Part shown: in pieces, positions 1 through 64,000 of the stretch | Position numbering within the stretch: position 1 is the first letter of the stretch | How the letters are laid out: each line of letters starts with the position of its first letter | Assembly: GCF_000027125.1 (NCBI RefSeq) | Contig: NC_017626.1 | Direction: 5' to 3' (one strand) | DNA from: Escherichia coli 042 | Lineage (GTDB): Bacteria; Pseudomonadota; Gammaproteobacteria; Enterobacterales; Enterobacteriaceae | Length of the DNA: 64,000 nucleotides | Notes under the pieces: generated by a model | What the model was told of the DNA's origin: nothing | What the model saw: the letters and a program-made list of their open reading frames with translations, nothing else | The model's database searches: none | Position numbers and translations under genes: made by a program

Positions 1-101
<101 letters not shown>

Positions 102-296
102 TTAGCTCGAGCTTCGTATGGGGTATTGGCGCCTCGTCAGGCTTTACAGCCCGGTCATCGCAGTTCTATGTGAACTCTCGATTGCCAGGCCCAAATGCCA
201 AACCCGAGATTCTCAAAGGTGGCGTAGTATACGCTGACTCAGCGATGTGCTCAAGTCCCGAACAGACAAAGATCCCGAAGGATCGCGCATAGCGGG

Positions 297-971
297 TTAA
301 ATCCAGCCGCGTTCGGCAAAAGAAACATACTCTCCACGCCCAATCACGATATGGTCGAGCACGCGTAAATCCATGAACTGACAACTCTTTATTATCCGTT
401 CAGTAATGAGTTTATCCGCTTTACTGGGTTCAGCACAACCCGAAGGGTGATTATGTGCAAGGATCAGCGCCGAGGCATTTATTTTTATCGCTTCGCGGAT
501 AATTTCCCGAGGATGGACTTCAACATGGTTTAGCGTGCCGGAAAAAAGACGGCTATGCGTTATAACCCGGTGTTGTGAGTCGAGAAAGATCACCATAAAG
601 ATCTCCCGCTCTTCACCCGTGAGCTGGCTTTGTAAAAATTCCCTCGTCATCTCCGGGCTGAGTAAAGGGCTTTCTTCACGCATCCGCACGTTGTAGTAAC
701 GCCGCGCCAGTTCAGCAATCCCCTTTAACTGGGCAAATTTCGCCACGCCAATTCCATGAACGCCACTAAATTGTTCATATTCAGAGGTTAACAAGCCATA
801 AAGAGAGCCGAAATTCTCCAGCATCTCTTTTGCCAGGGTTAATACATCTTTACCGCGCGTTCCGGTACGCAGAAATAGCGCCAGCAGCTCGACATCCGTT
901 AAGGCGCTAATACCAAACTTCAGCATTTTTTCGCGCGGCATCAACAGCTGTGCATTGTTTTTCACCTTCAC
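297..971 (-). CDS. yicR: UPF0758 / RadC-like JAB-domain protein
   Basis: 224-aa ORF with the HNHPSG JAB/MPN motif; conserved position next to coaBC. Confidence 0.9.
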
Positions 972-1136
972 CTCCTTTGTGGTGCTCGCATCCTGTCATA
1001 GCCGTTCCGTTAAATCGACGGCCAGTTTTCAATCCTGGAAAGCGCCTCGCAAAGTGATTCTCAGGTGAAGGCACGACAACAAAAGTATTGTGATAAAATC
1101 GCCAACTTCTGGTGTCACCCAACAGGAAAAATCATC

Positions 1137-2357
1137 ATGAGCCTGGCCGGTAAAAAAATCGTTCTCGGCGTCAGCGGCGGTATTGCTGCCTATAAAACCC
1201 CTGAACTGGTGCGTCGTTTGCGCGATCGCGGGGCCGACGTCCGCGTAGCCATGACCGAAGCGGCAAAAGCCTTTATCACCCCACTTAGCTTGCAGGCGGT
1301 TTCTGGTTATCCCGTTTCCGACAGTCTGCTGGACCCGGCAGCCGAAGCCGCTATGGGCCATATTGAGCTGGGTAAATGGGCTGATTTAGTGATTCTCGCC
1401 CCTGCCACGGCAGATTTGATTGCCCGTGTTGCTGCCGGAATGGCGAATGATCTGGTATCGACGATTTGTCTGGCCACACCTGCGCCTGTAGCCGTGCTCC
1501 CCGCCATGAACCAGCAGATGTACCGTGCCGCTGCCACGCAGCATAATTTAGAGGTGCTTGCTTCCCGTGGTTTGCTCATCTGGGGGCCAGACAGTGGCAG
1601 TCAGGCTTGTGGTGATATCGGCCCTGGGCGAATGCTCGATCCGTTAACCATTGTTGATATGGCGGTAGCGTATTTTTCGCCCGTCAACGACCTGAAACAT
1701 CTGAACATTATGATTACCGCCGGCCCGACGCGTGAACCGCTCGATCCGGTGCGTTATATCTCTAATCACAGCTCAGGCAAGATGGGTTTTGCTATCGCCG
1801 CCGCCGCTGCCCGTCGTGGCGCGAACGTCACGCTGGTATCAGGTCCGGTTTCACTACCGACGCCACCGTTTGTTAAACGTGTTGATGTGATGACTGCGCT
1901 GGAAATGGAAGCGGCCGTGAATGCTTCTGTACAGCAGCAAAATATTTTTATCGGTTGCGCCGCCGTGGCGGATTATCGCGCAGCTACCGTGGCCCCAGAG
2001 AAAATCAAAAAGCAGGCCACGCAGGGTGATGAATTAACAATAAAAATGGTTAAAAACCCCGATATCGTCGCAGGCGTTGCCGCACTAAAAGACCATCGAC
2101 CCTACGTCGTTGGATTTGCCGCCGAAACAAATAATGTGGAAGAATACGCCCGGCAAAAACGTATCCGTAAAAACCTTGATCTGATCTGCGCGAACGATGT
2201 TTCCCAGCCAACTCAAGGATTTAACAGCGACAACAACGCATTACACCTTTTCTGGCAGGACGGAGATAAAGTCTTACCGCTTGAGCGCAAAGAGCTCCTT
2301 GGCCAATTATTACTCGACGAGATCGTGACCCGTTATGATGAAAAAAATCGACGTTAA
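1137..2357 (+). CDS. coaBC: Bifunctional phosphopantothenoylcysteine decarboxylase / phosphopantothenate-cysteine ligase
   Basis: ORF 1065..2357; start placed at the internal Met giving [20 protein letters not shown] (flavoprotein fold N-terminus); synteny yicR-coaBC-dut. Confidence 0.9.
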
Positions 2358-2793
2358 GATTCTGGACCCGCGCGTTGGGAAGGAATTTCCGCTCCCGACT
2401 TATGCCACCTCTGGCTCTGCCGGACTTGACCTGCGTGCCTGTCTCGACGACGCCGTAGAACTGGCTCCGGGTGACACTACGCTGGTTCCGACCGGGCTGG
2501 CGATTCATATTGCCGATCCTTCACTGGCGGCAATGATGCTGCCGCGCTCCGGATTGGGACATAAGCACGGTATCGTGCTTGGTAACCTGGTAGGATTGAT
2601 CGATTCTGACTATCAGGGCCAGTTGATGATTTCCGTGTGGAACCGTGGTCAGGACAGCTTCACCATTCAACCTGGCGAACGCATCGCCCAGATGATTTTT
2701 GTTCCGGTAGTACAGGCTGAATTTAATCTGGTGGAAGATTTCGACGCCACCGACCGCGGTGAAGGCGGCTTTGGTCACTCTGGTCGTCAGTAA
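2335..2793 (+). CDS. dut: dUTP diphosphatase
   Basis: 152-aa [39 protein letters not shown]; overlaps coaBC end; true start may be the second Met at 2338. Confidence 0.9.
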
Positions 2794-2899
2794 CACATAC
2801 GCATCCGAATAACGTCATAACATAGCCGCAAACATTTCGTTTGCGGTCATAGCGTGGGTGCCGCCTGGCAAGTGCTTATTTTCAGGGGTATTTTGTAAC

Positions 2900-3496
2900 A
2901 TGGCAGAAAAACAAACTGCGAAAAGGAACCGTCGCGAGGAAATACTTCAGTCTCTGGCGCTGATGCTGGAATCCAGCGATGGAAGCCAACGTATCACGAC
3001 GGCAAAACTGGCCGCCTCTGTCGGCGTTTCCGAAGCGGCACTGTATCGCCACTTCCCCAGTAAGACCCGCATGTTCGATAGCCTGATTGAGTTTATCGAA
3101 GATAGCCTGATTACTCGCATCAATCTGATTCTGAAAGATGAGAAGGACACCACAGCGCGCCTGCGTCTGATTGTGTTGCTGCTTCTCGGTTTTGGTGAGC
3201 GTAATCCTGGCCTGACCCGCATCCTCACTGGTCATGCACTAATGTTTGAACAGGATCGCCTGCAAGGGCGCATCAACCAGCTGTTCGAGCGTATTGAAGC
3301 GCAGTTGCGTCAGGTATTGCGCGAAAAGAGAATGCGTGAGGGTGAAGGTTACACCACCGATGAAACCCTGCTGGCAAGCCAGATCCTGGCCTTCTGTGAA
3401 GGTATGCTGTCACGCTTTGTCCGCAGCGAGTTTAAATACCGCCCGACGGATGATTTTGACGCCCGCTGGCCGCTAATTGCCGCACAGTTGCAGTAA
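2900..3496 (+). CDS. slmA: Nucleoid occlusion factor SlmA (TetR family)
   Basis: ORF 2858..3496; start placed at [17 protein letters not shown]; TetR-type HTH; synteny. Confidence 0.9.
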
Positions 3497-3501
3497 TATG
3501 A

Positions 3502-3525
3502 CGCCGGATGACTTTTCATCCGGCG
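3502..3525. terminator. Hairpin between convergent slmA and pyrE (likely bidirectional terminator)
   Basis: cgccggatg-actttt-catccggcg inverted repeat directly after the slmA stop and before the pyrE 3' end. Confidence 0.5.
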
Positions 3526-3532
3526 AGTTTCT

Positions 3533-4174
3533 TTAAACGCCGAACTCTTCGCGATAGGCCTTAACCGCCGCCAGATGTTCCGCCATTTCCGGCTTCTCTT
3601 CCAGGTAAGCAATCAGGTCTTTCAAGGTGATGATAGAGATCACTTTGCAGTTGTAATCACGCTCAACTTCCTGAATTGCCGAAATCTCGCCGCGCCCCCG
3701 TTCCTGACGATCGAGCGAAATCAATACGCCAGCAAGCGTCGCGCCATTGGCCTGAATAATTTCCATCGACTCGCGGATCGCCGTTCCGGCGGTGATCACA
3801 TCATCTACCAGCATTACGCGTCCTTGTAACGCGCTACCAACCAGATTGCCGCCTTCACCGTGGTCTTTTGCCTCTTTGCGGTTAAAGCAGTACGGCAGGT
3901 CAAGGTCATGATGCTCCGCCAGCGCCACGGCGGTAGTGGTCGCAATCGGGATCCCTTTGTAAGCAGGGCCAAACAGCAGATCGAACTCAATGCCGGAATC
4001 CACCAATGCTTCAGCGTAAAAACGGCCTAACAGTGCCAGATCGCGCCCGGTATTAAACAGCCCGGCGTTGAAGAAATAGGGGCTTTTGCGCCCGGACTTC
4101 AGCGTAAACTCGCCAAACTTTAACACCTGCTTGCTAAGCGCAAATTCAATAAACTGGCGCTGATATGGTTTCAT
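3533..4174 (-). CDS. pyrE: Orotate phosphoribosyltransferase
   Basis: ORF 3533..4189; start placed at [17 protein letters not shown]-binding motif [12 protein letters not shown]. Confidence 0.9.
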
Positions 4175-4204
4175 GCCTTCGCTCCTCATCTTACTTTTCT
4201 ACAG

Positions 4205-4233
4205 ACAAAAAAAAGGCGACTCATCAGTCGCCT
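4205..4233 (-). terminator. rph-pyrE intercistronic attenuator / intrinsic terminator
   Basis: On the minus-strand transcript, hairpin aggcgactgatgagtcgcct followed by a U-run (complement of A-run 4205-4213), sitting between rph and pyrE; agrees with the known pyrE attenuation mechanism. Confidence 0.6.
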
Positions 4234-4239
4234 TAAAAA

Positions 4240-4956
4240 TCAGTTTGCCAGCGCCGCCTTCTGCGTCGCTACAATGGATTCGATTCCCCCTCGGGCCAGC
4301 GCCAACAAGGTGAGCAGCTCTTCATGGGTGAACGGCTCGCCTTCTGCCGTCCCCTGCACTTCAATGATGCGCCCGTCTTCGGTCATCACTACGTTCATGT
4401 CGGTCTCTGCGGCTGAGTCTTCAACGTATTCCAGATCGCAAACCGCTTCGCCGTTCACAATCCCGACAGAAACTGCGGCTACCATCCCTTTCATCGGGTT
4501 GGTTTTCAGCTTGCCGTTTTCCACCAGCTTCTGTAGCGCATCTGCCAGCGCCACGCAGGCACCCGTAATCGACGCGGTACGAGTGCCACCATCAGCCTGA
4601 AGCACGTCGCAGTCCAGCGTAATGGTGAACTCACCCAGCGCTTTCAAATCTACTGCCGCACGAAGAGCACGGGCGATCAGACGCTGGATTTCCATGGTGC
4701 GTCCACCCTGCTTACCTTTCGCCGCTTCACGCGCGTTACGGGTGTGGGTAGAACGTGGCAGCATGCCGTACTCTGCGGTGATCCAGCCCTGGCCCTGACC
4801 TTTCAGGAAGCGCGGCACGCCTTCTTCAATAGAGGCGGTACACAATACTTTGGTATCGCCAAATTCGACCAGCACCGAGCCTTCTGCATGTTTTGTATAG
4901 TTACGAGTCAGGGTAACGGGACGCACCTGATTATTGCTACGGCCTGCTGGACGCAT
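4240..4956 (-). CDS. rph: Ribonuclease PH (apparently full-length)
   Basis: ORF 4240..4980; start placed at [15 protein letters not shown]; reading frame runs uninterrupted to ...ATQKAALAN. Confidence 0.9.
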
Positions 4957-5082
4957 ATTGAAATCTCCGGCTTGAAACAAATGTGGCTGCGCATTATACG
5001 GACTTCCGGCGGTTATTCCTATCCTGACAAGGCATCGATGGCTATAATCCTTCCACCTCTCCTTTTATAAACAGGAACGTCT

Positions 5083-5946
5083 ATGATCCGCAGTATGACC
5101 GCCTACGCCCGGCGTGAAATCAAGGGTGAATGGGGGAGCGCAACCTGGGAAATGCGCTCGGTAAACCAGCGTTATCTGGAAACTTACTTTCGTCTGCCGG
5201 AGCAGTTCCGTAGCCTTGAACCTGTCGTTCGCGAGCGTATTCGTTCTCGCCTGACGCGCGGTAAAGTGGAATGTACCCTGCGCTATGAGCCAGATGTTAG
5301 CGCGCAAGGTGAGCTGATCCTCAACGAAAAACTGGCTAAACAGCTGGTAACTGCCGCAAACTGGGTGAAAATGCAGAGTGACGAAGGGGAAATCAACCCG
5401 GTTGATATTCTCCGCTGGCCGGGGGTAATGGCAGCCCAGGAGCAGGATCTCGACGCGATTACCGCTGAAATTCTCGCGGCGCTGGATGGTACGCTGGACG
5501 ACTTTATCGTCGCACGCGAAACCGAAGGTCAGGCGCTGAAAGCATTGATCGAGCAGCGTCTGGAAGGCGTCACCGCCGAAGTGGTCAAAGTCCGCGCCCA
5601 TATGCCGGAAATCCTGCAATGGCAGCGTGAGCGTCTGGTCGCGAAGCTGGAAGATGCTCAGGTGCAACTGGAAAACAACCGTCTGGAGCAGGAGTTGGTT
5701 CTGCTGGCACAACGAATTGACGTTGCCGAAGAACTGGATCGCCTCGAAGCGCATGTCAAAGAGACCTACAACATTCTGAAGAAAAAAGAAGCGGTTGGTC
5801 GTCGTCTGGACTTTATGATGCAGGAGTTCAACCGCGAGTCGAACACTCTTGCGTCGAAATCTATCAATGCCGAAGTGACGAATTCTGCCATCGAGCTGAA
5901 AGTGTTGATTGAGCAGATGCGCGAGCAGATCCAGAATATCGAATAA
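5083..5946 (+). CDS. yicC: YicC family stress-induced protein
   Basis: 287-aa ORF MIRSMTAYARREIKGEWGSATWEMRS; synteny rph-yicC. Confidence 0.9.
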   Translation: MIRSMTAYARREIKGEWGSATWEMRSVNQRYLETYFRLPEQFRSLEPVVRERIRSRLTRGKVECTLRYEPDVSAQGELILNEKLAKQLVTAANWVKMQSDEGEINPVDILRWPGVMAAQEQDLDAITAEILAALDGTLDDFIVARETEGQALKALIEQRLEGVTAEVVKVRAHMPEILQWQRERLVAKLEDAQVQLENNRLEQELVLLAQRIDVAEELDRLEAHVKETYNILKKKEAVGRRLDFMMQEFNRESNTLASKSINAEVTNSAIELKVLIEQMREQIQNIE

Positions 5947-5984
5947 GCTATCAATAAAAATCACCAAGCAGCAAAAAACCACAA

Positions 5985-6009
5985 AGCCCGCGAAATGTCG
6001 GGCTTTTTT
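5985..6009 (+). terminator. Intrinsic terminator after yicC
   Basis: agcccg-cgaaatgt-cgggct hairpin followed by tttttt. Confidence 0.6.
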
Positions 6010-6053
6010 GTTATCATGAGCTATCATAACGACGCAACAAAGCGCACAATATG

Positions 6054-6077
6054 CGTGTACATAGAGGTGTACATAAT
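6054..6077. repeat. Left boundary direct repeat (candidate att / integrase-binding site)
   Basis: cgtgtacatagaggtgtacataat; recurs at 25959..25982 with 2 mismatches; further tgtacat half-sites at about 6085-6106. Confidence 0.5.
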
Positions 6078-6134
6078 GACTTTCATGTACATTGCTTTAT
6101 GTACACACCCATATTCGATATTCAGGTATTCGCA

Positions 6135-7394
6135 ATGCCAAAACTCACAGATATGCAGATCCGCGCATGGATAAAGGCGGGAGACAGATTTGATGGCAAG
6201 GCAGACGGCAACGGCCTTTATATTTGCTACCCAAAAAACTACACAGTCCCGTTCTGGCGATTCCGCTATAAGCTCGCAGGAAAGCAGCGGGCTATGGTTA
6301 TAGGCTCTTACTCCGAACTGTCACTATCAAAAGCCAGAGAAACAGCAAAAGAGCTGTCAGCCAGAGTTGCTCTTGGCTATGACGTAGCAGCAGAGAAACA
6401 GGAACGAAAAGCTGAAGCACTGGCAAAAATGGAGGCTGAGAAAAACGCCATGTGCGTTTCAGATCTGGCCGCCGAATACTTCGAGCGCCAGATACTTCCA
6501 AGATGGAAACATCCCGATATCCTTCGCCGGAGAATTGATAAGGATATTAACCCCTGCATTGGGCATATGAAGGTGGAGGACGTTAAGCCACGCCACATTG
6601 ACGACATGTTGAAAGGTATCGTTGACCGAGGAGCACCAACGATAGCAACAGATGTATTACGCTGGACACGCCGTATCTTTGACTATGGGATAAAACGCCA
6701 CGCTCTGGAGATAAACCCTTGTTCAGCGTTTGAAGTATCTGATGCTGGTGGTAAAGAGGTTTCCCGCGACCGTTGGCTAACTCGCGATGAGCTTATCAGG
6801 CTATTCGAAGCTATGCGCACCGCAAAAGGATTCAGCCGCCAGAACGAACTGACATTTAAGCTATTGCTGGCACTATGCGTTCGTAAGATGGAGTTATGCG
6901 CCGCACGATGGGAAGAGTTTGATTTAGATGGTGCGGTATGGCATTTGCCGGAAGAACGCAGCAAAAACGGAGACCCTATTGATATACCTCTACCTTCCCC
7001 AGCCGTTGAATGGTTGAGAGAGCTACACACCTTTTCATGTAATAGCGCATGGGTGCTTCCAGCCAGGAAGATGCAAAACAGAATGATCCCACATATTCAG
7101 GAAAGCACTTTGCCCGTAGCACTGGCTAAGGTTCGCGCCGAAATACCGGATGTGCCTAATTTCACGATTCACGACTTCCGACGCACCGCACGTACTCATT
7201 TAGCAGCGTTGGGTGTTGATCCTGTCGTGGCGGAACGATGCCTCAATCATCGCATTAAGGGCGTAGAGGGGATTTATAACCGCCATCAGTATTTTGATGA
7301 GCGTAAAGCAGCACTGGCACAGTGGGCTGATCTGCTGGTGGCACTGGAAAGCGGAAAAGACCACAACGTAACGCCTCTCAGAAGGGCGAACTAA
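6135..7394 (+). CDS. Tyrosine recombinase, P4-type integrase
   Basis: ORF 6051..7394; start placed at MPKLTDMQIRAWIKAGDRFDGKADGNGLY (typical P4-int N-terminal arm-binding domain); C-terminal catalytic region HDFRRTARTHL ... NHRIKGVEGIYNRH. Confidence 0.8.
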   Translation: MPKLTDMQIRAWIKAGDRFDGKADGNGLYICYPKNYTVPFWRFRYKLAGKQRAMVIGSYSELSLSKARETAKELSARVALGYDVAAEKQERKAEALAKMEAEKNAMCVSDLAAEYFERQILPRWKHPDILRRRIDKDINPCIGHMKVEDVKPRHIDDMLKGIVDRGAPTIATDVLRWTRRIFDYGIKRHALEINPCSAFEVSDAGGKEVSRDRWLTRDELIRLFEAMRTAKGFSRQNELTFKLLLALCVRKMELCAARWEEFDLDGAVWHLPEERSKNGDPIDIPLPSPAVEWLRELHTFSCNSAWVLPARKMQNRMIPHIQESTLPVALAKVRAEIPDVPNFTIHDFRRTARTHLAALGVDPVVAERCLNHRIKGVEGIYNRHQYFDERKAALAQWADLLVALESGKDHNVTPLRRAN

Positions 7395-7489
7395 CTGAAT
7401 AGATTGAGCCTAGCTCGACGGGGCGAAAAGCGGGAAGCCTTACCGCCTGGCTCAATCACAAAATAAGGCGCAGCGTAAAAGGTGACGCA

Positions 7490-8335
7490 ATGAAAAAACT
7501 ACCACCAAATCTCTTTTTCCGACTTAATAGAGCAGCAAATTTATTAGAAATAGAAGTCGATGATCTTCTACTTATGGGAGTATCAGGCTCTATATTTTTG
7601 AGCACAATAATTCACCAGTATGAAGGCGTACTCTATCAAGCGGGAAACTTGCCACCAGACCACGGCAGCAAAGACATAGAAAACTTATTATTTGGTTCTA
7701 TTATTTCTACTAGAGAAGATACCGAAAGATATCTAAATGAAGGTGTTTTCGATGGTATGAAGTGCTTAGCAAGTGGATTATGGCACGTTCCTAGTGATTT
7801 CATTGCTTCCCTTGCAGGGGTTAAGAGAGCCCCTGACATTCCACTCATATTCTCACCAGCATATATAAAAAAAGAACTAGATATCACATCAGGACGTTAC
7901 TTTTTCTACGATTTTCGCGAACATGATACCACCGTATCGTCTGTGGAAGATTTGTATATATCAAGACCGTGGGTTGAATATATAGCTGAAAGCATGGATA
8001 AAAATCAGCCAATACCCAGCATACTCCATTTGGGTTCACACGATCTTTATGAAAAGGAATTTAAAAACATAGAGCATGGAAATAGAGCACGACATAGCCT
8101 GAACCGTGAGAATAGCATTATGGCGTTGATTTATGTGAAACGGCACTATCCGGAAGAGTGCAAAGGGAAAAACGGGAAAGAAACCAACGAAGCGTGGGCA
8201 AACGCTACGATAGACCACTGGCCACATGTGGGTGGCGATTATGATGAACCATCTACAGATTATTTAAAGAAGATCATATCTGACATGGACAGATTGCCGG
8301 AAAAACGTACCACGGCAGGAAAGAAGAAATCATGA
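7490..8335 (+). CDS. Hypothetical protein, AT-rich orphan cargo gene next to the integrase
   Basis: 281-aa ORF; visibly AT-rich codon usage compared with flanking genes (not computed); no family recognised. Confidence 0.55.
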   Translation: MKKLPPNLFFRLNRAANLLEIEVDDLLLMGVSGSIFLSTIIHQYEGVLYQAGNLPPDHGSKDIENLLFGSIISTREDTERYLNEGVFDGMKCLASGLWHVPSDFIASLAGVKRAPDIPLIFSPAYIKKELDITSGRYFFYDFREHDTTVSSVEDLYISRPWVEYIAESMDKNQPIPSILHLGSHDLYEKEFKNIEHGNRARHSLNRENSIMALIYVKRHYPEECKGKNGKETNEAWANATIDHWPHVGGDYDEPSTDYLKKIISDMDRLPEKRTTAGKKKS

Positions 8336-8447
8336 TAATAAAATTTAGTATCGTGACAATAAAATTTACTGTAATTCACTTTTGAGCATGCACACCATTA
8401 AATACCCGTAACGAAGCAACAACTATCGCTAAGAGGTTACGGGAAGC

Positions 8448-8651
8448 ATGAACACCGACACGATTCCTACAAAAGGCTATATCAGACGCTTTCGCCTGGC
8501 TGAATTGCTGGGCGTTAGTGTATCCACCATCGACCGTAAAGTAAGAAACGGTTCACTACCACGTCCGGTAAAGCTGGGAGAAAAAATAACTGCGTTTGAT
8601 GCGGTTGAGATTCACAACTGGCTGGCAGAACGCCGCGGGAAGGTGGCCTGA
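8448..8651 (+). CDS. AlpA-family prophage transcriptional regulator (HTH)
   Basis: 67 aa; IRRFRLAELLGVSVSTIDRKVRNGSLPRPVKLGEKITAFDAVEIHNWL matches the AlpA/Vis HTH pattern. Confidence 0.75.
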   Translation: MNTDTIPTKGYIRRFRLAELLGVSVSTIDRKVRNGSLPRPVKLGEKITAFDAVEIHNWLAERRGKVA

Positions 8652-9082
8652 TGGAAAAGAAAAACCGCCCATTACAGGCGGCTAATTCAGATACTCGCGT
8701 ATCTGATGTTACGCCCCTTACAAAATCCCTTCAAGCACCAAAGCGCACACCGAAAAAGCATCGTGCCAGAGTCTATATGCTGCGTACTGGTATAGAGGGA
8801 TGGACAGAAAATGACATTCTTCGCTACTGCCGCCTGTCTTCTGGTCGTAACTATGCAACAGAGTTAGAACGCCAGCTTGGAATCACTCTGGAGCGTATCG
8901 ACGAAAAGAATCCTGATGGTATCGGAACACACCTTCGCTACCGTTTCTCCTGCCGCGGTGATGTTCTGAAAGTGATCACTCATATTAACCATCTTGCGAA
9001 CATAAATGATCACAACGGACTTTCTCAGCAGGAAATTGCCGACATTCTGAAACTCTACCCGGACGCGTTTAACGCCGCCTAA
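8651..9082 (+). CDS. Hypothetical protein
   Basis: 143-aa ORF, start overlaps the AlpA stop (translational coupling). Confidence 0.5.
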   Translation: MEKKNRPLQAANSDTRVSDVTPLTKSLQAPKRTPKKHRARVYMLRTGIEGWTENDILRYCRLSSGRNYATELERQLGITLERIDEKNPDGIGTHLRYRFSCRGDVLKVITHINHLANINDHNGLSQQEIADILKLYPDAFNAA

Positions 9083-9094
9083 CGGAGACTGAAA

Positions 9095-9928
9095 ATGAAC
9101 ATCGAAAAAAGCAGATTAATTTCTGAGGCCGCCCCTCATCTGAACGCCTCTCTGGGCACAATTAACGGTAATGAATTTGCCGCAATTGTCCCGGTTATTC
9201 CTGGTCACATCGGTGGGCGTGAAACCAATATTGTTAGCGCAAAAGCGTTACACAAAGCGTTGGGCGTGGGAAAAGACTTCTCTACATGGATCACTGATCG
9301 CATCTCTGAATATGACTTCACCATTGGGCACGATTACTCAGTCCATAAAACAATTTCCCCAAATTTGGGGAAAAGCCCGAATGGCGCGGCTTACAGCAAG
9401 ATTAAGCAGTCTGGCAGACCCGGCAAAGACTATCTGTTAAGTGTCGGAATGGCGAAAGAACTGGCAATGATCGAACGCAATGATCAGGGTCGCGCTATCC
9501 GTCGTTATTTCATCCAGTGCGAGGAAGAATTACAGCGTAGCGTGCCTGAAATCGCCGCCCGCTATCGTCGCCAGCTAAAAGCCCGTATCAGTGCCGCAAA
9601 CAACTTTAAGCCAATGTGCGATGCGCTGAATATGGCCCGTGCCGAGCAGGGGAAAACGACGCAGCAACACCACTACACAAACGAGAGCAATATGATTTCT
9701 CGTATCGTTCTTGGAGGGCTAACTGCTAAGCAGTGGGCGCGGATAAATGGCTATTCTGGCGAACCTCGCGACCATATGAACGCAGAACAGCTTGAGCACC
9801 TCTCATATCTCGAAAGCACCAATATCACGTTAATTGATATGGGCATGGAATATGAGCAGCGCAAAGGAGAACTCACCCGCCTGTCGCAACGCTGGCTCGC
9901 CAAGCGTCTGGAGGCGGTCCATGTTTAA
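9095..9928 (+). CDS. Phage antirepressor-like protein (KilA-C / Ant-type)
   Basis: 277 aa; the segment DYLLSVGMAKELAMIERNDQGRAIRRYFIQCEEE resembles the KilA-C/antirepressor signature. Confidence 0.55.
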   Translation: MNIEKSRLISEAAPHLNASLGTINGNEFAAIVPVIPGHIGGRETNIVSAKALHKALGVGKDFSTWITDRISEYDFTIGHDYSVHKTISPNLGKSPNGAAYSKIKQSGRPGKDYLLSVGMAKELAMIERNDQGRAIRRYFIQCEEELQRSVPEIAARYRRQLKARISAANNFKPMCDALNMARAEQGKTTQQHHYTNESNMISRIVLGGLTAKQWARINGYSGEPRDHMNAEQLEHLSYLESTNITLIDMGMEYEQRKGELTRLSQRWLAKRLEAVHV

Positions 9929-10103
9929 GCCGACAGGAACACCACAACCTCAAAAACGCTACAAAGATGCCCACGGAGCACTCGTTACTGTCGAAAGCGT
10001 GTCTCACAACCGAGTGACGTTTTATCGCGACGGGTATCAATCGCCATGCGTACAACCGCTGGCGCGCTTCATGAAGGAGTTCGCGGAGGTTAACAAATGC
10101 TAA
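9921..10103 (+). CDS. Hypothetical small protein
   Basis: 60 aa; ATG overlaps the stop of the upstream gene. Confidence 0.4.
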   Translation: MFKPTGTPQPQKRYKDAHGALVTVESVSHNRVTFYRDGYQSPCVQPLARFMKEFAEVNKC

Positions 10104-10599
10104 CCGTCCAGAAGAAGATATTTTCACTGGCTGGTATGTCGCCAAAATCCAGCAATATGACAGCAAAGTCTGGCATTAATACAGCAGATGCAAGCAAAGT
10201 TTATCATTTTCTGGTGGTAGGAGCGGATGCCTTAACTATGTCAGAAATTACGGTCGATGGTGTTAGCGTTGAGAAGGTCGGCGGCTGCGCCAGAGAATTT
10301 CTGGTCGTAGATGGCTTTCTCTGCTCGCGTAGTGACTCCACAAAAACCTTCGTCCACACGCGCGACGTTAACGAAATGAGCGCGATGTATTGTGCATCTG
10401 GTGCTTCCAATAGTGAGTTTTCGGAGTCCATAAAAAAGAGCTTGCCGTTATGCGGCAACACGGTTTATGGTTATAAGGCACCTCATAAAACGGGTGCCGG
10501 GATTGGCGTCCTGGTAAATCGAATGGCGACATATGACGCGCCGAGCGTCTTTTTTTATGTCGTAGGTCTGACTCACCCATTTTTTGGGCGTTGGTGTAT

Positions 10600-10730
10600 A
10601 ATCCAGCGCCTTTGTCAATCAATGGTGGCTCAGGCAGGGGCTTCTTCGGAAGCGCCGGTATCCATTCGAGCCGGTTACGCCAACCCTGTCTGGGCTACCA
10701 CCAGCGAAATTGGCGTTTCCGGTGGTAGCG
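10600..10730 (+). ncRNA. Candidate structured RNA (P1 C4 / P4 CI-type immunity RNA) upstream of the icd-like ORF
   Basis: Block conserved with 51380..51505; the stem gctaccacc/ggtggtagc here corresponds to gctatcgcc/ggcgatagc there (compensatory changes), and a second hairpin gcttc/gaagc corresponds to cagcc/ggctg. Confidence 0.45.
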
Positions 10731-10758
10731 TTACATGCTATCGAATGGAGGCTGCCAC

Positions 10759-10953
10759 ATGCTGGCTACTACCCCTACCCAAAAACCGCAATTTATCTGG
10801 ATTATCGCCGCAGTTCGCCGCGATTGCCCGACAATTACCGCCAAAATTCATCATATTGCTGCCGAGTCTGAACGCGATGCTCGCCGTTCTCTGGTGCGCG
10901 ATCACGTCTGCTTTTTTGCTGGTCGTATCCGCATGGAGGTGGCACATGATTAA
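10759..10953 (+). CDS. Icd-like small protein (host cell-division inhibitor family, tentative)
   Basis: 64 aa; ...FIWIIAAVRRDCP...[15 protein letters not shown] is homologous to the island-2 ORF 51527..51724; RBS ggagg upstream. Confidence 0.5.
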   Translation: MLATTPTQKPQFIWIIAAVRRDCPTITAKIHHIAAESERDARRSLVRDHVCFFAGRIRMEVAHD

Positions 10954-11156
10954 AACCTACGATGTGCATATGGATCCCCTCGAACGCACAAGCCAGATCA
11001 TCACACTGACAGAAGTGATTAACGACATTCTGGTGAGCAACTCTCCCTCACGAGACGAAAGACTGAAGGCGTTACTCGCGATATTGGATCTCGCCGTTCG
11101 TGACGTTCATTTCCTGCTGGAAGGTGGCGAAATGCCAGGAAAAACGGGGGCAACCA

Positions 11157-11351
11157 ATGAATAACTCAATTAATGCCCCTCGACTTACGTCCGCACTTCA
11201 ATTAATCGAGCAAGCAGCGGCTGTCCTGGTTGCTGTCAGTCTTTCGGCTGAAGAAATGGACGCTGCTGATGTCGTGGATGCGATTAAAGCGTGCTCATCT
11301 TTGGTTAACGATGCCCGTGCAGAGCTGGTAATTCTTGGGGGTGAAAAATGA
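11157..11351 (+). CDS. Hypothetical small protein
   Basis: ORF 11100..11351, start placed at MNNSINAPRL; part of a chain of overlapping small ORFs upstream of the primase. Confidence 0.45.
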   Translation: MNNSINAPRLTSALQLIEQAAAVLVAVSLSAEEMDAADVVDAIKACSSLVNDARAELVILGGEK

Positions 11352-11611
11352 ATATCAACTTAATTTATCGTCATCCGTGTGAGCTGGAAATTGAATCATT
11401 GCTGAGTCGTGAAGAGCTATATCCAGACACATTCACTCTTGCAGATCGCACGACTGAACGGCTTACCAGAGCGCGCACAGGTCTGGTTCATGTGATGAAT
11501 GAGATTCTTCCATCGGTGGGAGGGGAACAGGCGACAGTAATCAATAGCTGGCTACAAAAAGTTACCTCCCTGATAGATATCAGTTTAATCGATGCGGAGA
11601 GTGCGAAATGA
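11348..11611 (+). CDS. Hypothetical small protein
   Basis: 87-aa ORF, start overlaps the upstream stop. Confidence 0.45.
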   Translation: MNINLIYRHPCELEIESLLSREELYPDTFTLADRTTERLTRARTGLVHVMNEILPSVGGEQATVINSWLQKVTSLIDISLIDAESAK

Positions 11612-11829
11612 CCAACATCCAGCTCATTGAAGCGCAATGTCGCATCGAACAGGTTCAGACTGTTTTAGGGTTCTGGCTTGAAGGGGCCAGCCCCAGCAAC
11701 AGAGACAAGTTAATGATTGGCGCGGTTATGTCACTGCTCAATGGCGTACCAGAAGCTATTCAGGAAGCAGACGAATTGTTGGGCAAATATGAGTTACAGA
11801 ATCATTCAGGCGAGGCGAAACATGAATAA
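11608..11829 (+). CDS. Hypothetical small protein
   Basis: 73-aa ORF, start overlaps the upstream stop. Confidence 0.45.
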   Translation: MTNIQLIEAQCRIEQVQTVLGFWLEGASPSNRDKLMIGAVMSLLNGVPEAIQEADELLGKYELQNHSGEAKHE

Positions 11830-12424
11830 TTTCTTAACCTTCCATGCAGAAGCAACGCCTGACGGCGTAAACATCATGCACCGCAGCAACGATGGCATGA
11901 CAGAACGCGTTGAGACCGTTTCATATATTGATGCCGTAAATCGTCTGGATGCCGGGGATTATGACGATAAACCAGATGAAGGTATGTCAATACATCTCGC
12001 TATTGCCGATGGCGGCAACCAGGGATATTTCGATTACACATCACAGCATAACGTCATTATGTGGAGATGGCTGATCGCAACAGTATTCATGCTGGAAATG
12101 AGAGAGGAAAACGGCACTGTCAGCATCATTGATGATACTGGCAATCCTTCCGAAGTGGCTGTTTATTCCAACGGCATCGTCGCCATGCCGCTGTATCCAG
12201 TAGCAGAGCGCCTCGCTATGGCAAACAACATTGAGGGCGCGATGATAGAACGTTTTGGCATCGAGTCTGGCACAGAACGCGCCATCATTTTCTACAGAGC
12301 CATGATGGATGTGGAACAAGGAGCACTGACTCCATTTGGTCGTGAAACGCTTGCTGAACTTCACAACAGCTTTATAGCTGAACTGAATGAAAACGGCATG
12401 CCAGCGGAACCAGTGACGCACTGA
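11822..12424 (+). CDS. Hypothetical protein
   Basis: ORF 11717..12424; start placed at MNNFLTFHAEA, overlapping the previous stop. Confidence 0.45.
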   Translation: MNNFLTFHAEATPDGVNIMHRSNDGMTERVETVSYIDAVNRLDAGDYDDKPDEGMSIHLAIADGGNQGYFDYTSQHNVIMWRWLIATVFMLEMREENGTVSIIDDTGNPSEVAVYSNGIVAMPLYPVAERLAMANNIEGAMIERFGIESGTERAIIFYRAMMDVEQGALTPFGRETLAELHNSFIAELNENGMPAEPVTH

Positions 12425-12434
12425 GGATGGATCC

Positions 12435-12776
12435 ATGATTACTAAAAATTTCCGACTGAATGCGCTGGCAAATAAGTATGCGTCGGCACTGTATAACCAC
12501 ATTACCTCCACCAGCGGCGGGGACTATTTCATGGTTCATGCGGACGGCGAGGCCGTCCGTGTGGAAATCGTCAATGGAGTAAAAGGCGTTCGCAGCCTGA
12601 TCGATAGCTACACACTGGCAGCCATGAAAGTGTTCTACCCGCAGTGGGAAACCGTGGGGATAGAGCTTCTTGATCGTTGCGTCACTAAGGACGGATTGAC
12701 TGACGTCGGGCGTGAGATATGGCAAAGCATGGTTAATGACATGGGCGCAACTGTAGCGGGAGGTTCTCATGCGTGA
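12435..12776 (+). CDS. Hypothetical protein
   Basis: 113-aa ORF. Confidence 0.45.
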   Translation: MITKNFRLNALANKYASALYNHITSTSGGDYFMVHADGEAVRVEIVNGVKGVRSLIDSYTLAAMKVFYPQWETVGIELLDRCVTKDGLTDVGREIWQSMVNDMGATVAGGSHA

Positions 12777-13140
12777 AAATGCAGAAATGGCGCTTAGCTC
12801 CGCAATCGGAGAGCAGGTGGCAAAGATTGCTGGCGCTGTGTGGATTCATAACCTTCATTCTACTGGTGAAGAGAAAATGGCAATTCAGACGCCAGAGGGA
12901 CGCACCATTACTACATCTCTGAAGGCGTCAGATGTTTGTGATCTGATTTGCGCATTCATGTACCCAGCAATGAGGACTGTCCACGGCGATAAGTGGAAAC
13001 TTGCGACAACCGCTGAATTTGATATGTGGCTAAACAATGATGGCATGCTGACTGATTACGGAATAACCAAGTGGCAGATGCTGGTTAGCCATATCGCAAA
13101 CGCTATAGACCACGTGGGGTACGGTGATGCGAAACATTGA
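12769..13140 (+). CDS. Hypothetical protein
   Basis: 123-aa ORF overlapping its neighbours. Confidence 0.45.
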   Translation: MRENAEMALSSAIGEQVAKIAGAVWIHNLHSTGEEKMAIQTPEGRTITTSLKASDVCDLICAFMYPAMRTVHGDKWKLATTAEFDMWLNNDGMLTDYGITKWQMLVSHIANAIDHVGYGDAKH

Positions 13141-15883
13141 TCTTATCCGCCAGGTTATCAGTGCGTCTGAAAACAACTGGCCTCATGTGCTGGGCTGCCT
13201 GAACATAAATGTCCCTGACTCTCCGCGCCGTCATGCTCCCTGCCCTGCATGTGGGGGCAAAGATCGATTCCGGTTCGATGACAACGGGCGCGGTAGCTTC
13301 ATCTGTAATCAGTGCGGCGCTGGTGATGGACTGGATTTAATTAAACGCGTAAATAACTGCGACACAACAGAGGCGGCGCTTCTTGCCGCTGATGTTCTGG
13401 GTATTGATTACCGGACAACGGAAACACCAGAAGCCACCAGCCAGAAACGGGAACAACTGGAAACCGAGCGCCAGCGACGCGAACAGGAGCGCCTGAAAAG
13501 GGCAGAGAAGGACGAACAACAAAGACGGGATACGTTTTCCCGTCAGTTTGATGACATGCGCAGAAAGGCTGTAAACGGCAAATCTGATTATCTGGTTGCG
13601 AAAGGGGTAGGTGATTTTACATTCCCCGTGTTGCCCGATGGATCTCTGTTGCTGGCGCTGGTGGATAAATCCGGCGCAGTAACAGCAGCACAGACTATTA
13701 CCTCACATGGTGAAAAAAGACTCCTGACAGGTTCAGCAAAGCGAGGGGCATATCACGCCATAAACGCACCAGAAACAACACAGAGCATCTTAATCGCAGA
13801 AGGGCTGGCAACGGCATTATCTGCCCATTTAATTCGTCCAGAGGCGCTGACAGTGGCGGCGATTGATGCCGGGAACCTGTTATATGTCGCCCAGGTACTG
13901 CGGGATAAATTTCCTTCAGCACAAATCATCATTGCTGCGGATAACGACCACAGCGAAGGAAGACAAAACACGGGGAGAATAGCAGCAGAAAAAGCAGCTT
14001 TATCTGTTTCTGGATGGGTGGCATTACCCCCGACAGATCACAAAGCAGACTGGAATGATTACCACCAAAAACACGGCATTAAATGCGCCACAGAAGCGTT
14101 CAATAAGTCAATGTACCAACCACAGGGTAATGGCGTGAAACAGGAGCCACAGACCATTGAGGGAAGCGATTTTAAGGTTATGGATACCGACCCACTGAAA
14201 CCAAGAATAGAAAGCCGCGAGGATGGTATTTATTGGGTATCTCCGAGAGCTGACAGCCAGAGTGGAGAAATCATCAATAACGAAAGCTGGTTATGTTCTC
14301 CGTTAAGCGTTATCGGTACTGGCAGAGACGATAAAGACCAGTATCTCATTCTTCGCTGGCTGTCGTTTGGTTCTGAAACGCCGACAACCGCTGCCATTCC
14401 ACTGGCTGATATTGGTGAACGTGAAGGATGGCGCACACTTAAAGCTGGTGGGGTAAATGTCACGACCAAAAGCAGCCTCAGAGCAATACTGGCAGACTGG
14501 CTACAACGCAGTGGCTCTCGTGAATTGTGGCGTGTTGCTCATGCCACTGGCTGGCAATGCGGAGCGTACATCATGCCTGATGGGGAAATCATCGGAACAC
14601 CTGAAAATCCTGTGCTGTTCAGCGGGAGAAGCTCAGCCGCAGCCGGATATACCGTCTCAGGGAGCGCGAAAAGCTGGCGTGATAACGTGGCGCGTCTGGC
14701 CTTTGGTAACTATTCAATGATGACCGGGATCGGCGCAGCACTGGCAGCGCCATTGATTGGGCTGGTGGGCGCTGACGGGTTCGGCATTCATTTCTATGAG
14801 CAGTCGAGCGCAGGTAAGACCACCACGGCAAACGTGGCGAGCAGCTTATACGGCAACCCTGATTTACTGCGGCTGACGTGGTACGGAACCGCGCTGGGGC
14901 TGGCAAATGAGGCCGCCGCCCACAATGACGGACTAATGCCGCTTGATGAAGTTGGTCAGGGCGCTGATCCTGTCAGCGTTTCACAGTCTGCCTATGCGTT
15001 ATTTAACGGTGTAGGGAAACTGCAAGGCGCTAAAGATGGTGGAAACCGGGATCTAAAACGCTGGCGTACAGTGGCAATCAGCACCGGAGAAATGGATTTA
15101 GAAACATTTATCGCTACTTCCGGGCGAAAAACCAAAGCCGGGCAACTGGTGCGACTGCTGAATATTCCGTTGAGTAAAGCAGTACGCTTTCACGATTACC
15201 AGAACGGAAAACAGCACGCAGACGCACTGAAAGACGCTTACCAGCATCACCACGGCGCAGCCGGGCGTGAGTGGATTAAATGGCTGGCAGACCACCAGCA
15301 ACAGGCAATTAAAACTGTTCGTGACTGCGAAAGCAGATGGAGAAGTCTGATCCCATCCGATTATGGTGAGCAGGTTCACCGTGTAGCCGCGCGATTTGCC
15401 ATTCTGGAGGCCGCATTGCTGTTAGGCGAGGTTGTAACAGGCTGGGATGCTCAGACATGCCGTGATGCGATACAGCACAGCTATAACGCATGGTTGCGCG
15501 AGTTCGGCACAGGTAACAAAGAACATCAGCAGATTATTGAACAAACGGAGGCATTTCTTAATGCCTATGGGCTTAGCCGTTTTGCACCATTTCCATACAG
15601 CCCGGCAGATTTGCCCATCAAAGATTTAGCCGGATACCGTCAGCGTGGAGAACATGACGAAAGCCCAATGATTTTCTACACATTCCCGGCCACATTTGAA
15701 AAGGAGATCGCATGTGGTTTCAACGCAAAACAGTTTGCTGAAGTGTTGAAAAAAGCCGGGATGCTAACCCCACCAAACAGCGGTCGTGGATACCAAAGAA
15801 AATCACCACGTATTCAGGGACGACAAATAAACGTTTATGTACTCAATTACCAGCCAGGAGATTACAACTCATCTGAAGAATGA
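13124..15883 (+). CDS. P4 alpha-like primase/helicase (zinc-binding N-terminus, TOPRIM primase, D5-type NTPase)
   Basis: 919 aa; CPACGGKDRFRFDDNGRGSFICNQCGAGDGLD parallels the island-2 alpha N-terminus; IAEGLATAL...IIIAADND (TOPRIM); SSAGKTT (P-loop). Confidence 0.85.
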   Translation: MMRNIDLIRQVISASENNWPHVLGCLNINVPDSPRRHAPCPACGGKDRFRFDDNGRGSFICNQCGAGDGLDLIKRVNNCDTTEAALLAADVLGIDYRTTETPEATSQKREQLETERQRREQERLKRAEKDEQQRRDTFSRQFDDMRRKAVNGKSDYLVAKGVGDFTFPVLPDGSLLLALVDKSGAVTAAQTITSHGEKRLLTGSAKRGAYHAINAPETTQSILIAEGLATALSAHLIRPEALTVAAIDAGNLLYVAQVLRDKFPSAQIIIAADNDHSEGRQNTGRIAAEKAALSVSGWVALPPTDHKADWNDYHQKHGIKCATEAFNKSMYQPQGNGVKQEPQTIEGSDFKVMDTDPLKPRIESREDGIYWVSPRADSQSGEIINNESWLCSPLSVIGTGRDDKDQYLILRWLSFGSETPTTAAIPLADIGEREGWRTLKAGGVNVTTKSSLRAILADWLQRSGSRELWRVAHATGWQCGAYIMPDGEIIGTPENPVLFSGRSSAAAGYTVSGSAKSWRDNVARLAFGNYSMMTGIGAALAAPLIGLVGADGFGIHFYEQSSAGKTTTANVASSLYGNPDLLRLTWYGTALGLANEAAAHNDGLMPLDEVGQGADPVSVSQSAYALFNGVGKLQGAKDGGNRDLKRWRTVAISTGEMDLETFIATSGRKTKAGQLVRLLNIPLSKAVRFHDYQNGKQHADALKDAYQHHHGAAGREWIKWLADHQQQAIKTVRDCESRWRSLIPSDYGEQVHRVAARFAILEAALLLGEVVTGWDAQTCRDAIQHSYNAWLREFGTGNKEHQQIIEQTEAFLNAYGLSRFAPFPYSPADLPIKDLAGYRQRGEHDESPMIFYTFPATFEKEIACGFNAKQFAEVLKKAGMLTPPNSGRGYQRKSPRIQGRQINVYVLNYQPGDYNSSEE

Positions 15884-15908
15884 GCTTCTTCATGTGCGTA
15901 GAAAAGGC

Positions 15909-16020
15909 GTTGGTTCAGTTGGTTCAGTTGGTTCAATTTGTAAAGAGTATTGTTTTATAAGGATTTTATTCTTTTTATTGAACCAACACTGAACCAACAA
16001 CACGGTATTTTGAACCAACA
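15909..16020. repeat. Iteron cluster (candidate replication origin / primase binding site)
   Basis: Three tandem GTTGGTTCA followed by three inverted TGAACCAAC(A) copies, immediately 3' of the primase gene. Confidence 0.6.
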
Positions 16021-16467
16021 CAATGTGACTGAATTGATGCGCACAACACCTGGCTGGCATCAGAGAGTATTTTACGAGACTTTCGTAAAATCCTGTGTAC
16101 AAGGGCGTGACGTTTTTGAAAGTGAGCACTACGAAATTTTCGTAGTTCAGAAAACAGCCACTGAGAAGTTGTTATGCCTGTTCAGCAAACCATCCGCATA
16201 GCTGATCGCGAATCAAATTACCAATGGAGCCAGAAGCAAGGGCAGAACTGAAAAGCGCCTGCCGTGAAGGGTAATGCGACACCATAAATATAGTTTTTAG
16301 AGTCCATAAAAAACCTGTCAAAACCTGACACACAGAACGATGCCACCAGCTACTGAGCGGTGGCATTTTTTTGTGCTATCTGTTTCATATTTTGCAATTA
16401 CGATGATGAATATTGCGATTTGTGAAACTATAATAACTGTTGTTTTATACAGTTCTAAGGGGGCGTT

Positions 16468-16629
16468 ATGGCTATTTCAGTAAAGCCGGTATTGATAAGT
16501 GAGAAGCAAATGGAAGCGATAAAGAAAATTCAGGAAGAGCAGCGTAAAAAATCAGGAATTGGAGTAGCGCCAACTCTGCATGAAATTGCTCGAGGGTTAA
16601 TAGATAAGGCGCTGGCAGGCTGTATGTGA
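16468..16629 (+). CDS. Hypothetical small protein (53 aa, below ORF-track cutoff)
   Basis: ATG at 16468 with SD aaggggg 6 nt upstream; MAISVKPVLISEKQMEAIKKIQEEQRKKSGIGVAPTLHEIARGLIDKALAGCM; stop at 16627-16629. Confidence 0.4.
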   Translation: MAISVKPVLISEKQMEAIKKIQEEQRKKSGIGVAPTLHEIARGLIDKALAGCM

Positions 16630-16645
16630 AAATGGATGGCATCGC

Positions 16646-17107
16646 ATGGAACTAAAATTTATTGATAACCCTGTGCGATTACAGGCCTTTCTTAACGATC
16701 CTGGCAATACCGAAAATATTGTTGAGCCGGGGCACACGTACTACATCAAGCCTGATGCGGTATATCTCGGCATCTACGAAGGATTGGTGCTGGCTGGCGT
16801 TCATGAAGTGCGTAACTTCTGGCATAGCATTGTTGAATGCCATGCGGTGTACGACCCCGGATTCCGTGGTGAATATGCACTGCAAGGGCATCGATTATTC
16901 TGCAAATGGCTTCTCGAAAACTCACCATTCCTTAACAGCATCACTATGGTTCCTGACACCACGAAATACGGACGGGCAATTATCCGTTTGCTTGGCGCTA
17001 CCCGTGTTGGTCACCTTGATGATGCTTATATCAGATGTGGTAAACCCGTCGGCGTAACGCTTTATCAGTTAACTCGGCAACAATATAAGGAATTCAGCGA
17101 ATGTTAA
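16646..17107 (+). CDS. Hypothetical protein, first gene of a four-gene coupled operon
   Basis: 153-aa ORF; its stop overlaps the next start. Confidence 0.55.
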   Translation: MELKFIDNPVRLQAFLNDPGNTENIVEPGHTYYIKPDAVYLGIYEGLVLAGVHEVRNFWHSIVECHAVYDPGFRGEYALQGHRLFCKWLLENSPFLNSITMVPDTTKYGRAIIRLLGATRVGHLDDAYIRCGKPVGVTLYQLTRQQYKEFSEC

Positions 17108-17778
17108 TTACCCATATAGCTCATAAACATCTCAATCGTGCCGTATACGAAAAAGGCGGTGATGGTGGTGCCTCTAAAGCTCAGGCGAAGGCCCAGCAGC
17201 AGGCAATTGATTTGCAGCGCGAGCAGTGGAATACGGTGATGAATAATCTCAAGCCGTATGCAGAAGTCGGATTGCCTGCTTTACAACAACTACAAGGACT
17301 GATGACTCTGGAAGGGCAGAATAAAGCCGCGAATGATTTCTTTGGTTCTGGTTTATATAAAACACAGGCAGATCAGGCCCGTTATCAGAACCTTGTCTCA
17401 GCAGAAGCTACCGGGGGGCTTGGCTCAACAGCTACCAGTAACCAGTTATCTTCCATTGCGCCCATGCTTTATAACAATTGGCTTAGTGGGCAAATGCAAA
17501 ATTATGGAAACCTGCTAAATGTCGGGATGAATGCGGCATCAGGGCAGGCAACGGCAGGGCAAAACTACGCCAATAATACCGGACAACTCTTGCAGGGGCT
17601 TGGCGCTATTCGTGCAGGTCAGGCGCAGCAGCCATCCAGTCTTGCGCGTGGTATTGGTGGGGCGGCATCAGGCGCTTTAGCGGGTGCGCAACTTGGTTCC
17701 GTTGTTCCGGGTATAGGTAATGTCGCCGGGGCTATTGGTGGTGGGCTTATTGGTCTTGTTGGGGGGCTTGGATTCTAA
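17101..17778 (+). CDS. Hypothetical protein with glycine-zipper C-terminus
   Basis: 225 aa; C-terminus GIGGAASGALAGAQLGSVVPGIGNVAGAIGGGLIGLVGGLGF. Confidence 0.55.
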   Translation: MLITHIAHKHLNRAVYEKGGDGGASKAQAKAQQQAIDLQREQWNTVMNNLKPYAEVGLPALQQLQGLMTLEGQNKAANDFFGSGLYKTQADQARYQNLVSAEATGGLGSTATSNQLSSIAPMLYNNWLSGQMQNYGNLLNVGMNAASGQATAGQNYANNTGQLLQGLGAIRAGQAQQPSSLARGIGGAASGALAGAQLGSVVPGIGNVAGAIGGGLIGLVGGLGF

Positions 17779-19199
17779 TGGCGACATGGCAACTTGGCGG
17801 GCTGCCTAGCATGGCACCGCAAAATGATAATGCTCCTCGTTCTTCCGTTCCTCAGCCTGTGCAGTATCAGCAGCAGCCAAACGTAGGTTTAATGGCGCTA
17901 CAGGGGCTAAGAGGCGTTGCTGAGATTAATCAGCAGGCACGTCAACAACAGCGTAAAGCAGAGTTTCAGAAAGCATATGCCGGGGCTTTTGAGTCTGGAG
18001 ACAGAAACAAAATGCGCAGTCTTATTTCTGAGTATCCAGAAGAATTTGAAAGCGTTCAGAAAGGGATGGGCTTTATTGATGACGACCAGAGAAATTCTAT
18101 TGGTCATCTTGCGACTAGTGCTCAAATCGCATCTTCGCTCGGAACTGGGGCATTTGGAAAATTCATAGCAGATAACGAAGATGAAATGCGTCGCTTGGGA
18201 ATTTCTCCTGAGTCTGTTGCCGAAATGCATGTTAATGATCCACAGGAATTCCAGCGGCTTGCTGGTAGTATGGCACTGTTTTCTCTCGGTCATGAGAAGT
18301 ACTTCGATATCAAAGATCGAATGGAAGGTCGGGATATTGAGCGTGGCAAGTTGGCAGAGACAATCCGCAGCAATCAGGCTGGAGAGGCGCTTCAGGCGAG
18401 AGGGCAGGATATTAGCCGAGCAAATGCGTTAACGTCAGCATATGCACCAACAGCCGCAATGCAGAATTACAATCAGTACGCGCAAATGTTAAAGGCGGAT
18501 CCAGAGGGGGCAGCGGCATTTGCGGCAGCGGCTGGAATTAATACAAACGCCAAAAAATTAATGAGTGTTAGGGAAAACGATGATGGCACTGTCACAAAAT
18601 ACTACACAGACGGAAGTGAAGAGCAGGGAAAACTAAACCAGCCAATATCTGGAGATGGGTTTCGTCCAATAGCTTTGCCAACAGCCCAAAAGATCATGGA
18701 AAAGTCGCCAGAAGGGGCTAAAAAAGCTGCTGGATTTGCATACAGAGTTAGGGATGCTCTTGATTCAATGGATACACTGAAAGGCCAGCTTAGCCCACAG
18801 CGAGTGGCGATCATTAATAATGCTTTGGGTAATGGGACGCTGGCTAACTTAACGCTCAGCCCAACAGAGCAGCAATACGTTGTTAATGCTAATGACGCAA
18901 TAATGGCAATACTCCGTCAGGAAACAGGGGCAGCTATCGTACCTGCTGAAATGTCAAAATATTATCAAATGTATTTCCCTCAGCCTGGCGACTCCACAAA
19001 AACCATTGATACCAAGCGCCGGAAGATGGAAAACCAGTTCAATTCGCTGAAAGCTGCTTCTGGTCGAGCTTATGATGCTTTGCGTGTTATTTCAGCAGTT
19101 GACAGAGGAACTTCTTCTTCGTCGCAGACATTGCCGCAATCTGAGCAGGTATCACAGCCAGCAGCCAGCAGTAATTTTTCTTCACTATGGGGTGATTAA
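17778..19199 (+). CDS. Hypothetical protein (Q/A-rich)
   Basis: 473-aa ORF, start overlaps the previous stop. Confidence 0.55.
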   Translation: MATWQLGGLPSMAPQNDNAPRSSVPQPVQYQQQPNVGLMALQGLRGVAEINQQARQQQRKAEFQKAYAGAFESGDRNKMRSLISEYPEEFESVQKGMGFIDDDQRNSIGHLATSAQIASSLGTGAFGKFIADNEDEMRRLGISPESVAEMHVNDPQEFQRLAGSMALFSLGHEKYFDIKDRMEGRDIERGKLAETIRSNQAGEALQARGQDISRANALTSAYAPTAAMQNYNQYAQMLKADPEGAAAFAAAAGINTNAKKLMSVRENDDGTVTKYYTDGSEEQGKLNQPISGDGFRPIALPTAQKIMEKSPEGAKKAAGFAYRVRDALDSMDTLKGQLSPQRVAIINNALGNGTLANLTLSPTEQQYVVNANDAIMAILRQETGAAIVPAEMSKYYQMYFPQPGDSTKTIDTKRRKMENQFNSLKAASGRAYDALRVISAVDRGTSSSSQTLPQSEQVSQPAASSNFSSLWGD

Positions 19200-30919: not shown

Positions 30920-33028
30920 TTGTATCTGTTTGAAAGCCTGAATCAACTGATTCAAACCTACCTGCCGGAAGACCAAATCAAGCGTCTGCGGCAGGCGTAT
31001 CTCGTTGCACGTGATGCTCACGAGGGGCAAACACGTTCAAGCGGTGAACCCTATATCACGCACCCGGTGGCGGTTGCCTGCATTCTGGCCGAGATGAAAC
31101 TCGACTATGAAACGCTAATGGCGGCACTGCTGCATGACGTGATTGAAGATACTCCCGCCACCTACCAGGACATGGAACAGCTTTTTGGTAAAAGCGTCGC
31201 CGAGCTGGTAGAGGGGGTGTCGAAACTTGATAAGCTCAAGTTCCGCGATAAGAAAGAGGCGCAGGCCGAAAACTTTCGCAAGATGATTATGGCGATGGTG
31301 CAGGATATCCGCGTCATTCTCATCAAACTTGCCGACCGTACCCACAACATGCGCACACTGGGCTCACTTCGCCCGGACAAACGTCGCCGCATCGCCCGTG
31401 AAACACTCGAAATTTACAGCCCGCTGGCGCACCGTTTAGGTATCCACCACATTAAAACCGAACTCGAAGAGCTGGGTTTTGAGGCGCTGTATCCCAACCG
31501 TTATCGCGTAATCAAAGAAGTGGTGAAAGCCGCGCGCGGCAACCGTAAAGAGATGATCCAGAAGATTCTTTCTGAAATCGAAGGGCGTTTGCAGGAAGCG
31601 GGAATACCGTGCCGCGTCAGTGGTCGCGAAAAGCATCTTTATTCGATCTACTGCAAAATGGTGCTCAAAGAGCAGCGTTTTCACTCAATCATGGACATCT
31701 ACGCCTTCCGCGTGATCGTCAATGATTCCGACACCTGTTATCGCGTGCTCGGGCAAATGCATAGCCTGTACAAGCCGCGTCCGGGTCGCGTGAAAGACTA
31801 CATCGCCATTCCAAAAGCGAACGGCTATCAGTCTTTGCACACCTCGATGATTGGCCCGCACGGCGTGCCGGTTGAGGTCCAGATCCGTACCGAAGATATG
31901 GATCAGATGGCAGAGATGGGTGTTGCCGCGCACTGGGCTTATAAAGAGCACGGCGAAACCAGTACTACCGCACAAATCCGCGCCCAGCGCTGGATGCAAA
32001 GCCTGCTGGAGCTGCAACAGAGTGCCGGTAGCTCGTTTGAATTTATCGAGAGCGTTAAATCCGATCTCTTCCCGGATGAAATTTACGTTTTCACACCGGA
32101 AGGGCGCATTGTAGAGCTGCCTGCCGGTGCAACGCCCGTCGACTTCGCTTATGCGGTGCATACCGATATCGGTCATGCCTGCGTGGGCGCACGCGTCGAC
32201 CGCCAGCCTTACCCGCTGTCGCAGCCGCTTACCAGCGGTCAAACCGTTGAAATTATTACCGCACCTGGCGCTCGCCCGAATGCCGCGTGGCTGAACTTTG
32301 TCGTTAGCTCGAAAGCGCGCGCCAAAATTCGTCAATTGCTGAAAAACCTCAAGCGTGATGATTCTGTAAGCCTGGGCCGTCGTCTGCTCAACCATGCGTT
32401 GGGTGGCAGCCGCAAGCTCAATGAAATCCCGCAGGAAAATATTCAGCGCGAGCTGGACCGCATGAAGCTGGCAACGCTTGACGATCTGCTGGCTGAAATC
32501 GGACTTGGTAACGCAATGAGCGTGGTGGTCGCGAAAAATTTGCAACATGGGGACGCCTCCATTCCACCGGCAACCCAAAGTCACGGACATCTGCCCATTA
32601 AAGGTGCTGATGGCGTGCTGATCACCTTTGCGAAATGCTGCCGCCCTATTCCTGGCGACCCGATTATCGCCCACGTCAGCCCCGGTAAAGGTCTGGTGAT
32701 CCACCATGAATCCTGCCGTAACATCCGTGGCTACCAGAAAGAGCCAGAGAAGTTTATGGCTGTGGAATGGGATAAAGAGACGGCGCAGGAGTTCATCACC
32801 GAAATCAAGGTGGAGATGTTCAATCATCAGGGTGCGCTGGCAAACCTGACGGCGGCAATTAACACCACGACCTCGAATATTCAAAGTTTGAATACGGAAG
32901 AGAAAGATGGTCGCGTCTACAGCGCCTTTATTCGTCTGACCGCCCGTGATCGTGTGCATCTGGCGAATATCATGCGCAAAATCCGCGTGATGCCAGACGT
33001 GATTAAAGTCACCCGAAACCGAAATTAA
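30920..33028 (+). CDS. spoT: Bifunctional (p)ppGpp synthetase/hydrolase SpoT
   Basis: 702 aa; TTG start as given by the ORF track; HD domain (HDVIEDT), RelA/SpoT synthetase and TGS/ACT regions. Confidence 0.9.
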   Translation: MYLFESLNQLIQTYLPEDQIKRLRQAYLVARDAHEGQTRSSGEPYITHPVAVACILAEMKLDYETLMAALLHDVIEDTPATYQDMEQLFGKSVAELVEGVSKLDKLKFRDKKEAQAENFRKMIMAMVQDIRVILIKLADRTHNMRTLGSLRPDKRRRIARETLEIYSPLAHRLGIHHIKTELEELGFEALYPNRYRVIKEVVKAARGNRKEMIQKILSEIEGRLQEAGIPCRVSGREKHLYSIYCKMVLKEQRFHSIMDIYAFRVIVNDSDTCYRVLGQMHSLYKPRPGRVKDYIAIPKANGYQSLHTSMIGPHGVPVEVQIRTEDMDQMAEMGVAAHWAYKEHGETSTTAQIRAQRWMQSLLELQQSAGSSFEFIESVKSDLFPDEIYVFTPEGRIVELPAGATPVDFAYAVHTDIGHACVGARVDRQPYPLSQPLTSGQTVEIITAPGARPNAAWLNFVVSSKARAKIRQLLKNLKRDDSVSLGRRLLNHALGGSRKLNEIPQENIQRELDRMKLATLDDLLAEIGLGNAMSVVVAKNLQHGDASIPPATQSHGHLPIKGADGVLITFAKCCRPIPGDPIIAHVSPGKGLVIHHESCRNIRGYQKEPEKFMAVEWDKETAQEFITEIKVEMFNHQGALANLTAAINTTTSNIQSLNTEEKDGRVYSAFIRLTARDRVHLANIMRKIRVMPDVIKVTRNRN

Positions 33029-33034
33029 TGTTTT

Positions 33035-33724
33035 ATGAACCCAACACGTTATGCACGTATCTGCGAAATGCTCGCCAGGCGGCAGCCTGATCTGACCGTC
33101 TGCATGGAGCAGGTCCACAAACCTCATAACGTTTCTGCGATTATTCGTACCGCAGATGCCGTTGGTGTACATGAAGTTCATGCTGTCTGGCCTGGTAGCC
33201 GGATGCGCACCATGGCTTCGGCAGCTGCGGGTAGTAACAGCTGGGTACAGGTGAAAACGCACCGCACCATTGGCGATGCCGTCGCTCATCTGAAAGGCCA
33301 GGGCATGCAGATTCTGGCAACCCATCTTTCTGATAACGCTGTCGATTTCCGCGAAATTGATTACACTCGCCCGACCTGTATTTTGATGGGACAGGAGAAA
33401 ACAGGCATCACGCAGGAAGCGTTGGCCCTGGCGGATCGGGACATCATCATTCCGATGATTGGCATGGTGCAATCGCTGAATGTTTCCGTTGCCTCAGCCC
33501 TCATTCTTTACGAAGCCCAGCGCCAGCGGCAAAATGCGGGCATGTACCTGCGTGAAAACAGCATGTTGCCGGAAGCAGAGCAACAACGCCTGCTGTTTGA
33601 AGGCGGCTATCCGGTGCTGGCGAAAGTCGCAAAACGCAAAGGCCTGCCTTACCCCCACGTCAATCAGCAGGGCGAAATTGAAGCCGATGCCGACTGGTGG
33701 GCCACTATGCAAGCTGCAGGGTAA
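33035..33724 (+). CDS. trmH: tRNA (Gm18) 2'-O-methyltransferase
   Basis: 229 aa MNPTRYARICEMLARRQPDLTVCMEQVHKPHNVSAIIRTADAVGV (SpoU fold). Confidence 0.9.
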   Translation: MNPTRYARICEMLARRQPDLTVCMEQVHKPHNVSAIIRTADAVGVHEVHAVWPGSRMRTMASAAAGSNSWVQVKTHRTIGDAVAHLKGQGMQILATHLSDNAVDFREIDYTRPTCILMGQEKTGITQEALALADRDIIIPMIGMVQSLNVSVASALILYEAQRQRQNAGMYLRENSMLPEAEQQRLLFEGGYPVLAKVAKRKGLPYPHVNQQGEIEADADWWATMQAAG

Positions 33725-33729
33725 GTACC

Positions 33730-35811
33730 ATGAAAGGTCGCCTGTTAGATGCTGTCCCGCTCAGTTCCCTAACGGGCGTTGGTGCAGCGCTTAGTAACAA
33801 GCTGGCGAAAATCAACCTGCATACCGTGCAGGATCTACTCTTACACCTTCCCCTGCGCTACGAAGATCGCACCCATCTCTACCCCATCGGAGAACTACTA
33901 CCGGGCGTTTATGCCACGGTAGAAGGCGAAGTACTGAATTGCAATATCTCCTTCGGCGGTCGGCGGATGATGACCTGCCAGATCAGCGACGGTTCCGGCA
34001 TTCTCACCATGCGCTTTTTCAACTTCAACGCGGCAATGAAAAATAGCCTGGCGACGGGCCGCCGTGTACTGGCTTATGGCGAAGCAAAGCGCGGTAAATA
34101 TGGTGCGGAGATGATCCACCCGGAATACCGCGTGCAGGGCGATCTCAGCACGCCAGAATTACAGGAAACGCTCACGCCGGTTTACCCAACTACGGAAGGC
34201 GTAAAGCAGGCCACGCTGCGTAAATTAACCGATCAGGCGCTGGATCTGCTCGACACCTGCGCCATTGAAGAACTCCTGCCGCCGGAACTGTCACAAGGAA
34301 TGATGACGCTACCGGAAGCGTTGCGCACTTTGCACCGCCCGCCGCCGACGCTACAGCTTAGCGATCTCGAAACCGGGCAGCATCCAGCACAACGCCGTCT
34401 GATTCTGGAAGAACTGCTTGCGCACAACCTCAGCATGTTGGCGTTACGCGCTGGTGCACAACGTTTCCATGCCCAGCCGCTTAGCGCCAATGACGCGCTG
34501 AAAAATAAACTCCTCGCAGCCTTACCGTTCAAGCCAACGGGCGCACAGGCACGCGTGGTGGCGGAGATCGAGCGCGATATGGCGCTGGATGCGCCGATGA
34601 TGCGCCTGGTACAGGGCGATGTAGGTTCCGGTAAAACGCTGGTCGCTGCCCTCGCCGCGCTGCGTGCGATTGCCCACGGCAAACAGGTGGCATTGATGGC
34701 ACCAACCGAATTACTCGCCGAACAGCACGCCAATAACTTCCGCAACTGGTTTGCACCGCTCGGTATCGAAGTGGGCTGGCTCGCCGGTAAACAGAAAGGT
34801 AAAGCACGGCTGGCACAGCAGGAAGCCATCGCCAGCGGTCAGGTGCAGATGATTGTCGGAACACACGCCATCTTCCAGGAACAGGTGCAGTTTAACGGCC
34901 TGGCGCTGGTGATTATCGACGAACAGCATCGTTTTGGCGTGCATCAGCGTCTGGCGTTATGGGAGAAAGGCCAGCAGCAGGGCTTCCATCCGCATCAGTT
35001 GATCATGACCGCGACGCCGATCCCCCGCACGCTGGCGATGACCGCGTATGCCGATCTCGATACCTCGGTGATAGATGAGCTGCCGCCAGGCCGCACGCCA
35101 GTGACGACAGTGGCAATCCCGGATACGCGTCGTAACGACATTATCGACCGCGTGCGCCACGCCTGTATGACTGAAGGGCGTCAGGCGTACTGGGTGTGCA
35201 CACTCATTGAAGAGTCAGAGTTACTGGAAGCGCAGGCGGCGGAAGCTACCTGGGAAGAGTTGAAACTGGCGCTACCAGAGTTGAATGTTGGTCTGGTACA
35301 CGGACGGATGAAACCAGCCGAGAAGCAGGCCGTCATGGCATCATTTAAACAAGGCGAGTTACACCTGCTGGTTGCCACTACCGTTATTGAAGTCGGCGTT
35401 GATGTGCCTAACGCCAGCCTGATGATTATCGAAAACCCGGAGCGTCTGGGTCTGGCGCAGTTGCACCAGCTTCGCGGGCGTGTAGGTCGTGGTGCGGTGG
35501 CTTCTCACTGCGTGTTGCTCTACAAAACACCGCTCTCTAAAACGGCGCAAATTCGCCTGCAGGTACTGCGCGACAGCAACGACGGTTTTGTGATTGCACA
35601 GAAAGACTTAGAGATTCGCGGACCGGGTGAACTGTTAGGTACGCGTCAGACGGGTAATGCTGAGTTTAAAGTGGCGGATTTACTGCGCGATCAGGCGATG
35701 ATCCCGGAAGTTCAGCGCCTGGCGCGACATATTCACGAACGTTACCCACAACAGGCAAAAGCCCTGATAGAACGCTGGATGCCGGAGACGGAACGTTACT
35801 CGAATGCGTAA
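33730..35811 (+). CDS. recG: ATP-dependent DNA helicase RecG
   Basis: ORF 33697..35811; start placed at MKGRLLDAVPLSSLTGVG; Walker A GDVGSGKT, DEQH box. Confidence 0.9.
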   Translation: MKGRLLDAVPLSSLTGVGAALSNKLAKINLHTVQDLLLHLPLRYEDRTHLYPIGELLPGVYATVEGEVLNCNISFGGRRMMTCQISDGSGILTMRFFNFNAAMKNSLATGRRVLAYGEAKRGKYGAEMIHPEYRVQGDLSTPELQETLTPVYPTTEGVKQATLRKLTDQALDLLDTCAIEELLPPELSQGMMTLPEALRTLHRPPPTLQLSDLETGQHPAQRRLILEELLAHNLSMLALRAGAQRFHAQPLSANDALKNKLLAALPFKPTGAQARVVAEIERDMALDAPMMRLVQGDVGSGKTLVAALAALRAIAHGKQVALMAPTELLAEQHANNFRNWFAPLGIEVGWLAGKQKGKARLAQQEAIASGQVQMIVGTHAIFQEQVQFNGLALVIIDEQHRFGVHQRLALWEKGQQQGFHPHQLIMTATPIPRTLAMTAYADLDTSVIDELPPGRTPVTTVAIPDTRRNDIIDRVRHACMTEGRQAYWVCTLIEESELLEAQAAEATWEELKLALPELNVGLVHGRMKPAEKQAVMASFKQGELHLLVATTVIEVGVDVPNASLMIIENPERLGLAQLHQLRGRVGRGAVASHCVLLYKTPLSKTAQIRLQVLRDSNDGFVIAQKDLEIRGPGELLGTRQTGNAEFKVADLLRDQAMIPEVQRLARHIHERYPQQAKALIERWMPETERYSNA

Positions 35812-35840
35812 AAGGCGGCGGTGAGAAGACCGCCGCTTCA
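35812..35840. terminator. Hairpin between convergent recG and gltS
   Basis: ggcggcgg-tgagaaga-ccgccgc directly after the recG stop. Confidence 0.5.
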
Positions 35841-35844
35841 TCGG

Positions 35845-37050
35845 TTAACCGGCAAAAATCGGCAACATTAAATACAGCTTAATCACCAGCGCGTTAACGA
35901 TATCAATAAAGAACGCACCGACCATCGGCACTACCAGGAACGCCATGTGCGACGGGCCAAAACGTTCAGTGATCGCCTGCATGTTGGCGATTGCCGTTGG
36001 CGTTGCACCGAGGCCAAAACCACAATGACCCGCAGCCAGCACTGCCGCATCGTAGTTTTTGCCCATCATGCGCCAGGTAACGAAGATGGCATACAACGCC
36101 ATGAAGATGGTCTGTACCACCAGAATCGCCAGCATCGGCAGCGCCAGCGAAGCCAGCTCCCATAGTTTCAGCCCCATCAGCGCCATCGCCAGGAACAACG
36201 ACAGGCTTACGTTACCAAGCACGGATACCGCACGCTCAAAGACGCGGTAAAAGCCCATCATTGACAGACCGTTGCTCAGAATCACGCCAACAAACAGTAC
36301 ACAGACGAAGGTCGGCAGTTCAAAAGCAGTGCCAGCCAAAAGTTGCGCAACAATTTTCCCCACCGTCAGGCAGATAGCAATCAGCGCGATAGTTTCAATC
36401 AGCACCAGCGAGGTGATCATGCGGCCCACATCCGGCTTTTCGAACGCCGTCGGGACTTCCTGGTCATCCGGAATACCGTTCGGCGTGGTGGAGTGTTTCA
36501 CCAGATAGCGCGCTACCGGACCGCCAATCAAGCCGCCCAGCACCAGACCAAACGTCGCACAGGCCATCGCCACTTCCGTCGCATTGGTGAAGCCATAACG
36601 TTCAATGAACAATTTACTCCATGCTGCTCCCGTACCGTGACCGCCGGAAAGCGTAATAGAACCGGCCAGCAGCCCCATCAGCGGATCAAGCCCTAACAGG
36701 CTAGCCATACCAATGCCAATGGCATTTTGCATCACCAACAGACCAACAACCACAATCAAGAAGATGCCAACCACACGCCCACCGGCACGCAAACTGGCAA
36801 TGTTGGCGTTCAGGCCAATGGTGGCGAAGAATGCCAGCATTAACGGATCGCGCAGGGACATATCAAAGTTGACTTCCCAGCCCATGCTTTTTTTCAGTAC
36901 CAGTAGCGCCAGCGCCACCAACAAACCACCCGCAACTGGTTCCGGTATGGTGTATTTCTTCAAAAAGGAGACGGAATGGACCAACTTACGCCCGAGCAGC
37001 AACGTCAGCGTTGCGGCAACAAGCGTTGCTAAAGTATCGAGATGAAACAT
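35845..37050 (-). CDS. gltS: Sodium/glutamate symporter
   Basis: 401 aa polytopic membrane protein MFHLDTLATLVAATLTLLLG; synteny. Confidence 0.9.
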   Translation of the reverse strand: MFHLDTLATLVAATLTLLLGRKLVHSVSFLKKYTIPEPVAGGLLVALALLVLKKSMGWEVNFDMSLRDPLMLAFFATIGLNANIASLRAGGRVVGIFLIVVVGLLVMQNAIGIGMASLLGLDPLMGLLAGSITLSGGHGTGAAWSKLFIERYGFTNATEVAMACATFGLVLGGLIGGPVARYLVKHSTTPNGIPDDQEVPTAFEKPDVGRMITSLVLIETIALIAICLTVGKIVAQLLAGTAFELPTFVCVLFVGVILSNGLSMMGFYRVFERAVSVLGNVSLSLFLAMALMGLKLWELASLALPMLAILVVQTIFMALYAIFVTWRMMGKNYDAAVLAAGHCGFGLGATPTAIANMQAITERFGPSHMAFLVVPMVGAFFIDIVNALVIKLYLMLPIFAG

Positions 37051-37328
37051 AGTTACTCCTTTGTATCCGCATCACTCTTTCATACTCGTCATACTTCATC
37101 GCGCAGTGGCAACTTATGAACTATGACGGGTATCGAGTTATGCTTTCCTGGGTCAAATTCTCAGCTGTTAATGAACAAATGGCATGGATTTTAAGCAGAA
37201 AAATACCAAAAGTTATATAAAAAAGTGCATTTATCTCATTTAAATATTTAGATGAGGATGTGGCAAACGTTTGCTTTTATCTTTCGGTCAGCTAAAATGC
37301 CCGCTTTGCTACCACGGGATTGTTTTCG

Positions 37329-38720
37329 ATGTCTGTTTCCACCCTCGAGTCAGAAAATGCGCAACCGGTTGCGCAGACTCAAAACAGCGAACTGATTTAC
37401 CGTCTTGAAGATCGTCCGCCGCTTCCTCAAACTCTGTTTGCCGCCTGTCAGCATCTGCTGGCGATGTTCGTTGCGGTGATCACGCCAGCGCTATTAATCT
37501 GCCAGGCGCTGGGTTTACCGGCACAAGACACGCAACACATTATTAGTATGTCGCTGTTTGCCTCCGGTGTGGCATCGATTATTCAAATTAAGGCCTGGGG
37601 TCCGGTTGGCTCCGGGCTGTTGTCTATTCAGGGCACCAGCTTCAACTTTGTTGCCCCGCTGATTATGGGCGGTACCGCGCTGAAAACCGGTGGTGCTGAT
37701 GTTCCTACCATGATGGCGGCTTTGTTCGGCACGTTGATGCTGGCAAGTTGCACCGAGATGGTGATCTCCCGTGTTCTGCATCTGGCGCGCCGCATTATTA
37801 CGCCGCTGGTTTCTGGCGTTGTGGTGATGATTATCGGCCTGTCGCTAATTCAGGTGGGGCTAACATCCATTGGCGGCGGTTACGCAGCCATGAGCGATAA
37901 CACCTTCGGCGCACCGAAAAATCTGTTGCTGGCAGGCGTGGTCTTAGCCTTAATTATCCTGCTTAACCGTCAACGTAACCCATATTTGCGCGTGGCCTCA
38001 CTGGTGATTGCGATGGCGGCCGGATATGCGCTGGCGTGGTTTATGGGCATGTTGCCAGAAAGCAACGAACCGATGACGCAAGAACTGATTATGGTACCAA
38101 CGCCGCTCTATTACGGCCTTGGCATTGAATGGAGTCTGCTGCTGCCGCTGATGCTGGTCTTTATGATCACTTCGCTGGAAACCATTGGCGATATCACGGC
38201 GACCTCTGACGTTTCCGAACAGCCAGTGTCCGGTCCGCTGTACATGAAACGCCTGAAAGGCGGCGTGCTGGCAAACGGCCTGAACTCGTTTGTTTCGGCG
38301 GTATTTAACACCTTCCCGAACTCCTGCTTCGGGCAGAACAACGGTGTGATCCAGTTGACCGGTGTTGCCAGCCGCTATGTCGGTTTTGTCGTCGCGCTGA
38401 TGTTGATCGTGCTGGGTCTCTTCCCGGCGGTGAGCGGTTTTGTACAACATATTCCAGAACCGGTTCTGGGCGGCGCAACGCTTGTAATGTTTGGCACCAT
38501 CGCCGCCTCCGGTGTGCGCATTGTGTCTCGTGAGCCGCTGAACCGTCGGGCGATTCTGATTATCGCGCTGTCGCTGGCGGTCGGTCTGGGCGTGTCTCAG
38601 CAGCCGCTGATTTTGCAGTTTGCCCCTGAATGGCTGAAAAACCTGCTCTCCTCCGGGATCGCCGCGGGCGGTATTACTGCCATCGTGCTGAATCTGATTT
38701 TCCCACCAGAAAAACAGTAA
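37329..38720 (+). CDS. xanP: Xanthine permease (NCS2 family)
   Basis: ORF 37320..38720; start placed at [18 protein letters not shown]; polytopic. Confidence 0.85.
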
Positions 38721-38840
38721 TTCACTGGCGGCGGTAAGATAATTACCGCCGCAGTCTCACCTCTTTCACCATTCCCGCCTTGAGGATTGCGCGTAAATCG
38801 TGCATAACTCCCTTATGTGCATTTCACGGGATGGAAGACC

Positions 38841-40550
38841 ATGAAATTTATTGGGAAGCTGCTTCTCTACATTCTCATCGCTCTGTTAGTGGTGATCGCT
38901 GGCCTCTATTTTCTTCTGCAAACCCGCTGGGGAGCAGAACATATCAGCGCATGGGTTTCCGAAAATAGTGACTATCATCTGGCCTTCGGGGCGATGGATC
39001 ACCGTTTTTCCGCGCCATCTCATATCGTGCTGGAGAACGTCACGTTTGGTCGTGATGGTCAGCCCGCGACCCTGGTGGCCAAAAGTGTCGACATTGCGCT
39101 AAGCAGTCGCCAACTGACCGAACCACGCCATGTCGATACCATCCTGCTGGAAAACGGGACGCTGAATCTCACCGACCAGACCGCGCCGCTACCGTTCAAA
39201 GCCGATCGTCTGCAACTGCGTGATATGGCGTTTAATAGCCCGAATAGCGAATGGAAACTGAGCGCGCAGCGGGTAAATGGCGGCGTGGTTCCGTGGTCAC
39301 CAGAAGCCGGTAAAGTGCTGGGTACGAAGGCGCAGATTCAGTTTAGTGCCGGATCGCTTTCGCTCAATGATGTTCCTGCCACCAATGTACTGATTGAAGG
39401 CAGTATTGATAACGATCGCGTTACGCTGACTAACCTGGGTGCCGACATCGCCCGCGGGACATTAACCGGAAACGCGCAGCGTAACGCCGACGGCAGCTGG
39501 CAAGTGGAAAATCTGCGCATGGCGGATATCCGTCTACAAAGCGAAAAATCGCTAACCGACTTCTTTGCGCCATTACTCTCTGTCCCGTCGTTGCAGATTG
39601 GTCGCCTGGAAGTCATCGACGCTCGCCTGCAAGGTCCGGACTGGGCGGTGACCGACCTCGATCTCAGCTTGCGCAACATGACCTTCAGTAAAGATGACTG
39701 GCAGACACAGGAAGGCAAACTGTCGATGAACGCTAGCGAGTTCATTTATGGTTCGCTGCATTTATTTGACCCGATTATAAACGCGGAATTTTCCCCGCAG
39801 GGCGTAGCGCTGCGCCAGTTCACCAGCCGCTGGGAAGGGGGCATGGTCAGAACGTCCGGAAACTGGCTGCGCAACGGGAAAACGTTGATCCTTGATGATG
39901 CGGCAATTGCCGGACTGGAATATACCTTGCCAAAAAACTGGCAACAGTTGTGGATGGAAACGACACCGGGTTGGTTAAACAGCCTGCAACTGAAGAGATT
40001 TAGCGCCAGCCGCAATCTGATCATTGATATCGACCCTGACTTCCCGTGGCAGCTCACCGCGCTCGATGGTTACGGTGCCAACCTGACGCTGGTTACCGAT
40101 CATAAATGGGGCGTCTGGAGTGGTTCGGCGAATCTGAATGCCGCCGCCGCGACATTCAATCGTGTTGATGTTCGTCGCCCATCGCTGGCGCTGACCGCCA
40201 ACAGCAGCACGGTGAATATCAGCGAACTGAGTGCATTTACTGAAAAAGGCATTCTGGAAGCCACCGCCAGTGTTTCACAAACGCCACAACGTCAGACCCA
40301 TATCAGCCTGAATGGACGCGGTGTGCCGGTGAATATTTTGCAACAGTGGGGATGGCCTGAATTACCGTTGACTGGCGACGGCAATATTCAGCTTACCGCC
40401 AGCGGCGATATTCAGGCCAATATCCCGCTGAAACCTACGGTTAGCGGGCAACTCCATGCCGTGAACGCCGCAAAGCAGCAAGTGACTCAAACCATGAATG
40501 CGGGCGTCGTTTCCAGTGGTGAAGTTACGTCGACGGAGCCGGTGCAGTAA
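38841..40550 (+). CDS. yicH: AsmA-family protein YicH
   Basis: ORF 38817..40550; start placed at MKFIGKLLLYILIALLVVIAGLYF (N-terminal membrane anchor). Confidence 0.85.
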   Translation: MKFIGKLLLYILIALLVVIAGLYFLLQTRWGAEHISAWVSENSDYHLAFGAMDHRFSAPSHIVLENVTFGRDGQPATLVAKSVDIALSSRQLTEPRHVDTILLENGTLNLTDQTAPLPFKADRLQLRDMAFNSPNSEWKLSAQRVNGGVVPWSPEAGKVLGTKAQIQFSAGSLSLNDVPATNVLIEGSIDNDRVTLTNLGADIARGTLTGNAQRNADGSWQVENLRMADIRLQSEKSLTDFFAPLLSVPSLQIGRLEVIDARLQGPDWAVTDLDLSLRNMTFSKDDWQTQEGKLSMNASEFIYGSLHLFDPIINAEFSPQGVALRQFTSRWEGGMVRTSGNWLRNGKTLILDDAAIAGLEYTLPKNWQQLWMETTPGWLNSLQLKRFSASRNLIIDIDPDFPWQLTALDGYGANLTLVTDHKWGVWSGSANLNAAAATFNRVDVRRPSLALTANSSTVNISELSAFTEKGILEATASVSQTPQRQTHISLNGRGVPVNILQQWGWPELPLTGDGNIQLTASGDIQANIPLKPTVSGQLHAVNAAKQQVTQTMNAGVVSSGEVTSTEPVQ

Positions 40551-40602
40551 AAATCAATCTCGCCGGGTACGACTCAGACGTACCCGGCATTCCGTCAATA
40601 GA

Positions 40603-42921
40603 TTACAACGTAATTGTCAGCGCATTCCCTTGAGGCGTCACCACCAGCCCCTGCTCACTTTCAGCCTGCGAACCGCCTTGCAGACCATTTACTTTCACAA
40701 CATTGCGCAAGCACAGTGTCCAGTTCTTCGCCTCGCCCGCACCAGTCACAGTAATCGTGTTACCAGTACGTGTTGCTTTTAGAGTAAAGATCACCGAACC
40801 GTCAGCAGCGGGCACTTCACAAAGAGCTTCATGCCCGTCTTGCAGATTAAAGAGATGGAATGCCGTGCCTTCGTGCCACGCGTAATCGGGACGTTGCTCG
40901 TTGTTGCCCAGCGCCAGTAGGGTGTTATCACGCACATAAACGGGCAGACTCAGGAAGCTGTGCTGCTGTTTATGCCAGCGACTACCATCGAGTTCATCGT
41001 TGTGCCACAGATGTGTCCAGCGACCTTCCGGCAAGTAGAACTGCACATCGCCCGCTTCAGTGAACACCGGAGCAACCATCACGTTGTCGCCTAACATGTA
41101 TTGACGGTCAAGGTAATCACAAGCCGGATCGTCCGGGAACTCCATCATCATGGCCCGCATCATCGGCGTACCCCGCGCGTTCGCACGAGCAGCTTCACGA
41201 TACAGATACGGCATCATGCGGCATTTCAGTTGCGTGAAGAAGCGCACCACATCACAGGACTCATCATCATAGGCCCACGGCACACGATAAGATTTGCTGC
41301 CATGTAAACGGCTATGGCTGGAGAGCAAACCAAACGCGCACCAGCGTTTGTAAACGTGCGCCGGAGCGGTATTCTCAAAGCCGCCGATATCGTGGCTCCA
41401 GAAGCCAAAACCTGAAAGGCCAATAGACAAACCACCGCGCAGGCTTTCCGCCATTGATTCGTAGTTAGCGTAACAGTCGCCACCCCAGTGTACCGGGAAT
41501 TTCTGCGCACCAACGGAGGCCGAGCGAGCAAACAAGACGGCTTCTTCCTGGCCAACGGTTTCCTTGAGCACGTTCCACACCAGTTCGTTGTAGATGTACG
41601 CATAATGGTTATGCATTTTCTGCGGATCGGAACCGTCAAACCATTGAACATCGGTTGGAATACGTTCGCCAAAGTCAGTCTTAAAGCAATCAACGCCCAT
41701 CGCGACCAGACCTTTCAGTTTGTCGGCGTACCATTTGCAGGCATCCGGATTGGTAAAGTCATAAATCGCCAGACCTGGCTGCCATTTATCCCACTGCCAC
41801 AGCGAACCGTCCGGGCGTTTGAGTAAATAGCCTTTCTCTTGTAACTCTTTAAAGACAGGGGATTTTTGCCCGATATAGGGGTTAATCCAGACGCAGATTT
41901 TCAGCCCTTTCGCTTTCAGGCGGCGGATCATCCCTTCCGGGTCCGGGAAAGTCAGCGGGTCCCACTCAAAATCGCACCACTGGAAGGCTTTCATCCAGAA
42001 ACAGTCAAAGTGGAAAACATGCAGTGGCAGATTGCGTTCCGCCATACCATCGATAAAGCTGTTTACCGTCGCTTCGTCGTAGTTGGTGGTAAATGAAGTG
42101 GTTAGCCACAGACCGAAGGACCACGCGGGCGGCAGCGCCGGACGACCAGTAAAACGGGTATAACGATCAAGTACCGCTTTCGGCGTCGGGCCGTCGATAA
42201 CAAAGTATTCGAGATATTCACTCTCAACGCTGAACTGCACTTTGGAGACTTTCTCCGCTCCCACTTCAAAAGAGACGCATTGAGGATGATTGACCAGTAC
42301 CCCATAACCACGGTTAGTCATATAGAACGGGATATTTTTATACGCCTGTTCAGTACTTGTGCCGCCGTCCCGGTTCCAGGTCTCTACCGTCTGGCCATTG
42401 CGCACCAGGGCAGTAAAGCGCTCACCCAGACCGTAAACTGTTTCGCCAACGCCAAGATCCAGCCGCTCAAACATATAATTTCGTTGATTATTCGTGTCCT
42501 GCACGTAGCCATTATTTTTCACCTGACTACCGGTAATACGTTCGCCGTTGCGCAGAAAATCCAGTGACCAGAACTCACCTTTGCTGACACGCGCGCTTAA
42601 GTTGCCACTTTTAAACTCAGCGTAACGTTCTGTGTTTTCGATTGTGACCTTCACGTCCTGCAAAATATTGAGCGGATAATGAGGACCGTTATTCAGCGCC
42701 CCCTGAAAATGCTCAATCCGTACACCGACAATACCTTCCTGTGGGGAGAAAAAGCGCAGCGTAAATAAAGGCGTATCAAGCTGCCAGGTTCGTTCACGCA
42801 CATCACGGGGGGCAGCATAGACCACCATTTCATTACCCTGCTGTTCAACCTCGAACACCTGAAGCGGGTGAATCAAATTGAGGCCAGGTTGAATCAACCA
42901 GTTTCCATCGCTAATTTTCAT
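40603..42921 (-). CDS. yicI: Alpha-xylosidase (GH31)
   Basis: 772 aa; GH31 catalytic region including WIDMNE-like and KTDFGE motifs. Confidence 0.9.
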
Positions 42922-42930
42922 TGCCGTTCC

Positions 42931-44313
42931 TTAGTTCTGCACTTCTTGAGAGGTGAATTGTTGCTGGCAACGGCGTTTGCCCTGGGCCAGCTGTTCCATA
43001 ACGGTTTTCAGATTGTGCGTCGTGAGTGAGTAGTAGCGTTTAGCGATAATCGCGCTCAGCAAATAACAGATCGCCGGAACAATCGTGAATAGCGCAATAA
43101 TGATGCTAATCGTGGCGCTGTTCTGCGCTTTTTCTGCCGCATCATATCCGCCATAAGCCAGCATCCAGCCGATAAGAGCGCCGCCGAAGGCCAACCCCAG
43201 TTTGAGCACAAACAGCGTGCCAGCAAAACTGATCCCGGTCAGGCGTTTACCATTGCACCACTCGCCGTAGTCGACGGTATCGGACATCATTACCCACTGG
43301 ATAGGTGTCACCAGTTGATGCAACACACCAATCACGAAGATGAAGACAAACATAGTGATGCTGGCCTGCATGGGAACAAAGAACATCGCGAGGCTAATCA
43401 CTGCCAGCAGGGCGTTCGTCCACCAGAAGATAGTGACTTTACATTTCCAGTCGGTCAGCGGTTTCGCCAGTGCGGAACCAATCAGGTTACCCACGCAATA
43501 AGTGGTAAGAAAAGCGACAAACACTTCCGGCGTACCCAAAATCCATGTGACGTAATACATCATCGCCCCGCCGCGTACGCACACCGCCAGGATATTGAAA
43601 ATGGTCAGTAAACCGACAATCCGCCACTGGTCGTTTTGCCAGATATCACGTAAATCTTCCCGCATAGACGTCGTTGTAGGTGGTGCTTCAACGCGTTCTT
43701 TAGTGGTGAAGAAACAAAATGCCAGCATCATAAATGCCACCACGGAAAGGACCGCGATACCGCCCTGGAAACCGAGTGGTTTATTATCACCACCAATTAA
43801 ATTAACCAGCGGCATCATCAGCACAGTAGAGAGCATGCCTCCCGCGGTCGCCAGCACAAAACGCCAGGATTGCAGCGAGATACGCTGAGTCGGGTCATTG
43901 GTGATTACACCACCCAATGCGCAGTAAGGGATATTAACGACAGTATAAAGTAAGGTAAGTAGGGTGTAAGTAATTGCTGCATAAATCATTTTTCCGTTCA
44001 TACTGAGATCTGGCGTGCTATAGGCCAGTACACAGACGATCCCGAATGGTAGTGCGCCAAACAGTACCCATGGACGAAATTTACCCCAGCGAGAGCGCGT
44101 TCGATCGGCCAACAACCCCATGCAAGGATCGGAAATCGCATCCAGTGCACGAGCGACCAAAAACATGGTTCCGACAAATCCGGCAGGAATGCCAAAAATA
44201 TCGGTATAAAAGAACATCATATATAACATTACGTTATCGAAAATAATGTGGCTGGCGGCGTCTCCCATGCCATAACCAATTTTCTCTTTAACGGACAACA
44301 CTTCACTCTTCAT
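42931..44313 (-). CDS. yicJ: GPH-family sugar:cation symporter
   Basis: ORF 42931..44370; start placed at MKSEVLSVKEKIGYGMGDAASH; co-directional with yicI. Confidence 0.85.
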   Translation of the reverse strand: MKSEVLSVKEKIGYGMGDAASHIIFDNVMLYMMFFYTDIFGIPAGFVGTMFLVARALDAISDPCMGLLADRTRSRWGKFRPWVLFGALPFGIVCVLAYSTPDLSMNGKMIYAAITYTLLTLLYTVVNIPYCALGGVITNDPTQRISLQSWRFVLATAGGMLSTVLMMPLVNLIGGDNKPLGFQGGIAVLSVVAFMMLAFCFFTTKERVEAPPTTTSMREDLRDIWQNDQWRIVGLLTIFNILAVCVRGGAMMYYVTWILGTPEVFVAFLTTYCVGNLIGSALAKPLTDWKCKVTIFWWTNALLAVISLAMFFVPMQASITMFVFIFVIGVLHQLVTPIQWVMMSDTVDYGEWCNGKRLTGISFAGTLFVLKLGLAFGGALIGWMLAYGGYDAAEKAQNSATISIIIALFTIVPAICYLLSAIIAKRYYSLTTHNLKTVMEQLAQGKRRCQQQFTSQEVQN

Positions 44314-44605
44314 CTGCTTTTCCTTGATGCTATAGGGGTGCTGAGACCGATAACGCATTTTGTAAACCATCCCTGTGAGAGCGAATATTCCGATATCTGG
44401 TTATTAATTTATGATTCTTGTTTTATGTGATCGTGGTAGCGTAAATTACGCTCATATATCATTGTAAAGTATGGGTTTTATATGAACTATAATGCTTTCG
44501 TGATAATACGCTGCGTGTATTAGGCGGAAAAAACTGATCTGGGGGATGTAGAAACTCAAGGAAGTAGCTATAATGCGCCCCGCCTCCATGTAGCAATCGA
44601 GGCGC

Positions 44606-44700
44606 GGAAGATCGTCGTCTCCGGTGAGGCGGCTGGACTTCAAATCCAGTTGGGGCCGCCAGCGGTCCCGGGCAGGTTCGACTCCTGTGATCTTCCGCCA
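44606..44700 (+). tRNA. selC: tRNA-Sec (selenocysteine, anticodon UCA)
   Basis: 95-nt ggaagatcgtcgtctccggtgaggcggctggacttcaaatccagttggggccgccagcggtcccgggcaggttcgactcctgtgatcttccgcca; long extra arm; anticodon loop cTTCAaa. Confidence 0.95.
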
Positions 44701-44702
44701 AA
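44680..44702. repeat. attL core (3' end of selC)
   Basis: gactcctgtgatcttccgccaaa, repeated exactly at 55733..55755. Confidence 0.8.
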
Positions 44703-44862
44703 CTTCATCCAGCCAGTTCCGAGATGATCCATAAAACCATTTATATTCAATATGATGAATAATCATCTTATCCGTAACAGTCCGAGATCGTCTCCCTAAA
44801 TCCGCGAAAAATATGTATAGTAATGTGTATAGATTTTTTATAAGTAGTTTTCAGTTATACAC

Positions 44863-46044
44863 ATGGCTCTCACCGATATACAGATCAAACGTGCAAAACC
44901 ACAAGACAAGCCATACACATTGAACGATGGACAAGGTCTGTCATTGCTTATCAATCCCGATGGCTCGAAAGGCTGGCGTTTCCGTTTCCGGTTTGCAGGG
45001 AAAGCGCGGTTAATGTCATTTGGCAGCTACGATTTAGTAAGCCTCGCAGAAGCACGTGAGAAGCGTGATATCGCCCGTAAGCAGGTTGCTAATGGCATTG
45101 ACCCGGTAGAGGAACGCAAAGCTTTAAGACTCGCCCAAAAGCTATCAACAGAAAATTCTTTCGAAGCAATATGTCGAGAATGGCATACCAACAAAGCTGA
45201 CCGCTGGACTGTGGCCTATCGAGAAGAAATCATTAAGACATTCGAGCAAGATGTCTTCCCGTTCATTGGTAAACGTCCTATCAGTGAAATCAAACCATTA
45301 GAACTGCTTGAAGTATTACGACGAATCGAAAAACGTGGAGCACTAGAGAAAACACGCAAGGTGCGTCAAAGATGCGGTGAGGTTTATCGCTATGCAATCA
45401 TAACTGGCCGTGCTGAGTACAATCCTGCACCTGATTTAGCTATCGCTCTGGCCGTTCCCAAGCAAAAACACCATCCATTTTTATCCGCTGAAGAGTTGCC
45501 TCATTTTATTCGAGATCTTGAAGCGTATACCGGTAGCATCATCACCAAAAATGCTACGAAGATAGTCATGCTGACTGGTGTAAGAACGCAGGAGATGCGC
45601 TTTGCTACGTGGGAAGAAGTAGACCTCGAAAAAGGTATATGGGAGATACCAGCGGAACGTATGAAAATGCGTAGACCTCACATTGTTCCTTTATCTACTC
45701 AGGTAGTTGACCTTTTCAAACAGCTCAAACCTATTACCGGCCATTACCCTTACATCTTTATTGGTAGGAATAACCGTAATAAACCAATCTCAAAAGAAAG
45801 TGTATCACAAGTAATTGAGTCACTCGGTTACAAAGGACGTGCTACCGGTCACGGTTTTAGACATACAATGTCGACAATTCTACATGAGCAGGGGTTTGAT
45901 AGTGCATGGATTGAGATGCAATTAGCACATGTGGACAAAAACAGTATTCGTGGGACATATAACCATGCCCAGTATCTGGAAGGCAGAAAAAAAATGATGA
46001 ATTGGTATGCTAATCATATCTTTAATATAGGGGTTCCTAAATGA
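44863..46044 (+). CDS. int: P4-type tyrosine integrase
   Basis: 393 aa MALTDIQIKRAKPQDKPYTLNDGQGLSLLINPDGSKGWRFRF; sits beside attL. Confidence 0.9.
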   Translation: MALTDIQIKRAKPQDKPYTLNDGQGLSLLINPDGSKGWRFRFRFAGKARLMSFGSYDLVSLAEAREKRDIARKQVANGIDPVEERKALRLAQKLSTENSFEAICREWHTNKADRWTVAYREEIIKTFEQDVFPFIGKRPISEIKPLELLEVLRRIEKRGALEKTRKVRQRCGEVYRYAIITGRAEYNPAPDLAIALAVPKQKHHPFLSAEELPHFIRDLEAYTGSIITKNATKIVMLTGVRTQEMRFATWEEVDLEKGIWEIPAERMKMRRPHIVPLSTQVVDLFKQLKPITGHYPYIFIGRNNRNKPISKESVSQVIESLGYKGRATGHGFRHTMSTILHEQGFDSAWIEMQLAHVDKNSIRGTYNHAQYLEGRKKMMNWYANHIFNIGVPK

Positions 46045-46179
46045 CAAACAATGTTCTTACCATACATAATCGCTTGTTTATCAACCAGTTACATTTCTAT
46101 AGAATGAATTTCACTTATATCAACTACAACGGTTGACATTTAAAAAATATTAACATTTAAAAAAAGTAGGAGCTACGCA

Positions 46180-47616
46180 ATGTGCATAGAATTAAAAAAG
46201 TTTTCAATTAAAAAATTATATGGCTATAAAGACATACATCTAATTTTCAATAAAAAAAGTACAATTATCATTGCAGAGAATGGTGCTGGCAAAACTACGC
46301 TAATCAATGCACTTAAATCCACCTTAAAAGGTGAGTTTGATGAACTAAGAAAAATCAAGTGTGAGAGTATTGATATAGAGTTTTCTGATCAAAAATTCAC
46401 ATTGAATATTGCAGCATTAAGTTATTCTGATTTTCTGAATAATGCATTGTTACCAACTAGATTTCGTGAAATCACGAAAAATCTTAATAATACACAAATT
46501 GAAGATGCATTAGCATTTCTAAGACATAAACCAGTGAAGGATGCCCGTCAGACTACATGGTACCGAAAAATGTATCATACAACTCCTTATAATTACATTG
46601 ATATCGACTCGACATTATCCGAAGTCAAAATCTTATTAAAAAATCATTATTCATCTCTTGAAAAACCTGATCTTTTCTCTGTAAATAAACCAGAACTGTC
46701 TAAAACCATCCATGCAATAGAGGAAATAAAACAGAAAACAAAAAATATTGAAATAATATATTTACCTACATACCGACGCATTGAAAAATCTACACTTCGT
46801 GATAAGTTTACTAGAGATGAAAATGAAAAATTCGTCTTTAGAGATGGAGAGATCGTCAGTATTCGCGAGGAAAGTGAAACTAACTTAAATATAGAGTTTG
46901 GTTTGTTTGATGTTGAATCAAAATTAAAAGATTTAAGCGCATCCATTGAGCGCCGTTCAAGTTTAGGCTATAGAAAGTTAAGTGCAACCATAATTGAAGA
47001 TATGATGACAGGAAAAGCCAGTGCCCCAACAAAACCTAAACTGCCATCTGTATCTGAATTATCAAGATTTTTAGGTAGGGTAGTTAATAAAGATAAGGAA
47101 AGTAATAAGAGGATAATTCAAGAAGTTACAAGCATCATGGAAAATAAAGATATGCTCGCATCAAATAATATGCTGAGTTATTTCCTATCTAAATTAAAAG
47201 CTGTCATCGACTCAACTAAAGAGCTCGAACTAAAAATAGAGAGCTTTGTTACCATTTGCAATAAATATCTACAGTTATCAGATGATTCAAAATCGCTAAA
47301 TTTTGACATTGAAACATTACAAGTTATTGTAAAAGACTTATTCACAAATAACCCCATTGAATTAGAAGATCTTTCCTCAGGCGAAAAACAAATAATTTCT
47401 TTGATGGCTCATATGTATCTTGACCATACTAAGAAAAAAATTGTTTTAATAGATGAACCAGAATTATCGCTCTCACTTGAATGGCAAGAGCATGTCCTCG
47501 TAGATATAGTGAATAGCCCTTCAGTTACTCAAATGCTTGCAATAACACATTCACCTTTTGTTTTTAATAATGAACTGAAATCCCAAGTAACATCTTTGAA
47601 AGTTATCAAGCATTGA
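46180..47616 (+). CDS. ABC-type ATPase (AAA_15/AAA_21-like), candidate AriA-like (PARIS) or AbiLi-like defense ATPase
   Basis: 478 aa; Walker A AENGAGKTTLINAL; Walker B/D-loop IVLIDEPELSLSLEW; H-loop-like AITHSP; AT-rich; SD gtaggag 8 nt upstream; in the P4 int-psu cargo slot. Confidence 0.7.
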   Translation: MCIELKKFSIKKLYGYKDIHLIFNKKSTIIIAENGAGKTTLINALKSTLKGEFDELRKIKCESIDIEFSDQKFTLNIAALSYSDFLNNALLPTRFREITKNLNNTQIEDALAFLRHKPVKDARQTTWYRKMYHTTPYNYIDIDSTLSEVKILLKNHYSSLEKPDLFSVNKPELSKTIHAIEEIKQKTKNIEIIYLPTYRRIEKSTLRDKFTRDENEKFVFRDGEIVSIREESETNLNIEFGLFDVESKLKDLSASIERRSSLGYRKLSATIIEDMMTGKASAPTKPKLPSVSELSRFLGRVVNKDKESNKRIIQEVTSIMENKDMLASNNMLSYFLSKLKAVIDSTKELELKIESFVTICNKYLQLSDDSKSLNFDIETLQVIVKDLFTNNPIELEDLSSGEKQIISLMAHMYLDHTKKKIVLIDEPELSLSLEWQEHVLVDIVNSPSVTQMLAITHSPFVFNNELKSQVTSLKVIKH

Positions 47617-47624
47617 GGATTAGA

Positions 47625-48551
47625 ATGGACGATCTTCGTTTTAATATGATGATGGATGCGATCAAAAAACCGTGTGTTTTGAGATTAAAGCTAATTAAAA
47701 ACAAAAAGGCAGGAAAGGCTTTATTTGTTTTCGAAGGTGACGATGACTATGATTTCTATCATCATGCTATAACTATTTCCGGTTTCGATAAAGAATATAC
47801 TCATATAAATGGGGCAGGAAAGAACCAATCTATTTCCCTTTATGAAGAATTATATAAAGAAAATAGTGATAATTTACAAAACACATATTTTTTTGTTGAT
47901 CAAGATTACTCTACCTTCTGTTACTCTAATAAAAACATAGTAACACTTCCATTTTATGCCATTGAGAACCCATTATCAGATGATAGAGTAATAAAACATT
48001 TTATAATCTCAACATTTAAACTTGACGAAAGGCATAGCAAAATTATAAATAGCGTTATGGGCTTTTATTCTAAGGCAAAAGCTAGCTTTTATTCTGAGAT
48101 AAAAAACATATCTATACAGCTGTATATGTCCAGAATACTTGGACTCGCGATAGAGTTTCCTTCAAACCATGAATTATTCGAAAAAATTGAAAAGGAAAAA
48201 GTCACCCTTAAAATAAATGAAATACCGGCAATTACTGATCGGTTAAAAAAAATAACAAAAGACGAAGAGAATTACTACAAAGTAATTTCCACTCTAGATA
48301 ATGACAAACTGACTAGAGGAAAGTATGTTTACTATTTTGTTAGCGAGTGGTTAATCCGCATAAAAAAATACATCAATTCAAGGATAGATAGTATAAATAA
48401 TGAAAGCGCCTTAAACTCTACCTCTTCAGTAGTGAATGAAAAAAAATTATCCAAACAACAATATGATCATACTGACCTGTCAATCGCAAGGCTTGTTCCT
48501 GCATGTATGAAAGTAAAAGAATTGGATGCTTTCTTAAAAAGGATTAATTAA
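47625..48551 (+). CDS. TOPRIM / DUF4435-like protein, candidate AriB-like (PARIS) or AbiLii-like effector
   Basis: ORF track starts at a TTG (47613); I place the start at the ATG 47625 with SD gagga 6-10 nt upstream. LFVFEGDDDYDFY and FFVDQDY fit TOPRIM Glu and DxD acidic motifs; AT-rich; separated from the upstream ATPase stop by 8 nt. Confidence 0.65.
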   Translation: MDDLRFNMMMDAIKKPCVLRLKLIKNKKAGKALFVFEGDDDYDFYHHAITISGFDKEYTHINGAGKNQSISLYEELYKENSDNLQNTYFFVDQDYSTFCYSNKNIVTLPFYAIENPLSDDRVIKHFIISTFKLDERHSKIINSVMGFYSKAKASFYSEIKNISIQLYMSRILGLAIEFPSNHELFEKIEKEKVTLKINEIPAITDRLKKITKDEENYYKVISTLDNDKLTRGKYVYYFVSEWLIRIKKYINSRIDSINNESALNSTSSVVNEKKLSKQQYDHTDLSIARLVPACMKVKELDAFLKRIN

Positions 48552-48570
48552 TAATAAAACACTGCGGGCG

Positions 48571-48589
48571 GTGCTTTCCCCGCCTCGCC
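48571..48589 (-). other. cos site (P2/P4 19-nt cohesive end)
   Basis: Reverse complement of gtgctttccccgcctcgcc is ggcgaggcggggaaagcac, the P2/P4 cohesive end as recalled; an adjacent hairpin ccgcccg-ctttgc-cgggcgg plus tttt (48589..48612) may act as a terminator. Confidence 0.7.
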
Positions 48590-48754
48590 CGCCCGCTTTG
48601 CCGGGCGGTTTTAATGCAGTTGCGCTGACACGCTCAGGCCGCGTCGGGCGCGGCGTGAGCTGCAGAAAATGAGTCAGGAAAACGCATGCAAAGCCATGCA
48701 CCTTATCGATGCATGGCTTTTTTCAGTAAAAACAGGCGGATTTTTCGGGGAGTT

Positions 48755-49327
48755 TTACACAGACTGACGTGATGCCAGTTCTGCACTTTTACGCGAAAAA
48801 ATCATGTTCTGCGCAGGGGTGAATTTTTCACGGCTGTCATCCACCGAAGCCGCGTCAGGCCTGAATCCGATGGTCGTTAAAATGTCGCTATCCTGTGCGG
48901 AATAATTAATTTTTTCCCCCTTCGCAAGCCAGGACAGAAGGGCTTCACGCAGGACATCTGTGGCACGCTGTATGGCACAGTTTCGGGCAATGGCCGTCAG
49001 CTCACTGTAGCCCATCAGCTCCGGTGCCAGTGCGGCCGCCAGTGCTGTGCCGTGCTGCTGCATAAAATCATTCAGCCGCTCGCGGATGCTGATGTGCTGA
49101 ACGGCTTCATGCGAACGAACATAACGACCGGCGGCCTGATTCACCTGCCATTTTCTGACTTCGATAATATTGCGTAATTCGTCCAGGCGACTGACGTTTC
49201 TGCCTTCCCCGGACAGAAGCCGCAGATATTCCTGTTCGGCTGCCGCCAGTTCATTTTTGCGCTGAAGCCATGCCGCTTTGTTATTCTGGCAGACCTCAAA
49301 AGCCTGCTGTAATGACATTGTGGTCAC
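48755..49327 (-). CDS. psu: Polarity suppression protein Psu (capsid decoration / Rho antagonist)
   Basis: 190 aa; MTTMSLQQAFEVCQNNKAAWLQRKNELAAAEQEYLRLL closely matches P4 Psu as recalled. Confidence 0.85.
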   Translation of the reverse strand: MTTMSLQQAFEVCQNNKAAWLQRKNELAAAEQEYLRLLSGEGRNVSRLDELRNIIEVRKWQVNQAAGRYVRSHEAVQHISIRERLNDFMQQHGTALAAALAPELMGYSELTAIARNCAIQRATDVLREALLSWLAKGEKINYSAQDSDILTTIGFRPDAASVDDSREKFTPAQNMIFSRKSAELASRQSV

Positions 49328-49341
49328 ACCCCGTCCCCTGA

Positions 49342-49587
49342 TTAATGGTTGAATGGTGAGCTGTAACAGCCTTTAACTTTTCGGACAACAGCCGGTGCTG
49401 TGCTTACCGGTGCTGGTTTTTCCTCCGTGACCGGAGAACGAATCACGGCACAAATTGACTCATGCGTTTTAAATGTCGCCGAACAGTAAATATTCTGGCA
49501 CTGCAGATAACTTTCTTTGACATTGTCACTCACATACCGGCTGGTGCGGGTATGCGCTGAATGACGACAGAAAGGGCAGCGCATCAT
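49342..49587 (-). CDS. delta: Ogr/Delta-family zinc-finger late transcription activator
   Basis: 81 aa; CPFCRHSAHTRTSRYVSDNVKESYLQCQNIYCSATF (C4 zinc finger); single-domain form. Confidence 0.8.
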   Translation of the reverse strand: MMRCPFCRHSAHTRTSRYVSDNVKESYLQCQNIYCSATFKTHESICAVIRSPVTEEKPAPVSTAPAVVRKVKGCYSSPFNH

Positions 49588-50318
49588 GACAGCAGTCCTC
49601 TGGCCTTAAGCTCTGCTCCCTGCTGGTCTATTTTGTCCTGCCACACCTTGCGCTGTGCCGGTGTGCCTGCCACCTCATAATCCATGTGCGGGAGTGTTGC
49701 CGCTGACAGTCCGGTCAGCCGGAGAACCGGCTCGCCGGTGAGGCTGATTTGCATCTGTTTTATTTTCTGTTCCAGCGATGATTTCACCTGCTGCATGACA
49801 GCCTTTTCCGGCGCGACGTAGCCCTGATGGCCGGTGGTGTTGGCGAGCGGATTTTCCTGTACCAGGATGCTCAGATGCATTGCCCGGACAAGCGCCTCAC
49901 AGGTTTCATTCAGGGCGTGTTCCAGCTCATGCTCTGCATACAGACTCAGCAGGTGATGATGTGCCTTCCGGTAGGCGGTGGCCGTGCTGTCACACGCCCC
50001 TTTCAGGCGTTCACGTTCAAAATTCAGCACCACGGCCAGATTGTCATATTCCTGTACCAGCTCCCGGCGTGCCACGCGCTCAATGTGGCGCTGTTTCAGC
50101 TCGTCGCTCAGGACACCACCGGCTGCACGAAAGGCCGTGCGCCAGTCGTCAGCGTCGTTTCCGTCGGCCTGCGCCAGCGCATTTTTTTCCTGCTCTGCCC
50201 GTTCAATGGCCGTGACGGTCTCATCCATCAGGCGGGCGTTCTCAAGATGGGCGGCTCTGGCCTTTTCCAGTTGTGCCAGCGCGGGTTGCAGATATTCAGG
50301 GATGGTGTTGTCAGACAT
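49584..50318 (-). CDS. sid: Capsid size determination protein Sid (external scaffold)
   Basis: ORF 49584..50384; start placed at MSDNTIPEYLQPALAQ (aggag SD 5 nt upstream), giving 244 aa, the length I recall for P4 Sid; position upstream of delta and psu. Confidence 0.7.
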   Translation of the reverse strand: MSDNTIPEYLQPALAQLEKARAAHLENARLMDETVTAIERAEQEKNALAQADGNDADDWRTAFRAAGGVLSDELKQRHIERVARRELVQEYDNLAVVLNFERERLKGACDSTATAYRKAHHHLLSLYAEHELEHALNETCEALVRAMHLSILVQENPLANTTGHQGYVAPEKAVMQQVKSSLEQKIKQMQISLTGEPVLRLTGLSAATLPHMDYEVAGTPAQRKVWQDKIDQQGAELKARGLLS

Positions 50319-50487
50319 TTTCCGGCTCCTCGTCACTTCAGGTTGAGAAAATTGTGACGTACACCGGACAACAACACGACGCATTGCAGATGTGCCAGCC
50401 CTGACACAGGAGACTCATCCTCAGACCGGCAAGCCAGGAAAAGGTCGCAGGAAAAACCGGCTTACTGTTTGTTTTTTTTATATTTTA

Positions 50488-50592
50488 CTGTTCACCTCTG
50501 TTCACCATAAGAAAAAAGATAAGTAATACAGTAAGTTAAAGGGTGAACAATCGCAGTAATGACTGTTCACCGTCTGTTCACCACTGTTCACC
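50488..50592. repeat. Iteron cluster (TGTTCACC / GGTGAACA), alpha-binding ori- or crr-type repeat in the sid-vis intergenic region
   Basis: At least six TGTTCACC octamers in both orientations within about 105 bp; the P4 type I iteron is TGTTCACC as recalled; which of ori or crr this set represents is not resolved. Confidence 0.6.
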
Positions 50593-50870
50593 CGTTGATG
50601 GGCTTTTTGTGCTGTTTATTACTTTTTATTTTTATTAATTCACTGAAATAAATAAGAAAAAACAATTTGTATTTCACTATAATTTTTTCCAGCTCCTTCC
50701 AGAGCGTTTTAAAGCTATCTGGCGCTGATGTACAAAAAATACACAGCCATTGTAAGGCTGCCGGAACAAATCCCCCCTGTTGCGTCTGCCGAAAATATTC
50801 ACAAAATAAAGCGCTACCCGAAGCCGGACGGACTTATCCGGTGCTGTATGGACATTAACGAGGTAGCCCG

Positions 50871-51137
50871 ATGCAAGCTGTTTTTTCTTCCCCGTCTCCC
50901 GCCCCTGTGACGCCACTGATGCCGCTGCCGGACATCACGCAGGAGCGTTTTTTACGTCTGCCGGAAGTGATGCACCTGTGCGGCCTGTCACGCTCGACCA
51001 TCTACGAACTCATCCGTAAGGGGGAATTTCCGCCGCAGGTGAGTCTTGGCGGTAAAAATGTGGCCTGGCTGCACTCTGAAGTCACCGCATGGATGGCCGG
51101 GCGCATTGCCGGACGCAAACGGGGGTACGACGCATGA
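50871..51137 (+). CDS. vis: Vis / AlpA-family regulator (P4 orf88-like)
   Basis: 88 aa; [50 protein letters not shown] (AlpA HTH). Confidence 0.75.
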
Positions 51138-51379
51138 TGATGCCCGCTCTGCAAAAAGTCCCTTTTTCTGGCTTGCCTTTTTCCGGCATTTGCGGATATA
51201 GTTTTTCCGCTGCCGCAAAATCGGCAGCCGGGCGTAGGAACCCGTGTAACTCGAAGGCGACATATGACGCGCCATGCGTCTTTTTTTGTGTCGCAATCAA
51301 CGCCACAGAGCGCCAGATTATGGTGTGGCGTGTGGTTTGCCGTGCAGGTATGATCCTGTTCGCAATCGCATGTTATGCC

Positions 51380-51505
51380 ACTGAGTCAATGGTAGCTCAG
51401 GCGGGGCAGCCTCCGGGCTGGCCGGTATTCTTCGAGGCCGGTATTCCTACCCCCGTCTGGGCTATCGCCATCGAGCGTAGGAACTCCGGCGATAGCAGTT
51501 ATTTG
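51380..51505 (+). ncRNA. Candidate CI/C4-type immunity RNA
   Basis: Homologous to 10600..10730 with compensatory stem changes; preceded by a hairpin plus T-run (gacgcgccatgcgtc ttttttt at about 51264-51292). Confidence 0.45.
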
Positions 51506-51526
51506 CTACTCGAAGGAGGCTGCCTT

Positions 51527-51724
51527 ATGGCTACAACCCTTACCCCCTCACACCCTGAATTTGTCTTTGTGTTTGCGGCTGTCCGTCGCGCAGACCGTCA
51601 TCCCCGTATCTGCATGCTTCGCACCGTCGCCGGTGATGAACGCAGCGCCCGCCGTTCCCTTGTCCGTGACTATGTGCTCTCCCTTGCTGCCCGTCTGCCG
51701 GTGGTGGAGGTGTCCCGTGCGTAA
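51527..51724 (+). CDS. Icd/Kil-like small protein
   Basis: 66 aa [50 protein letters not shown]...; gaaggagg SD; homologous to the island-1 ORF 10759..10953. Confidence 0.5.
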
Positions 51725-52004
51725 TAAAAAAGCCCCTCAGACCGTCTCAGCGCGTCATGACGCCCGTGAACACCTCAGCATTGAGGCTTACCATAAGCTC
51801 AACCGCGCCAGCGCCGTATCCCAGTTTGTTGGGGGTGATTTGATTCACCGTGAACTCTCCGGCCTGCATCAGCTCTACATTCCGCATATTTTCAGCTACC
51901 TGAATGAAGATATTGATTTTGTGCTGAATGAGCTGAAAGCCAAAGGCCTGTGCCGCGATTTTCTCGCCCAGCAGAAAGACCGGGGAGACAGGACGCATGT
52001 TTGA
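51717..52004 (+). CDS. Hypothetical protein (occupies the position of P4 epsilon)
   Basis: ORF track frame 51561..52004; proposed GTG start at 51717 overlapping the icd-like stop; start uncertain. Confidence 0.35.
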
Positions 52005-52452
52005 TTTTCCCCAGCCCGGTGAGATTTACCGTTCTGCCGGTTTTCCCGATGTGGCCGTGGTCGGCATTCTGGAAGACGGTATTCCGTGGGAAATGCCGTA
52101 CCGCTGCCCGGACATTGTCTGGAACCCGTACCGCCGTAAATTCAGTATCCTTGTGCGTATCCTCGCTGACGGGCGCACCACAGACATCCCGCTGGGGCGT
52201 TTTCTGCGGGAATTTACCTGTGACCGTCCTGACCTGTTCAAACGCAGCCCCGTAAACCGGCATGCGGTACTGAAAGAAATGGCCGGAGACCCGGAATTAC
52301 AGAAATGGCGGGTGAAATATCTGGATATTTACCCGCAGGACCCTGTTCCGGCCAGCCGGGCGGCACCGGTGGCGCGGGAATGGCGGGAAATTCCCCGCAC
52401 GGAGCCTGACCCGGAAATCACACCGGATAACAGTTACCGCAATTATCTGTAA
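51997..52452 (+). CDS. Hypothetical protein (P4 orf151-like by position and length)
   Basis: 151-aa ORF overlapping the upstream stop; the P4 left operon has an ORF of this size, as recalled. Confidence 0.5.
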   Translation: MFDFPQPGEIYRSAGFPDVAVVGILEDGIPWEMPYRCPDIVWNPYRRKFSILVRILADGRTTDIPLGRFLREFTCDRPDLFKRSPVNRHAVLKEMAGDPELQKWRVKYLDIYPQDPVPASRAAPVAREWREIPRTEPDPEITPDNSYRNYL

Positions 52453-52587
52453 TTAAAAAACGACACCCGAAAAATTAAATGTGCGTATTCGCGCAGGGAT
52501 ACGCACGTCTTCAGGAGACGCAGATATGCCTTATCAGTTAATGCAACCGGCACAGAATGCAGTCATCTGTCACAGGGAGGAAAGCAA

Positions 52588-52908
52588 ATGAAAACACCCT
52601 TACCGCCCGTCTTACGCGCTGCCCTTTACCGTCGCGCTGTCGCCTGTGCCTGGCTGACCGTGTGCGAACGTCAGCACCGCTACCCGCATCTCACCCTTGA
52701 ATCACTGGAGGCGGCCATCGCCGCTGAGCTGGAAGGCTTTTATCTGCGCCAGCACGGTGAGGAAAAAGGGCGTCAGATAGCCTGTGCCCTGCTGGAAGAT
52801 TTAATGGAATCCGGCCCCCTGAAGGCCGCGCCGTCGCTGTCCTTTCTCGGGCTGGTTGTGATGGATGAACTCTGTGCCCGTCACATAAAAGCGCCGGTAC
52901 TGCACTGA
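52588..52908 (+). CDS. Hypothetical protein
   Basis: 106-aa ORF immediately upstream of alpha. Confidence 0.45.
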
Positions 52909-52922
52909 AGGAGAACAACACC

Positions 52923-55256
52923 ATGAAAATGAACGTAACCGCCACCGTCAGCCATGCGCTCGGCCACTGGCCGCGTATTCTCCCGGCGCTGGGGATTCAG
53001 GTGCTGAAAAACCGTCATCAGCCCTGTCCGGTCTGTGGCGGGAGTGACCGCTTCCGTTTTGATGACAGGGAGGGGCGCGGCACCTGGTACTGCAATCAGT
53101 GTGGTGCCGGTGACGGCCTGAAACTGGTTGAAAAGGTGTTTGGTGTTTCCCCGTCCGACGCGGCCGCAAAGGTGGCTGCCGTGACCGGCAGCCTGCCACC
53201 GGCTGACCCGGCAGTGACGACCGCCGCCGTTGCTGAAACAGACGCTGCCCGGAAGAACGCCGCCGCACTGGCACAAACCCTGATGGCGAAAACCCGTCCC
53301 GGAACCGGTAACGCCTACCTGACCCGCAAGGGCTTTCCCGGCCGGGAATGCCGGATGCTGACCGGCACACACAGAGCCGGTGGCGTGAGCTGGCGCGCCG
53401 GTGACCTTGTGGTGCCACTGTATGACGACAGCGGCGAACTGGTTAACCTTCAGTTAATCAGTGCTGACGGCCGTAAGCGCACCCTGAAAGGCGGACAGGT
53501 CAGGGGCACCTGTCACACCCTTGAAGGACAGAATCAGGCCGGAAAACGTCTGTGGATAGCGGAGGGATACGCGACCGCACTTACCGTACATCACCTGACC
53601 GGTGAAACGGTGATGGTGGCGCTTTCTTCCGTGAACCTCCTTTCTCTGGCCAGCCTTGCCCGGCAGAAGCATCCGGCCTGTCAGATTGTCCTTGCCGCAG
53701 ACCGTGACCTCAGCGGTGACGGCCAGAAAAAAGCCGCCGCAGCCGCAGATGCGTGTGAGGGCGTTGTTGCCCTGCCGCCGGTCTTCGGTGACTGGAATGA
53801 TGCCTTCACGCAGTACGGCGGGGAGGCCACCCGTAAGGCCATTTACGATGCCATCCGGCCACCGGCTGAAAGCCCGTTCGACACCATGAGCGAAGCAGAG
53901 TTTTCCGCCATGAGTACCAGCGAAAAGGCCATGCGTATCTATGAGCATTACGGCGAGGCGCTCGCGGTCGATGCCAACGGCCAGCTTCTGTCCCGCTATG
54001 AAAATGGTGTCTGGAAGGTGCTGCCGCCACAGGACTTTGCCCGGGATGTGGCCGGGCTGTTTCAGCGGCTGCGTGCGCCGTTCTCCTCCGGGAAGGTGGC
54101 CTCCGTGGTGGACACCCTGAAGCTGATTATTCCGCAGCAGGAAGCCCCCTCCCGCCGCCTGATTGGCTTTCGTAACGGCGTGCTCGACACGCAGAACGGT
54201 ACGTTCCACCCGCACAGTCCGTCACACTGGATGCGCACCCTGTGCGATGTGGATTTCACCCCGCCGGTGGACGGTGAAACGCTGGAAACCCACGCTCCCG
54301 CGTTCTGGCGCTGGCTTGACCGTGCTGCCGGTGGTCGTGCGGAAAAACGCGACGTGATTCTGGCCGCACTGTTTATGGTGCTCGCAAACCGCTACGACTG
54401 GCAGCTCTTTCTGGAGGTGACCGGTCCCGGCGGCAGCGGCAAAAGTATCATGGCCGAAATAGCCACCCTGCTGGCCGGGGAGGATAACGCCACATCGGCC
54501 ACCATTGAGACGCTGGAATCCCCGCGTGAACGTGCCGCGTTAACTGGCTTCTCACTGATACGCCTGCCGGACCAGGAAAAATGGAGCGGCGACGGTGCCG
54601 GACTCAAGGCCATCACCGGCGGCGATGCGGTGTCCGTTGACCCGAAATACCGGGATGCATACTCCACGCATATCCCGGCGGTGATTCGGGCCGTGAACAA
54701 TAACCCGATGCGCTTCACCGACCGCAGCGGCGGCGTGTCACGCCGGCGGGTGATTATTCACTTCCCGGAACAGATAGCCCCGCAGGAGCGCGACCCGCAG
54801 CTTAAGGACAAAATCACCCGCGAGCTGGCGGTCATCGTGCGTCACCTGATGCAGAAGTTCAGCGACCCGATGCTCGCCCGGTCACTGCTTCAGTCCCAGC
54901 AGAACTCAGACGAGGCGCTGAACATCAAACGGGATGCCGACCCGACGTTTGATTTTATCGGCTATCTGGAAACCCTGCCGCAGACCAGCGGCATGTATAT
55001 GGGGAACGCCAGTATCATCCCGCGCAATTACCGTAAATACCTCTATCACGCCTATCTGGCCTACATGGAGGCAAACGGCTACCGGAACGTACTCAGTCTG
55101 AAAATGTTCGGGCTGGGGCTGCCGGTGATGCTGAAGGAATACGGACTGAATTACGAGAAACGCCATACCAAACAGGGGATACAGACCAACCTGACGCTGA
55201 AAGAGGAAAGCTACGGCGACTGGCTGCCAAAATGTGACGACCCTGCAACAACCTGA
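52923..55256 (+). CDS. alpha: P4 alpha primase-helicase
   Basis: 777 aa; CPVCGGSDRFRFDDREGRGTWYCNQCGAGDGL zinc motif; TOPRIM (IAEGYATALT ... LAADRD); P-loop GPGGSGKS; length equals P4 alpha as recalled. Confidence 0.9.
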   Translation: MKMNVTATVSHALGHWPRILPALGIQVLKNRHQPCPVCGGSDRFRFDDREGRGTWYCNQCGAGDGLKLVEKVFGVSPSDAAAKVAAVTGSLPPADPAVTTAAVAETDAARKNAAALAQTLMAKTRPGTGNAYLTRKGFPGRECRMLTGTHRAGGVSWRAGDLVVPLYDDSGELVNLQLISADGRKRTLKGGQVRGTCHTLEGQNQAGKRLWIAEGYATALTVHHLTGETVMVALSSVNLLSLASLARQKHPACQIVLAADRDLSGDGQKKAAAAADACEGVVALPPVFGDWNDAFTQYGGEATRKAIYDAIRPPAESPFDTMSEAEFSAMSTSEKAMRIYEHYGEALAVDANGQLLSRYENGVWKVLPPQDFARDVAGLFQRLRAPFSSGKVASVVDTLKLIIPQQEAPSRRLIGFRNGVLDTQNGTFHPHSPSHWMRTLCDVDFTPPVDGETLETHAPAFWRWLDRAAGGRAEKRDVILAALFMVLANRYDWQLFLEVTGPGGSGKSIMAEIATLLAGEDNATSATIETLESPRERAALTGFSLIRLPDQEKWSGDGAGLKAITGGDAVSVDPKYRDAYSTHIPAVIRAVNNNPMRFTDRSGGVSRRRVIIHFPEQIAPQERDPQLKDKITRELAVIVRHLMQKFSDPMLARSLLQSQQNSDEALNIKRDADPTFDFIGYLETLPQTSGMYMGNASIIPRNYRKYLYHAYLAYMEANGYRNVLSLKMFGLGLPVMLKEYGLNYEKRHTKQGIQTNLTLKEESYGDWLPKCDDPATT

Positions 55257-55305
55257 CCCACCTGACCGGCATCTGCCGGTCTTTTTTTATCCCGACATCC
55301 CCCGA

Positions 55306-55580
55306 AGGTGAACAATCCAGTGTTCACCCTTCACCGTATATTCACCCGTTATCACACTGAAATTAAAAGAAAAAAACGAAAGGTGAACAGTGTGAACAAT
55401 CAAATCAAAAAAACTTTTTTTCTTCCTGTGTGATTTTCAGTGCGGAGGATTAATCACCTGTATGAGTCACACCGGCAGAATGCCGTAGGTGAAGAATCGA
55501 ATGTTCACCCTTCACCCATTATTCACCACCTATCCAACTGAAATAAAAGGAGAAAACAGAAAGGGGAACAGTGTGAACAG
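55306..55580. repeat. Two direct copies of a 95-bp iteron-containing unit (crr- or ori-like) downstream of alpha
   Basis: Unit aggtgaaCaatccaGtgttcacccttcacc...aaaggtgaacagtgtgaacaa at 55306..55400, repeated with minor changes at 55486..55580; each unit has several TGTTCACC/GGTGAACA octamers. Confidence 0.65.
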
Positions 55581-55732
55581 TTCTTCCGAAAAAAAATTTT
55601 TTTCCTGAGTTAACGTGCGTGAAGATGCGTGTAAAAATTAATCGATAGATATTATATGTATAAGGATGTGTATAAATGAATTAGAGCTGATAAATATAAA
55701 CGATTGGAATCAAATGGTTATATATCAATTTA

Positions 55733-55755
55733 GACTCCTGTGATCTTCCGCCAAA
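55733..55755. repeat. attR (duplicate of the selC 3' end)
   Basis: gactcctgtgatcttccgccaaa, identical to 44680..44702. Confidence 0.8.
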
Positions 55756-56391
55756 ATTCCTCTTCTGACGTTCTCCAACCCCTTGTAATACTGTCAATCC
55801 AGATATTTTCTACTGCTCAATATTCAATCGGCTTCAGGAATACCTGATCAAAGGTTTTGTGATGGACGATGAGCGACTGAAGAATCCGCCTGTCGGTTCT
55901 TCTGTCCTCGAACGCATCCGCGATATTCGCGCCAGCATGCGCCGTGTTTATTTGCAGGTGATTTGCCCCCCTGCTGACTCTCAGCCAACTGTATCGCCAT
56001 TAAGGTGAAGATGTTGTTTTACACGCCCCAGAACACCCTTTTTTTATACGACGATTCTATTCCTTTAACCGCTGACGAAAAAAACTGACCTATAAACTTC
56101 ACCAATAATCAGACTGCCATCAAGATTAATGTGTTCATTTAATATATCAAATAAACTTGTTTTATTTTTACTATCAAAAATAGCTCATTGCCTTACTATA
56201 ATTAATATATAAATTCGGTGATTAATTCTTAACATGCTTTTGCTAATAATCTCAATTGCTGGCCCTATAATATTGCGCTAGCATTGTTTTCTGGTTGTAT
56301 CAGCGATACTCAAAAATTCTTAATATAATACTCATTCGACTGGTACTTATTTGTAACTCAGTTATATTTTGTCGCCCGGTGATTCAGAAGA

Positions 56392-57576
56392 ATGCAAAAA
56401 ACGGCTACCACTCCATCAAAAATACTTGATCTCACTGCCGCGGCATTTTTACTTGTCGCCTTTCTGACTGGTATTGCGGGCGCTCTCCAGACTCCCACTC
56501 TAAGTATATTCCTCGCAGATGAACTGAAAGCCCGTCCTATAATGGTAGGTTTTTTCTTCACCGGTAGCGCTATTATGGGAATTCTGGTCAGTCAATTTCT
56601 GGCAAGGCACTCCGATAAACAAGGCGACCGTAAATTACTGATCCTGCTATGTTGCTTATTTGGAGTGCTGGCCTGCACGCTTTTTGCATGGAATCGCAAC
56701 TACTTCATTCTCCTCTCTACGGGCGTACTTCTGAGTAGTTTTGCTTCCACTGCAAACCCGCAAATGTTCGCCCTCGCCCGTGAACACGCCGACAGAACAG
56801 GCCGTGAGACGGTCATGTTCAGTACATTTTTACGTGCTCAGATCTCGCTTGCCTGGGTTATCGGGCCACCGCTCGCTTATGAGCTGGCAATGGGATTTAG
56901 TTTTAAAGTGATGTATCTCACCGCTGCCATCGCATTTGTTGTTTGCGGGCTGATAGTCTGGTTGTTTTTGCCATCAATACAAAGAAATATTCCTGTCGTT
57001 ACCCAACCCGTAGAAATTTTACCCTCCATCCATAGAAAGCGGGATACACGGCTACTTTTTGTGGTCTGTTCAATGATGTGGGCGGCGAATAATCTCTACA
57101 TGATAAATATGCCGCTATTTATTATTGATGAACTGCATCTAACCGATAAACTGGCTGGAGAAATGATTGGTATTGCTGCCGGTCTGGAAATTCCGATGAT
57201 GTTAATCGCAGGCTATTACATGAAACGTATTGGCAAGCGACTATTAATGCTCATTGCTATCGTGAGTGGTATGTGTTTTTACGCCAGCGTACTCATGGCG
57301 ACGACTCCGGCAGTAGAGCTGGAATTGCAAATTCTAAATGCCATCTTCCTTGGTATTCTCTGTGGTATAGGCATGCTTTATTTTCAGGATCTGATGCCTG
57401 AAAAAATAGGCTCTGCGACAACGTTATATGCAAATACCTCACGCGTCGGCTGGATTATCGCCGGCTCTGTTGACGGAATTATGGTTGAAATCTGGAGCTA
57501 CCACGCGTTGTTCTGGCTGGCGATAGGAATGCTGGGTATTGCGATGATTTGCCTGCTGTTTATTAAAGATATTTAG
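56392..57576 (+). CDS. setC: Sugar efflux transporter (MFS, SET family)
   Basis: 394 aa MQKTATTPSKILDLTAAAFLLVAFLTGIAG; synteny downstream of selC. Confidence 0.85.
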   Translation: MQKTATTPSKILDLTAAAFLLVAFLTGIAGALQTPTLSIFLADELKARPIMVGFFFTGSAIMGILVSQFLARHSDKQGDRKLLILLCCLFGVLACTLFAWNRNYFILLSTGVLLSSFASTANPQMFALAREHADRTGRETVMFSTFLRAQISLAWVIGPPLAYELAMGFSFKVMYLTAAIAFVVCGLIVWLFLPSIQRNIPVVTQPVEILPSIHRKRDTRLLFVVCSMMWAANNLYMINMPLFIIDELHLTDKLAGEMIGIAAGLEIPMMLIAGYYMKRIGKRLLMLIAIVSGMCFYASVLMATTPAVELELQILNAIFLGILCGIGMLYFQDLMPEKIGSATTLYANTSRVGWIIAGSVDGIMVEIWSYHALFWLAIGMLGIAMICLLFIKDI

Positions 57577-57686
57577 CTCACCTGTCTGGGCTAAGAAAAA
57601 TCGGCGTGGCGCAAACAGAGCCATCCTCGCCATTTTTGCTATCATGCCTGCATACATAAACGACAAAACAGTATGCAGAGGGAAAA

Positions 57687-58610
57687 ATGGGTTCCACCAG
57701 AAAGGGGATGCTGAACGTTCTGATTGCCGCCGTGTTGTGGGGAAGTTCAGGGGTCTGCGCGCAATACATCATGGAGCAAAGCCAGATGTCGTCGCAGTTT
57801 TTGACTATGACGCGTTTGATATTCGCCGGTTTGATTCTGCTGACGCTGTCATTTGTGCATGGCGATAAAATCTTTTCTATTATTAACAATCACAAAGATG
57901 CCATTAGTCTGCTGATTTTTTCCGTGGTTGGTGCGCTAACCGTACAGCTCACTTTTTTACTAACCATTGAAAAATCGAATGCTGCCACGGCAACGGTGCT
58001 GCAATTCCTCTCACCGACGATTATCGTCGCCTGGTTCTCACTGGTGCGTAAATCTCGCCCGGGCATTCTGGTTTTCTGCGCTATTTTGACATCGCTGATC
58101 GGGACTTTTTTATTGGTGACACACGGTAATCCGACGTCATTATCGATCTCTCCGGCCGCGTTATTCTGGGGCATTGCCTCGGCATTTGCTGCTGCATTCT
58201 ATACCACCTATCCCTCAACGCTGATTGCCCGCTATGGCACGTTACCGGTCGTCGGCTGGAGTATGCTGATCGGTGGTCTGATCCTGCTGCCCTTCTATGC
58301 CGGGCAAGGAACAAACTTCGTGGTTAATGGCAGCCTGATTCTGGCGTTTTTCTATCTGGTGGTAATCGGAACTTCGCTAACCTTTAGTCTATATCTGAAA
58401 GGCGCACAGCTCATTGGCGGGCCAAAAGCCAGCATTCTGAGCTGTGCAGAACCATTAAGTAGCGCGCTGCTCTCTTTGCTGTTGCTGGGGATCACGTTCA
58501 CATTGCCGGACTGGCTGGGAACGCTGCTGATTCTGTCATCGGTGATTTTGATTTCAATGGATTCTCGTCGCCGCGCCAGAAAAATAAATCGTCCGGCGCG
58601 GCATGAGTGA
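57687..58610 (+). CDS. yicL: EamA/DMT-family transporter
   Basis: 307 aa polytopic [27 protein letters not shown]. Confidence 0.85.
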
Positions 58611-58613
58611 GAA

Positions 58614-59432
58614 TTACCAGCCAGGCACCGCGCCACCGTTAAAGATGGTTTCTGCCGCTTTAGCGACTTCGGGCGATTGATAAGATTGCAGAAATTCCTT
58701 CACGTTTTCTGCATTCTTATTATCTTCCCGTGCCACCAGAATATTCACATACGGCGAATTCTTATCTTCAATAAATACGCTGTCGTGCACCGGAGAAAGC
58801 CCGGTCTGCTGAATGTAAGTGGTGCTGATAATCGCCACATCAACTTTGGGATCATCCAGTACGCGCGGGAGCTGTGCCCCCTCGAGTTCCATAATCTGCA
58901 AATGACGAGGATTCTCGGTTATATCCAGCGCGGTAGGTAGTAACCCTTTTCCCTCTTTCAGAGTAATTAGCTTCTCTTTTTGCAACAGTAAAAGCGCGCG
59001 ACCAAGGTTGGTCGGGTCGTTGGGGATCGCCACTGTCGCGCCTTCTTTTATTTGCGCCACGGTTTTGATTTTTTTGGAATAACCCGCCATGGGGAAGACA
59101 AACGTATTTCCCACCGCTACCAGTTTATAACCATGCGCCTGATTATCTTGTTCAAGAAAGGGGCGATGCTGGAAGACGTTCGCATCAAGCTCGCCATGAT
59201 TTGTCGCATCGTTCGGTAGCAACGAACCGCTAAATCCTACCAGTTCAACATCGAGGCCATACTTCTCTTTTGCCACCTTTTTAGCGACTTCCGCGACATC
59301 TTGTTCTGCGCCATTAATAACGCCCACTTTAATGTGCTTTTCATCGCTGTTGCTCTGGTCGCAACCTGCCAGCAGAATTCCTGCCAGCAATAATGAGGCC
59401 CCCACCCGTAGATGATGTGTTGTCAGTTTCAC
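58614..59432 (-). CDS. nlpA: Methionine-binding lipoprotein (lipoprotein-28)
   Basis: 272 aa; lipobox LLAGC at the N-terminus; MetQ/NlpA fold. Confidence 0.85.
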   Translation of the reverse strand: MKLTTHHLRVGASLLLAGILLAGCDQSNSDEKHIKVGVINGAEQDVAEVAKKVAKEKYGLDVELVGFSGSLLPNDATNHGELDANVFQHRPFLEQDNQAHGYKLVAVGNTFVFPMAGYSKKIKTVAQIKEGATVAIPNDPTNLGRALLLLQKEKLITLKEGKGLLPTALDITENPRHLQIMELEGAQLPRVLDDPKVDVAIISTTYIQQTGLSPVHDSVFIEDKNSPYVNILVAREDNKNAENVKEFLQSYQSPEVAKAAETIFNGGAVPGW

Positions 59433-59641
59433 TTTTTTATCCTTTTTTTAATCGTTAACTGACTATAATGGCAAGATCACTACGATTTAAAAAACGAAAA
59501 GCTATCGAATAGAAGAAAAAGGTATATAAAACTGGCACTTCTTACTGACCACGCAAACACCTTTCGTACAGCATGATGAGAGCGGCAAAAGCAAACTACA
59601 CTTATGCTTCATTCGATGCACATTTGCAGAAGGTTGCAGCT

Positions 59642-59935
59642 ATGAAGCCAACGATGCTACTCATGATTACCGTATTCCTGACTTTTTCAGCCATTTCTCA
59701 GGCCGAATCGCCATTCAGTTCTCTACAGTCGGCAAAAGAAAAGACCACGGTATTGCAAGATTTACGTAAAATTTGCACGCCACAGGCGTCATTATCAGAC
59801 GAAGCGTGGGAAAAATTAATGTTGTCTGATGAGAATAACAAACAACATATCCGCGAAGCTATTGTGGCGATGGAGCGTAATAATCAGAATAACTACTGGG
59901 AAGCGCTGGGTAAGGTGGAATGCCCGGATATGTGA
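59642..59935 (+). CDS. yicS: Small secreted protein YicS
   Basis: ORF 59573..59935; start placed at MKPTMLLMITVFLTFSAISQA (signal peptide). Confidence 0.75.
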   Translation: MKPTMLLMITVFLTFSAISQAESPFSSLQSAKEKTTVLQDLRKICTPQASLSDEAWEKLMLSDENNKQHIREAIVAMERNNQNNYWEALGKVECPDM

Positions 59936-60236
59936 ATTTCGCACACCTCCGCGCTCAGGCCAGCAGCCGCTGACGTACGCTCGCACATCAGTAAATCACC
60001 TGCTTTTTCAAATTCCAATCAAAATTGCACCCGTTCATCAGGATTGTGGAGGAATTTCCCTCTACATTGTTTTCATTTCATCACATAGAAAATCTTATCT
60101 CATTGAAACAATACTTGTTTTTAATGAAGAAAAGGAAGCCCAACGGATGGGCATAAAAATGAGCGAATTTTGATATCACCACCCTCTAAAAAATGGTGAA
60201 GTCTGCACAAAGAATGTTCGAAAGGAGAGAGTAGAG

Positions 60237-60734
60237 ATGGAAAGCGCAAATCTGGATTTAGAAGAAAATAAAGAAATTGCCAGTAAGTTCGAACGTGCAC
60301 TAGGTATGGGAGCAACACTTGCAGAGCTGCATGGCATTACTCCGGATACACTTGAAGGCGTTTATGCTTACGCTTATAACTTTTATGAAAAAGGAAGACT
60401 TGACGAAGCTGAACTCTTTTTTAAATTTCTCTGTATTTATGATTTCCAAAATTATAACTATTTAAAAGGATATGCCGCCGTCTGTCAGTTGAAGAAAGAT
60501 TATCAAAAGGCATTCGACATGTATCATATCTGTTTAATGCTATCTCCCGATAACGATTTCTCTTTGGTTTATTACATGGGCCAGTGCCAGATGGGCTTAA
60601 AAAACACTAAAATGGCCACGGAGTTATTTAATACAGTCGTAACCTACAGCCAAAATGAAAAAATTAAAGAGATGGCTACTGCTTATCTTGAACTCTTGAC
60701 AGCCAATACCGAAGAGGAAGTTCAAACAGAGTGA
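60237..60734 (+). CDS. Type III secretion class II (TPR) chaperone, SicA/SycD/IpgC family
   Basis: 165 aa; TPR-like helices (LEGVYAYAYNFYEKGRLDEAELFFKFLCIYDFQNYNYLKGYAAVCQ); strong SD aaaggaga; followed by translocator-like genes; possibly the eicA-eipBCD locus described in enteroaggregative E. coli (from memory). Confidence 0.65.
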   Translation: MESANLDLEENKEIASKFERALGMGATLAELHGITPDTLEGVYAYAYNFYEKGRLDEAELFFKFLCIYDFQNYNYLKGYAAVCQLKKDYQKAFDMYHICLMLSPDNDFSLVYYMGQCQMGLKNTKMATELFNTVVTYSQNEKIKEMATAYLELLTANTEEEVQTE

Positions 60735-60980
60735 GTCGGCAAAATGAACATAAACGGAAAAAACTCTTCTTTTACGCCTGAAGAGTTAACCAGGAAATAT
60801 CATGAGAAAGCCCCGGTTGATTTAAAAATAACCATAGCGATAAAATAAATGAGAAGAATAACAATAAACACATTGCTTACTTTCCCGTTGATGCCATTTT
60901 AGATGGGAATAAACATCTGCCATGAGTTAAATAAAAAAGAATTAATTACACCCGATGATAGCTTAAAAAGGAGGTGAATT

Positions 60981-62762
60981 ATGTCGGCACCGATTACGGG
61001 ACAAACGATCACGTTTGAACAAATCAGCGAAACATTGCGCACACAGTATAGCGATGCGGAAAAAAGACTGCAGGACAGCAGCAAAACGCAAGTTGATCCC
61101 ATGCGGCTTAATAAAAACCCGAAATCCCTTGATAATGATATTCGCGCTCGTCTTGAAAACAAACCGATGCTTGCTCCGCCTGAAATGCAGGTTTTAGATT
61201 CAGACAACGCCACTACAGCAAAGACGAACGATGCCCGCCTGACGATGATTTTGGGTAATCTAACAGGCATTGCCGATCAGGATATTACAACACGATTGCA
61301 TAATAACCTTGACAGCACCCTGCTTCGACACGAAATGGCACATAATAAGTTTCGTGAATTAAGTGACGCTTACTCCTCGTCATTAGATTCCGCGCAAAAA
61401 GCCAACGACATCATGCATCAGGCCAATAATAATTACAATGCGGTCGATAAAAAGGTGCAATCGCTGGAGAAAAAAGTCAATGCATTGAATCAAGAGCTGT
61501 CGCAACTGCAACCTGGCGATCCGCAATATAATAAAGTGCTGACGCAAAAAAATGCGGCTGAGAAAACACTCACGCTGTCATTACAAAAAAAATCGTTAGC
61601 TGAGAAATCGTTAAATACAGCCATTATGGATGCTGATGCTGCGATCGGCCAAAGTATGGAAATTTTTGACGAAATTCAACAGCAAGAACAGATTAATAAC
61701 TTTACCACCAATATTTGCCTGACCCAGGAAAACCAGAAAAACAGAAACGCGACAGCCACATTTATCCTTTTGATTACCTCAGTAATGGAAGTTATTGGTG
61801 ATACCAATTGCGAATCTATTAAAAATCAGTCTGAGGTAATGAAAGAGATTAACCATGTCAGGGAAAATAAACTCAATGAAACAGCGCGTAAATATACTAA
61901 ATGGACAAAAGTTGTAAAAATCGTTAATGAGTGTGTAACTGTAGCTACCATTGCCATGAGCGCAATCTTAATTGTTGTTGGTCTTCTTGCTGCAGTTCCA
62001 AGTGGTGGTTCAAGTATTGCGGGTGCATTAGCACTTATTGGAGGAATAGCGGGCGCAGTAGTATTAGGTGTAGATATCACTTGTCAAATCGCTCTGGGCA
62101 CCACGGCTACCGGCTGGATTTTAGGGAAAGTTGTAGAAGGTCTTTCGGCTGCTATTAAAACAGTTGATCCCACTCTGCTCGCAATCACCGCGCTTCTGGA
62201 CGTTATTGGTGTCGATCAAGATACGATTGAACTGGTTAAAAGTATTTACGCAAGTGCAGCCGCTTCTATTGTCATGGCGACAGTAATGATTGGTGCAGCT
62301 GTAATATGTTCTGTAGCAATAGGGGCCGTTGTTTCTGCATTATCAAAAACAGCCGCAGAAGAAGTCACCAAAGAAATAACAAGCACTATAAAATCAACCA
62401 TTGAATCTATTATTAAATCCGTTTCAAAAAATATTATAAAGGTATTAAACAGAGTATGCAGCATGATACAAACATCAGTCGTAGTTTTGAAGTTGATTGC
62501 CAAGATAAGTAATGCTCTGGAGAAAATAGGCTTAGCTATCTGTGAAACAGCAACATCGATAATGAATTATTGTGTTGCTGAAAACTCTGCCGACATGGCA
62601 ATTTTACAACAGGACATGAGTAATCTATCAAAAACGCGTGAACAAATGCTTTCAGTATTGCAAAGGGTGGATAAAACCGTCGAACAAGAGGTAAGTCAGA
62701 TGGTAAGAGTATTACAACACCGAACTGAAACCTTAAAATTTGCTTCCCATTCTATCGTATAA
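60981..62762 (+). CDS. T3SS major translocator, SipB/IpaB/YopB family-like
   Basis: 593 aa; coiled-coil N-terminal region then long hydrophobic hairpin (AMSAILIVVGLLAAVPSGGSSIAGALALIGGIAGAVVLGV...); SD aaggagg; directly after the chaperone gene. Confidence 0.6.
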   Translation: MSAPITGQTITFEQISETLRTQYSDAEKRLQDSSKTQVDPMRLNKNPKSLDNDIRARLENKPMLAPPEMQVLDSDNATTAKTNDARLTMILGNLTGIADQDITTRLHNNLDSTLLRHEMAHNKFRELSDAYSSSLDSAQKANDIMHQANNNYNAVDKKVQSLEKKVNALNQELSQLQPGDPQYNKVLTQKNAAEKTLTLSLQKKSLAEKSLNTAIMDADAAIGQSMEIFDEIQQQEQINNFTTNICLTQENQKNRNATATFILLITSVMEVIGDTNCESIKNQSEVMKEINHVRENKLNETARKYTKWTKVVKIVNECVTVATIAMSAILIVVGLLAAVPSGGSSIAGALALIGGIAGAVVLGVDITCQIALGTTATGWILGKVVEGLSAAIKTVDPTLLAITALLDVIGVDQDTIELVKSIYASAAASIVMATVMIGAAVICSVAIGAVVSALSKTAAEEVTKEITSTIKSTIESIIKSVSKNIIKVLNRVCSMIQTSVVVLKLIAKISNALEKIGLAICETATSIMNYCVAENSADMAILQQDMSNLSKTREQMLSVLQRVDKTVEQEVSQMVRVLQHRTETLKFASHSIV

Positions 62763-62774
62763 GAGGGTTCTAAC

Positions 62775-63926
62775 ATGGCCACCTATGAAATTAAAAATGC
62801 GACCAGCACACATAATATTAACAATCTCGATAAAACAATCTTTGATAGAGATTATAGTAAAGAAAACAACATACCAAATGATAATAAAATTGTGCAATAC
62901 TATAACCTTAAAGATATTAAGCATGACATAAGCTCTCAGTTTATAATATTAAAAAATACAGACAGAGAAGTCTGTCCGGAACTAAGAGTAAAACTATTGG
63001 ATAATCTTAATTATTCAAGGAATACGCTAGATAATTTGAGGGGTGACCTTAACAAACCTACAATTACATCCAGTCAATCAAGCAGTTCTACAGAGCAGAC
63101 CACTATTAAAATATCTAAATTTAATATCCTTGATATGCTAGATAATTTGACCATGCGACAACAAGCTGTTATGGAGGAATTTTTAAGGGTATTCACATCA
63201 ATGTATAAAGCCTCAGCTATGTCTGAGGCTATTATGAGCAATGTTTTTGAACAACTTGTCCAGTATCAGAGAAAAGAAACCGAACGCGCCACAGCAGCAA
63301 GTTCGATAGGTGTTATTATCGGGTCAGGAGTTGGCGCAGTCGGGGCCTCGGCATCTGCCGTAGCAAATTACAGAAGCCATCCCAAAAAGATGGTAACCCT
63401 TACACCTGACCAAGAGCATACTATCGAAAGAACTGATGATAATGCACAGCGCGCGTCAAAAAGGGAAGTTATAGAGCAACAAGCTTCTCTCAAACAAATA
63501 GATGAAAAAATAAAAAATACAACGAAAGATACGAATCTTAATGAAAAAGAAAAAGAAGAGGCGCTGAAATCATATGATAAAGAAAAAGAAGCTACTCTAG
63601 AAAAGATTAGAGATACAAACGAGAAAATTAGCACAAAACATAACAATAGGTATAATAAATATTTTACTATAGGTAAAGCAGATGTACTTTCACAGCTTAG
63701 CAATGAATCAATTCGAGCAACATCTAGATATCTAGAAAGCACTACTCATGCAGAAAAAGACATTGTTGAACAGGCTAAAAATGTTATGCATTCAGTTATG
63801 AGTAGCTATCTGGATCAAATTAGTCGTGATGTTCAAGGAAGAGATCAGGCACTTAATTTATTACAGCAAATAATACAAACCATTATTGATACTGATAGCG
63901 CTATCGTTCAAGGCATTCGCTCATAA
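62775..63926 (+). CDS. T3SS minor translocator, SipC/IpaC family-like
   Basis: 383 aa; central hydrophobic segment AASSIGVIIGSGVGAVGASASAV; K/E-rich coiled-coil C-terminal region; position after the SipB-like gene. Confidence 0.5.
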   Translation: MATYEIKNATSTHNINNLDKTIFDRDYSKENNIPNDNKIVQYYNLKDIKHDISSQFIILKNTDREVCPELRVKLLDNLNYSRNTLDNLRGDLNKPTITSSQSSSSTEQTTIKISKFNILDMLDNLTMRQQAVMEEFLRVFTSMYKASAMSEAIMSNVFEQLVQYQRKETERATAASSIGVIIGSGVGAVGASASAVANYRSHPKKMVTLTPDQEHTIERTDDNAQRASKREVIEQQASLKQIDEKIKNTTKDTNLNEKEKEEALKSYDKEKEATLEKIRDTNEKISTKHNNRYNKYFTIGKADVLSQLSNESIRATSRYLESTTHAEKDIVEQAKNVMHSVMSSYLDQISRDVQGRDQALNLLQQIIQTIIDTDSAIVQGIRS

Positions 63927-63969
63927 ATAATTGCAATAATAGTTAATTATATTTAAGGAGGAATGACTC

Positions 63970-64000: not shown

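Follow-up and report, generated by a model that had tools for sequence, protein, structure and literature searches.

Organization of the rph-pyrE locus

rph encodes RNase PH, a phosphorolytic 3′-to-5′ exoribonuclease that acts on tRNA precursors by trimming their 3′ ends. Within the window, meaning the whole 64,000-nucleotide stretch analyzed, the gene lies on the minus strand upstream of pyrE and is followed by an intercistronic hairpin, with yicC transcribed divergently. The features of the locus are as follows.

3533–4174, minus strand: pyrE (orotate phosphoribosyltransferase), 213 codons with the ATG at 4174; 642 nt, as in MG1655
4205–4234, minus strand: rph-pyrE intercistronic attenuator; the terminator scan gives a 9-bp stem and a 4-nt loop (4234–4213), then eight T
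4240–4242, minus strand: TGA stop of rph; the attenuator hairpin begins 5 nt farther downstream
4240–4956, minus strand: rph coding sequence including the stop codon, 238 sense codons
4286–4290, minus strand: five consecutive G on the coding strand (positions 667–671 of the coding sequence; CCCCC on the plus strand)
5083–5946, plus strand: yicC, an open reading frame that is annotated in MG1655, MEI003, and SCU-316; divergent from rph

The rph coding sequence coincides exactly with the interval singled out in an earlier note on this DNA. It begins with ATG at 4956–4954 and ends with TGA at 4242–4240, and translation revealed no internal stop. A longer open reading frame (4240–4980) opens on TTG and carries eight additional codons upstream of this ATG; the ATG is the start annotated in all related genomes. 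Over 851 nt comprising rph and its flanks, the window is 100% identical to annotated intact rph in at least 10 complete E. coli genomes. These include strains MEI003 and SCU-316 (851/851 nt), where the product is catalogued as WP_001247093.1. pyrE is annotated as such in the 100%-identical genomes.

The attenuator hairpin is G+C-rich and sits between the rph stop and the pyrE start, as an attenuation unit requires. From the rph stop codon through the pyrE start, every base is identical to MG1655. A scan of positions 4100–5100 found no canonical sigma-70 promoter. A TATAAT hexamer occurs at 4998–4993 on the minus strand without a well-spaced −35 element, and no promoter is claimed there.

The rph product is a full-length RNase PH

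Beyond the reading frame, we examined the family membership of the encoded protein. Against the NCBIfam equivalog model for ribonuclease PH (TIGR01966), the product scores 380.8 bits (cutoff, 141.5), and residues 2–236 cover positions 1–235 of the 236 in the model. The two-domain RNase PH fold is present, with PF01138 spanning residues 10–140 (107.1 bits) and PF03725 spanning residues 157–222 (58.3 bits). Residues 2–237 align with the structure of RNase PH from Pseudomonas aeruginosa (1R6L, E = 3.7e-104). The native C-terminal segment, which is the part lost in the rph-1 allele, is formed by residues 224–238; these align with the 1R6L C-terminus and match the G-restored K-12 sequence at every residue. 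No E. coli chain was present in the structure hit list for the rph protein. The sequence also contains R86 and the segment G123-G124-T125-R126, which we take to be the phosphate-binding residues, as in the Aquifex and Bacillus structures.

Two residues of the protein, A138 and T216, differ from the K-12 allele, and these nonsynonymous differences could conceivably impair the enzyme despite its intact frame. We consider this extremely unlikely, given that WP_001247093.1 is annotated in unrelated isolates (MEI003 and SCU-316), that the TIGR01966 score lies far above the cutoff, and that A138 and T216 fall outside R86 and the GGTR motif. A quantitative difference in activity or stability between the RNase PH of the A138/T216 allele and that of K-12 rph+ is very unlikely. 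At the nucleotide level, only 293 of 5,424 genomes reach 99% identity or more to this allele over the 851 nt.

A run of five G distinguishes the window from MG1655

A three-way DNA alignment of rph located a single length difference at column 717: five G in the window and in strain MEI003, four in MG1655. MG1655 thus reads CGA-GGGG-AA, whereas the window reads CGA-GGGGG-AA. This indel is the only gap in the 5,946-bp BLAST block shared by the window and MG1655 (NC_000913.3). In the MG1655 record, rph is annotated as “truncated RNase PH,” and its translation of 228 amino acids ends in LALARGESNPL. The frameshift swaps the last 15 residues for 5 and brings in a stop 29 nt upstream of the native one, at a position equivalent to 4271–4269 of the window. 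The deletion that characterizes rph-1 (one G·C pair lost, 228-aa product) is absent from the window.

These results bear out the earlier note, which held that the RNase PH frame reads intact to its C-terminus: the product has 238 amino acids, the G-run has five residues against four in MG1655, and the match to TIGR01966 is full-length. When aligned with rph from MG1655 and from wild-type E. coli, the window displays neither a frameshift nor a premature stop, and it is identical to the at least 10 intact genomes mentioned above.

Distribution of intact rph and rph-1 in E. coli

To place the allele in context, 5,426 complete E. coli genomes were searched with an 84-nt probe taken from MG1655 across the deletion. 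The probe, which contains four G, was matched exactly in 168 genomes, such that 5,256 of 5,424 (~97%) lack the four-G allele. These 5,256 genomes match the probe at 95–99% identity, and the alignments sampled from them span 85 bases, corresponding to five G. Among the 60 of 168 exact matches listed, 59 have K-12-sized chromosomes of about 4.5–4.7 Mb. Most of these 59 are named MG1655, W3110, BW25113, J53, or HMS174, or their records designate a laboratory strain or a derivative; a few are unlabelled.

The same 60 listed matches include strain 2015C-3101, a 5.3-Mb human isolate with an exact four-G match (NZ_CP027221.1, positions 5051110–5051193). Its four G stem from slippage that arose independently in this G-run or from an error in sequencing the homopolymer. 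By this match, rph-1-like alleles are not limited strictly to K-12. With 60 of the 168 matches listed, exclusivity of rph-1 to K-12 is not established.

A separate deviation was seen in strain NBRC 3301 (NZ_CP048439.1, positions 67786–67839), where only bases 32–84 of the 84-nt probe were matched. Around the G-run, this strain has neither the rph-1 nor the wild-type sequence.

Length variation or errors at this G-run, as in 2015C-3101, raise the question of whether the fifth G in the window is itself a sequencing or assembly error that masks a frameshifted gene, homopolymers being prone to indels. Such an error would have to re-create the wild-type frame exactly. It would also have to do so in a gene where about 97% of complete genomes have five G and where the whole 851-nt stretch recurs unchanged in at least 10 genomes that were assembled independently. 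The chance that the fifth G is an artifact is therefore vanishingly small, and we treat the five-G frame as genuine.

The K-12 strains themselves were surveyed with a second query, in which the missing G alone was restored to the MG1655 rph region (872 nt). This K-12 rph+ sequence is 100% identical in C600, DH5alpha, NEB 5-alpha, DH1, DH10B, MC4100, and BW2952, and also in NCM3722, RR1, AG100, RV308, ER2796, and others. The literature agrees for further strains: JM83, JM109, and XL1-Blue are rph+ (PMC11148124); RR1/HB101 is rph+, with rph-1 first seen in W1485 (PMC5379014); and WG1 lacks the frameshift that EMG2, MG1655, and W3110 share (PMC9997739). rph-1 thus marks one K-12 sub-lineage, that of W1485 (including MG1655, W3110, BW25113, and J53), and not all of K-12. 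The earlier note had called the frameshift characteristic of common K-12 laboratory strains; the 3′-end frameshift of MG1655 is real, but the description applies to the W1485 branch only.

Given that many K-12 strains are rph+, an intact rph alone cannot exclude K-12. As the default state in E. coli, intact rph is unfit as a marker of non-K-12 origin. Of the two states, only rph-1 is informative, as its presence indicates the W1485 lineage.

The window compared with the corresponding region of MG1655

Whether the window derives from K-12 was addressed with a BLAST map of the window against 42 kb of MG1655, which divides it into six segments.

1–5946: collinear with MG1655; 98.7% identity, 77 mismatches
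5947–26051: absent from MG1655
26052–44702: collinear, dinD to selC; 97–98% identity
44703–55729: absent from MG1655
55730–59933: collinear, setC to yicS; 95% identity
59934–64000: absent from MG1655

Together, the three absent segments amount to about 35 kb of the window without a counterpart in the MG1655 region. In K-12, yicC directly adjoins dinD, selC directly adjoins yicT and setC, and nepI comes after yicS. In the window, a 20.1-kb and an 11.0-kb insertion, together with a different segment after yicS, break up this gene order. The rph gene also departs from the K-12 allele, which is common to MG1655 (apart from the missing G) and to rph+ K-12 strains: it carries 12 substitutions in 717 nt, two of which change an amino acid.

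These observations bear on the possibility that the window comes from an rph+ K-12 lineage such as DH10B, DH5alpha, MC4100, or NCM3722, a question on which the intact frame is silent. Such strains are common, and dozens of K-12 laboratory genomes match the G-restored allele at 100% identity. The 12 of 717 differences in rph with two amino-acid changes, the core identity of 95–98.7%, and the about 35 kb of non-K-12 DNA leave this origin with next to no probability, and we rejected it on the basis of the rph substitutions and the non-K-12 DNA.

The genes and boundaries of the absent segments that are referred to below are located at the following positions.

6051–7394: open reading frame of a tyrosine integrase, the first gene of the yicC island; the annotated start is equivalent to about 6135
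44606–44700: selC (tRNA-Sec)
44863–46044: integrase of the P4-like satellite
60237–60734: SicA/LcrH-type TPR chaperone
60981–62762: SipB/SseC-family T3SS translocon protein
62775–63926: 383-aa protein with no Pfam match

According to the BLAST map, collinearity with K-12 extends through yicC, where the first insertion interrupts it. This yicC island (5947–26051, 20.1 kb) starts directly after the yicC stop, ends before dinD, and has a G+C content of 47.1% compared with 52.8% in the flanking core. Imperfect repeats resembling CAGATCCA-GAATA are found at both of its junctions (5926 and 26043). Across 5,426 complete E. coli genomes, no record matches the window over its full length, and the best match to this island stands at 99.5% identity. 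Assigned through its 99.5% identity to SCU-316, the cargo includes a TOPRIM/DUF927 primase, P22-type DNA-ejection proteins, a PerC-family regulator, and a Doc-family toxin. When the island was used as a query, at least 80% of its length was held by only 49 of 5,426 complete genomes.

The second insertion is an 11-kb P4-like satellite integrated at tRNA-Sec (window 44606–55755). This selC island lies between 23-bp direct repeats that correspond to the tRNA-Sec 3′ end, at 44680–44702 and 55733–55755. The P4-satellite genes for the integrase, psu, sid, and primase were recognized by comparison with strain CNREC_004-43. Among complete E. coli genomes, the best matches to the selC region reach 96.6–98.2% identity with coverage of at most 87%; they cover the region only in part because the cargo from the integrase to psu differs. 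The variable slot of the satellite (46180–48551) holds two overlapping genes, which encode a 478-aa AAA_15/AAA_21 ATPase followed by a 312-aa DUF4435 protein. For the ATPase, the best PADLOC match is AriA (1.4e-32), and for the DUF4435 protein, the sole match is AriB (1.5e-15). By these assignments, the pair is a predicted AriA/AriB anti-phage defense system of the PARIS type.

The third segment (59934–64000) has a low G+C content (37.9%) and follows yicS at the place where MG1655 has nepI. In a related genome, the counterpart of this segment is followed next by an IpaD/SipD-family tip protein. The segment may resemble the ETT2-associated ‘eip’ translocator cluster that lies near selC in EAEC 042 and similar strains.

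The extra islands and T3SS genes that the earlier note had cited as context are real, as three segments absent from MG1655 and genes of T3SS type confirm. It is this context, not rph, that carries the argument against K-12. The note's proposal that an intact rph suggests a non-K-12 isolate arrives at the right conclusion, which stands on other evidence; the step from rph itself is weak owing to the many K-12 strains that are rph+. Judged from its sequence, the source is a non-K-12 strain, a conclusion resting on the rph substitutions, the core divergence, and the three absent segments, and not on the intact rph.

Consequences for attenuation and pyrE expression

The role of the hairpin as the pyrE attenuator was described by Jensen 1993, in the form quoted in passages of PMC11148124. 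As those passages and corresponding ones in PMC9997739 relate from the same work, read-through of the attenuator into pyrE requires tight coupling of rph translation to transcription, and the truncated rph-1 protein has no RNase PH activity. Both articles, in the passages concerned with rph-1, state that its premature stop uncouples the two processes, which lowers PyrE and results in partial pyrimidine starvation (PMC11148124, PMC9997739).

In the window, rph is the first cistron of the rph-pyrE operon, and ribosomes would read to the native TGA 5 nt from the hairpin. Because ribosomes would reach the native stop beside the hairpin, translation should stay coupled to RNA polymerase at the attenuator and permit normal, UTP-sensitive read-through into pyrE.

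In strain GN25 (NZ_CP139196.1), an IS200C-family element lies between rph and pyrE at positions 89252–90813, in the region that holds the attenuator. This element could alter pyrE expression in GN25.

In the window, the frame is intact, the protein is a full-length member of its family, and the attenuator and pyrE start are the same as in K-12. We conclude that this is almost certainly a normal, functional rph allele in a non-K-12 E. coli, with enzymatic activity and pyrE expression extrapolated from work on K-12. By analogy with that work, we predict an RNase PH-positive strain that escapes the partial pyrimidine starvation affecting MG1655 and W3110. The gene is an ordinary wild-type housekeeping gene that is already known, and there is no anomaly in the gene, its stop, the attenuator, or pyrE. 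In practical terms, the source strain should have normal RNase PH and a normal rph-pyrE arrangement, and the pyrimidine-limitation artifact familiar from MG1655 and W3110 is not expected.

Comparison with known rph alleles and RNase PH enzymes

Solved RNase PH structures come from orthologues in other genera, namely P. aeruginosa (1R6L/1R6M), B. subtilis (1OYP), and Aquifex aeolicus (1UDN). Within E. coli, the rph-1 strains (MG1655, W3110, W1485, BW25113, and J53) share the locus with the window, including pyrE downstream and a divergent yicC. The alleles part at the C-terminus, where the rph-1 product stops at 228 amino acids with ESNPL and the window's rph continues to 238 amino acids with its native 15-residue end. 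The rph+ K-12 lineages outside the W1485 branch (DH10B, DH5alpha, DH1, C600, MC4100, NCM3722, and RR1) have an intact 238-codon frame, like the window; the K-12 protein carries V138 and I216, in contrast to A138 and T216 in the window. The closest counterpart is wild-type E. coli rph as found in MEI003 and SCU-316 (238 aa, WP_001247093.1), with which the window agrees without any difference in length, stop, attenuator, and pyrE.

Follow-up and report, generated by a model that had tools for sequence, protein, structure and literature searches.

The window analyzed here is a 64,000-nt stretch of DNA from Escherichia coli 042 (contig NC_017626.1), and it contains an open reading frame, which we call X, located between the gene of a tyrosine integrase (int) and an excisionase-type gene (alpA) (Table 1; related islands and loci are denoted by L numbers and homologous proteins by P numbers). 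The X reading frame ends in TGA, and a Shine-Dalgarno-like AAGGTG is found 7 nt 5' of its ATG. The window sequence is 100% identical to the E. coli chromosome of strains U12A-U15A, and the RefSeq entry for X in the identical genomes is WP_000735991.1, "hypothetical protein". A preliminary description of this DNA reported an AT-rich ORF of 281 aa between the integrase and the AlpA gene, and this is correct, including the exact coordinates. The GC content of X is 0.398 (0.38-0.42 in 500-nt windows over X, compared to ~0.49-0.51 over int and ~0.47-0.52 downstream), and the GC3 is 0.35, versus 0.48 for int, 0.50 for alpA and 0.48 for the primase gene. X is a real gene and more than a chance ORF, because 62 alignment columns are invariant among its full-length homologues at 37-56% identity, a profile made from eight close homologues matches 175 cluster representatives at E<=1e-3, and the reading frame is unbroken in 36 E. 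coli genomes. A copy with 97.5% identity differs from X by 16 changes, of which 12 are non-synonymous (within-allele pN/pS ~0.8, from small numbers), and 10 of the 11 amino-acid changes sit in residues 43-176. These changes, few as they are, fit a fast-evolving middle domain of X. X is the only member of its family in the window.

Table 1. Features of the X locus and its host island (window positions).
Feature	Position	Strand	Remarks
Tyrosine integrase (int)	6135..7394	+	RefSeq annotation
int-alpA RNA motif (Rfam RF02996)	7403..7469	+	Located between int and X, 21 nt 5' of the X ATG
X (slot gene)	7490..8335	+	Intact ORF, ATG to TGA, 281 aa
X-alpA spacer, upstream of the alpA leader	8336..8404	+	First ~55 nt (to ~8390) allele-specific, swapped with X
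Conserved alpA leader	8405..8447	+	Hairpin; conserved across alleles
alpA, excisionase-type HTH	8448..8651	+	Identical protein in L002 annotated AlpA family
Remaining early genes	8651..15883	+	Bro zone (PM1773-family, AntA/AntB, DUF4222, Ash) and replication zone
TOPRIM-DUF927 primase	13127-15883	+	Replication zone; RefSeq annotation
PerC-family regulator	23567-23854		3' accessory zone
Doc-family toxin	24267-24728	-	3' accessory zone
337-aa ORF upstream of the Doc-family toxin gene	24737-25750	-

The island that carries X is bounded by yicC and yicG (roughly 5960-26200, ~20 kb). According to the RefSeq annotation, its genes are arranged in the order int, X, alpA, a PM1773-family gene, AntA/AntB, DUF4222, Ash, several small ORFs and a primase gene of the TOPRIM-DUF927 type, followed by four P22-like DNA-ejection genes, a reverse-strand HTH gene, PerC, and a Doc-family toxin with a partner ORF. 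The alpA product matches the NCBIfam "excise" domain at E 1.6e-4, which is below the curated cut-off; AlpA acts as the master activator and/or excision factor of Gram-negative satellites (PMC6092414, PMC11773190, PMC10803314). Gram-negative PICIs consist of four zones, namely Integration, Bro, Replication and Late (PMC10111431). The island has this four-zone layout, unidirectional int, alpA and primase genes and a specific att site, and lacks capsid, tail and lysis genes; its ~20 kb compare with 10-20 kb for Gram-negative PICIs. Judged by its gene content, the host island is a Gram-negative PICI, that is, an EcCIMP1-like phage satellite.

The late zone (16646-21304, + strand) encodes homologues of P22 ejection and internal proteins (DUF2824, gp7-like, gp20-like and gp16-like) and, as in EcCIMP1, is devoid of genes for capsid, tail or lysis. 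It would be unusual for a satellite to equip the virion of a P22-like helper with DNA-ejection proteins of its own. In the late zone of L025 a protein with a lytic-transglycosylase domain takes the place of the last gene. The 3' accessory zone (22706-25750) includes the reverse-strand HTH gene, which resembles alpA_1 of EcCIMP1. The content of this zone differs among sister islands, with an Abi-family protein in L024, ImmA/IrrE and an unknown gene in L025, and the Doc toxin here, and it is in this zone that the island has its real hotspot of variable cargo. TGTACA / GTGTACATAA repeats cluster at both island ends, with four copies at 6055-6106 and two at 25957-25983; these are likely to be arm-type sites of the integrase or sites of another att-bound protein. 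In other strains (L001, L024) the island is adjoined by dinD, which is missing from the window. Elsewhere in the window, a tRNA-SeC gene is found at 44606-44700 (+). tRNA-SeC genes are a classic integration site of islands, and this copy probably marks the second island mentioned in the preliminary description.

The int-X-alpA region is matched in 684 of 5426 complete E. coli genomes (~13%), and only 36-37 of these genomes have this particular X ORF. In eight related islands the slot between int and alpA is always occupied by one ORF of 216-321 aa, and six allele types, including that of the window, can be distinguished, all of low GC content (0.355-0.433). Compared to the proteins encoded in the window, Int of these islands is 90-99% and AlpA 69-100% identical, whereas the slot protein is only 17-26% identical. 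Breakpoints between BLAST pieces indicate that the swapped segment spans from the X start codon to ~55 nt past the X stop, and several alleles carry their own terminator, consisting of a hairpin and a T-run. With near-identical Int flanks, divergent slot proteins and a bounded swapped segment, the slot is hypervariable and acts as an exchangeable cassette between near-identical islands.

Four of the six allele types (L002, L003/L009, L007 and the allele of the window) belong to the same protein family; an HMM of 146 family members matches the first three at E 1e-45 to 1e-54. The alleles of L004, L006 and L008 (293 aa) did not qualify as full family members, as only ~45 N-terminal residues align, and weakly so (hhalign E 3e-4, probability 38%), and the 216-aa allele of L005 is unrelated. 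In L005, from E. coli AHM8C160RI, the slot gene (1901-2551) overlaps int by 4 nt in the manner of the iolg genes discussed below, and a 470-nt AT-rich non-coding stretch precedes alpA; the exact sequence of this allele is very common, occurring in at least 1000 contigs. The idea that X alleles track the type of the late zone was rejected, given that islands with different alleles all carry P22-like ejection genes.

The spacers on both sides of X contain conserved as well as allele-specific elements. The copy of the RF02996 motif in the int-X spacer scores 60.6 bits with Infernal (E 2e-11), compared to a gathering score of 35.8, and folds stably (-32.4 kcal/mol, z -2.3). Its outer stem, GATTGAGCC/GGCTCAATC, is replaced in L004 by GACCGGAAC/GTTCCGGTC, which is a compensatory change, and the L003/L009 and L005 alleles lack the motif. 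As far as these islands are concerned, the "int-alpA" RNA is in fact an int-X leader element. Because no promoter-like or terminator-like site is present between int and X, co-transcription of X with int is predicted, and X is probably made together with Int.

The portion of the X-alpA spacer that differs between alleles contains AATAAAATTTA[G/C]T as a direct repeat at 8337-8349 and 8358-8370 (+), with the two copies 21 nt apart, and other alleles have different palindromes in this spacer, for example, TGTATA-TC-TATACA in L003. These repeats and palindromes may be candidate allele-matched binding sites, or they may have arisen by chance. The conserved alpA leader that follows contains a hairpin, CCCGTAAC-N23-GTTACGGG (8405-8443, +), which is present in the MFE fold and whose 3' arm abuts the Shine-Dalgarno sequence AAGAGG. 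The hairpin shows paired changes in L005 (AGTAAC/GTTACT) and L006 (TGTAAC/GTTACG), and it could be an element of translational or transcriptional control, or a protein-binding inverted repeat for alpA induction.

The observation in the preliminary description that X has no recognizable motif was confirmed, with no match to X in Pfam, NCBIfam, PADLOC, PHROGs or PDB sequences. Pfam also identified no family in 146 relatives of X, and sequence and profile searches of the PDB with full-length X and with its C-terminal and N-terminal domains returned only noise and designed repeat proteins. No relative was found by tblastn in 50,697 phage records; a pattern search (A5) of genome contigs yielded 130 matches, none of which was confirmed by tblastn, and a word-indexed profile search with alignment A2 found only 13 proteins, nearly all of them already known. 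However, X is not an orphan, as it had been called. The 175 cluster representatives detected by the profile are mostly 230-380 aa long, with a few shorter fragments, and many of them match as separate N-terminal and C-terminal stretches, while Foldseek detects 227 relatives in AFDB at E<=1e-3. Fifty of the AFDB relatives were listed, and all are labelled "Uncharacterized" except for one fragment labelled as a putative integrase; the hosts among the AFDB matches listed are Enterobacterales, Aeromonas, Vibrio, Shewanella and Oceanimonas, all Gammaproteobacteria. X is one allele of a large, unnamed, fast-diverging and modular family that extends across Gammaproteobacteria.

Three parts can be told apart in the X protein. 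Residues ~5-50 form the N-terminal part, residues ~50-180 a hypervariable middle rich in beta structure, and residues ~185-270 a helical, conserved C-terminal module with the motif HGN..R....NRE...ALIY....P.EC, after which comes a basic tail, RTTAGKKKS. Pairwise identity averages 0.37 for the N-terminal 40 residues, 0.15 for the middle and 0.28 for the C-terminal module. The modules are combined in a mosaic manner. The slot proteins of L002 and L003 share 78% identity, but solely over their 74 C-terminal residues, whereas those of L007 and P0012 are 57% identical over residues 10-258 and differ in their C-terminal modules. Family members have a winged-helix-like N-terminal domain in common, followed by a middle that is hypervariable and by C-terminal modules that are interchangeable. 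The AF2 model of X, computed from the 146-sequence alignment, has a mean pLDDT of 84. Residues 9-50 are predicted to form a beta-alpha-alpha-beta-beta unit (pLDDT 93-98), the middle is beta-rich and partly of low confidence, and the C-terminal domain is helical with pLDDT above 90 (90 when modelled as a separate domain). The topology predicted for residues 9-50 and the genomic proximity to a tyrosine integrase gene are reminiscent of the excisionase/MerR-type winged helix (HTH_17, Phage_AlpA; Xis, TorI), but there is no significant sequence match to such proteins, and X is four times larger and has two further domains. The N-terminal domain of X may thus tentatively be described as Xis/MerR-like winged-helix in shape, the fold assignment being weak.

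The position of the family relative to int and alpA is constant. In the 13 contexts in which family members were read, down to ~20% identity, all are located directly 5' of alpA, and all but two are directly 3' of int; one of the two exceptions is a short contig and the other contains cargo (L021). Among the distant homologues P0033, P0060, P0024, P0042, P0064, P0049 and P0030, all seven lie immediately 5' of a Phage_AlpA gene and five immediately 3' of int, with the contig of P0049 (L020) too short to show int; further downstream they are followed by primases of P4-type, D5/DUF5906 or DUF927. L021 is an enterobacterial island at the same yicG/ligB locus, where ~5 kb of extra genes (1350-5853) lie between int and the X-family gene, including an HTH_31 and Peptidase_M78 (ImmA/IrrE-like) pair and unknowns of 244 aa and 351 aa. 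It shows where 5' cargo inserts, namely between int and X and not between X and alpA.

These results bear on the suggestion that X occupies a variable cargo slot of a phage-related element. The element is a satellite and the variability of the slot across related islands is extreme, but X is not interchangeable cargo, because one family is found in four of the six allele types and always in the same place directly upstream of alpA. Thus, the sequence in the slot is hypervariable while its occupant is mostly of one family, unlike in a defence hotspot. The possibility, also raised earlier, that X is a conserved core gene of its element family is borne out for position and family membership, though not as far as invariance of the sequence is concerned.

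Genes in the same position have been described in PICMI, the small satellites of Vibrionaceae, where the gene between int and alpA is called iolg if it overlaps int (typically ATGA) and icg if it is contiguous with it (Barcia-Cruz et al. 2024, PMC10803314). The overlap in the iolg class amounts to 1, 4 or 13 nt (PMC10803314). Such genes are present in 25 of 35 PICMI subfamilies and make up 13 families, all of unknown function, and three subfamilies have no int-alpA slot gene at all (PMC10803314). Deletion of iolg in PICMI115 abolishes helper-induced excision, packaging and transduction, and int/iolg complements the deletion; the authors proposed that constitutive Int and IOLG form an excision complex with phage-induced AlpA (PMC10803314). 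Overexpression of alpA in PICMI115 left expression of satellite genes unchanged, and AlpA is thought to be an excisionase there and not a regulator (PMC10803314). We found no follow-up work on satellite iolg in the literature.

Like iolg and icg, X is the sole gene between int and alpA, has the orientation of both and is extremely diverse, and neither X nor iolg/icg has been assigned a fold or function. X differs from iolg in that it does not overlap int and is separated from it by a 95-nt gap that holds the RNA motif, in which respect it resembles icg. The host elements differ as well, iolg and icg being genes of PICMI and X a gene of a 20-kb enterobacterial PICI at yicC with a P22-like late zone. 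IMG/VR was searched for the fis-end att repeat of PICMI-type elements, and the family HMM was run on the 14 loci returned. Two of these, both fis-integrated satellites, carry family members, L035 (1532-2236, E 4e-17) and L037 (11155-11955, E 1e-26), and in both the gene has a 4-nt overlap (ATGA in L035) with the preceding integrase gene and is followed by a Pfam Phage_AlpA gene, with a P4-family primase further on in L035. Because these genes overlap int and precede alpA, the family includes genes that satisfy the positional definition of iolg. X is, as predicted from its position, an enterobacterial PICI member of the positionally named iolg/icg class. The proposed link between X and iolg draws on where X is located, on other family members that overlap int by ATGA and on the class being defined by position, and with IOLGd, the iolg product of PICMI115, the comparison was one of position. 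Whereas the slot families are treated as distinct in the PICMI paper (PMC10803314), many of them are united here by shared N-terminal, middle or C-terminal modules. What appears to be new is that many seemingly distinct int-alpA slot genes form one modular superfamily over Gammaproteobacteria.

Other known systems resemble the locus to different degrees. The E. coli PICI EcCIMP1, which is mobilised by Kapi1, a P22-like phage (Pick et al. 2025, PMC11773190), shares with the present island int, alpA, an antirepressor, Ash, the primase, "DNA transfer" (ejection-protein) genes, the reverse-strand HTH gene and PerC. It differs in that it integrates at tRNA-Thr and has only a small ORF in the slot (EcCIMP1_002, mis-annotated as UvrB-like), which is not of the X family. 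In EcCICFT073 alpA appears to be the second ORF, which would leave no slot gene (PMC6092414). [quoted passage not shown] In the SaPI islands, which are Gram-positive PICIs, the master repressor gene stl adjoins int, and Stl consists of an N-terminal HTH and highly divergent sensor domains that recognize different helper-phage proteins. Stl alleles differ between otherwise related SaPIs; the HTH is of XRE type, the repressor is divergently transcribed, and loss of Stl induces the island. X, in contrast, is co-directional with int and alpA, has no sequence or fold relationship to Stl, and belongs to a slot class for which the only known phenotype is loss of excision.

The most economical reading of these data is that X is a life-cycle component of the integration and induction module and not cargo. 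In its specific form, with X as a core excision or induction cofactor that contains a specificity domain and represents the PICI counterpart of iolg/icg, we consider this reading about evenly balanced between right and wrong. X would be expressed with Int and act with Int and phage-induced AlpA in helper-dependent excision or induction. The N-terminal domain would perform an element-facing task, binding DNA at att or at a promoter, or else binding Int or AlpA, while the interchangeable C-terminal helical modules would provide a second conserved contact or oligomerisation. The hypervariable middle would confer specificity for a changeable partner, most plausibly a cue from a helper phage or a competing element, and alleles of X are exchanged as cassettes between otherwise near-identical islands. 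Excision can work without a slot gene, since X is lacking in EcCIMP1, which has a small ORF in its place, in EcCICFT073, which apparently has none, and in three PICMI subfamilies. A purely structural cofactor does not by itself account for the hypervariability, the low GC content and the pN/pS ratio of ~0.8, and the fast diversification is better explained by a protein that reads a changeable signal.

One way in which X could read such a signal is as a sensor of the helper phage that regulates the alpA promoter: the MerR-like domain would bind near PalpA and the variable domain would recognize a phage protein, and this recognition would either activate alpA or, as with Stl, relieve repression. 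We regard this explanation as unlikely. The exchanged cassette takes in the spacer segment where the -35 side of the alpA promoter probably lies, together with the allele-specific repeats or palindromes, although as operators these are candidates only, short enough to have arisen by chance. The combination of an N-terminal HTH with a divergent sensor and the position next to int parallel those of SaPI Stl. Helper induction of alpA in Gram-negative PICIs is unexplained and no repressor has been identified (PMC6092414, PMC10803314), which leaves room for a regulator of this kind, and the loss of excision that follows deletion of the PICMI iolg agrees with an activator or sensor being required (PMC10803314). 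A sensor acting as a repressor, on the other hand, predicts constitutive induction upon deletion, and PICMI115 gave the opposite result; moreover, alpA overexpression in PICMI115 was without effect on satellite gene expression (PMC10803314), and elements that have no X-family gene, such as EcCIMP1, are still helper-inducible (PMC11773190).

The preliminary description proposed a candidate single-gene antiphage protein. In such an antiphage or interference role, X would use its variable domain to bind a phage component and thereby stop infection or inhibit a competing phage, and it would belong to a 5' PICI accessory region. Cassette swapping between flanks that are 90-99% identical, own terminators in several alleles, low GC content in all alleles, and within-allele changes concentrated in the middle domain (pN/pS ~0.8) are what such a role would lead one to expect; 5' ends of PICIs can carry immune systems (PMC11364771), and satellites carry small defence proteins with no obvious effector, for example, Tai and UP2 (PMC11364771, PMC10803314). 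However, none of the models or candidate models of PADLOC-DB 2.0 matches X, even at E<=1, the AF2 models contain no predicted nuclease, NTPase, TIR, Sir2 or membrane domain, the phage records searched hold no relative, and the recognizable defence-type and toxin genes are located at the 3' end of the island instead. In addition, one family keeps the slot across several orders of Gammaproteobacteria, always against alpA. Defence hotspots normally hold unrelated systems. The cassette swaps, the low GC content and the 5' location in a PICI speak for the proposal, the lack of both a PADLOC match and an effector-like domain speaks against it, and a defence function of X is quite unlikely. It is hardly credible that X is a decaying or functionless hitchhiker ORF in a recombination-prone spacer. 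The AT-rich composition, the lack of annotation in any library and a pN/pS ratio near 0.8, derived from only 16 differences, would be compatible with such a hitchhiker, but X is uninterrupted in its 36 genomes, homologues at 37-56% identity retain invariant motifs, the architecture persists throughout the family at identities as low as ~20%, and AF2 models the terminal domains with confidence.

It is not yet understood how helper phages activate Gram-negative PICIs, PICMIs and related satellites (PMC6092414, PMC10803314), and the only genetic clue at the int-alpA slot is the requirement of PICMI115 iolg for excision (PMC10803314). X provides a concrete candidate for the specificity determinant of satellite induction, and E. 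coli offers a natural series of alleles, with near-identical Int and AlpA and different X, which appears to be new. The case of X also serves as a warning that adjacency to an integrase and low GC content are insufficient to call a gene defence cargo. A broader proposal, which we consider unlikely, is that X and the iolg/icg superfamily are the missing helper-phage sensor of Gram-negative satellites, combining a conserved winged-helix domain that faces DNA or Int with a rapidly swapped recognition domain, which would detect a particular protein of a phage or rival element and in this way license alpA induction and excision. If the sensor reading is true, swapping of alleles would re-target an otherwise unchanged satellite to new helpers, the system would be a functional parallel to SaPI Stl of independent evolutionary origin, and it would address the question of how Gram-negative satellites detect their helpers.

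Follow-up and report, generated by a model that had tools for sequence, protein, structure and literature searches.

RNAs of the C4 family are excised from a longer precursor as stable species of approximately 77 to 80 nt, with RNase P acting at the 5' end. Immunity modules of the phage P1/P4 type are well described. An IsrK-C4 immunity system has already been published, and the published accounts agree with the modules described here (PMC3632133, PMC4825925, PMC10111431). A passage of PMC10111431 that cites Forti 1999 states that P4 eta is translated only from an upstream late promoter and that this translation prevents termination. Work on Gifsy-1 proposes two leader conformations, and short IsrK activates there in trans (PMC4825925). 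The role of the upstream element may therefore differ from that of a passive seqA target.

We analyzed a window of 64,000 nt from Escherichia coli 042 (contig NC_017626.1) that contains two islands with such a module. One of them, island 2, is a P4-like satellite located at selC; the other, island 1, is PICI-like and has a diverged copy of the module. Each very probably encodes a C4/CI-type antisense-RNA immunity switch that silences the island's own replication operon while it is chromosomal (probability of roughly 0.85). Both modules are real and ordinary. They are new copies of a textbook system.

The preliminary description had claimed that the two regions align despite their divergence, that they share the layout of P1 immI (C4, icd) and P4 immunity (CI RNA, kil), and that both islands carry RNA-based immunity switches. 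These claims held. Positions 10420-10960 and 51150-51730 align with a mean column identity of 76%. The layout is borne out by matches to the Rfam C4 model, by target sites, and by Icd-like ORFs, and the switches by the C4 model, the target sites, and the 91.3% identity of island 2 to P4. Every element named earlier is present at, or close to, the position given for it. The operon headed by the Icd/Kil-like ORF ends in a primase gene in each island (919 aa with TOPRIM/DUF927 in island 1; 777 aa, alpha, in island 2). The RefSeq annotation contains neither RNA in either island, and in island 1 it also lacks the Icd-like gene. The features are listed in Table 1.

Table 1. Features of the immunity modules of islands 1 and 2, with positions in the window
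Island	Feature	Position	Strand	Basis or remark
1	Candidate constitutive PLE-type promoter	10442..10471	+	TTGCCG-18-TATGGT, read from sequence
1	isrK/seqA-type leader RNA	10478..10555	+	Rfam RF01394, 67.1 bits
1	Target a1, UUGGCGU, loop of isrK hairpin 2	10503-10509	+	Complementarity to a'
1	Target b1, UCGAAUGG, within isrK	10519-10526	+	Complementarity to b'
1	isrK intrinsic terminator	Stem 10535-10549, T7 run 10550-10556	+	Terminator scan
1	eta-like long ORF, 355 aa	10097..11164	+	RefSeq "ash family protein"
1	C4/CI-type antisense RNA	10618..10705	+	RF01695, 79.5 bits
1	b', UCCAUUCGA, hairpin-2 loop	10661-10669	+	C4 fold, complementarity
1	a', ACGCCAA, junction	10677-10683	+	C4 fold, complementarity
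1	Alternative hairpin, GCUACCACC/GGUGGUAGC	10694-10702/10721-10729	+	Covariation; gctaccacc/ggtggtagc
1	Target a2, UUGGCGU, loop of alternative hairpin	10710-10716	+	Complementarity
1	Target b2, UCGAAUGGA, overlaps SD GGAGG (10747-10751)	10741-10749	+	Complementarity
1	Icd/Kil-like ORF, 64 aa	10759..10953	+	NF033153, 71.7 bits; not in RefSeq
2	PLE-type promoter	51173..51202	+	TTGCCT-18-TATAGT, called by scan
2	isrK/seqA RNA	51209..51286	+	RF01394, 72.3 bits
2	Target a1, GUAGGAA	51234-51240	+	Complementarity to a'
2	Target b1, CUCGAAGG	51250-51257	+	Complementarity to b'
2	isrK intrinsic terminator	51266-51287	+	Terminator scan
2	Eta homologue, 211 aa	51089..51724	+	Overlaps 3' end of alpA/orf88 homologue
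2	CI RNA of P4 type (C4 family)	51385..51472	+	RF01695, 74.4 bits
2	b', UUCUUCGAG	51428-51436	+	Complementarity
2	a', UUCCUAC	51444-51450	+	Complementarity
2	seqC-type leader	51461..51519	+	Contains alternative hairpin, a2, b2
2	Alternative hairpin	51461-51469/51488-51496	+	gctatcgcc/ggcgatagc
2	Target a2, GUAGGAA, loop of alternative hairpin	51477-51483	+	Complementarity
2	Target b2, CUCGAAGGA, overlaps SD (51515-51519)	51509-51517	+	Complementarity
2	Kil homologue (Icd-like), 65 aa	51527..51724	+	NF033153, 76.1 bits; P4 synteny

The preliminary description had called for an Rfam covariance-model scan and for folding of both copies. The scan matched the C4 family in each island above the gathering score of 45, and both matches span model positions 1 to 87 of 87. 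The RNA is 88 nt long and tRNA-acceptor-like. Its b' segment, in the loop of hairpin 2, and its a' segment, in the junction, are exposed. In island 1, a 17-bp outer stem encloses two hairpins. The MFE fold is the Rfam C4 fold, with z-scores of -5.8 in island 1 and -4.7 in island 2. Across 44 nonredundant relatives, the fold pairs in 100% of 1,188 cells. Six pairs are compensatory, with double changes, and the observed covariation was reached in none of 500 shuffles. Together with the z-scores, this excludes chance. The change of gcttc/gaagc to cagcc/ggctg, described before as coordinated, is real. It corresponds to hairpin 1 of C4, in which four of the five pairs have changed on both sides and 100% of cells are paired in the 44 relatives. 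Covariance model, fold z-scores, and covariation all agree with the selected RNA structure that had been proposed.

Target sites of the seqA/seqC type, which were also to be looked for, are present in both islands. In each, a' (7 nt) and b' (9 nt) are perfect Watson-Crick complements of a2 and b2, and b2 lies on GGAGG. They are perfectly complementary also to the upstream pair a1/b1 within isrK. Among the relatives, the loop, the upstream site, and the downstream site co-vary at fixed positions in 27 specificity combinations. The mean match length is 7.0 to 8.1 nt in cis, compared with 4.5 to 5.3 nt in mismatched pairs. No cross-complementarity was found between the two islands; neither a'/b' set fits the targets of the other. 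Since the a and b sequences differ among island 1, island 2, and P4, these elements should not cross-repress. The two islands are predicted from these sequences to be heteroimmune to each other, and island 2 is predicted to be heteroimmune to P4. In both islands, the SD region GGAGGCUGCC is complementary over 10 to 12 nt to the P4-type hairpin 1 (GGCAGCCUCC), and this was considered as a conserved interaction. It was rejected because relatives whose hairpin 1 has another sequence show no covariation.

Each Icd/Kil-like ORF has GGAGG 7 nt 5' of its ATG. Homologous ORFs of 64 to 66 aa with a strong SD had been expected here, and both ORFs match the NCBIfam Icd-like family (NF033153; cutoff, 25 bits). 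They are 44% identical to each other. The island 1 ORF is 28% identical to P1 Icd (E = 6e-7), and it is called as a separate gene in relatives with a broken long ORF. A tblastn search with this 64-aa ORF against 50,697 phage records returned nothing at E <= 1e-3, the query being too short for a database of that size. Pairwise BLAST found no similarity between P4-type Kil and P1 Icd.

The island 1 promoter was not called by the consensus scan, having 8 of 12 matches and falling under the threshold. Its alignment with the called promoter of island 2 and its invariance in eight relatives are the reasons for retaining it as a candidate. Its predicted start, approximately 10478, is the first base of the isrK match. 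In each island the promoter-like site sits within the long ORF. A second promoter just 5' of C4 was considered at TATAAT (10597-10602) and TATGAT (51349-51354). It was rejected, as neither has an acceptable -35 or an extended -10 and the scan made no call. The two hexamers are nevertheless conserved.

The leader RNA scores above the Rfam isrK threshold of 50 bits (RF01394) in both islands. RF03163 (c4-a1b1) also matched island 2 above its gathering score, with 49.1 bits at 51196-51248, overlapping isrK. In island 1 it was sub-threshold at 17.9 bits. Compared with shuffles, the isrK folds have no excess stability (z = -0.8 and -1.1). Support for isrK comes from the covariance model. The upstream hairpin and T-run noted in the preliminary description are the intrinsic terminator of this isrK-family RNA in both islands.

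A separate hairpin lies just 3' of C4. For its 5' arm it uses the 3' strand of the C4 basal stem. The coordinated change between the islands that had been reported for its two arms is real (Table 1); 96.2% of cells are paired, and two pairs are fully compensatory in 25 cells. The hairpin reuses 7 nt of the outer-stem 3' strand and is therefore an alternative to the mature C4 fold, not part of it. A leader hairpin that sequesters the SD is predicted in 39 of 41 leaders. Consensus folding of the leaders keeps only a 4-bp anti-SD:SD helix, with little covariation. The folding models suggest that this hairpin may sequester the SD.

These features bear on the role of isrK. Instead of a passive seqA target, it could be mainly an anti-antisense activator in trans, like its counterpart in Gifsy-1. 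By titrating C4 or remodeling the long mRNA, its short terminated product would then turn on icd and the downstream genes. This role has experimental precedent in Gifsy-1 (PMC4825925), and isrK comes with a promoter-like site of its own and with a strong intrinsic terminator. Its a1/b1 sites are identical to a2/b2, so it must compete for C4. The covarying alternative hairpin and the predicted SD-sequestering hairpin would provide a two-state leader. However, the covariation for SD sequestration is weak, and the genetics of P4, as summarized in PMC3632133 and PMC4825925, make seqA a target required for establishing immunity. The two roles are compatible, and the sequence favors neither. Activation as the main role of isrK appears possible but unlikely, and we prefer to read both modules as antisense-RNA immunity switches.

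A long ORF runs through each module. In island 1, it begins 5' of the internal promoter and overlaps the stop of a DUF4222 gene (ATGcTAA). It then passes through isrK, C4, the icd-like gene (out of frame), and the next gene (in frame from 10946). Its last third is the icd-like gene read out of frame and fused to that next gene. In island 2, Kil is nested in frame at the C terminus of the 211-aa Eta homologue, with the eta ATG at -297 and kil at +141. In island 1, the long ORF starts at -522 and the icd-like ORF at +140, not 141. The latter is therefore out of frame, and the nested eta/kil arrangement of P4 is absent from island 1.

The 355-aa ORF had been called probably spurious. This was right in that its Ash domain consists of translated RNA genes and its last third is out-of-frame sequence. 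It was wrong in that the frame is conserved. Among 66 relatives retrieved by DNA motif, the frame is open across isrK and C4 in 63, compared with none for each other frame. All eight classes of isrK-C4 spacing differ by multiples of 3. Exact matches to the frame-preserving T7 run of the terminator number 131 in complete E. coli genomes, compared with none for T6 and none for T8. T6 and T8 variants, which break the long frame, occur in three Logan assemblies. None has an exact match among 5,426 complete genomes, and they were therefore not counted against conservation of the frame. A codon-position test in close relatives gave a weak bias for the N-terminal 115 codons (16/8/22). Substitutions in the RNA segment have no third-position bias, and those in the RNA and icd segments are too few to be decisive. 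Because of the open frame, the spacing, the T7 run, and the precedent of P4 eta, the ORF is best seen as an eta-like read-through frame. It is neither a random ORF nor a conventional protein.

The modules could also be intact in sequence but relics that now control nothing in domesticated or cryptic islands. Many P4-like and PICI-like islands of E. coli are defective, the nested eta/kil frame is not kept in island 1, and some relatives carry the frame-breaking T-run variants. Against this, the relatives show either no variation or covariation in the promoter, linker, C4 scaffold, and all four target sites, whereas 13% of sites vary in the adjoining coding sequence. An integrase, alpA, and a full-length primase are still present in both islands. 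Island 2 has also kept psu, delta, and sid, P4 late genes of which none was found in island 1. In S. Typhi, TraDIS found IsrK-like elements of P4-like prophages to be required (PMC3632133). Relic status is improbable for either module, and we continue to read both as immunity switches.

The Pfam Ash profile (PF10554) matches aa 124 to 232 of the long ORF (E = 5.7e-30). These residues correspond to nt 10466-10792 and coincide exactly with isrK, C4, and the SD/leader. PHROG families labeled repressor or regulator match the long ORF as well. The Pfam profile matches, but what it matches is RNA elements and not a folded domain with its own function. The Ash "domain" is what isrK, C4, and the leader yield when translated conceptually, and the evolution of these elements follows RNA pairing. 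The historic P4 "cI/ash aa 1-137" ORF is in the same frame as the long ORF. The Ash/repressor label descends from that ORF and is not a sign of a repressor protein; the P4 reference record carries "transcriptional repressor." It is very improbable, and largely refuted already, that the region encodes such a protein ("Ash" or "transcriptional repressor") and owes its nucleotide conservation to that protein and not to RNA genes: the RefSeq name, the profile matches, and the conserved open frame speak for it, but the Pfam and PHROG matches coincide with the two Rfam RNAs and extend to no other sequence, the stems are compensatory with all cells paired, variation is concentrated in the a and b elements at three places that change together, which a protein would not need, the RNA-segment substitutions lack third-position bias, and the literature now treats P4 immunity as CI RNA (PMC3632133, PMC4825925, PMC10111431).

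The antisense-RNA switch would operate as follows, by analogy with P1, P4, and Gifsy-1. Read-through transcripts would be processed, with RNase P at the 5' end, to give a stable C4/CI RNA. This RNA would pair with a1/b1 and a2/b2 on nascent transcripts. Pairing would block translation of icd/kil and promote termination at the isrK terminator and, via Rho, downstream. The replication genes would be kept off, and C4 would restrict its own synthesis. On induction, transcription from the upstream promoter (alpA operon) would let ribosomes on the eta-like frame cross the terminator, C4, and the targets. Their passage would prevent RNA pairing and termination, and expression would become insensitive to immunity. 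At both loci, every step beyond the ability of the sequences to pair is proposed by analogy.

A more specific proposal combines a conserved four-arm leader switch with selection on the reading frame through the length of the terminator T-run. Arms 1 and 2 would be the 5' and 3' strands of the C4 stem. Arm 3 would be GGUGGUAGC, preceded by the anti-SD CUCC/UUCC, and arm 4 would be GCUAUC, b2, and the SD. Pairing of 1 with 2 and of 3 with 4 would give mature C4 and a sequestered SD. The alternative hairpin would be the middle state, in which 2 pairs with 3, the SD is free, and a2 is displayed in the loop. The eta-like frame must be read through the intrinsic terminator, and the length of the T-run would therefore face frame selection. 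If the switch is real, folding and excision of C4 would be coupled directly to icd/kil translation. Neither part is spelled out in the published IsrK/C4/P4 accounts (PMC3632133, PMC4825925, PMC10111431). We consider the combined proposal doubtful.

The module matters mainly for annotation and interpretation. Both islands can be labeled with functional-looking modules that are predicted to be mutually heteroimmune. A P4-like satellite and a PICI-like island could therefore coexist in one genome without cross-repression. The names "ash family protein" and, in P4, "transcriptional repressor" are inherited from an ORF call of the 1980s, and Ash should not be treated as a repressor protein. The conserved long frame fits the "translate-through" anti-immunity logic of P4 eta. 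If an ORF-overlap filter dropped the ORF or the RNA, half of the mechanism would be missed.

Among known systems, island 2 is closest to P4. The two are 91.3% identical over 601 nt of the immunity region (CI RNA, seqA, seqC, eta/kil). Island 2 has the synteny of that region (orf88/alpA, eta/kil with CI inside, epsilon, orf151, orf106, alpha). Gene order and ORF sizes agree for orf88/alpA, eta/kil, orf151, orf106, and the 777-aa alpha, with psu, delta, and sid upstream. They differ in both specificity elements. In P4, a' is UUCUCAC and b' is UCCUGUGAA; in island 2, they are UUCCUAC and UUCUUCGAG. Island 1 shares with P4 the order of elements and the output, a primase operon. In both islands, as in P4, a long frame runs through the RNAs. 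The similarity of island 1 to P4 is at the level of the module only, and its C4 segment is approximately 71% identical. Its hairpin 1 is unlike that of P4, its long ORF is extended by 123 aa at the N terminus, its icd-like ORF is not in the long-ORF frame, and it lacks psu, delta, and sid. Many lambdoid phages match the island 1 module. The 355-aa and 211-aa ORFs match Pfam PF10554 (Phage_ASH) and PHROG "transcriptional repressor" families strongly, through residues that are translated RNAs.

Both islands have the curated order of P1 immI (a1, b1, c4, a2, b2, icd). The spacing is also like that of P1/P7 immI, with upstream a and b elements of 7 and 8 nt, a2 directly after c4, and b2 approximately 18 nt before the icd start. 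The RNA belongs to the same Rfam family (RF01695), and the first ORF is Icd-like. P1 also has a terminator-like hairpin after b1. The output of P1 immI is the Ant antirepressor, from a C1-controlled promoter, whereas that of the islands is a replication/primase operon. The Icd-like ORF is followed here by small ORFs and the primase, not by ant, and an AntA/AntB-family gene lies upstream of the module in island 1. As read from its sequence, P1 has no ORF through c4; the corresponding frame stops in the b' loop. The island module would work in the same way as immI, without being a P1 immI operon. The isrK-orf45-anrP region of Salmonella Gifsy-1 (IsrK sRNA, STnc1160) has the same isrK Rfam family as the islands. 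Its terminator permits read-through into a structured RNA and a small ORF, and two leader conformations have been published for it (PMC4825925). It differs in that its output is the antirepressor AnrP and in that IsrK has been shown there to be a trans activator.

Both islands in the window, a PICI-like island (island 1) and a P4-like satellite at selC (island 2), share a structured RNA followed by a homologous small ORF with a Shine-Dalgarno sequence (SD), as the preliminary description had stated. Rfam, the locus alignment, and NF033153 bear this out in every particular. The Rfam scan of the whole window at gathering thresholds gave seven matches, and five of them lie in the two modules (see the table). 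The C4 and isrK models matched in both islands. The a1/b1 target motif (RF03163) matched in island 2 and fell below threshold in island 1, at 17.9 bits. Aligned with each other, the two loci are 76% identical across about 590 columns, with conserved blocks at a promoter-like site, the terminator of isrK, a -10-like hexamer, the scaffold of C4, and the SD with its ORF. The small ORFs are 44% identical and match NCBIfam NF033153 ("host cell division inhibitor Icd-like"; cutoff, 25 bits). RefSeq carries no annotation for the one in island 1.

Features of the two immunity modules and their islands
Feature	Island	Position	Strand	Details
int-alpA RNA (RF02996)	1	7403-7469	+	60.6 bits; just downstream of integrase
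isrK (RF01394)	1	10478-10555	+	67.1 bits; threshold 50
a1 (in isrK)	1	10503-10509		UUGGCGU
b1 (in isrK)	1	10519-10526		UCGAAUGG
-10-like hexamer	1	10597-10602		TATAAT
C4 antisense RNA (RF01695)	1	10618-10705	+	79.5 bits; threshold 45
b' (C4 hairpin-2 loop)	1	10661-10669		UCCAUUCGA
a' (C4 junction)	1	10677-10683		ACGCCAA
a2 (alternative-hairpin loop)	1	10710-10716		UUGGCGU
b2 (overlapping SD)	1	10741-10749		UCGAAUGGA
Icd-like ORF	1	10759-10953	+	64 aa; GGAGG before it; NF033153, 71.7 bits
tRNA-Sec (selC)	2	44606-44696	+	83.8 bits; island 2 adjoins
P4-type integrase	2	44863-46044	+	directly after tRNA-Sec
PARIS system	2	46180-48551	+	two genes
a1/b1 target motif (RF03163)	2	51196-51248	+	49.1 bits; threshold 46.7
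isrK (RF01394)	2	51209-51286	+	72.3 bits; threshold 50
a1 (in isrK)	2	51234-51240		GUAGGAA
b1 (in isrK)	2	51250-51257		CUCGAAGG
-10-like hexamer	2	51349-51354		TATGAT
C4 antisense RNA (RF01695)	2	51385-51472	+	74.4 bits; threshold 45
b' (C4 hairpin-2 loop)	2	51428-51436		UUCUUCGAG
a' (C4 junction)	2	51444-51450		UUCCUAC
a2 (alternative-hairpin loop)	2	51477-51483		GUAGGAA
b2 (overlapping SD)	2	51509-51517		CUCGAAGGA
Icd/Kil-like ORF	2	51527-51724	+	65 aa; GGAGG before it; NF033153, 76.1 bits

The -10-like hexamer lies about 15 to 30 nt upstream of C4, and the linker that holds it is invariant in close relatives. The promoter scan called no promoter at either hexamer, and the -35 was not convincing. 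The hexamer may serve as a promoter or as a determinant for RNase P, or it may reflect a codon constraint.

Each C4 RNA alone folds exactly into the Rfam structure (z = -5.8 in island 1 and -4.7 in island 2). None of 200 shuffles was as stable as either fold. About 100 loci were drawn from IMG/VR by two conserved DNA motifs, not by ORFs, and the covariation alignment contained 44 nonredundant C4-plus-leader sequences. All 1,188 cells of the Rfam fold pair in these sequences. Six C4 pairs show double-sided changes, and four of them are in hairpin 1, the stem first noted as gcttc/gaagc versus cagcc/ggctg. The C4 covariation exceeded that of every one of 500 shuffles and of every slid control. 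The other proposed stem (gctaccacc/ggtggtagc versus gctatcgcc/ggcgatagc) also covaries but lies outside the Rfam C4 model. It is an alternative hairpin, in which the 3' strand of the C4 basal stem pairs with the next 9 nt downstream. In this hairpin 96.2% of cells pair, two of its pairs are fully compensatory (25 cells), and it cannot coexist with the bottom of the C4 stem. In 39 of 41 family members, folding predicts that the leader hides the SD once C4 has formed, in a helix whose covariation is weak. The alternative hairpin would be the state competing with this helix. A published two-conformation model for Gifsy-1 resembles the two states.

Element names follow the curated P1 record, with a of 7 nt and b of 8 to 9 nt. 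The search for complementary target sites of the seqA/seqC type found upstream (a1/b1) and downstream (a2/b2) sites for the exposed C4 segments a' and b' in both islands. The a elements of both islands and the b elements of island 1 pair by Watson-Crick pairs only. The b' of island 2 forms one G-U wobble with b1 and one with b2. Between the two islands, no a' or b' matched the other's targets in either direction. We found 27 distinct a'/b' combinations in 67 modules, and the loop, upstream site, and downstream site change jointly at fixed positions in nearly all 27. Matches averaged 7.0 to 8.1 nt in cis versus 4.5 to 5.3 nt with flanks from modules of other specificity. P4 has a' UUCUCAC and b' UCCUGUGAA. 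Because a' and b' differ among them, island 1, island 2, and P4 are predicted from sequence to be three different immunity types.

Among the IMG/VR loci (L001 to L108), b' UUCUUCGAG occurs with a' UUCCUAC, UUCUCAC, or UUUCCAC. Such mixed combinations imply recombination between immunity types, with the three copies of each element altered in step. Hairpin 1 of the P4-type CI RNA (GGGGCAGCCUCC, 51403-51414) is complementary over 11 to 12 nt to GGAGGCUGCC, the SD-to-start region of both islands (51515-51526 and 10746-10756). This match is probably incidental, because it does not co-vary in relatives with another hairpin 1.

The 355-aa ORF across the island 1 module (10097-11164) had been called probably spurious. 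RefSeq labels it "ash family protein" (WP_000958748.1). Its sole Pfam match is Phage_ASH (PF10554) at aa 124 to 232 (nt 10466-10792), and PHROG "transcriptional repressor/regulator" families match the same stretch. This is precisely the promoter, isrK, C4, and leader, so the "Ash domain" is a translation of RNA genes, an annotation artefact that overlies a conserved frame for read-through. The frame is also that of the historic P4 "cI/ash aa 1-137" ORF. PF10554 and several PHROG repressor families, and hence the RefSeq names, were built on translated isrK and C4 (10097-10792; P4 NC_001609 8168-8584).

The suspicion was right for the Ash match but not for the frame. A frame was scored as open if it ran without a stop for 170 nt or more upstream and 130 nt or more downstream. 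The frame in phase with the TCA-ATG-G of C4 is open in 63 of 66 unique modules; each of the other two frames is open in none of the 66. Eight a1-to-C4 spacings (-74, -77, -95, -104, -116, -152, -161, and -164) are all congruent modulo 3. The start of the long-frame ORF is upstream of the internal promoter in every case, and the Icd/Kil ORF is mostly nested in it at offset +141. Island 1 is an exception. There the offset of the icd-like ATG is +140; icd is therefore read in the wrong phase by the long frame, which carries on into the next gene in phase with it (10946-11164). The usual nesting is seen in a sister element (L022). The N-terminal 123 aa have no homologues outside near-identical islands of E. 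coli and Salmonella. In this segment 13% of sites vary, codon bias is weak (16/8/22), and there are no stops or indels. Some database relatives stop at 155 or 210 aa because the T-run of the isrK terminator is T6 (L111) or T8 (L112), both in Logan assemblies, instead of the T7 at 10550-10556. A 66-nt T-run probe of 5,426 complete genomes gave 131 exact matches for T7 and 0 for T6 and T8. We conclude that the long ORF is an eta-like read-through frame, neither a random ORF nor one that encodes a functional 355-aa "Ash" protein.

Strain SCU-316 has an island 100% identical to island 1, located between yicC and dinD. Island 1 starts with an integrase, the int-alpA RNA match, and an AlpA-like HTH gene, followed by a 143-aa ORF, an AntA/AntB-family gene, a DUF4222 gene, and the module. 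After the module it contains seven small ORFs, a 919-aa TOPRIM/DUF927 primase, and P22-like ejection-protein genes. This layout is that of a PICI-like satellite. A 281-aa ORF (7490-8335) downstream of the int-alpA RNA had no defence-family match in PADLOC. A late zone at about 17787-21313 (+) (12761-16287 in the related element L109) contains genes for P22-like DNA ejection/injection proteins and for a protein with DUF2824; close to the dinD end there is a gene for a Doc-family toxin. These genes suggest a PICI-like satellite with captured helper late genes.

The tRNA-Sec and integrase mark the attachment site and left end of island 2. It carries the PARIS anti-phage system in the hotspot between the integrase and psu (AriA, 478 aa, E = 1.4e-32; AriB, 312 aa, E = 1.5e-15). 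On its reverse strand are ORFs that match psu, delta, and sid in size. The module is preceded by an 88-aa homologue of alpA/orf88 and followed by 151-aa and 106-aa ORFs and a 777-aa alpha primase.

From the observed parts, folds, co-varying complementarity, and conserved frame, we infer the working of the switch by homology to P4, P1, and Gifsy-1 (PMC3632133, PMC4825925, PMC10111431, and the P1 annotation). A constitutive internal promoter would transcribe the isrK/seqA leader, whose terminator would stop most transcripts. Processing of read-through transcripts would free C4/CI. This RNA may then pair with a1/b1 and a2/b2, occluding the icd/kil SD and promoting termination, which would keep the primase operon silent and C4 synthesis self-limited. 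Transcripts from the upstream alpA operon would be translated in the eta-like frame from one end of the region to the other and so escape immunity.

The proposed P1 immI/P4-like layout, with a probable RNA immunity switch in both islands, agrees with the target pairing and with both phages. Window 51140-51740 is 91.3% identical to P4 (X51522 8152-8761). By this identity and the P4 annotation, the C4, isrK, and small ORF of island 2 are the P4 CI RNA, seqA, and kil, respectively. In P1 the elements follow one another in the same order and at the same spacing, and b1 is likewise followed by a terminator-like hairpin. The island 1 module matches "immunity region" or "antirepressor" loci in many lambdoid, N15-like, and P1-like phages. 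PMC10111431, which cites Forti 1999, places CI and seqA within P4 eta and describes Kil as a truncated Eta. According to this summary, eta is translated from the upstream late promoter only, coupled to the alpA homologue, and its translation prevents termination. The long frame with its nested Icd/Kil has this eta/kil arrangement, from which island 1 departs by its offset. The homologies IsrK-seqA and STnc1160-CI are discussed in PMC4825925, and C4 and isrK matches within Bro/eta-type genes are reported for Gram-negative PICIs (PMC10111431). C4 and isrK are both curated Rfam families. Among the 5,426 complete E. coli genomes, 1,315 match the island 1 query and 2,124 the island 2 query. The antisense-RNA immunity module is real, well interpreted, and already known. 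Our additions are modest: the predicted heteroimmunity of the two copies, the many specificity-element combinations, "Ash" as a translated-RNA artefact, and the covarying hairpin outside the Rfam model.

Follow-up and report, generated by a model that had tools for sequence, protein, structure and literature searches.

Small acidic early proteins between a C4-type antisense RNA and the primase in an EcCIMP1-type island of Escherichia coli 042

Six small reading frames lie between the immunity region and the primase gene of island 1 in the window, that is, the whole 64,000-nucleotide stretch of Escherichia coli 042 DNA considered here. They raise three questions: whether they are genes, how they are controlled, and what their products might do for the element that carries them. 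An earlier note on this DNA had described them as an overlapping chain worth screening for helper derepression or anti-defence.

The reading frames from the Icd-like gene to the primase

The features of the locus are listed in Table 1. Each of the frames orf1 to orf6 begins with ATG and is preceded, 6-10 nt upstream, by a purine-rich Shine-Dalgarno-like motif. RefSeq lists the same six coding sequences, all as "hypothetical protein", at a 100% identical locus in E. coli U15A. The limits given in the earlier note for six overlapping frames of 64-200 aa, namely 11157-13140, are exact, but its picture of the chain needs to be amended in two respects. First, orf4 and orf5 do not overlap and are separated by a 10-nt gap. 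The overlaps amount to 4 nt at orf1/orf2 (ATGA) and at orf2/orf3, 8 nt at orf3/orf4 and at orf5/orf6, and 14 nt at orf6/primase, such that five of the six junctions from orf1 to the primase overlap, by 4-14 nt. Second, the chain starts two genes earlier, with the Icd-like gene and orf0; 8-nt overlaps join the Icd-like gene to orf0 and orf0 to orf1. The 3' end of a coding sequence annotated as an "ash family protein" (10097-11164, 355 aa) conceals orf0, and this call, which covers both the Icd-like gene and orf0, is spurious. The Icd-like gene has no annotation in the identical U15A locus and is annotated as such in E. coli MP1 and other genomes. It matches NCBIfam NF033153 with an E of 3.7e-20, and its dN/dS is 0.1-0.3. 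All of the cistrons after icd start within a few bases of the previous stop codon.

Table 1 Features of the early region of island 1 (positions in the window)
Feature	Coordinates	Strand	Remarks
isrK-like RNA	10478-10555	+	Rfam RF01394, 67.1 bits (gathering score 50)
Upstream C4 target copies within isrK-like RNA	a1 10500-10509; b1 10519-10526		
C4-type antisense (immunity) RNA	10618-10705	+	Rfam RF01695, 79.5 bits (gathering score 45)
C4-type RNA loops	b' 10661-10669; a' 10677-10686		
Leader with downstream C4 targets	10709-10751	+	a2 10709-10716; b2 10741-10749
Icd-like gene	10759-10953	+	64 aa; first cistron of the chain
orf0	10946-11164	+	72 aa, pI 4.8; ATG, GGAGG upstream; without annotation
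orf1	11157-11351	+	64 aa, pI 4.2
orf2	11348-11611	+	87 aa, pI 4.9
orf3	11608-11829	+	73 aa, pI 4.7
orf4	11822-12424	+	200 aa, net charge about -21
orf5	12435-12776	+	113 aa
orf6	12769-13140	+	123 aa
Primase-helicase	13127-15883	+	zinc ribbon + Toprim + DUF927 (Pfam); last cistron of the chain

The packing of open reading frames in 10946-13140 exceeds chance. Indeed, plus-strand frames of at least 60 aa cover 99.5% of this interval, whereas in 1000 mononucleotide shuffles of it the mean coverage was 19.8%, the maximum was 61.7%, and none reached 99.5%. Pairwise comparisons of orf0, orf3, orf4, orf5, and orf6 with diverged homologues (down to 31-50% identity) gave dN/dS values of 0.1-0.4, which indicate that these five frames are under purifying selection. 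Exact copies of the chain proteins are found on anywhere from hundreds to over 1000 contigs, and all seven proteins, orf0 to orf6, are acidic (pI 4.2-5.8). Taken as a set, orf0 to orf6 are almost certainly real protein-coding genes. For orf1 alone the assignment is likely, at a lower confidence: its known relatives are all close, with dS no greater than 0.065, and the divergence is too small for selection to be read.

Identity of the island, its RNA switch, and its cassettes

Island 1 is a gene-for-gene match to EcCIMP1 of E. coli MP1 (locus L010). The gene order is the same from the integrase to PerC, orf0 to orf6, the primase, DUF2824, and the 225-aa gene downstream of DUF2824 share 98-100% protein identity, and DNA-ejection-like genes are likewise common to both. 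In EcCIMP1, orf1 to orf6 are the hypothetical genes between its "Ash family protein" and the primase (PMC11773190). EcCIMP1 is a PICI that is mobilised by the P22-like phage Kapi1, and its helper-dependent excision and transfer have been demonstrated (Pick, Stadel & Raivio, ISME J 2025, PMC11773190). There are differences. EcCIMP1 is integrated at tRNA-Thr beside proA in MP1, whereas island 1 adjoins yicC, and the two integrases are only 29% identical. The C4 a/b specificity of island 1 also differs from that of several otherwise near-identical islands. The genes psu, sid, and delta are not listed for island 1 in the RefSeq annotation of the identical U15A locus; island 2, in the same 64-kb window, has all three. 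Judged by its gene content, island 1 is an EcCIMP1-type PICI and not a P2/P4 system. The P2-like prophage put forward in the earlier note as the helper must accordingly be replaced by a P22-like phage such as Kapi1, and a P2-derepression assay would employ the wrong helper.

Of 5426 complete E. coli genomes, 253 carry the 2.2-kb stretch over at least 80% of its length, and 560 contain parts of it. With orf4 as the query, 39 related islands were located; orf4 is present in every one of them because it served as the query. Lack of conservation of the frames in related islands had been named beforehand as grounds for rejecting them, and the frames proved to be conserved. Between icd and the primase there is always an unbroken run of overlapping small frames, 2-9 in number, the shortest natural example being the two frames of L030. 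Nearly all of the junctions are -4, -8, -5, or -1 nt; the exceptions are gaps of 9-10 nt behind orf4 and comparable short gaps before some primases. Most of these islands possess orf5, and their upstream cassettes are shuffled.

The operon starts just downstream of the C4-type antisense RNA. Upstream of the RNA elements lies an AntA/AntB antirepressor gene (9095-9928), followed by the isrK-like RNA, which ends in a terminator-like hairpin (site 10535-10549) and a T run. The b2 target overlaps the Shine-Dalgarno sequence GGAGG of the Icd-like gene (10747-10751) and is complementary to loop b' at nine of nine positions. Among 31 distinct leaders from the islands, b2 exactly complements b' in 24, with 11 different b' sequences represented, and a' and a2 covary as well. 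The pairing of loop b' with the site that overlaps the icd ribosome-binding site is kept by compensatory changes across many islands. No promoter-like or terminator-like site was found on the plus strand within 10760-13140. The Icd-like gene, orf0 to orf6, and the primase quite likely form a single RNA-gated operon, and the suggestion that the small genes are early genes beside the immunity element has held up well: orf1 to orf6 are best described as early, immunity-controlled satellite genes.

This arrangement resembles the immI regions of P1 and P7, which likewise contain a C4 RNA, a1/b1 and a2/b2 targets, an icd-like first cistron with b2 placed over its ribosome-binding site, and downstream genes joined to icd. 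It departs from them in two ways: what follows icd in island 1 is a set of seven genes for small acidic proteins and then a primase, not an antirepressor, and the Ant-like gene is found on the upstream side of the RNA. In P1, the genes that follow icd are fully repressed only with the help of the C4 RNA (PMC8198154). By extrapolation from the P1 c4-icd-ant system, the C4 RNA of island 1 would block translation of icd and leave the downstream genes silent through translational coupling, transcriptional polarity, or both. The small proteins and the primase would then be made together only once immunity is lifted, following induction of the helper phage. Such coupling might be dispensable, since a Shine-Dalgarno-like motif precedes each individual cistron.

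The upstream part of these islands is a cassette array. Homologues of orf0 at 38-53% identity were found in 10 related loci (dN/dS 0.19-0.32, dS about 1.5-1.8), and its exact sequence is on at least 1000 contigs. Among the related islands compared, orf1 is confined to the EcCIMP1 lineage, and in most of the others a different 59-aa family (S1_59) stands at the head of the chain; the orf1 cluster has 265 members on at least 1000 contigs. The orf2 cassette is widespread, is also found fused to another cassette (S5_166), and has kept its frame at 52-62% amino acid identity, where dS is saturated. In near-identical islands its dN is about equal to its dS, and the changes cluster at residues 20-35. 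In RefSeq, orf2 often carries the misnomer "nicotinic acetylcholine receptor subunit beta". The orf3 protein matches phrog_20558 (E 2.9e-9) and has homologues at 31-48% identity with dN/dS values of 0.2-0.4. No PHROGs profile was matched by orf0, orf1, orf2, or orf6, and tblastn against 50,697 phage records returned no match to orf0, orf1, orf2, orf3, or orf6. By eye, the proteins encoded by orf0 to orf3 look alike; as paralogues they were rejected, the Smith-Waterman z values being no higher than 1.75 and the hhalign E values 0.048 or worse. A single family of orf2 and orf3 was likewise discarded, the single-linkage cluster having been joined solely through the fusion protein S5_166. The orf0 to orf3 proteins come from a stock of about a dozen exchangeable cassettes, and we propose that they would bind helper or host proteins.

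orf4, orf5, and orf6 and their relation to P4 ORF106

Three of the chain proteins are related to one another. The orf4 protein is predicted to have three strands and two helices in its N-terminal part (residues 1-73), followed by a helical C-terminal module that includes β-hairpins (residues 74-191). Its AlphaFold2 model has a pLDDT of 94.6 and a pTM of 0.89, it matches phrog_1515 with an E of 1.2e-47, its family comprises 123 clusters at 50% identity, and its dN/dS is 0.1-0.4. For orf5, the match is to phrog_37628 (E about 3e-49), the family comprises 125 clusters that belong exclusively to the Enterobacterales, the model has a pLDDT of 92.4, and dN/dS is 0.1-0.2. The orf5 model follows the same order as residues 74-191 of orf4: a long helix, a hairpin, two helices, a mini-hairpin, and a helix. 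An hhalign comparison of the orf4 C-terminal part with orf5, orf6 being included in the profile, gave an E of 5.5e-5 over 86 columns. As judged from the alignments and the predicted models, orf5 consists of the orf4 C-terminal module in one copy. Its own paralogue is orf6, with a Smith-Waterman z of 7.9 (none of 300 shuffles reaching the score) and hhalign E values of 1.4e-4 to 5e-4. The orf6 family is rare, with 15 clusters in 5.8 billion proteins, and its dN/dS is 0.11 at a dS of 0.69. An internal duplication within orf4 was considered and rejected (N-terminal versus C-terminal half, hhalign E 0.25).

Remote homology searching and structure prediction, both proposed in the earlier note, led to different outcomes. 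The orf4 and orf5 models are confident, and neither found a match among solved structures. The homology search was productive: residues 76-186 of orf4 align by hhalign with the single sequence of P4 ORF106 at a probability of 89.7% (E 1.8e-6) and with 25 DUF5375 sequences at 93.6% (E 2.1e-7). A weak match of orf4 to phrog_5991 (E 0.02), the PHROG that contains P4 ORF106, points in the same direction. This link consists solely of profile-profile scores. PF17345 (DUF5375) gives 209-211 bits for P4 ORF106 and for the copy in island 2, whereas orf4, orf5, and orf6 show no match even at an E of up to 1, and none of 56 orf4-family members matches at an E of up to 0.01. By hhalign, orf5 and orf6 show no direct match to DUF5375 and are linked to it through orf4 alone. 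An IMG/VR search aimed at widening the DUF5375 profile returned relatives at 90-100% identity only. On these comparisons, the C-terminal module of orf4 is probably homologous to DUF5375.

ORF106/DUF5375 is the only P4 relative found for the chain proteins. In P4, the slot between the immunity RNA and the primase contains epsilon, orf151, and ORF106, and in island 1 it contains orf1 to orf6. The earlier placement of the six frames where P4 has epsilon and orf151 was therefore right as to the slot; no sequence match to either was obtained. Neither orf1 to orf6 matched the epsilon family PF25738, which detects P4 epsilon itself with an E of 9e-51, nor did hhalign comparisons of all cassette families, orf0 included, with P4 epsilon give an E better than 0.076. 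None of orf0 to orf6 shows sequence similarity to orf151. The helper type differs as well, being a P22-like phage for island 1 and not P2. ORF106 lies directly upstream of the primase in an immunity-controlled left operon, and here it is orf6 that overlaps the start of the primase. The orf4 protein, on the other hand, is twice as long as ORF106, with an extra N-terminal part and β-hairpins inserted in the aligned region; ORF106 is near-neutral (pI 6.95) whereas orf4 to orf6 are acidic; and in island 1 the single-module paralogues orf5 and orf6 come after orf4. We take P4 ORF106/DUF5375 to be Cnr, which regulates P4 replication negatively. ORF106 is reportedly the product of cnr, and Cnr is said to bind the alpha primase. 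Mutations in alpha that confer resistance to Cnr reportedly map to the C-terminal region of the primase. In P4-like elements, cnr is located between epsilon and alpha and is present in 90% (PMC8628076). The position of ORF106 agrees with this location.

Beside the primase, the chain is anchored by orf4. The adjacency of orf4, orf5 (where present), and the primase is retained down to 42-45% identity (L054-59, L067-70), and in some variants orf4 or orf5 abuts the primase directly. The N-terminal ~300-350 residues of the primase travel with orf4/orf5, and the C-terminal half is swapped between islands. In one orf4 clade, for example, the primases have near-identical N-terminal 300-350 residues and unrelated C-terminal halves. 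The idea that orf4 clades track the type of primase C-terminus was tested, and no correspondence was found. Two natural variants (L005, L006) indicate that orf5 and orf6 are dispensable. Both observations count against the Cnr-like role proposed below.

Relatives of orf4 and orf5 are also found in temperate enterobacterial phages (phiP27 L06, Stx-phage genes, phi467, CharmingMan) as uncharacterised early-left genes of phrog_1515 and phrog_37628. Homologues of orf4 at 31-36% identity occur in 36 of the phage records and those of orf5 at 61-64% in two. In those records that were examined, their place is between the repressor and xis/int, in early-left operons remote from any primase. In phage Stx1_499, which carries an orf4 homologue, the replication module is of the O plus DnaB type, and the part examined contains no Toprim primase. 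The family as a whole therefore cannot have a function that is specific to P4-type primases.

We propose that the acidic orf4, orf5, and orf6 proteins would bind the replication initiator or the primase and thereby tune replication of the satellite. Such a Cnr-like replication-modulating function is possible, if doubtful. The account as a whole, a C4 RNA-gated early operon with Cnr-like replication modulators, is tentative, and we place its chances just short of even. A broader version may also be considered. The three proteins would constitute a structurally new, ORF106-related module family that seizes control of the replication initiator or primase in satellites and some temperate phages and is triplicated in EcCIMP1-type islands, perhaps against both their own and the helper's replisome; the orf0 to orf3 slots would form a new C4 RNA-gated hotspot of exchangeable mini-proteins directed at helper or host factors. 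In this extended form the proposal is unlikely.

Alternative roles and implications

The alternative that survives best is counter-defence or host takeover, in which the early proteins, possibly as DNA mimics, would inhibit host nucleases, restriction, or other anti-phage systems and, from the moment immunity is lifted, shield the satellite during its replication as well as orf4-carrying phages. The acidity of all seven proteins (with orf4 at a net charge of about -21), their position in an early operon, the turnover of cassettes between islands, and the near-equality of dN and dS for orf2 in near-identical islands are all in keeping with such a role. Temperate phages usually keep their anti-RecBCD and anti-restriction genes in early-left accessory operons, and it is there, beside antirepressors, that the phage homologues of orf4 and orf5 are found. 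Counter-defence would also account for orf4 in phages without a P4-type primase. Against this, PADLOC, Pfam, PHROGs, and the PDB contain no meaningful match to a known defence or anti-defence protein. Matches to PADLOC profiles were at chance level (E 0.009 or worse), no functional name for orf0 to orf6 came from Pfam, NCBIfam, PHROGs, or PADLOC, and the sole match in the PDB sequence search was of orf2 to a designed repeat protein, with no single stretch above threshold. The predicted folds match no known DNA mimic, and this reading explains neither why orf4/orf5 stay so strictly beside the N-terminal block of the primase nor the link to P4 ORF106. Counter-defence is, on balance, rather unlikely.

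A second alternative is that one or more of the small proteins bind the repressor, a replication protein, or a packaging protein of the P22-like helper and derepress it, interfere with it, or redirect it, in the way that P4 epsilon acts on the P2 repressor. The position shared with epsilon would fit, and the lineage specificity of orf1 and the cassette variation in orf0 to orf3 are to be expected of partner-specific binders. There is, however, no likeness to epsilon (PF25738) or to orf151, and the AntA/AntB antirepressor gene already present upstream is the more obvious derepressor. Moreover, Kapi1 titres and CI reporter expression are unchanged by EcCIMP1, and a Kapi1-like prophage was present in just two of 21 EcCIMP1-carrying strains. 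Manipulation of the helper is thus decidedly unlikely. As to the two roles first suggested for orf1 to orf6, derepression and anti-defence, the computed results neither support nor exclude them.

It is highly unlikely that the proteins are toxic or abortive-infection effectors, silenced by the C4 RNA along with the division inhibitor Icd, that arrest the host upon activation of the island. They do share an operon with an Icd-like host division inhibitor under tight antisense control, and kil or icd functions occupy the corresponding position in P4 and P1. They lack a toxin-like domain, an evident transmembrane segment, or a match to a defence model, however, and strong purifying selection together with the primase linkage better suits the element's own cycle. 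Least credible of all is the suggestion that the frames are mostly spacers, translated so that ribosomes are handed on from icd as far as the primase. In its favour, nothing in these chains is better conserved than their gap-free coupling, while their content varies from two to nine frames, and orf1 shows no measurable constraint (dS no greater than 0.065). Against it, the dN/dS values of 0.1-0.4 and the confident, well-packed predicted folds of orf4 and orf5 show that selection acts on the proteins, and L030 manages its relay with two frames, such that seven cistrons would be unneeded.

Islands of the EcCIMP1 type and related elements occur frequently, but one quarter of the early operon they carry lacks annotation or is wrongly annotated. 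The Icd-like gene and orf0 have now been recovered from beneath the "ash" call, and a P22-like phage, rather than P2, is identified as the suitable experimental helper. By tying the primase-adjacent block to the P4 ORF106 family, the analysis provides a testable hypothesis for replication control. If the ORF106-related module does bind primases, it would represent a new fold for the control of replication in mobile elements.

Gene models of the small-ORF chain

Provided in the table are the features lying between the immunity RNAs and the primase of island 1. The six small frames of the earlier note (11157-13140) stand with their exact limits and on the plus strand, and RefSeq annotates orf1 to orf6 as coding sequences, each a "hypothetical protein." All six begin with ATG and are preceded by a purine-rich motif. 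Overlaps of 4 nt (orf1/orf2, orf2/orf3), 8 nt (orf3/orf4, orf5/orf6), and 14 nt (orf6/primase-helicase) are observed, whereas orf4 and orf5, also thought to overlap, are separated by a 10-nt gap. The chain is longer than claimed: nine cistrons are joined, from icd through the primase.

Features between the immunity RNAs and primase of island 1 (dN/dS: pairwise, versus diverged homologues)
Feature	Coordinates	Strand	Length	dN/dS	Remarks
isrK-like RNA	10478-10555				Rfam
C4 antisense RNA	10618-10705				Rfam
Icd-like gene	10759-10953				NF033153, E 3.7e-20; annotated in other genomes
orf0	10946-11164	+	72 aa	0.19-0.32	GGAGG upstream; 8-nt overlap at each side
orf1	11157-11351	+	64 aa
orf2	11348-11611	+	87 aa
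orf3	11608-11829	+	73 aa	0.2-0.4
orf4	11822-12424	+	200 aa	0.1-0.4
orf5	12435-12776	+	113 aa	0.1-0.2
orf6	12769-13140	+	123 aa	0.11
primase-helicase	13127-15883				zinc ribbon, Toprim, DUF927 (Pfam)

Plus-strand ORFs of at least 60 aa cover 99.5% of 10946-13140; the mean in 1000 shuffles was 19.8%, and none was as high as observed. That the small ORFs are real, conserved frames is borne out, given that related islands keep the chain and that dN/dS is 0.1-0.4 for orf0 and orf3-orf6. The orf2 frame is retained at 52-62% identity, where dS is saturated; among near-identical islands its dN is about as high as dS, and the substitutions concentrate in residues 20-35. Only close relatives of orf1 were found (dS of 0.065 or less), from which constraint is not demonstrable. 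The window is E. coli chromosomal DNA, with 11000-13200 being 100% identical in strain U15A; of 5426 complete genomes, 253 carry this region over at least 80% of its length. Exact copies of each of the orf0-orf6 proteins are in public collections, with contig counts ranging from 364 to over 1000, and are always unnamed or misnamed. The label "nicotinic acetylcholine receptor subunit beta" carried by orf2 homologues (11348-11611) in many RefSeq/GenBank records is a propagated misannotation.

RefSeq also places a 355-aa "ash family protein" at 10097-11164, named from a Pfam Phage_ASH match to residues 124-232. Since these residues correspond to the DNA encoding the isrK-like and C4 RNAs, and since the P4 counterpart matched by the model (PF10554) is the obsolete "cI protein" ORF, epsilon being PF25738 instead, this coding sequence is an artefact. 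It was rejected as a genuine ash protein; the Icd-like gene and orf0 are the real genes beneath it. Similar translations of isrK-like and C4/CI immunity RNA DNA are called by PF10554 in island 2 (51089-51724) and in P4 (8168-8584). A satellite survey employed PF10554 as its "epsilon" marker (PMC8628076, Methods), and surveys of this kind probably detect the RNA locus.

Satellite type and cassette architecture

Island 1 is ordered integrase, AlpA-like HTH, 143-aa ORF, AntA/AntB, DUF4222, RNAs, icd, orf0-orf6, and primase, followed by DUF2824, DNA-ejection-like genes, an opposite-strand HTH, and PerC. This gene order matches that of EcCIMP1 from E. coli MP1, whose orf0-orf6 and primase proteins are 98-100% identical to those of island 1, and psu, sid, and delta are absent from the annotation of island 1. 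Island 1 is not P4-like, contrary to what had been supposed. Nor does the proposed P2-like helper hold: EcCIMP1 is a published PICI for which excision and transfer take place only if the P22-like temperate phage Kapi1 is present, AlpA being required as well (PMC11773190). The EcCIMP1 counterparts of these ORFs were left as hypothetical proteins in that report. The earlier note was right about the slot between the immunity RNA and the primase, and about early expression. Located 3' of the primase, at 16646-21300, are genes for DUF2824, a 225-aa protein, a 473-aa "DNA ejection protein," and an approximately 700-aa protein, which we take to resemble the gene 14/7/20/16 cluster of phage P22. Such a cluster fits a P22-like helper, and there are hints that the satellite brings its own ejection proteins.

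Island 2 (44863-55256) conforms to the canonical P4-like satellite type, orf151 and a DUF5375 gene, presumably cnr, lying upstream of alpha. Situated at tRNA-Sec (within 44606-55256), it contains integrase, a two-gene cargo, psu, delta, sid, alpA, isrK/C4, icd, orf151, DUF5375, and alpha. The cargo genes (478 and 312 aa; 46180-48551) occupy the int-psu interval, a known defence hotspot.

With an alignment of orf4 as query, IMG/VR yielded 79 loci, and 39 satellite-like loci having icd and primase were compared. In all 39 the icd-primase interval is an unbroken chain of two to nine small ORFs, the junctions being nearly all -4, -8, -5, or -1 nt. Being the search query, orf4 is in every locus; orf5 is in most, orf6 in few, and orf1 is confined to the EcCIMP1 lineage. 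The presence of orf0, orf2, orf3, and approximately eight other families (59-166 aa) varies between islands, one of these families being a fusion of an orf2-like cassette with another. Variants in E. coli lack orf5 and orf6, or orf6 alone. The orf4-(orf5)-primase adjacency is retained down to 42-45% identity. Within one orf4 clade, the first 300-350 residues of the primase are 81-100% identical, whereas the C-terminal halves, of either the DUF927 or the P4-alpha (DUF5906) type, are unrelated (~25% identity). Recombination has joined the two parts within the primase gene, near residue 350 (13127-15883; primases of loci L029-L052), and the shared N-terminus is the zinc-ribbon/Toprim portion. The block of orf4, orf5, and the primase N-terminus moves as one unit. 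A basic-looking 75-aa cassette, S7_75, separates orf4 from orf5 in four loci (L050, L052, L060, L062), and it may be the 75-aa family described by de Sousa and Rocha (PMC8628076), which 61% of P4-like elements carry between epsilon and alpha.

A proposed C4 RNA gate

The C4 loop b' (UCCAUUCGA, 10661-10669) is complementary at 9/9 positions to 10741-10749, a site overlapping the icd Shine-Dalgarno sequence GGAGG (10747-10751). The partner of loop a' (10677-10686) is 10709-10716, and second copies of both targets lie upstream within the isrK-like RNA, the same a1/b1-c4-a2/b2 arrangement as in phage P1. The 31 distinct leaders carry 11 different b' sequences; in 24 of the leaders b2 is the exact complement, and the a', a2, and a1 sites also covary. 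At the level of sequence, this covariation establishes C4-target pairing.

Biere in 1992 and Riedel in 1993 reportedly found that P1 C4 acts by blocking translation of icd, with coupling and Rho-dependent polarity also involved. In P1, the genes beyond icd are fully repressed only when C4 RNA is present (PMC8198154). By analogy, C4 RNA of island 1 would block icd translation and silence the downstream genes via coupling and Rho-dependent polarity; we infer this propagation from P1. With a gap-free chain, one contact between RNA and RBS would be enough to shut off the seven small genes together with the primase. A consensus scan revealed no promoter-like or terminator-like site on the plus strand of 10760-13140. 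An extended -10-like motif (TGTATAAT, 10595-10602), missed by that scan, lies ~15 nt upstream of the Rfam-placed 5' end of C4 and is a possible promoter of C4 and the downstream operon.

Near-identical EcCIMP1-like islands bear differing C4 target sets (window 10500-10751; loci L005-L062), and that of island 2 (51234-51520) differs from that of island 1. Co-resident islands should therefore be heteroimmune, and these comparisons suggest rapid switching of C4 specificity.

Predicted folds and possible function of orf4-orf6

All of the orf0-orf6 proteins are acidic (pI 4.2-5.8; orf4 net charge ~-21), unlike the basic upstream regulators of island 1. Those of orf0-orf3 are small and cassette-like, orf1 being lineage-specific. 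The orf4 protein belongs to phrog_1515 (123 clusters at 50% identity) and that of orf5 to phrog_37628 (125 clusters, Enterobacterales only); the orf6 family is rare, with 15 clusters. The AlphaFold2 model of orf4 (pLDDT 94.6) displays three strands and two helices in residues 1-73, followed in residues 74-191 by a long helix, a hairpin, two helices, a mini-hairpin, and a helix. The orf5 model (pLDDT 92.4) repeats the arrangement of this latter part. Between orf5 and orf6 the relationship is one of paralogy (z 7.9; E 1.4e-4 to 5e-4 by hhalign), and hhalign aligns the C-terminal part of orf4 with orf5(+6) at an E of 5.5e-5. The fold predicted for the family is unlike any solved structure.

Resemblance to epsilon or orf151 was found for none of the ORFs. 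Residues 76-186 of orf4 match P4 ORF106 (DUF5375, phrog_5991) with a probability of 89.7% as a single sequence, and 25 DUF5375 sequences with 93.6% (E 2.1e-7); a weak direct match of orf4 to phrog_5991 points in the same direction. ORF106, directly upstream of alpha, is presumably Cnr, which regulates P4 replication negatively by acting on the alpha protein. According to de Sousa and Rocha (PMC8628076), 90% of P4-like elements contain cnr, and its position is between epsilon and alpha.

Three points lead us to favour orf4-orf6 as replication-modulating proteins: this homology, their conserved position next to the N-terminal block of the primase, and their acidity, a property more in keeping with protein binding than with DNA binding. 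A specifically Cnr-like mechanism seems less likely than not. Counting against a replication role, the Pfam DUF5375 model fails to reach orf4-orf6, natural variants can dispense with orf5 and orf6, and 36 phage records contain orf4 homologues. In the phages examined these lie in early-left operons, adjoining antirepressors and far from any primase; one such phage is an Stx1 phage with O and DnaB-type replication genes. A broader role in anti-defence, host takeover, or binding of a host replication/repair factor is therefore a serious rival to replication modulation.

The overall picture, of real genes in an RNA-gated, coupled operon encoding an ORF106-related domain family, is offered as a tentative one. 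The six-ORF feature belongs to a published satellite type, of which it is an ordinary but uncharacterised component; new here are the restored gene models (the Icd-like gene and orf0), the covariation-supported RNA gate, the cassette architecture, and the remote link, predicted from profile comparisons, of orf4-orf6 to the P4 ORF106 family, together with their predicted fold, which resembles no solved structure.

Follow-up and report, generated by a model that had tools for sequence, protein, structure and literature searches.

What lies between the two copies of the tRNA-Sec 3' end that flank about 11 kb of DNA in Escherichia coli 042, and could it still move? We analyzed a 64,000-nucleotide stretch of this genome (NC_017626.1; hereafter the window). 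We conclude, with high confidence, that the interval 44680–55755 is an intact ('Type A') P4-like satellite, inserted at the 3' end of selC through its own tyrosine integrase, namely prophage 042p9 or ROD61. The original prediction held that the components for P2-type mobilization are intact, and this is what we found for the core genes, cos, ori and crr, and the RNA immunity region, all in P4 order.

The selC attachment sites and integrase

The integration target is the tRNA-Sec gene selC (44606–44700, plus strand), which is detected by ARAGORN and matches Rfam family RF01852 with 83.8 bits. The predicted 23-bp duplication of its 3' end corresponds to two exact copies of GACTCCTGTGATCTTCCGCCAAA, one forming the attL core (44680–44702, plus strand) and the other the attR core (55733–55755, plus strand). 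This sequence is present exactly twice in the window, versus zero expected in shuffles, and the tRNA 3' end supplies 21 of its 23 base pairs. Candidate arm-type integrase sites adjoin both cores: ATATGTATAGTAATGTGTATA and inverted ATGTGTATA beside attL (44813–44864), and ATATGTATAAGGATGTGTATA beside attR (55655–55674, plus strand). Three copies of ATGTGTATA occur in the window, each at most 140 bp from an att core. A conserved fragment of rhuM adjoins attR, which shows that selC has been occupied for a long time. The eip type III secretion genes are found downstream.

The int gene (44863–46044, plus strand) encodes a P4-integrase-type tyrosine recombinase (DUF4102 arm-binding; NF007246, 291 bits), in which the catalytic residues R, HxxR, H, and Y are aligned. 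Int is selC-specific and shares 37–38% identity with P4 Int. Related integrases with approximately 80% nucleotide identity are present in O157, O145, and O111 strains, and selC is a classical site of islands of the LEE, PAI-I, and SHI-2 type. The interval might thus be such an island that merely carries a P4-family integrase. However, we assign this idea a negligible probability, as the gene content consists of P4 genes and ariAB throughout. The same gene content refutes assignment to any of the selC pathogenicity islands LEE, PAI-I536, SHI-2, and SPI-3, and we found no virulence genes across the whole interval between the att repeats. The original prediction was right that selC hosts other islands, but a P4-like satellite at this site is not unusual, having been described in 1991 (phiR73) and in 2010 (042p9).

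The P4 backbone from cos to crr

Type A P4-like satellites are defined by seven core genes (Moura de Sousa and Rocha, PMC8628076). All seven (int, psu, delta, sid, alpA/vis, epsilon, and alpha) are co-localized and full-length in the 042 element, as judged by tblastn with P4 proteins and by NCBIfam and PHROGs. Their arrangement is likewise that of Type A, with int followed by the hotspot, (cos), psu-delta-sid, alpA, epsilon, and alpha, and with att between alpha and int. The whole-element alignment to the P4 reference that had been proposed as a check gives a close match from cos through the end of crr, where nucleotide identity is about 97% (95–97%). Five core genes (psu, sid, vis, epsilon, and alpha) are 94.7–99.6% identical to those of P4, whereas int (38%) and delta (51%, N-terminal 45 amino acids) are diverged alleles. 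Comparison with P4 proteins accounts for every gene that had been proposed, including a single-domain delta, three small ORFs (epsilon, orf151, and orf106), and a 777-amino-acid alpha. Frameshifts or truncations in alpha, sid, or psu had been named as evidence that would speak against an intact element; none was found in these genes or in int, delta, vis, epsilon, orf151, or orf106, and none of the 12 genes of the element is disrupted. The cos, ori, crr, and both att cores are exact, and all 11 kb are explained by P4 genes and ariAB.

The cos site (48564–48623, minus strand) consists of a 19-nucleotide cohesive-end sequence inside a core of approximately 60 bp that is common to P4 and P2. This 19-mer, GGCGAGGCGGGGAAAGCAC, is found at 48571–48589 on the minus strand with no mismatches (zero occurrences expected) and equals bases 1–19 of the P4 record, so the exact match to the P2/P4 cos on which the original prediction had staked itself holds. 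The surrounding core is 91.7% identical to that of P2. Next to cos, three genes are encoded on the minus strand. The capsid decoration protein and Rho inhibitor Psu (48755–49327; phrog_6366, 1e-98) is 94.7% identical to P4 Psu over 188 of 190 amino acids. The delta gene (49342–49587) encodes an 81-amino-acid, single-domain late-gene activator of the Ogr/Delta zinc-finger type (NF007241, 80.5 bits) with one CX2C-X22-CX4C finger (C4, C7, C30, and C35). Its N-terminal 45 amino acids share only approximately 51% identity with P4 delta, in the N-terminal half of the latter, and its exact sequence is found on at least 1000 contigs. The capsid size-determination scaffold Sid (49584–50318, 244 amino acids) is 99.6% identical to its P4 counterpart. 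The Psid region (50353–50408) carries two TGT-N12-ACA activator sites (50353–50370 and 50391–50408) and is identical to that of P4; by sequence, a further such site (50751–50768, plus strand) lies in the PLL late promoter region upstream of vis.

The replication module shows the predicted iterons at two places. There are 12 copies of the type-1 iteron TGTTCACC in the window versus 1.6 expected, of which six form ori (50489–50592) in the same layout as P4 positions 9310–9413 and four are located in crr (55307–55509), approximately 4.8–5 kb away. The crr element (55302–55602, plus strand) comprises two 120-nucleotide direct repeats (55302–55421 and 55483–55602) that contain type-1 iterons, and homology to P4 stops exactly there. 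In P4, type-1 iterons at ori and two 120-bp crr repeats some 4.5–5 kb away make up the Alpha-dependent bipartite origin, and the element shares this arrangement. The three type-2 ori repeats of P4 are not conserved in the corresponding region of the element (50620–50745, approximately 80% identity). Between ori and crr lie orf106 (DUF5375; 52588–52908, plus strand), which is 100% identical to P4 and which we take to be the P4 copy-number gene cnr, and alpha (52923–55256, plus strand), whose 777-amino-acid product is a primase-helicase replication initiator with 99.5% identity to P4. A hairpin followed by a T run (55264–55281, plus strand) is the predicted alpha terminator, based on the sequence and the annotation of P4.

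Immunity region and mobility

The region between ori and orf106 carries vis (50871–51137, plus strand), which encodes an AlpA-type excisionase/regulator of 88 amino acids with 98.9% identity to P4. It is followed on the same strand (51173–51286) by a PLE-like promoter (51173–51202), a leader with seqA (approximately 51232–51260), and an immunity terminator (51266–51280 plus a T run). The leader region matches the Rfam families isrK (72.3 bits) and c4-a1b1 (49.1 bits), both above their gathering scores. A CI-type RNA had been proposed as a candidate only; the region 51385–51472 (plus strand) matches the C4 antisense RNA family RF01695 with 74.4 bits (gathering score 45). The eta ORF (51134–51724, plus strand) contains the nested kil gene (51527–51724, plus strand), which encodes an Icd-like protein of 65 amino acids (NCBIfam phage_ICD_like, 72 bits) and whose ribosome-binding site is overlapped by seqC (approximately 51476–51522). 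Downstream are epsilon (51717–52004, plus strand; 95 amino acids, 98.9% to P4), which has the role of helper derepression, and orf151 (51997–52452, plus strand; 97.4% to P4).

The arrangement of P4 RNA immunity is present, in that seqB of the CI RNA is complementary to two sites of the PLE leader, seqA and seqC. However, the seqB allele differs from that of P4, and the substitutions in seqA, seqB, and seqC are coordinated and compensatory. Cognate duplexes of the element reach −36 to −38 kcal/mol, versus −39 to −41 kcal/mol for those of P4 itself and only −23 to −25 kcal/mol for cross-pairing between the two. Because the three sites have changed in matched fashion, the element is probably heteroimmune to P4. 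The retention of cognate pairing alongside weakened pairing with P4 argues for an immunity circuit that functions and is under selection.

By analogy with P4, the life cycle would proceed as follows. In the lysogen, PLE transcripts would end early, and seqB of the processed CI RNA would pair with seqA and seqC. With its own matched allele, the element would be immune to itself yet open to canonical P4. In the presence of a P2-type helper, epsilon would derepress that phage, Vis and Int would excise an 11,053-bp circle, and Alpha would replicate this circle from the iterons of ori and crr. Helper Ogr and the element's single-domain delta would activate Psid and PLL, through their TGT-N12-ACA sites, as well as the helper late genes. 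Sid and Psu would then turn helper capsid assembly to small heads, into which helper terminase, cutting at the common cos core, may package the satellite.

A competing explanation is that this complete-looking element is stranded, having become immobile in this lineage and being kept solely for the benefit that the host draws from the PARIS cargo (or from Psu, Kil, or genes of that kind). According to the 042 genome paper (PMC2808357), this strain contains no P2-like phage that could serve as helper, so the element is currently stranded in this host and 'mobilizable' must mean by an incoming P2-type phage. Related elements are also found at selC in many strains, and the rhuM fragment by attR fits a locus that has long been occupied. 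However, a resident helper is unnecessary since an incoming P2-type phage is enough, as was shown for phiR73 (PMC6868368). Domestication also accords poorly with the undisrupted genes, the exact cos, ori, crr, and att cores, and changes in the immunity sites that are compensatory rather than degenerative. Moreover, between strains 042 and VR50 only 4 of approximately 7,000 positions differ from attL to the immunity region, whereas identity in the chromosome on either side is 98.6% and 96.4%. This disparity supports horizontal, and recent, spread of the element. We therefore judge domestication improbable and favor an intact satellite that can probably be mobilized by an incoming P2-type helper.

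The PARIS cargo and related satellites

In the slot between int and cos, a known P4 defense hotspot, the element carries ariA and ariB. The ariA gene (46180–47616, plus strand) encodes a 478-amino-acid ABC/SMC-like ATPase of the PARIS system (PADLOC AriA, 1.4e-32; AAA_15, 57.7 bits; AAA_21, 46.2 bits). After a gap of 8 bp, ariB (47625–48551, plus strand; its mechanical ORF begins at TTG 47613) encodes the 308-amino-acid DUF4435/Toprim nuclease effector (PADLOC AriB, 1.5e-15; DUF4435, 62.4 bits). The genes are adjacent and all three Pfam scores exceed the published thresholds for PARIS, which are at least 32 bits for AAA_15 or 27 bits for AAA_21, adjacent to DUF4435 with at least 27 bits (PMC9122126). 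PARIS is an abortive-infection system, in which AriA holds AriB until a phage anti-restriction protein frees the nuclease, and here it would move along with the satellite.

Rousset et al. (2022; PMC9122126) cloned the anti-phage system PARIS-1 (pFR84) from 'E. coli O42'; they observed defense only from Ptet and none from the native promoter. The first 399 nucleotides of the pFR84 insert are identical to window positions 45952–46350, the C-terminal 38 amino acids of AriB are identical to PARIS-1 protein 2, and AriA is identical to a VR50 protein and to WP_000334847, which is listed in Table S1 of the same study. The 042 cargo thus matches PARIS-1 over every comparable stretch and shares its place in the P4 int-cos hotspot, and the original description of it as defense cargo was correct. 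PARIS-2 from E. coli B185, whose structure has been solved, is only distantly related: AriA aligns to 8ux9 over the C-terminal approximately 120 amino acids only (E = 1.6e-13), and the AriB sequence has no match in the PDB.

Gene order, the cos 19-mer, iteron layout, and the type of RNA immunity are common to the element and P4 (NC_001609 / X51522). The two differ in four modules: the integrase with its attP arms, the cargo beside cos, delta, and the seqA/B/C immunity allele. P4 targets leuX rather than selC and has different attP arms, carries gop, beta, and cII beside cos where the element has ariA and ariB, and encodes a two-domain delta of 166 amino acids in place of the Ogr-like single domain. 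P4 also has type-2 ori repeats and a circle of 11,624 bp. P4-like elements with SIR2 cargo also occur at selC. The one in E. coli SMS-3-5, which matches 77% of the 042 element at 97% identity, has the same integrase, att site, backbone, and single-domain delta, but its hotspot contains one 906-amino-acid SIR2-family gene. We count this comparison, too, as evidence for mobility in nature.

The classical precedent for a P2-mobilized, P4-like element in selC (PMC6868368) is retronphage phiR73 (Inouye et al. 1991; Sun et al. 1991). Compared by description only, phiR73 is 12.7 kb and carries retron Ec73, whereas the element has no retron. The delta of phiR73 is single-domain as well. There is roughly an even chance that the element descends from phiR73, rather than P4 proper, through exchange of Ec73 for PARIS, and cassettes at the P4 hotspot, among them retrons, are known to be swapped (PMC9122126 Table S1). 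However, int has no high-identity match among phages, in a collection that does not include phiR73. No reverse transcriptase or msr/msd is present in the element, where ariA and ariB are the sole cargo ORFs, and an Rfam scan gave no retron RNA families above threshold. The cos-to-crr backbone, at 97–100% identity, is that of P4.

On either line of descent the element is a P4-like satellite, and it appears to be the same object as island ROD61, described in the 042 genome paper as the 11,030-bp P4-like satellite 042p9 at tRNA-selC (Chaudhuri et al. 2010; PMC2808357), without detailed anatomy of cos, ori/crr, immunity allele, or cargo identity. Site and length agree, the products AriB and Psu match CBG36819.1 (D3H2D9_ECO44) and CBG36820 exactly, and the reported position of ROD60 (20,092 bp, 38,652 bp upstream of ROD61) agrees exactly with the spacing in the window. 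The eip genes downstream also fit strain 042. At the DNA level, the best match among the complete genomes retrieved, which did not include 042, is 99.5% identical. Both 042p9/ROD61 and its cargo PARIS-1 are already in print, and the finding is correct but ordinary.

The P4-like satellite in selC

The element inserted in the tRNA-Sec gene selC (44680–55755) had been predicted from sequence alone to be a near-complete P4-like satellite prophage. Database comparisons confirm the observation and support the interpretation, with all of the listed components located where the original prediction had placed them. Both ARAGORN and Rfam identify the tRNA-Sec gene at 44606–44700, and the predicted 23-bp duplication of its 3' end (GACTCCTGTGATCTTCCGCCAAA) is exact at 44680–44702 and 55733–55755. 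These are the only two copies in the 64-kb window, where none would be expected by chance. A search of the same 64 kb for extra att copies hinting at tandem islands found none with three or fewer mismatches. The excised circle would measure 11,053 bp, or 95% of the length of P4.

Nucleotide comparison with P4 (NC_001609) by megablast and blastn yields two homology blocks. The first (48563–49312) aligns with P4 from position 27, running backwards through cos, to 10903, with 95% identity. The second (49465–55602) corresponds to P4 10436–4291 with 96.6% identity, and its end coincides exactly with the outer boundary of crr. According to a per-100-bp identity profile, divergence from P4 is limited to a few modules: the integrase and its arms, the cargo, delta, a patch upstream of PLL (50620–50745) and the immunity region (51200–51530). 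The patch, which precedes the PLL activator site, has approximately 80% identity and is bordered on both sides by sequence 98–100% identical to P4; the three 10-bp type-2 ori repeats of P4 are not kept in the element.

The proteins of the backbone are closely related to those of P4 by tblastn: alpha (776/777 aa, 99.5% identity), orf106 (106 aa, 100%), orf151 (151 aa, 97.4%), epsilon (95 aa, 98.9%), vis (88 aa, 98.9%), sid (244 aa, 99.6%) and psu (188/190 aa, 94.7%). Truncations and frameshifts in alpha, sid or psu had been set beforehand as a test of the prediction; they are absent from the P4 alignments of these three genes, and of vis and the small ORFs as well. PGAP annotates the same gene models in the near-identical element of E. 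coli VR50, and assignments are concordant across PHROGs and NCBIfam. The delta protein is indeed of the single-domain form, with 81 amino acids, one CX2C-X22-CX4C finger and a score of 80.5 bits to the NCBIfam Ogr-family model. In contrast, delta of P4 has 166 amino acids and two domains. The shorter form is common, since the exact 81-aa sequence is present on at least 1000 contigs. The TGT-N12-ACA sites are kept, two in the Psid region and one upstream of vis, and the element carries a PLE-like promoter (51173–51202), a leader terminator (51266–51280) and an alpha terminator (55264–55281).

The proposed cos 19-mer (GGCGAGGCGGGGAAAGCAC, 48571–48589) lies on the minus strand and exactly matches bases 1–19 of the P4 sequence. 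It sits within a block of about 60 bp (48564–48623) common to the cos of P2, and the sequences diverge on both sides outside this block. Iterons (TGTTCACC) occur at the two predicted places, with six copies at 50489–50592 and four at 55307–55509; the window holds 12 in total versus 1.6 expected. The second cluster falls within two 120-nt direct repeats (55302–55421 and 55483–55602) that match the annotated crr of P4.

The integrase is only 38% identical to P4 Int, with the catalytic R, HxxR, H and Y residues aligned. Its best full-length matches in the phage collection, from phiEt88 and HK633, have about 48% identity, and integrases with at least 80% nucleotide identity are present in 452 genomes. 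The motif ATGTGTATA occurs three times in the whole window, never more than 140 bp from an att core, and we infer that these copies are candidate arm-type sites.

The PARIS-1 cargo and its earlier description

Between int and cos lie two AT-rich genes (28–32% GC versus 50–64% in the backbone), ariA (46180–47616) and ariB (47625–48551), which together fill this slot, and tblastn found no match to P4 gop, beta or cII in the element. The suggested defense function of this cargo is upheld by PADLOC matches to AriA (1.4e-32) and AriB (1.5e-15), and the published PARIS Pfam thresholds are passed (AAA_15, 57.7 bits; AAA_21, 46.2 bits; DUF4435, 62.4 bits). AriA is WP_000334847, which is among the P4-hotspot systems in Table S1 of Rousset et al. 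(PMC9122126). Moreover, the pFR84 insert (PARIS-1 of E. coli O42) has the same sequence over its first 399 nucleotides as 45952–46350 of the window, and the C-terminus of AriB is identical to the final 38 residues of the second PARIS-1 protein.

PARIS-1 defends against several phages, but only when expressed from Ptet (PMC9122126). The mechanism is known from a distant homologue of strain B185, in which an AriA hexamer sequesters AriB until the anti-restriction protein Ocr frees it; the Toprim nuclease then arrests translation (PMC10802264). AriA of the element shows only a distant relationship to the B185 protein of known structure, with a match limited to the C-terminal ~120 residues, and AriB has no match in a PDB sequence search. 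Directly upstream of ariA, a tandem 15-nt repeat (TTGACATTTAAAAAA / TTAACATTTAAAAAA, 46133–46164) lies over promoter-like hexamers. This repeat could be an operator, and might bear on the silence that was reported for PARIS-1 under its own promoter.

The element also corresponds to ROD61 of the 042 genome paper, given there as 11,030 bp at tRNA-selC, with the start of a 20,092-bp region, ROD60, 38,652 bp upstream (PMC2808357). Exactly 11,030 bp (44703–55732) separate the two att copies, and subtracting 38,652 bp from 44703 gives 6051, the start of an integrase ORF. AriB is an exact match to CBG36819 (UniProt D3H2D9_ECO44), and Psu to CBG36820. Given the matches to ROD61 and PARIS-1, the element is therefore already known and its cargo already tested.

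Outside the element, a short RhuM-family pseudogene fragment (55848–56000) lies just beyond attR, as it does in VR50 and E. coli SMS-3-5. Since RhuM is a known component of SPI-3, an island at selC, the fragment may be the scar of an earlier insertion of this kind. Further downstream are the eip type III secretion translocon genes (60237–63926), encoding a SicA/LcrH-like chaperone (60237–60734), a SipB-like protein (60981–62762) and a further ORF (62775–63926). The 042 genome paper places this cluster next to selC (PMC2808357).

The CI RNA immunity region

The candidate CI-type RNA is recovered by Rfam as a C4 antisense RNA (51385–51472; 74.4 bits versus a gathering score of 45). Also over their gathering scores are isrK (51209–51286) and the c4 target family a1b1 (51196–51248). 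In P4, immunity depends on the CI RNA, which causes PLE transcripts to terminate prematurely, as worked out by Deho and Ghisotti. Substitutions relative to P4 cluster at the three pairing sites: the leader segment seqA, the loops of the CI RNA that form seqB, and seqC, which overlaps the ribosome-binding site of kil. The P4 targets GTGAGAAC/TTCACAGG pair with TTCTCAC/CCTGTGAA of its CI RNA, and the corresponding targets GTAGGAAC/CTCGAAGG of the element pair with TTCCTAC/CTTCGAG, so that the changes are complementary. In duplex folding, the element's own duplexes reach -36 to -38 kcal/mol and P4's own -39 to -41, whereas cross pairs between the two reach only -23 to -25 kcal/mol. These matched changes suggest that the immunity circuit of the element would work and be heteroimmune to P4. 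The allele is not rare, being found with at least 99% identity in 138 complete E. coli records.

Spread, mobilization and related elements

Between yicC and yicG the window carries a second integrative island, ROD60/042p8 (6051–26142), with an imperfect 24-bp repeat (CGTGTACATAGAGGTGTACATAAT, 6054–6077 and 25959–25982) at its boundaries. It contains an integrase (6051–7394), an int-alpA RNA (7403–7469), an antA/B-like gene, an 'ash family' ORF containing isrK (10478–10555) and a second C4 antisense RNA (10618–10705), a 919-aa TOPRIM/DUF927 primase (13124–15883), homologues of three P22-like DNA ejection/transfer proteins (16646–21304) and a doc-family toxin (24267–24728). The ejection-protein region is, in patches, ~90–93% identical to P22-like podoviruses at the nucleotide level. 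ROD60 resembles a satellite whose RNA immunity is of the P4 style but whose cargo consists of ejection proteins. Its sole homologue in the 042 genome paper is ROD-9 of ETEC H10407 (PMC2808357); however, 72 complete E. coli genomes contain it with a coverage of at least 80%.

Relative to VR50, the chromosomal flanks of the selC element are 98.6% and 96.4% identical, and from attL through the immunity region only 4 differences occur in ~7,000 positions. Horizontal spread appears recent, because the element is far better conserved than its flanks. However, epsilon-orf151-orf106, alpha and crr are 0.8–1.5% different from VR50 (8–15 differences per kb). This pattern fits recent horizontal acquisition together with recombination among P4 backbones, and indicates a recombination breakpoint near 51725 joining two P4-like backbones.

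The gene content rules out reading the element as a pathogenicity island. It is a complete and apparently functional P4-like satellite and, with PARIS-1, should be mobilizable by an incoming P2-type helper. No P2-like helper resident in 042 is reported, and the genome paper speculates that a different resident prophage helps 042p9, the selC element (PMC2808357). Comparison with the phage collection found no P2-like sequence beyond cos in the element or ROD60. The C4/isrK module of ROD60 is 40 kb upstream, and a TTCGAG core is common to both loops. We regard it as highly improbable that a non-P2 resident prophage mobilizes 042p9 in its natural host, or that its CI RNA engages in regulatory cross-talk with the ROD60 module. 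An incoming P2-type helper is the reading we favor, and strain 042 is a convenient natural system in which to test transfer of a satellite-borne PARIS.

Little of this is new. What is useful is a map, accurate to the base, of a satellite that is fully intact and carries an experimentally validated PARIS variant, together with clear sequence evidence for a heteroimmune CI RNA allele, matched at all three pairing sites, and for recent horizontal spread. The element illustrates the great abundance of P4-like satellites in E. coli and their use of tRNA sites including selC; they are present in about a third of Enterobacterales genomes according to PMC8628076. Part of the element is matched in 2797 of 5426 complete E. 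coli genomes, and all of it in five (97.7–99.5% identity). It is also an example of the established int-cos hotspot, where defense systems swap in: SMS-3-5 and many others share the integrase, delta and backbone of the element at selC and carry a SIR2 gene there instead of ariAB. The retronphage phiR73 is likewise a P4-like element in selC, and upon infection by P2 it gives rise to infectious particles, which insert into selC again (PMC6868368).

Follow-up and report, generated by a model that had tools for sequence, protein, structure and literature searches.

Two AT-rich genes in the int-cos interval of a P4-like satellite

The window, that is, the whole stretch of 64,000 nt that was analysed, contains a P4-like satellite delimited by att repeats at tRNA-Sec (Table 1). 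As described in the first-pass annotation of this DNA, the interval between int and cos/psu of this element is occupied by two closely spaced, co-oriented genes, here designated ariA and ariB, which are separated by 8 nt. The P4 context proposed at that stage is present in all its parts: in addition to the tRNA-Sec, int, psu, the alpha primase gene and the att repeats, delta and sid follow psu on the minus strand, and both the C4/CI RNA and isrK can be recognised. A 19-mer located 19 nt past the ariB stop codon, which we take to be the P2/P4 cos end, is an exact match with 0 occurrences expected by chance. The AT-richness for which the gene pair had been singled out is also evident, positions 46045-48570 having a GC content of 0.309, compared with 0.553 in the remainder of the satellite and 0.487 in the window as a whole. 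The locus neatly illustrates a documented rule: in P4-like satellites, the slot between int and cos accommodates antiphage cargo that is interchangeable.

Table 1. Features of the P4-like satellite and of its int-cos cargo slot (window coordinates).
Feature	Position	Strand	Description	Basis
tRNA-Sec	44606-44700		satellite integration site	
P4-like satellite	44677..55762	.		attL/attR direct repeat, tRNA-Sec, gene order
attL	44677-44709		3' end of tRNA-Sec	direct repeat, 33 nt at 91%
int	44863..46044	+	P4-type tyrosine integrase, left edge of cargo slot	
Region upstream of ariA	46045..46179	+	native	sequence, repeat search, consensus scan
ariA	46180..47616	+	478 aa, 55.1 kDa, ABC/Rad50-type ATPase; putative sensor/scaffold subunit of PARIS-1, by analogy	ORF, Pfam, PADLOC
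ariB Shine-Dalgarno (GAGGA)	47615..47619	+	overlaps ariA stop codon (TGA, 47614-47616)	sequence
ariB	47625..48551	+	308 aa, 36.0 kDa, DUF4435/TOPRIM nuclease; putative effector subunit of PARIS-1, by analogy	ORF, Pfam, PADLOC, AF2
cos	48571..48589	-	presumed P2/P4 cohesive-end sequence GGCGAGGCGGGGAAAGCAC, right edge of cargo slot	exact match
Terminator-like hairpin	48589-48608	+	beside cos	
psu	48755..49327	-	polarity suppression protein, P4 core gene beyond cos	
Alpha primase	52923-55256		P4 gene of satellite	
attR	55730-55762		direct repeat partner of attL, 11,053 bp spacing	

The second open reading frame is open from a TTG codon at 47613, which would yield a product of 312 aa. The ATG at 47625 is the likely start of ariB, because it is preceded by a GAGGA Shine-Dalgarno sequence that overlaps the ariA stop codon, and it is also the start used in RefSeq and by Rousset et al. 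(PMC9122126). Given this overlap, the two genes form a single operon with coupled translation.

The gene pair encodes an ABC ATPase and a DUF4435 protein of the PARIS family

Every motif quoted in the first-pass annotation is found in the two translations. Protein 1 presents a Walker A motif (GAGKTT, residues 35-40), a Walker B/D-loop segment (VLIDEPELSLSLEW, from residue 422) and an H-loop (ITHSP, 455-459), together with an ABC signature (LSSGEKQ, 398-404), and its key residues K38 (Walker A), D425/E426 (Walker B) and H457 (H-loop) are invariant across 36 aligned homologues. Protein 2 presents the acidic motifs FEGDDD (36-41) and VDQD (91-94), as well as a conserved RGKY (231-234); among its acidic residues (E37, D40/D41, D92, D94 and E114), all are invariant in an alignment of 25 homologues except E37, which is nearly so. 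The pairing of an ABC ATPase with a DUF4435/TOPRIM protein that had been read from these motifs is recovered by Pfam, with matches to AAA_15 (57.7 bits, 2e-15) and AAA_21 (46.2 bits, 8e-12) in protein 1 and to DUF4435 (62.4 bits, 7e-17) in protein 2. PADLOC identifies protein 1 as AriA (1.4e-32) and protein 2 as AriB (1.5e-15), the latter being the sole model matched by protein 2 at E ≤ 1. In NCBIfam, AriA yields sub-threshold PtuA and ABC-transporter matches only (PtuA, 44 bits versus a cutoff of 500), and no model matches AriB.

The choice between PARIS, AbiL and a new split-OLD variant had initially been left to profile searches, and these fix the family as PARIS. Rousset et al. (PMC9122126) define PARIS by a score of at least 32 bits for AAA_15 or at least 27 for AAA_21, plus at least 27 for DUF4435, and the pair exceeds all three values when scored with a Pfam release newer than theirs. 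The gene arrangement is that of PARIS, whose two components may alternatively be fused, with the ATPase followed by an adjacent, co-oriented DUF4435 gene, and the catalytic residues (Walker A Lys, Walker B Glu and the TOPRIM acidic cluster) are all intact. The AF2 model of protein 2 (pLDDT 90.2) shows the AriB fold, consisting of a TOPRIM core within DUF4435 and a helical dimerisation part.

Structural comparison leads to the same assignment. When the AriA family profile was searched against the PDB, the best match was AriA (8ux9_B, 3.8e-22), ahead of PtuA (3.6e-13), Rad50 (2.9e-7) and OLD (7.2e-6). AriA chains account for each of the 14 best PDB matches returned by Foldseek for the AF2 model of AriA (E 2.5e-15 to 1.3e-11), with TM-scores, normalised to target, of 0.57-0.67. 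Among defence ABC ATPases, protein 1 is hence nearer to AriA than to PtuA, GajA, OLD or Rad50. For the AriB model, matches at E ≤ 0.001 were obtained only for the AriB chains 8ux9_A (3.6e-6) and 8v46_D (1.3e-5), each aligned at full length with probability 1.00 but with a global TM-score of only 0.49. A phmmer search of AriB against PDB sequences found nothing, and a 25-member AriB family profile returned unrelated proteins at chance level but no AriB chain; since sequence searches of solved structures gave no match, the assignment of AriB derives entirely from the Pfam and PADLOC profiles and from the fold comparison.

An ABC/Rad50-type ATPase and a TOPRIM nuclease occur together, as in PARIS-1, in several other phage defence systems, including AbiL (AbiLi/AbiLii, from Lactococcus), RloAB, class 1/2 OLD and Gabija GajA. 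An AbiL-type system, made up of an AbiLi ATPase and an AbiLii OLD-type TOPRIM nuclease, would follow the same domain logic, with an ABC ATPase preceding a TOPRIM protein, and a 2026 review places AbiL with PARIS among ATPase plus TOPRIM systems. The same review, however, finds no significant sequence similarity between AbiLii and AriB. Neither AbiLii nor RloB is a DUF4435 protein or matches protein 2, which carries DUF4435, has AriB as its only PADLOC match and presents significant folds in the PDB for AriB chains only. With its AbiLii-type second component missing, an AbiL system is very improbable here, and the initial description of the pair as PARIS-like or AbiL-like stands for PARIS, on the strength of PADLOC, the Pfam thresholds and the fold, and falls for AbiL.

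It is more improbable still, to the point of being negligible, that a fused OLD/Gabija-type system, or a PtuA-type system of the Septu/retron kind, has been misread as two genes. PtuA and GajA models do match the N- and C-terminal lobes of the ATPase (E ~1e-10 to 2e-17), and Septu or retron-associated PtuA is the next-closest ATPase after AriA itself by both sequence and fold, its chains being the next-best PDB matches. The GajA models in PADLOC, however, cover only ~50 N-terminal residues of AriA (E ~1e-10), and AriA outperforms PtuA in the profile comparison given above as well as in the fold comparison (2.5e-15 versus 1.3e-9). Whereas OLD and GajA have both domains fused in one polypeptide, in the window a stop codon parts the two genes and is followed by a separate Shine-Dalgarno sequence and ATG. 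The partner encoded downstream is a DUF4435/TOPRIM protein, instead of the HNH nuclease (PtuB) that accompanies PtuA or the UvrD-type helicase GajB. A new split-OLD variant is likewise unsupported. The family is therefore settled as PARIS, to the exclusion of AbiL, OLD/Gabija and Septu.

Identity with published PARIS-1

PARIS-1 was described by Rousset et al. (2022, Cell Host Microbe 30:740; PMC9122126) on plasmids pFR84/pFD237, with E. coli 'O42' (GCA_014462355) as its source. The comparison with the window covers four elements. Table S2A prints the pFR84 insert, which begins within the 3' end of int, up to nt 399, and this portion is identical to positions 45952-46350 (399/399 nt); the reverse primer site falls within psu, at 48857-48876; the published AriB is identical to that of the window over its entire length (308/308); and the published protein 1 is identical to AriA over the 84-aa stretch printed in the supplement. 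In addition, the RefSeq accessions of the window ariA and ariB, WP_000334847 and WP_000342408, are both included in the hotspot table of that study. Judged by these alignments, the window ariAB is the cloned PARIS-1 over everything that can be compared, with no difference detected. We thus conclude with high confidence that the locus is the PARIS-1 allele of PARIS, carried as cargo of the int-cos hotspot in a P4-like satellite integrated at selC.

The two-gene pair is therefore not new, having been published and experimentally tested as PARIS-1, and its annotation adds nothing new to a cargo that publications and defence-system databases already contain. The initial proposal of a satellite-borne antiphage pair agrees with the published phenotype, since PARIS-1 provides broad antiphage protection when induced (Ptet with aTc), and no defence is seen from a plasmid with the native promoter (PMC9122126). 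Only for PARIS-2 have both genes and the catalytic residues been demonstrated to be necessary. A full-text literature search for 'PARIS-1' together with 'AriB' returned the 2022 paper alone and no later work.

Distance from PARIS-2 and possible specificity of PARIS-1

The mechanism of PARIS has been worked out only for PARIS-2, the AriA-AriB system of E. coli B185 (PDB 8UX9, 8V45-8V49; Burman et al. 2024 and Deep et al. 2024, Nature), and involves an AriA6:AriB3 complex, the ATP-dependent, trigger-induced release of AriB, and tRNA cleavage (PMC11464382, PMC12409363). PARIS-1 resembles PARIS-2 in its two-gene operon, its location in the P4 hotspot, its Pfam families and its ATPase motifs, and the same cos 19-mer is found in the PARIS-2 insert text of Table S2A in Rousset et al. 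(PMC9122126). Protein sizes are 478 versus 464 aa for AriA and 308 versus ~306 aa for AriB, and the B185 chains are the best PDB fold matches of both PARIS-1 models. When paired by motif order, K38/E426 of PARIS-1 AriA correspond to K39/E393 of B185, and the TOPRIM acidic residues occur in a common order, E37/D41/D92/D94/E114 in PARIS-1 and E26/D30/D88/E90/E122 in B185 (PMC11464382).

By analogy with B185, a hexamer of AriA would serve as a scaffold that keeps AriB inactive. AriA would bind a phage protein (Ocr in the case of B185) in an ATP-dependent manner, upon which AriB would be freed from AriA and would dimerise. The resulting dimer would cut host tRNA in the anticodon stem-loop, using two metal ions, and the ensuing halt in translation would abort the infection. 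In B185, the cut in tRNA-Lys(UUU) falls between residues 40 and 41.

The two alleles are nonetheless far apart, with a structure-based identity of just 14-16% for AriA and 13-15% for AriB. The third acidic motif is DxD in PARIS-1 AriB and DxE in B185, and the PARIS-1 helix that follows E37 reads DDDYDFYHH, so that the AriA-contacting arginines of B185, R28 and R31, appear to be absent when the proteins are paired by motif order. In the AF2 model of AriA, segments 162-171 and 199-239 are of low confidence, and residues 196-241, with 9 K/R versus 11 D/E, have no net positive charge, unlike the positively charged AriA pore loops of B185 (PMC11464382). Given this distance, the trigger, complex stoichiometry and RNA target of PARIS-1 may therefore differ from those of B185.

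It is accordingly quite conceivable, at slightly less than an even chance, that PARIS-1 is a PARIS member that departs from PARIS-2 in its details, responding to a trigger other than Ocr and cutting tRNA or other RNA distinct from tRNA-Lys/Thr/Asn. Together with the low identity and the features of the AriA segments described above, this reading is favoured by the defence profiles of PARIS-1 and PARIS-2, reported as 'different but overlapping' (PMC9122126), and by the division of PARIS into 11 clades, with AriA pore residues poorly conserved between them and different triggers proposed (Burman et al., PMC11464382). PARIS-1 nonetheless keeps a conserved catalytic core and operon, and a divergent specificity would refine the PARIS explanation rather than replace it. 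More tentatively, we propose that the specificity of the PARIS-1 clade is unlike that of B185, such that its AriA may detect another phage protein, which need not be a DNA mimic with anti-restriction function, its AriB may cut another set of tRNAs, and its expression from the satellite may stay silent until a signal that was missing from the plasmid assay is received. A divergent trigger, tRNA set or silencing signal for PARIS-1 is not addressed in the literature searched. As the PARIS mechanism has been solved for one allele only, and a very distant one, the trigger, tRNA target and native regulation of the PARIS-1 clade could reveal how widely the B185 model applies.

Native expression signals and conservation of the cargo

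The native region upstream of ariA, which is included in the pFR84 insert, contains a Shine-Dalgarno sequence (AGGAG, 46168-46172), a TTGACA hexamer (46133-46138) and a 15-nt tandem repeat (46133-46147 and 46150-46164), and promoter-like hexamers lie on the 5' side of ariA at 46041-46070 and 46078-46105. A sigma-70 consensus scan of the cargo identified 16 sites, against 12.7 ± 4.3 expected in shuffled AT-rich sequence. As this count is not above chance, no promoter can be assigned within the cargo. Late-gene control of ariA by P4 Delta or P2 Ogr is also unsupported: the TGT-N12-ACA site, of which there are two copies in the sid/late-promoter region, is absent upstream of ariA, where only an N13 variant occurs (46075).

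Conservation of the gene pair extends beyond E. coli. In Burkholderia, Proteus and Yersinia, relatives of ariA (40-48% identity in AriA) have a DUF4435 gene directly downstream and sit inside P2-like phages or satellite-like elements, and across these three relatives the identity of AriA and AriB falls in parallel (48/38, 44/31 and 40/25%). Searches yielded 33 clusters for the AriB family and more than 5000 for AriA. We attribute this asymmetry to search sensitivity, because AriB diverges faster and all three relatives retain the DUF4435 gene; pairing of AriA with other effectors was rejected on the same 3/3 observation.

The expression signals bear on the alternative that the genes are silent or decaying cargo, with a native promoter that drives too little expression for any defence role in the natural host. 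[quoted passage not shown] A panel of eight phages, however, could miss native activity that is directed at further phages or requires different conditions, and PARIS-1 does defend when induced (PMC9122126). Both reading frames are intact, each is preceded by a strong Shine-Dalgarno sequence, the catalytic residues are invariant, and the AriB cluster of the window represents 116 sequences from 662 contigs. The cargo is also 99.9-100% identical, and 99.7-100% when its flanks are included, in five complete genomes of different origin (VR50, ST2350, DLI.6n, YZ_2_2 and one further isolate). Silent or decaying cargo is consequently an unlikely explanation.

As a separate observation, the window contains an island of 20 kb that is absent from VR50 and breaks collinearity with that genome.

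Family assignment of the cargo genes

The first-pass annotation had read the cargo of the P4-like satellite as an AT-rich gene pair encoding an ABC ATPase and a DUF4435/TOPRIM protein with antiphage function. The positions of both ORFs and of their motifs agree with this reading, as does the cargo GC content, 30.9% versus 55.3% in the remainder of the satellite. The two ORFs, ariA and ariB, share one orientation. AriA harbors a Walker A motif (GAGKTT, residues 35-40), an ABC signature (LSSGEKQ, 398-404), a Walker B/D-loop (VLIDEPELSLSLEW, starting at residue 422) and an H-loop (ITHSP, 455-459), and AriB presents FEGDDD (36-41), VDQD (91-94), AIEN (112-115) and RGKY (231-234) motifs. The ariB reading frame is already open at TTG 47613; ATG 47625 is favoured as the likely start because a GAGGA Shine-Dalgarno sequence overlapping the ariA stop codon precedes it, and is also the start in RefSeq and in the published clone. 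Catalytic residues are invariant among homologues of both proteins, and the two-gene operon is intact.

Positions of the main features in the window
Feature	Position	Strand	Description
Island genes	within 5947-26051		tyrosine integrase, AntA/AntB antirepressor, ash-family protein
Island genes	within 5947-26051		918-aa TOPRIM+DUF927 primase, DUF2824 protein
Island genes	within 5947-26051		P22-type DNA ejection/injection proteins, PerC-family regulator
Island genes	within 5947-26051		Doc toxin and unannotated 337-aa neighbour
tRNA-Sec	44606-44700		
Direct repeat	44677-44709 and 55730-55762		33 nt of tRNA 3' end, bounding the satellite
int	44863-46044		
ariA upstream region	46045-46179		strong Shine-Dalgarno, TTGACA, tandem repeat
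ariA	46180-47616	+	ORF, 478 aa
ariB	47625-48551	+	ORF, 308 aa from likely ATG start 47625
cos	48571-48589	-	exact 19-nt sequence, 0 expected by chance
psu, delta, sid	after cos	-	
a1b1 target	51196-51248		Rfam
isrK	51209-51286		Rfam, 72 bits
C4 antisense RNA	51385-51472		Rfam, 74 bits
alpha primase	52923-55256		
120-nt direct repeats	55302-55421 and 55483-55602		two, just 3' of alpha primase gene

The choice among PARIS, AbiL and split-OLD had been left to profile searches, and these returned significant matches to the AAA_15/AAA_21, DUF4435, AriA and AriB models. The published rule for two-gene PARIS systems specifies adjacent genes with AAA_15 of at least 32 bits or AAA_21 of at least 27 bits, plus DUF4435 of at least 27 bits (Rousset et al. 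2022, PMC9122126); AriA scored 57.7 and 46.2 bits for the two AAA models and AriB 62.4 bits for DUF4435, above every threshold. PADLOC identified the first protein as AriA (1.4e-32) and matched the second, at E<=1, to AriB alone (1.5e-15). Against solved structures, the first protein retrieved AriA at 1.6e-13 as a single query and, as a 36-member family profile, at 3.8e-22, with PtuA behind at 3.6e-13; the second yielded no match by sequence with either type of query. The sole significant PDB matches of the AriB AlphaFold model (pLDDT 90.2) were the AriB chains 8ux9_A (E 3.6e-6) and 8v46_D (1.3e-5), with probability 1.00, full-length alignment, 13-15% identity and a TM-score of 0.49. For the AriA model (pLDDT 77.4), the 14 best PDB matches were all AriA chains (E 2.5e-15 to 1.3e-11), retron PtuA coming next. 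AbiL was rejected because the second protein is a DUF4435 protein without an AbiLii match, OLD and GajA because the ATPase and TOPRIM domains lie in separate genes, and Septu/PtuAB because the partner of the ATPase is not an HNH nuclease. The Pfam, PADLOC and structure matches thus fix the family as PARIS.

Identity with PARIS-1

The locus is the published, experimentally tested PARIS-1 system. Among the P4 hotspot contents, Table S1 of Rousset et al. 2022 (PMC9122126) lists 'AAA_15/AAA_21 + DUF4435, WP_000334847 + WP_000342408', which are the RefSeq accessions of ariA and ariB in strain VR50, whose cargo is 100% identical to that of the window. Table S2A of the same study describes plasmid pFR84 as 'PARIS-1', source 'Escherichia coli O42', GCA_014462355; the 399 nt of insert given there are identical to window 45952-46350, and the annealing portion of the reverse primer corresponds to 48857-48876. 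AriB is identical to the printed PARIS-1 protein 2 (308/308), and AriA to protein 1 over the 84-aa stretch printed. PARIS-1 was described as a 'distant homolog' of the E. coli B185 system that gave no activity from its natural promoter and, when induced under Ptet, protected against 'a large range of phages', with a defence profile 'different but overlapping' with that of the B185 system (PMC9122126). A full-text literature search found no later papers on PARIS-1. Since the system is already published and tested, the locus is not novel, and its remaining interest lies in its clade-specific trigger, target and regulation.

Relatives and proposed mechanism

Among 5426 complete E. coli genomes, 5 carry exactly this cargo, and the AriB 90% cluster comprises 116 sequences on 662 contigs. 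Relatives at 55-86% identity were found in Klebsiella, Enterobacter, Proteus, Serratia, Providencia, Morganella, Aeromonas and Rahnella. In Burkholderia, Proteus and Yersinia, AriA homologues sharing 40-48% identity are each followed immediately by a DUF4435 gene. They reside either in P2-like phages (in the gap between the replication and portal genes, or adjoining genes for portal and terminase) or alongside primases of the D5 type. The two proteins have drifted apart in step (48/38, 44/31 and 40/25% identity for AriA/AriB), consistent with co-evolution as described by Burman et al. (PMC11464382).

We infer the mechanism from the B185 system (PMC11464382, PMC12409363): AriA hexamers would keep AriB inactive until AriA binds a phage trigger (Ocr for B185) in an ATP-dependent manner, whereupon AriB would be freed, dimerise and cut tRNA-Lys as well as tRNA-Thr and tRNA-Asn through two-metal TOPRIM catalysis, aborting translation and infection. 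The order of TOPRIM acidic residues is alike in PARIS-1 (E37/D41/D92/D94/E114) and B185 (E26/D30/D88/E90/E122), equivalence being assigned by motif order rather than superposition. The mechanism may nonetheless transfer incompletely, since the PARIS-1 proteins are only 13-16% identical to those of B185; AriA pore residues are poorly conserved over 11 clades, suggesting clade-specific triggers (Burman et al., PMC11464382); AriA 199-239, a low-confidence model segment, carries no net positive charge; and, judging from motifs, the AriB helix after E37 appears to lack the AriA-contacting arginines of B185.

Satellite context

The 11-kb P4-like satellite is inserted at tRNA-Sec, and its order (int, ariA-ariB, cos, psu/delta/sid on the minus strand, immunity region, icd-like gene, alpha primase) bears out the first-pass P4 assignment with cargo between int and psu. 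The pair therefore occupies the int-cos slot, the P4 defence hotspot of Rousset et al. 2022 (PMC9122126). Rfam recognised the P4 immunity RNAs (C4/CI RNA, isrK and a1b1 target) within 51196-51472, so the immunity region looks intact. The 120-nt repeats are 78% identical, start 181 nt apart and carry four TGTTCACC iterons (55307, 55321 and 55382 in the first; 55502 in the second); a further iteron cluster lies at 50489-50592. These regions (55302-55602; 50489-50592) presumably correspond to P4 crr and ori. Abutting cos, 38 nt past the ariB stop, is a T-tailed, GC-rich hairpin (CCGCCCGCTTTGCCGGGCGG TTTT, 48589-48608); the stretch holding it is kept at about 89-95% in ~1870 E. coli genomes, which makes it part of the P4 backbone and not of the cargo. 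In the corresponding region of VR50 (21832-21960 of the VR50 locus; window ~55830-55960), just beyond attR, the RefSeq annotation has a 129-nt fragment of a rhuM pseudogene, possibly left over from a previous selC island.

Upstream region of ariA

Upstream of ariA, a poor -10 hexamer (TTTAAA) comes 17 nt after TTGACA. In a scan against shuffles, promoter-like sites were not above shuffled frequency, and no Delta/Ogr-type TGT-N12-ACA site was found upstream of ariA. These observations are compatible with the reported inactivity of the native promoter, though they are no proof of it. Just 5' of the ribosome-binding site of ariA, a 15-nt tandem repeat (TTGACATTTAAAAAA / TTAACATTTAAAAAA, 46133-46164, 17 nt apart) could act as an operator or a weak promoter, and may be relevant to that silence.

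A second island in the window

Between yicC and dinD lies a 20.1-kb island (5947-26051) that VR50 lacks at the same site. Of 5426 complete E. coli genomes, 32 carry it at 99.7-99.9% identity. It resembles a second integrated satellite or a defective prophage.
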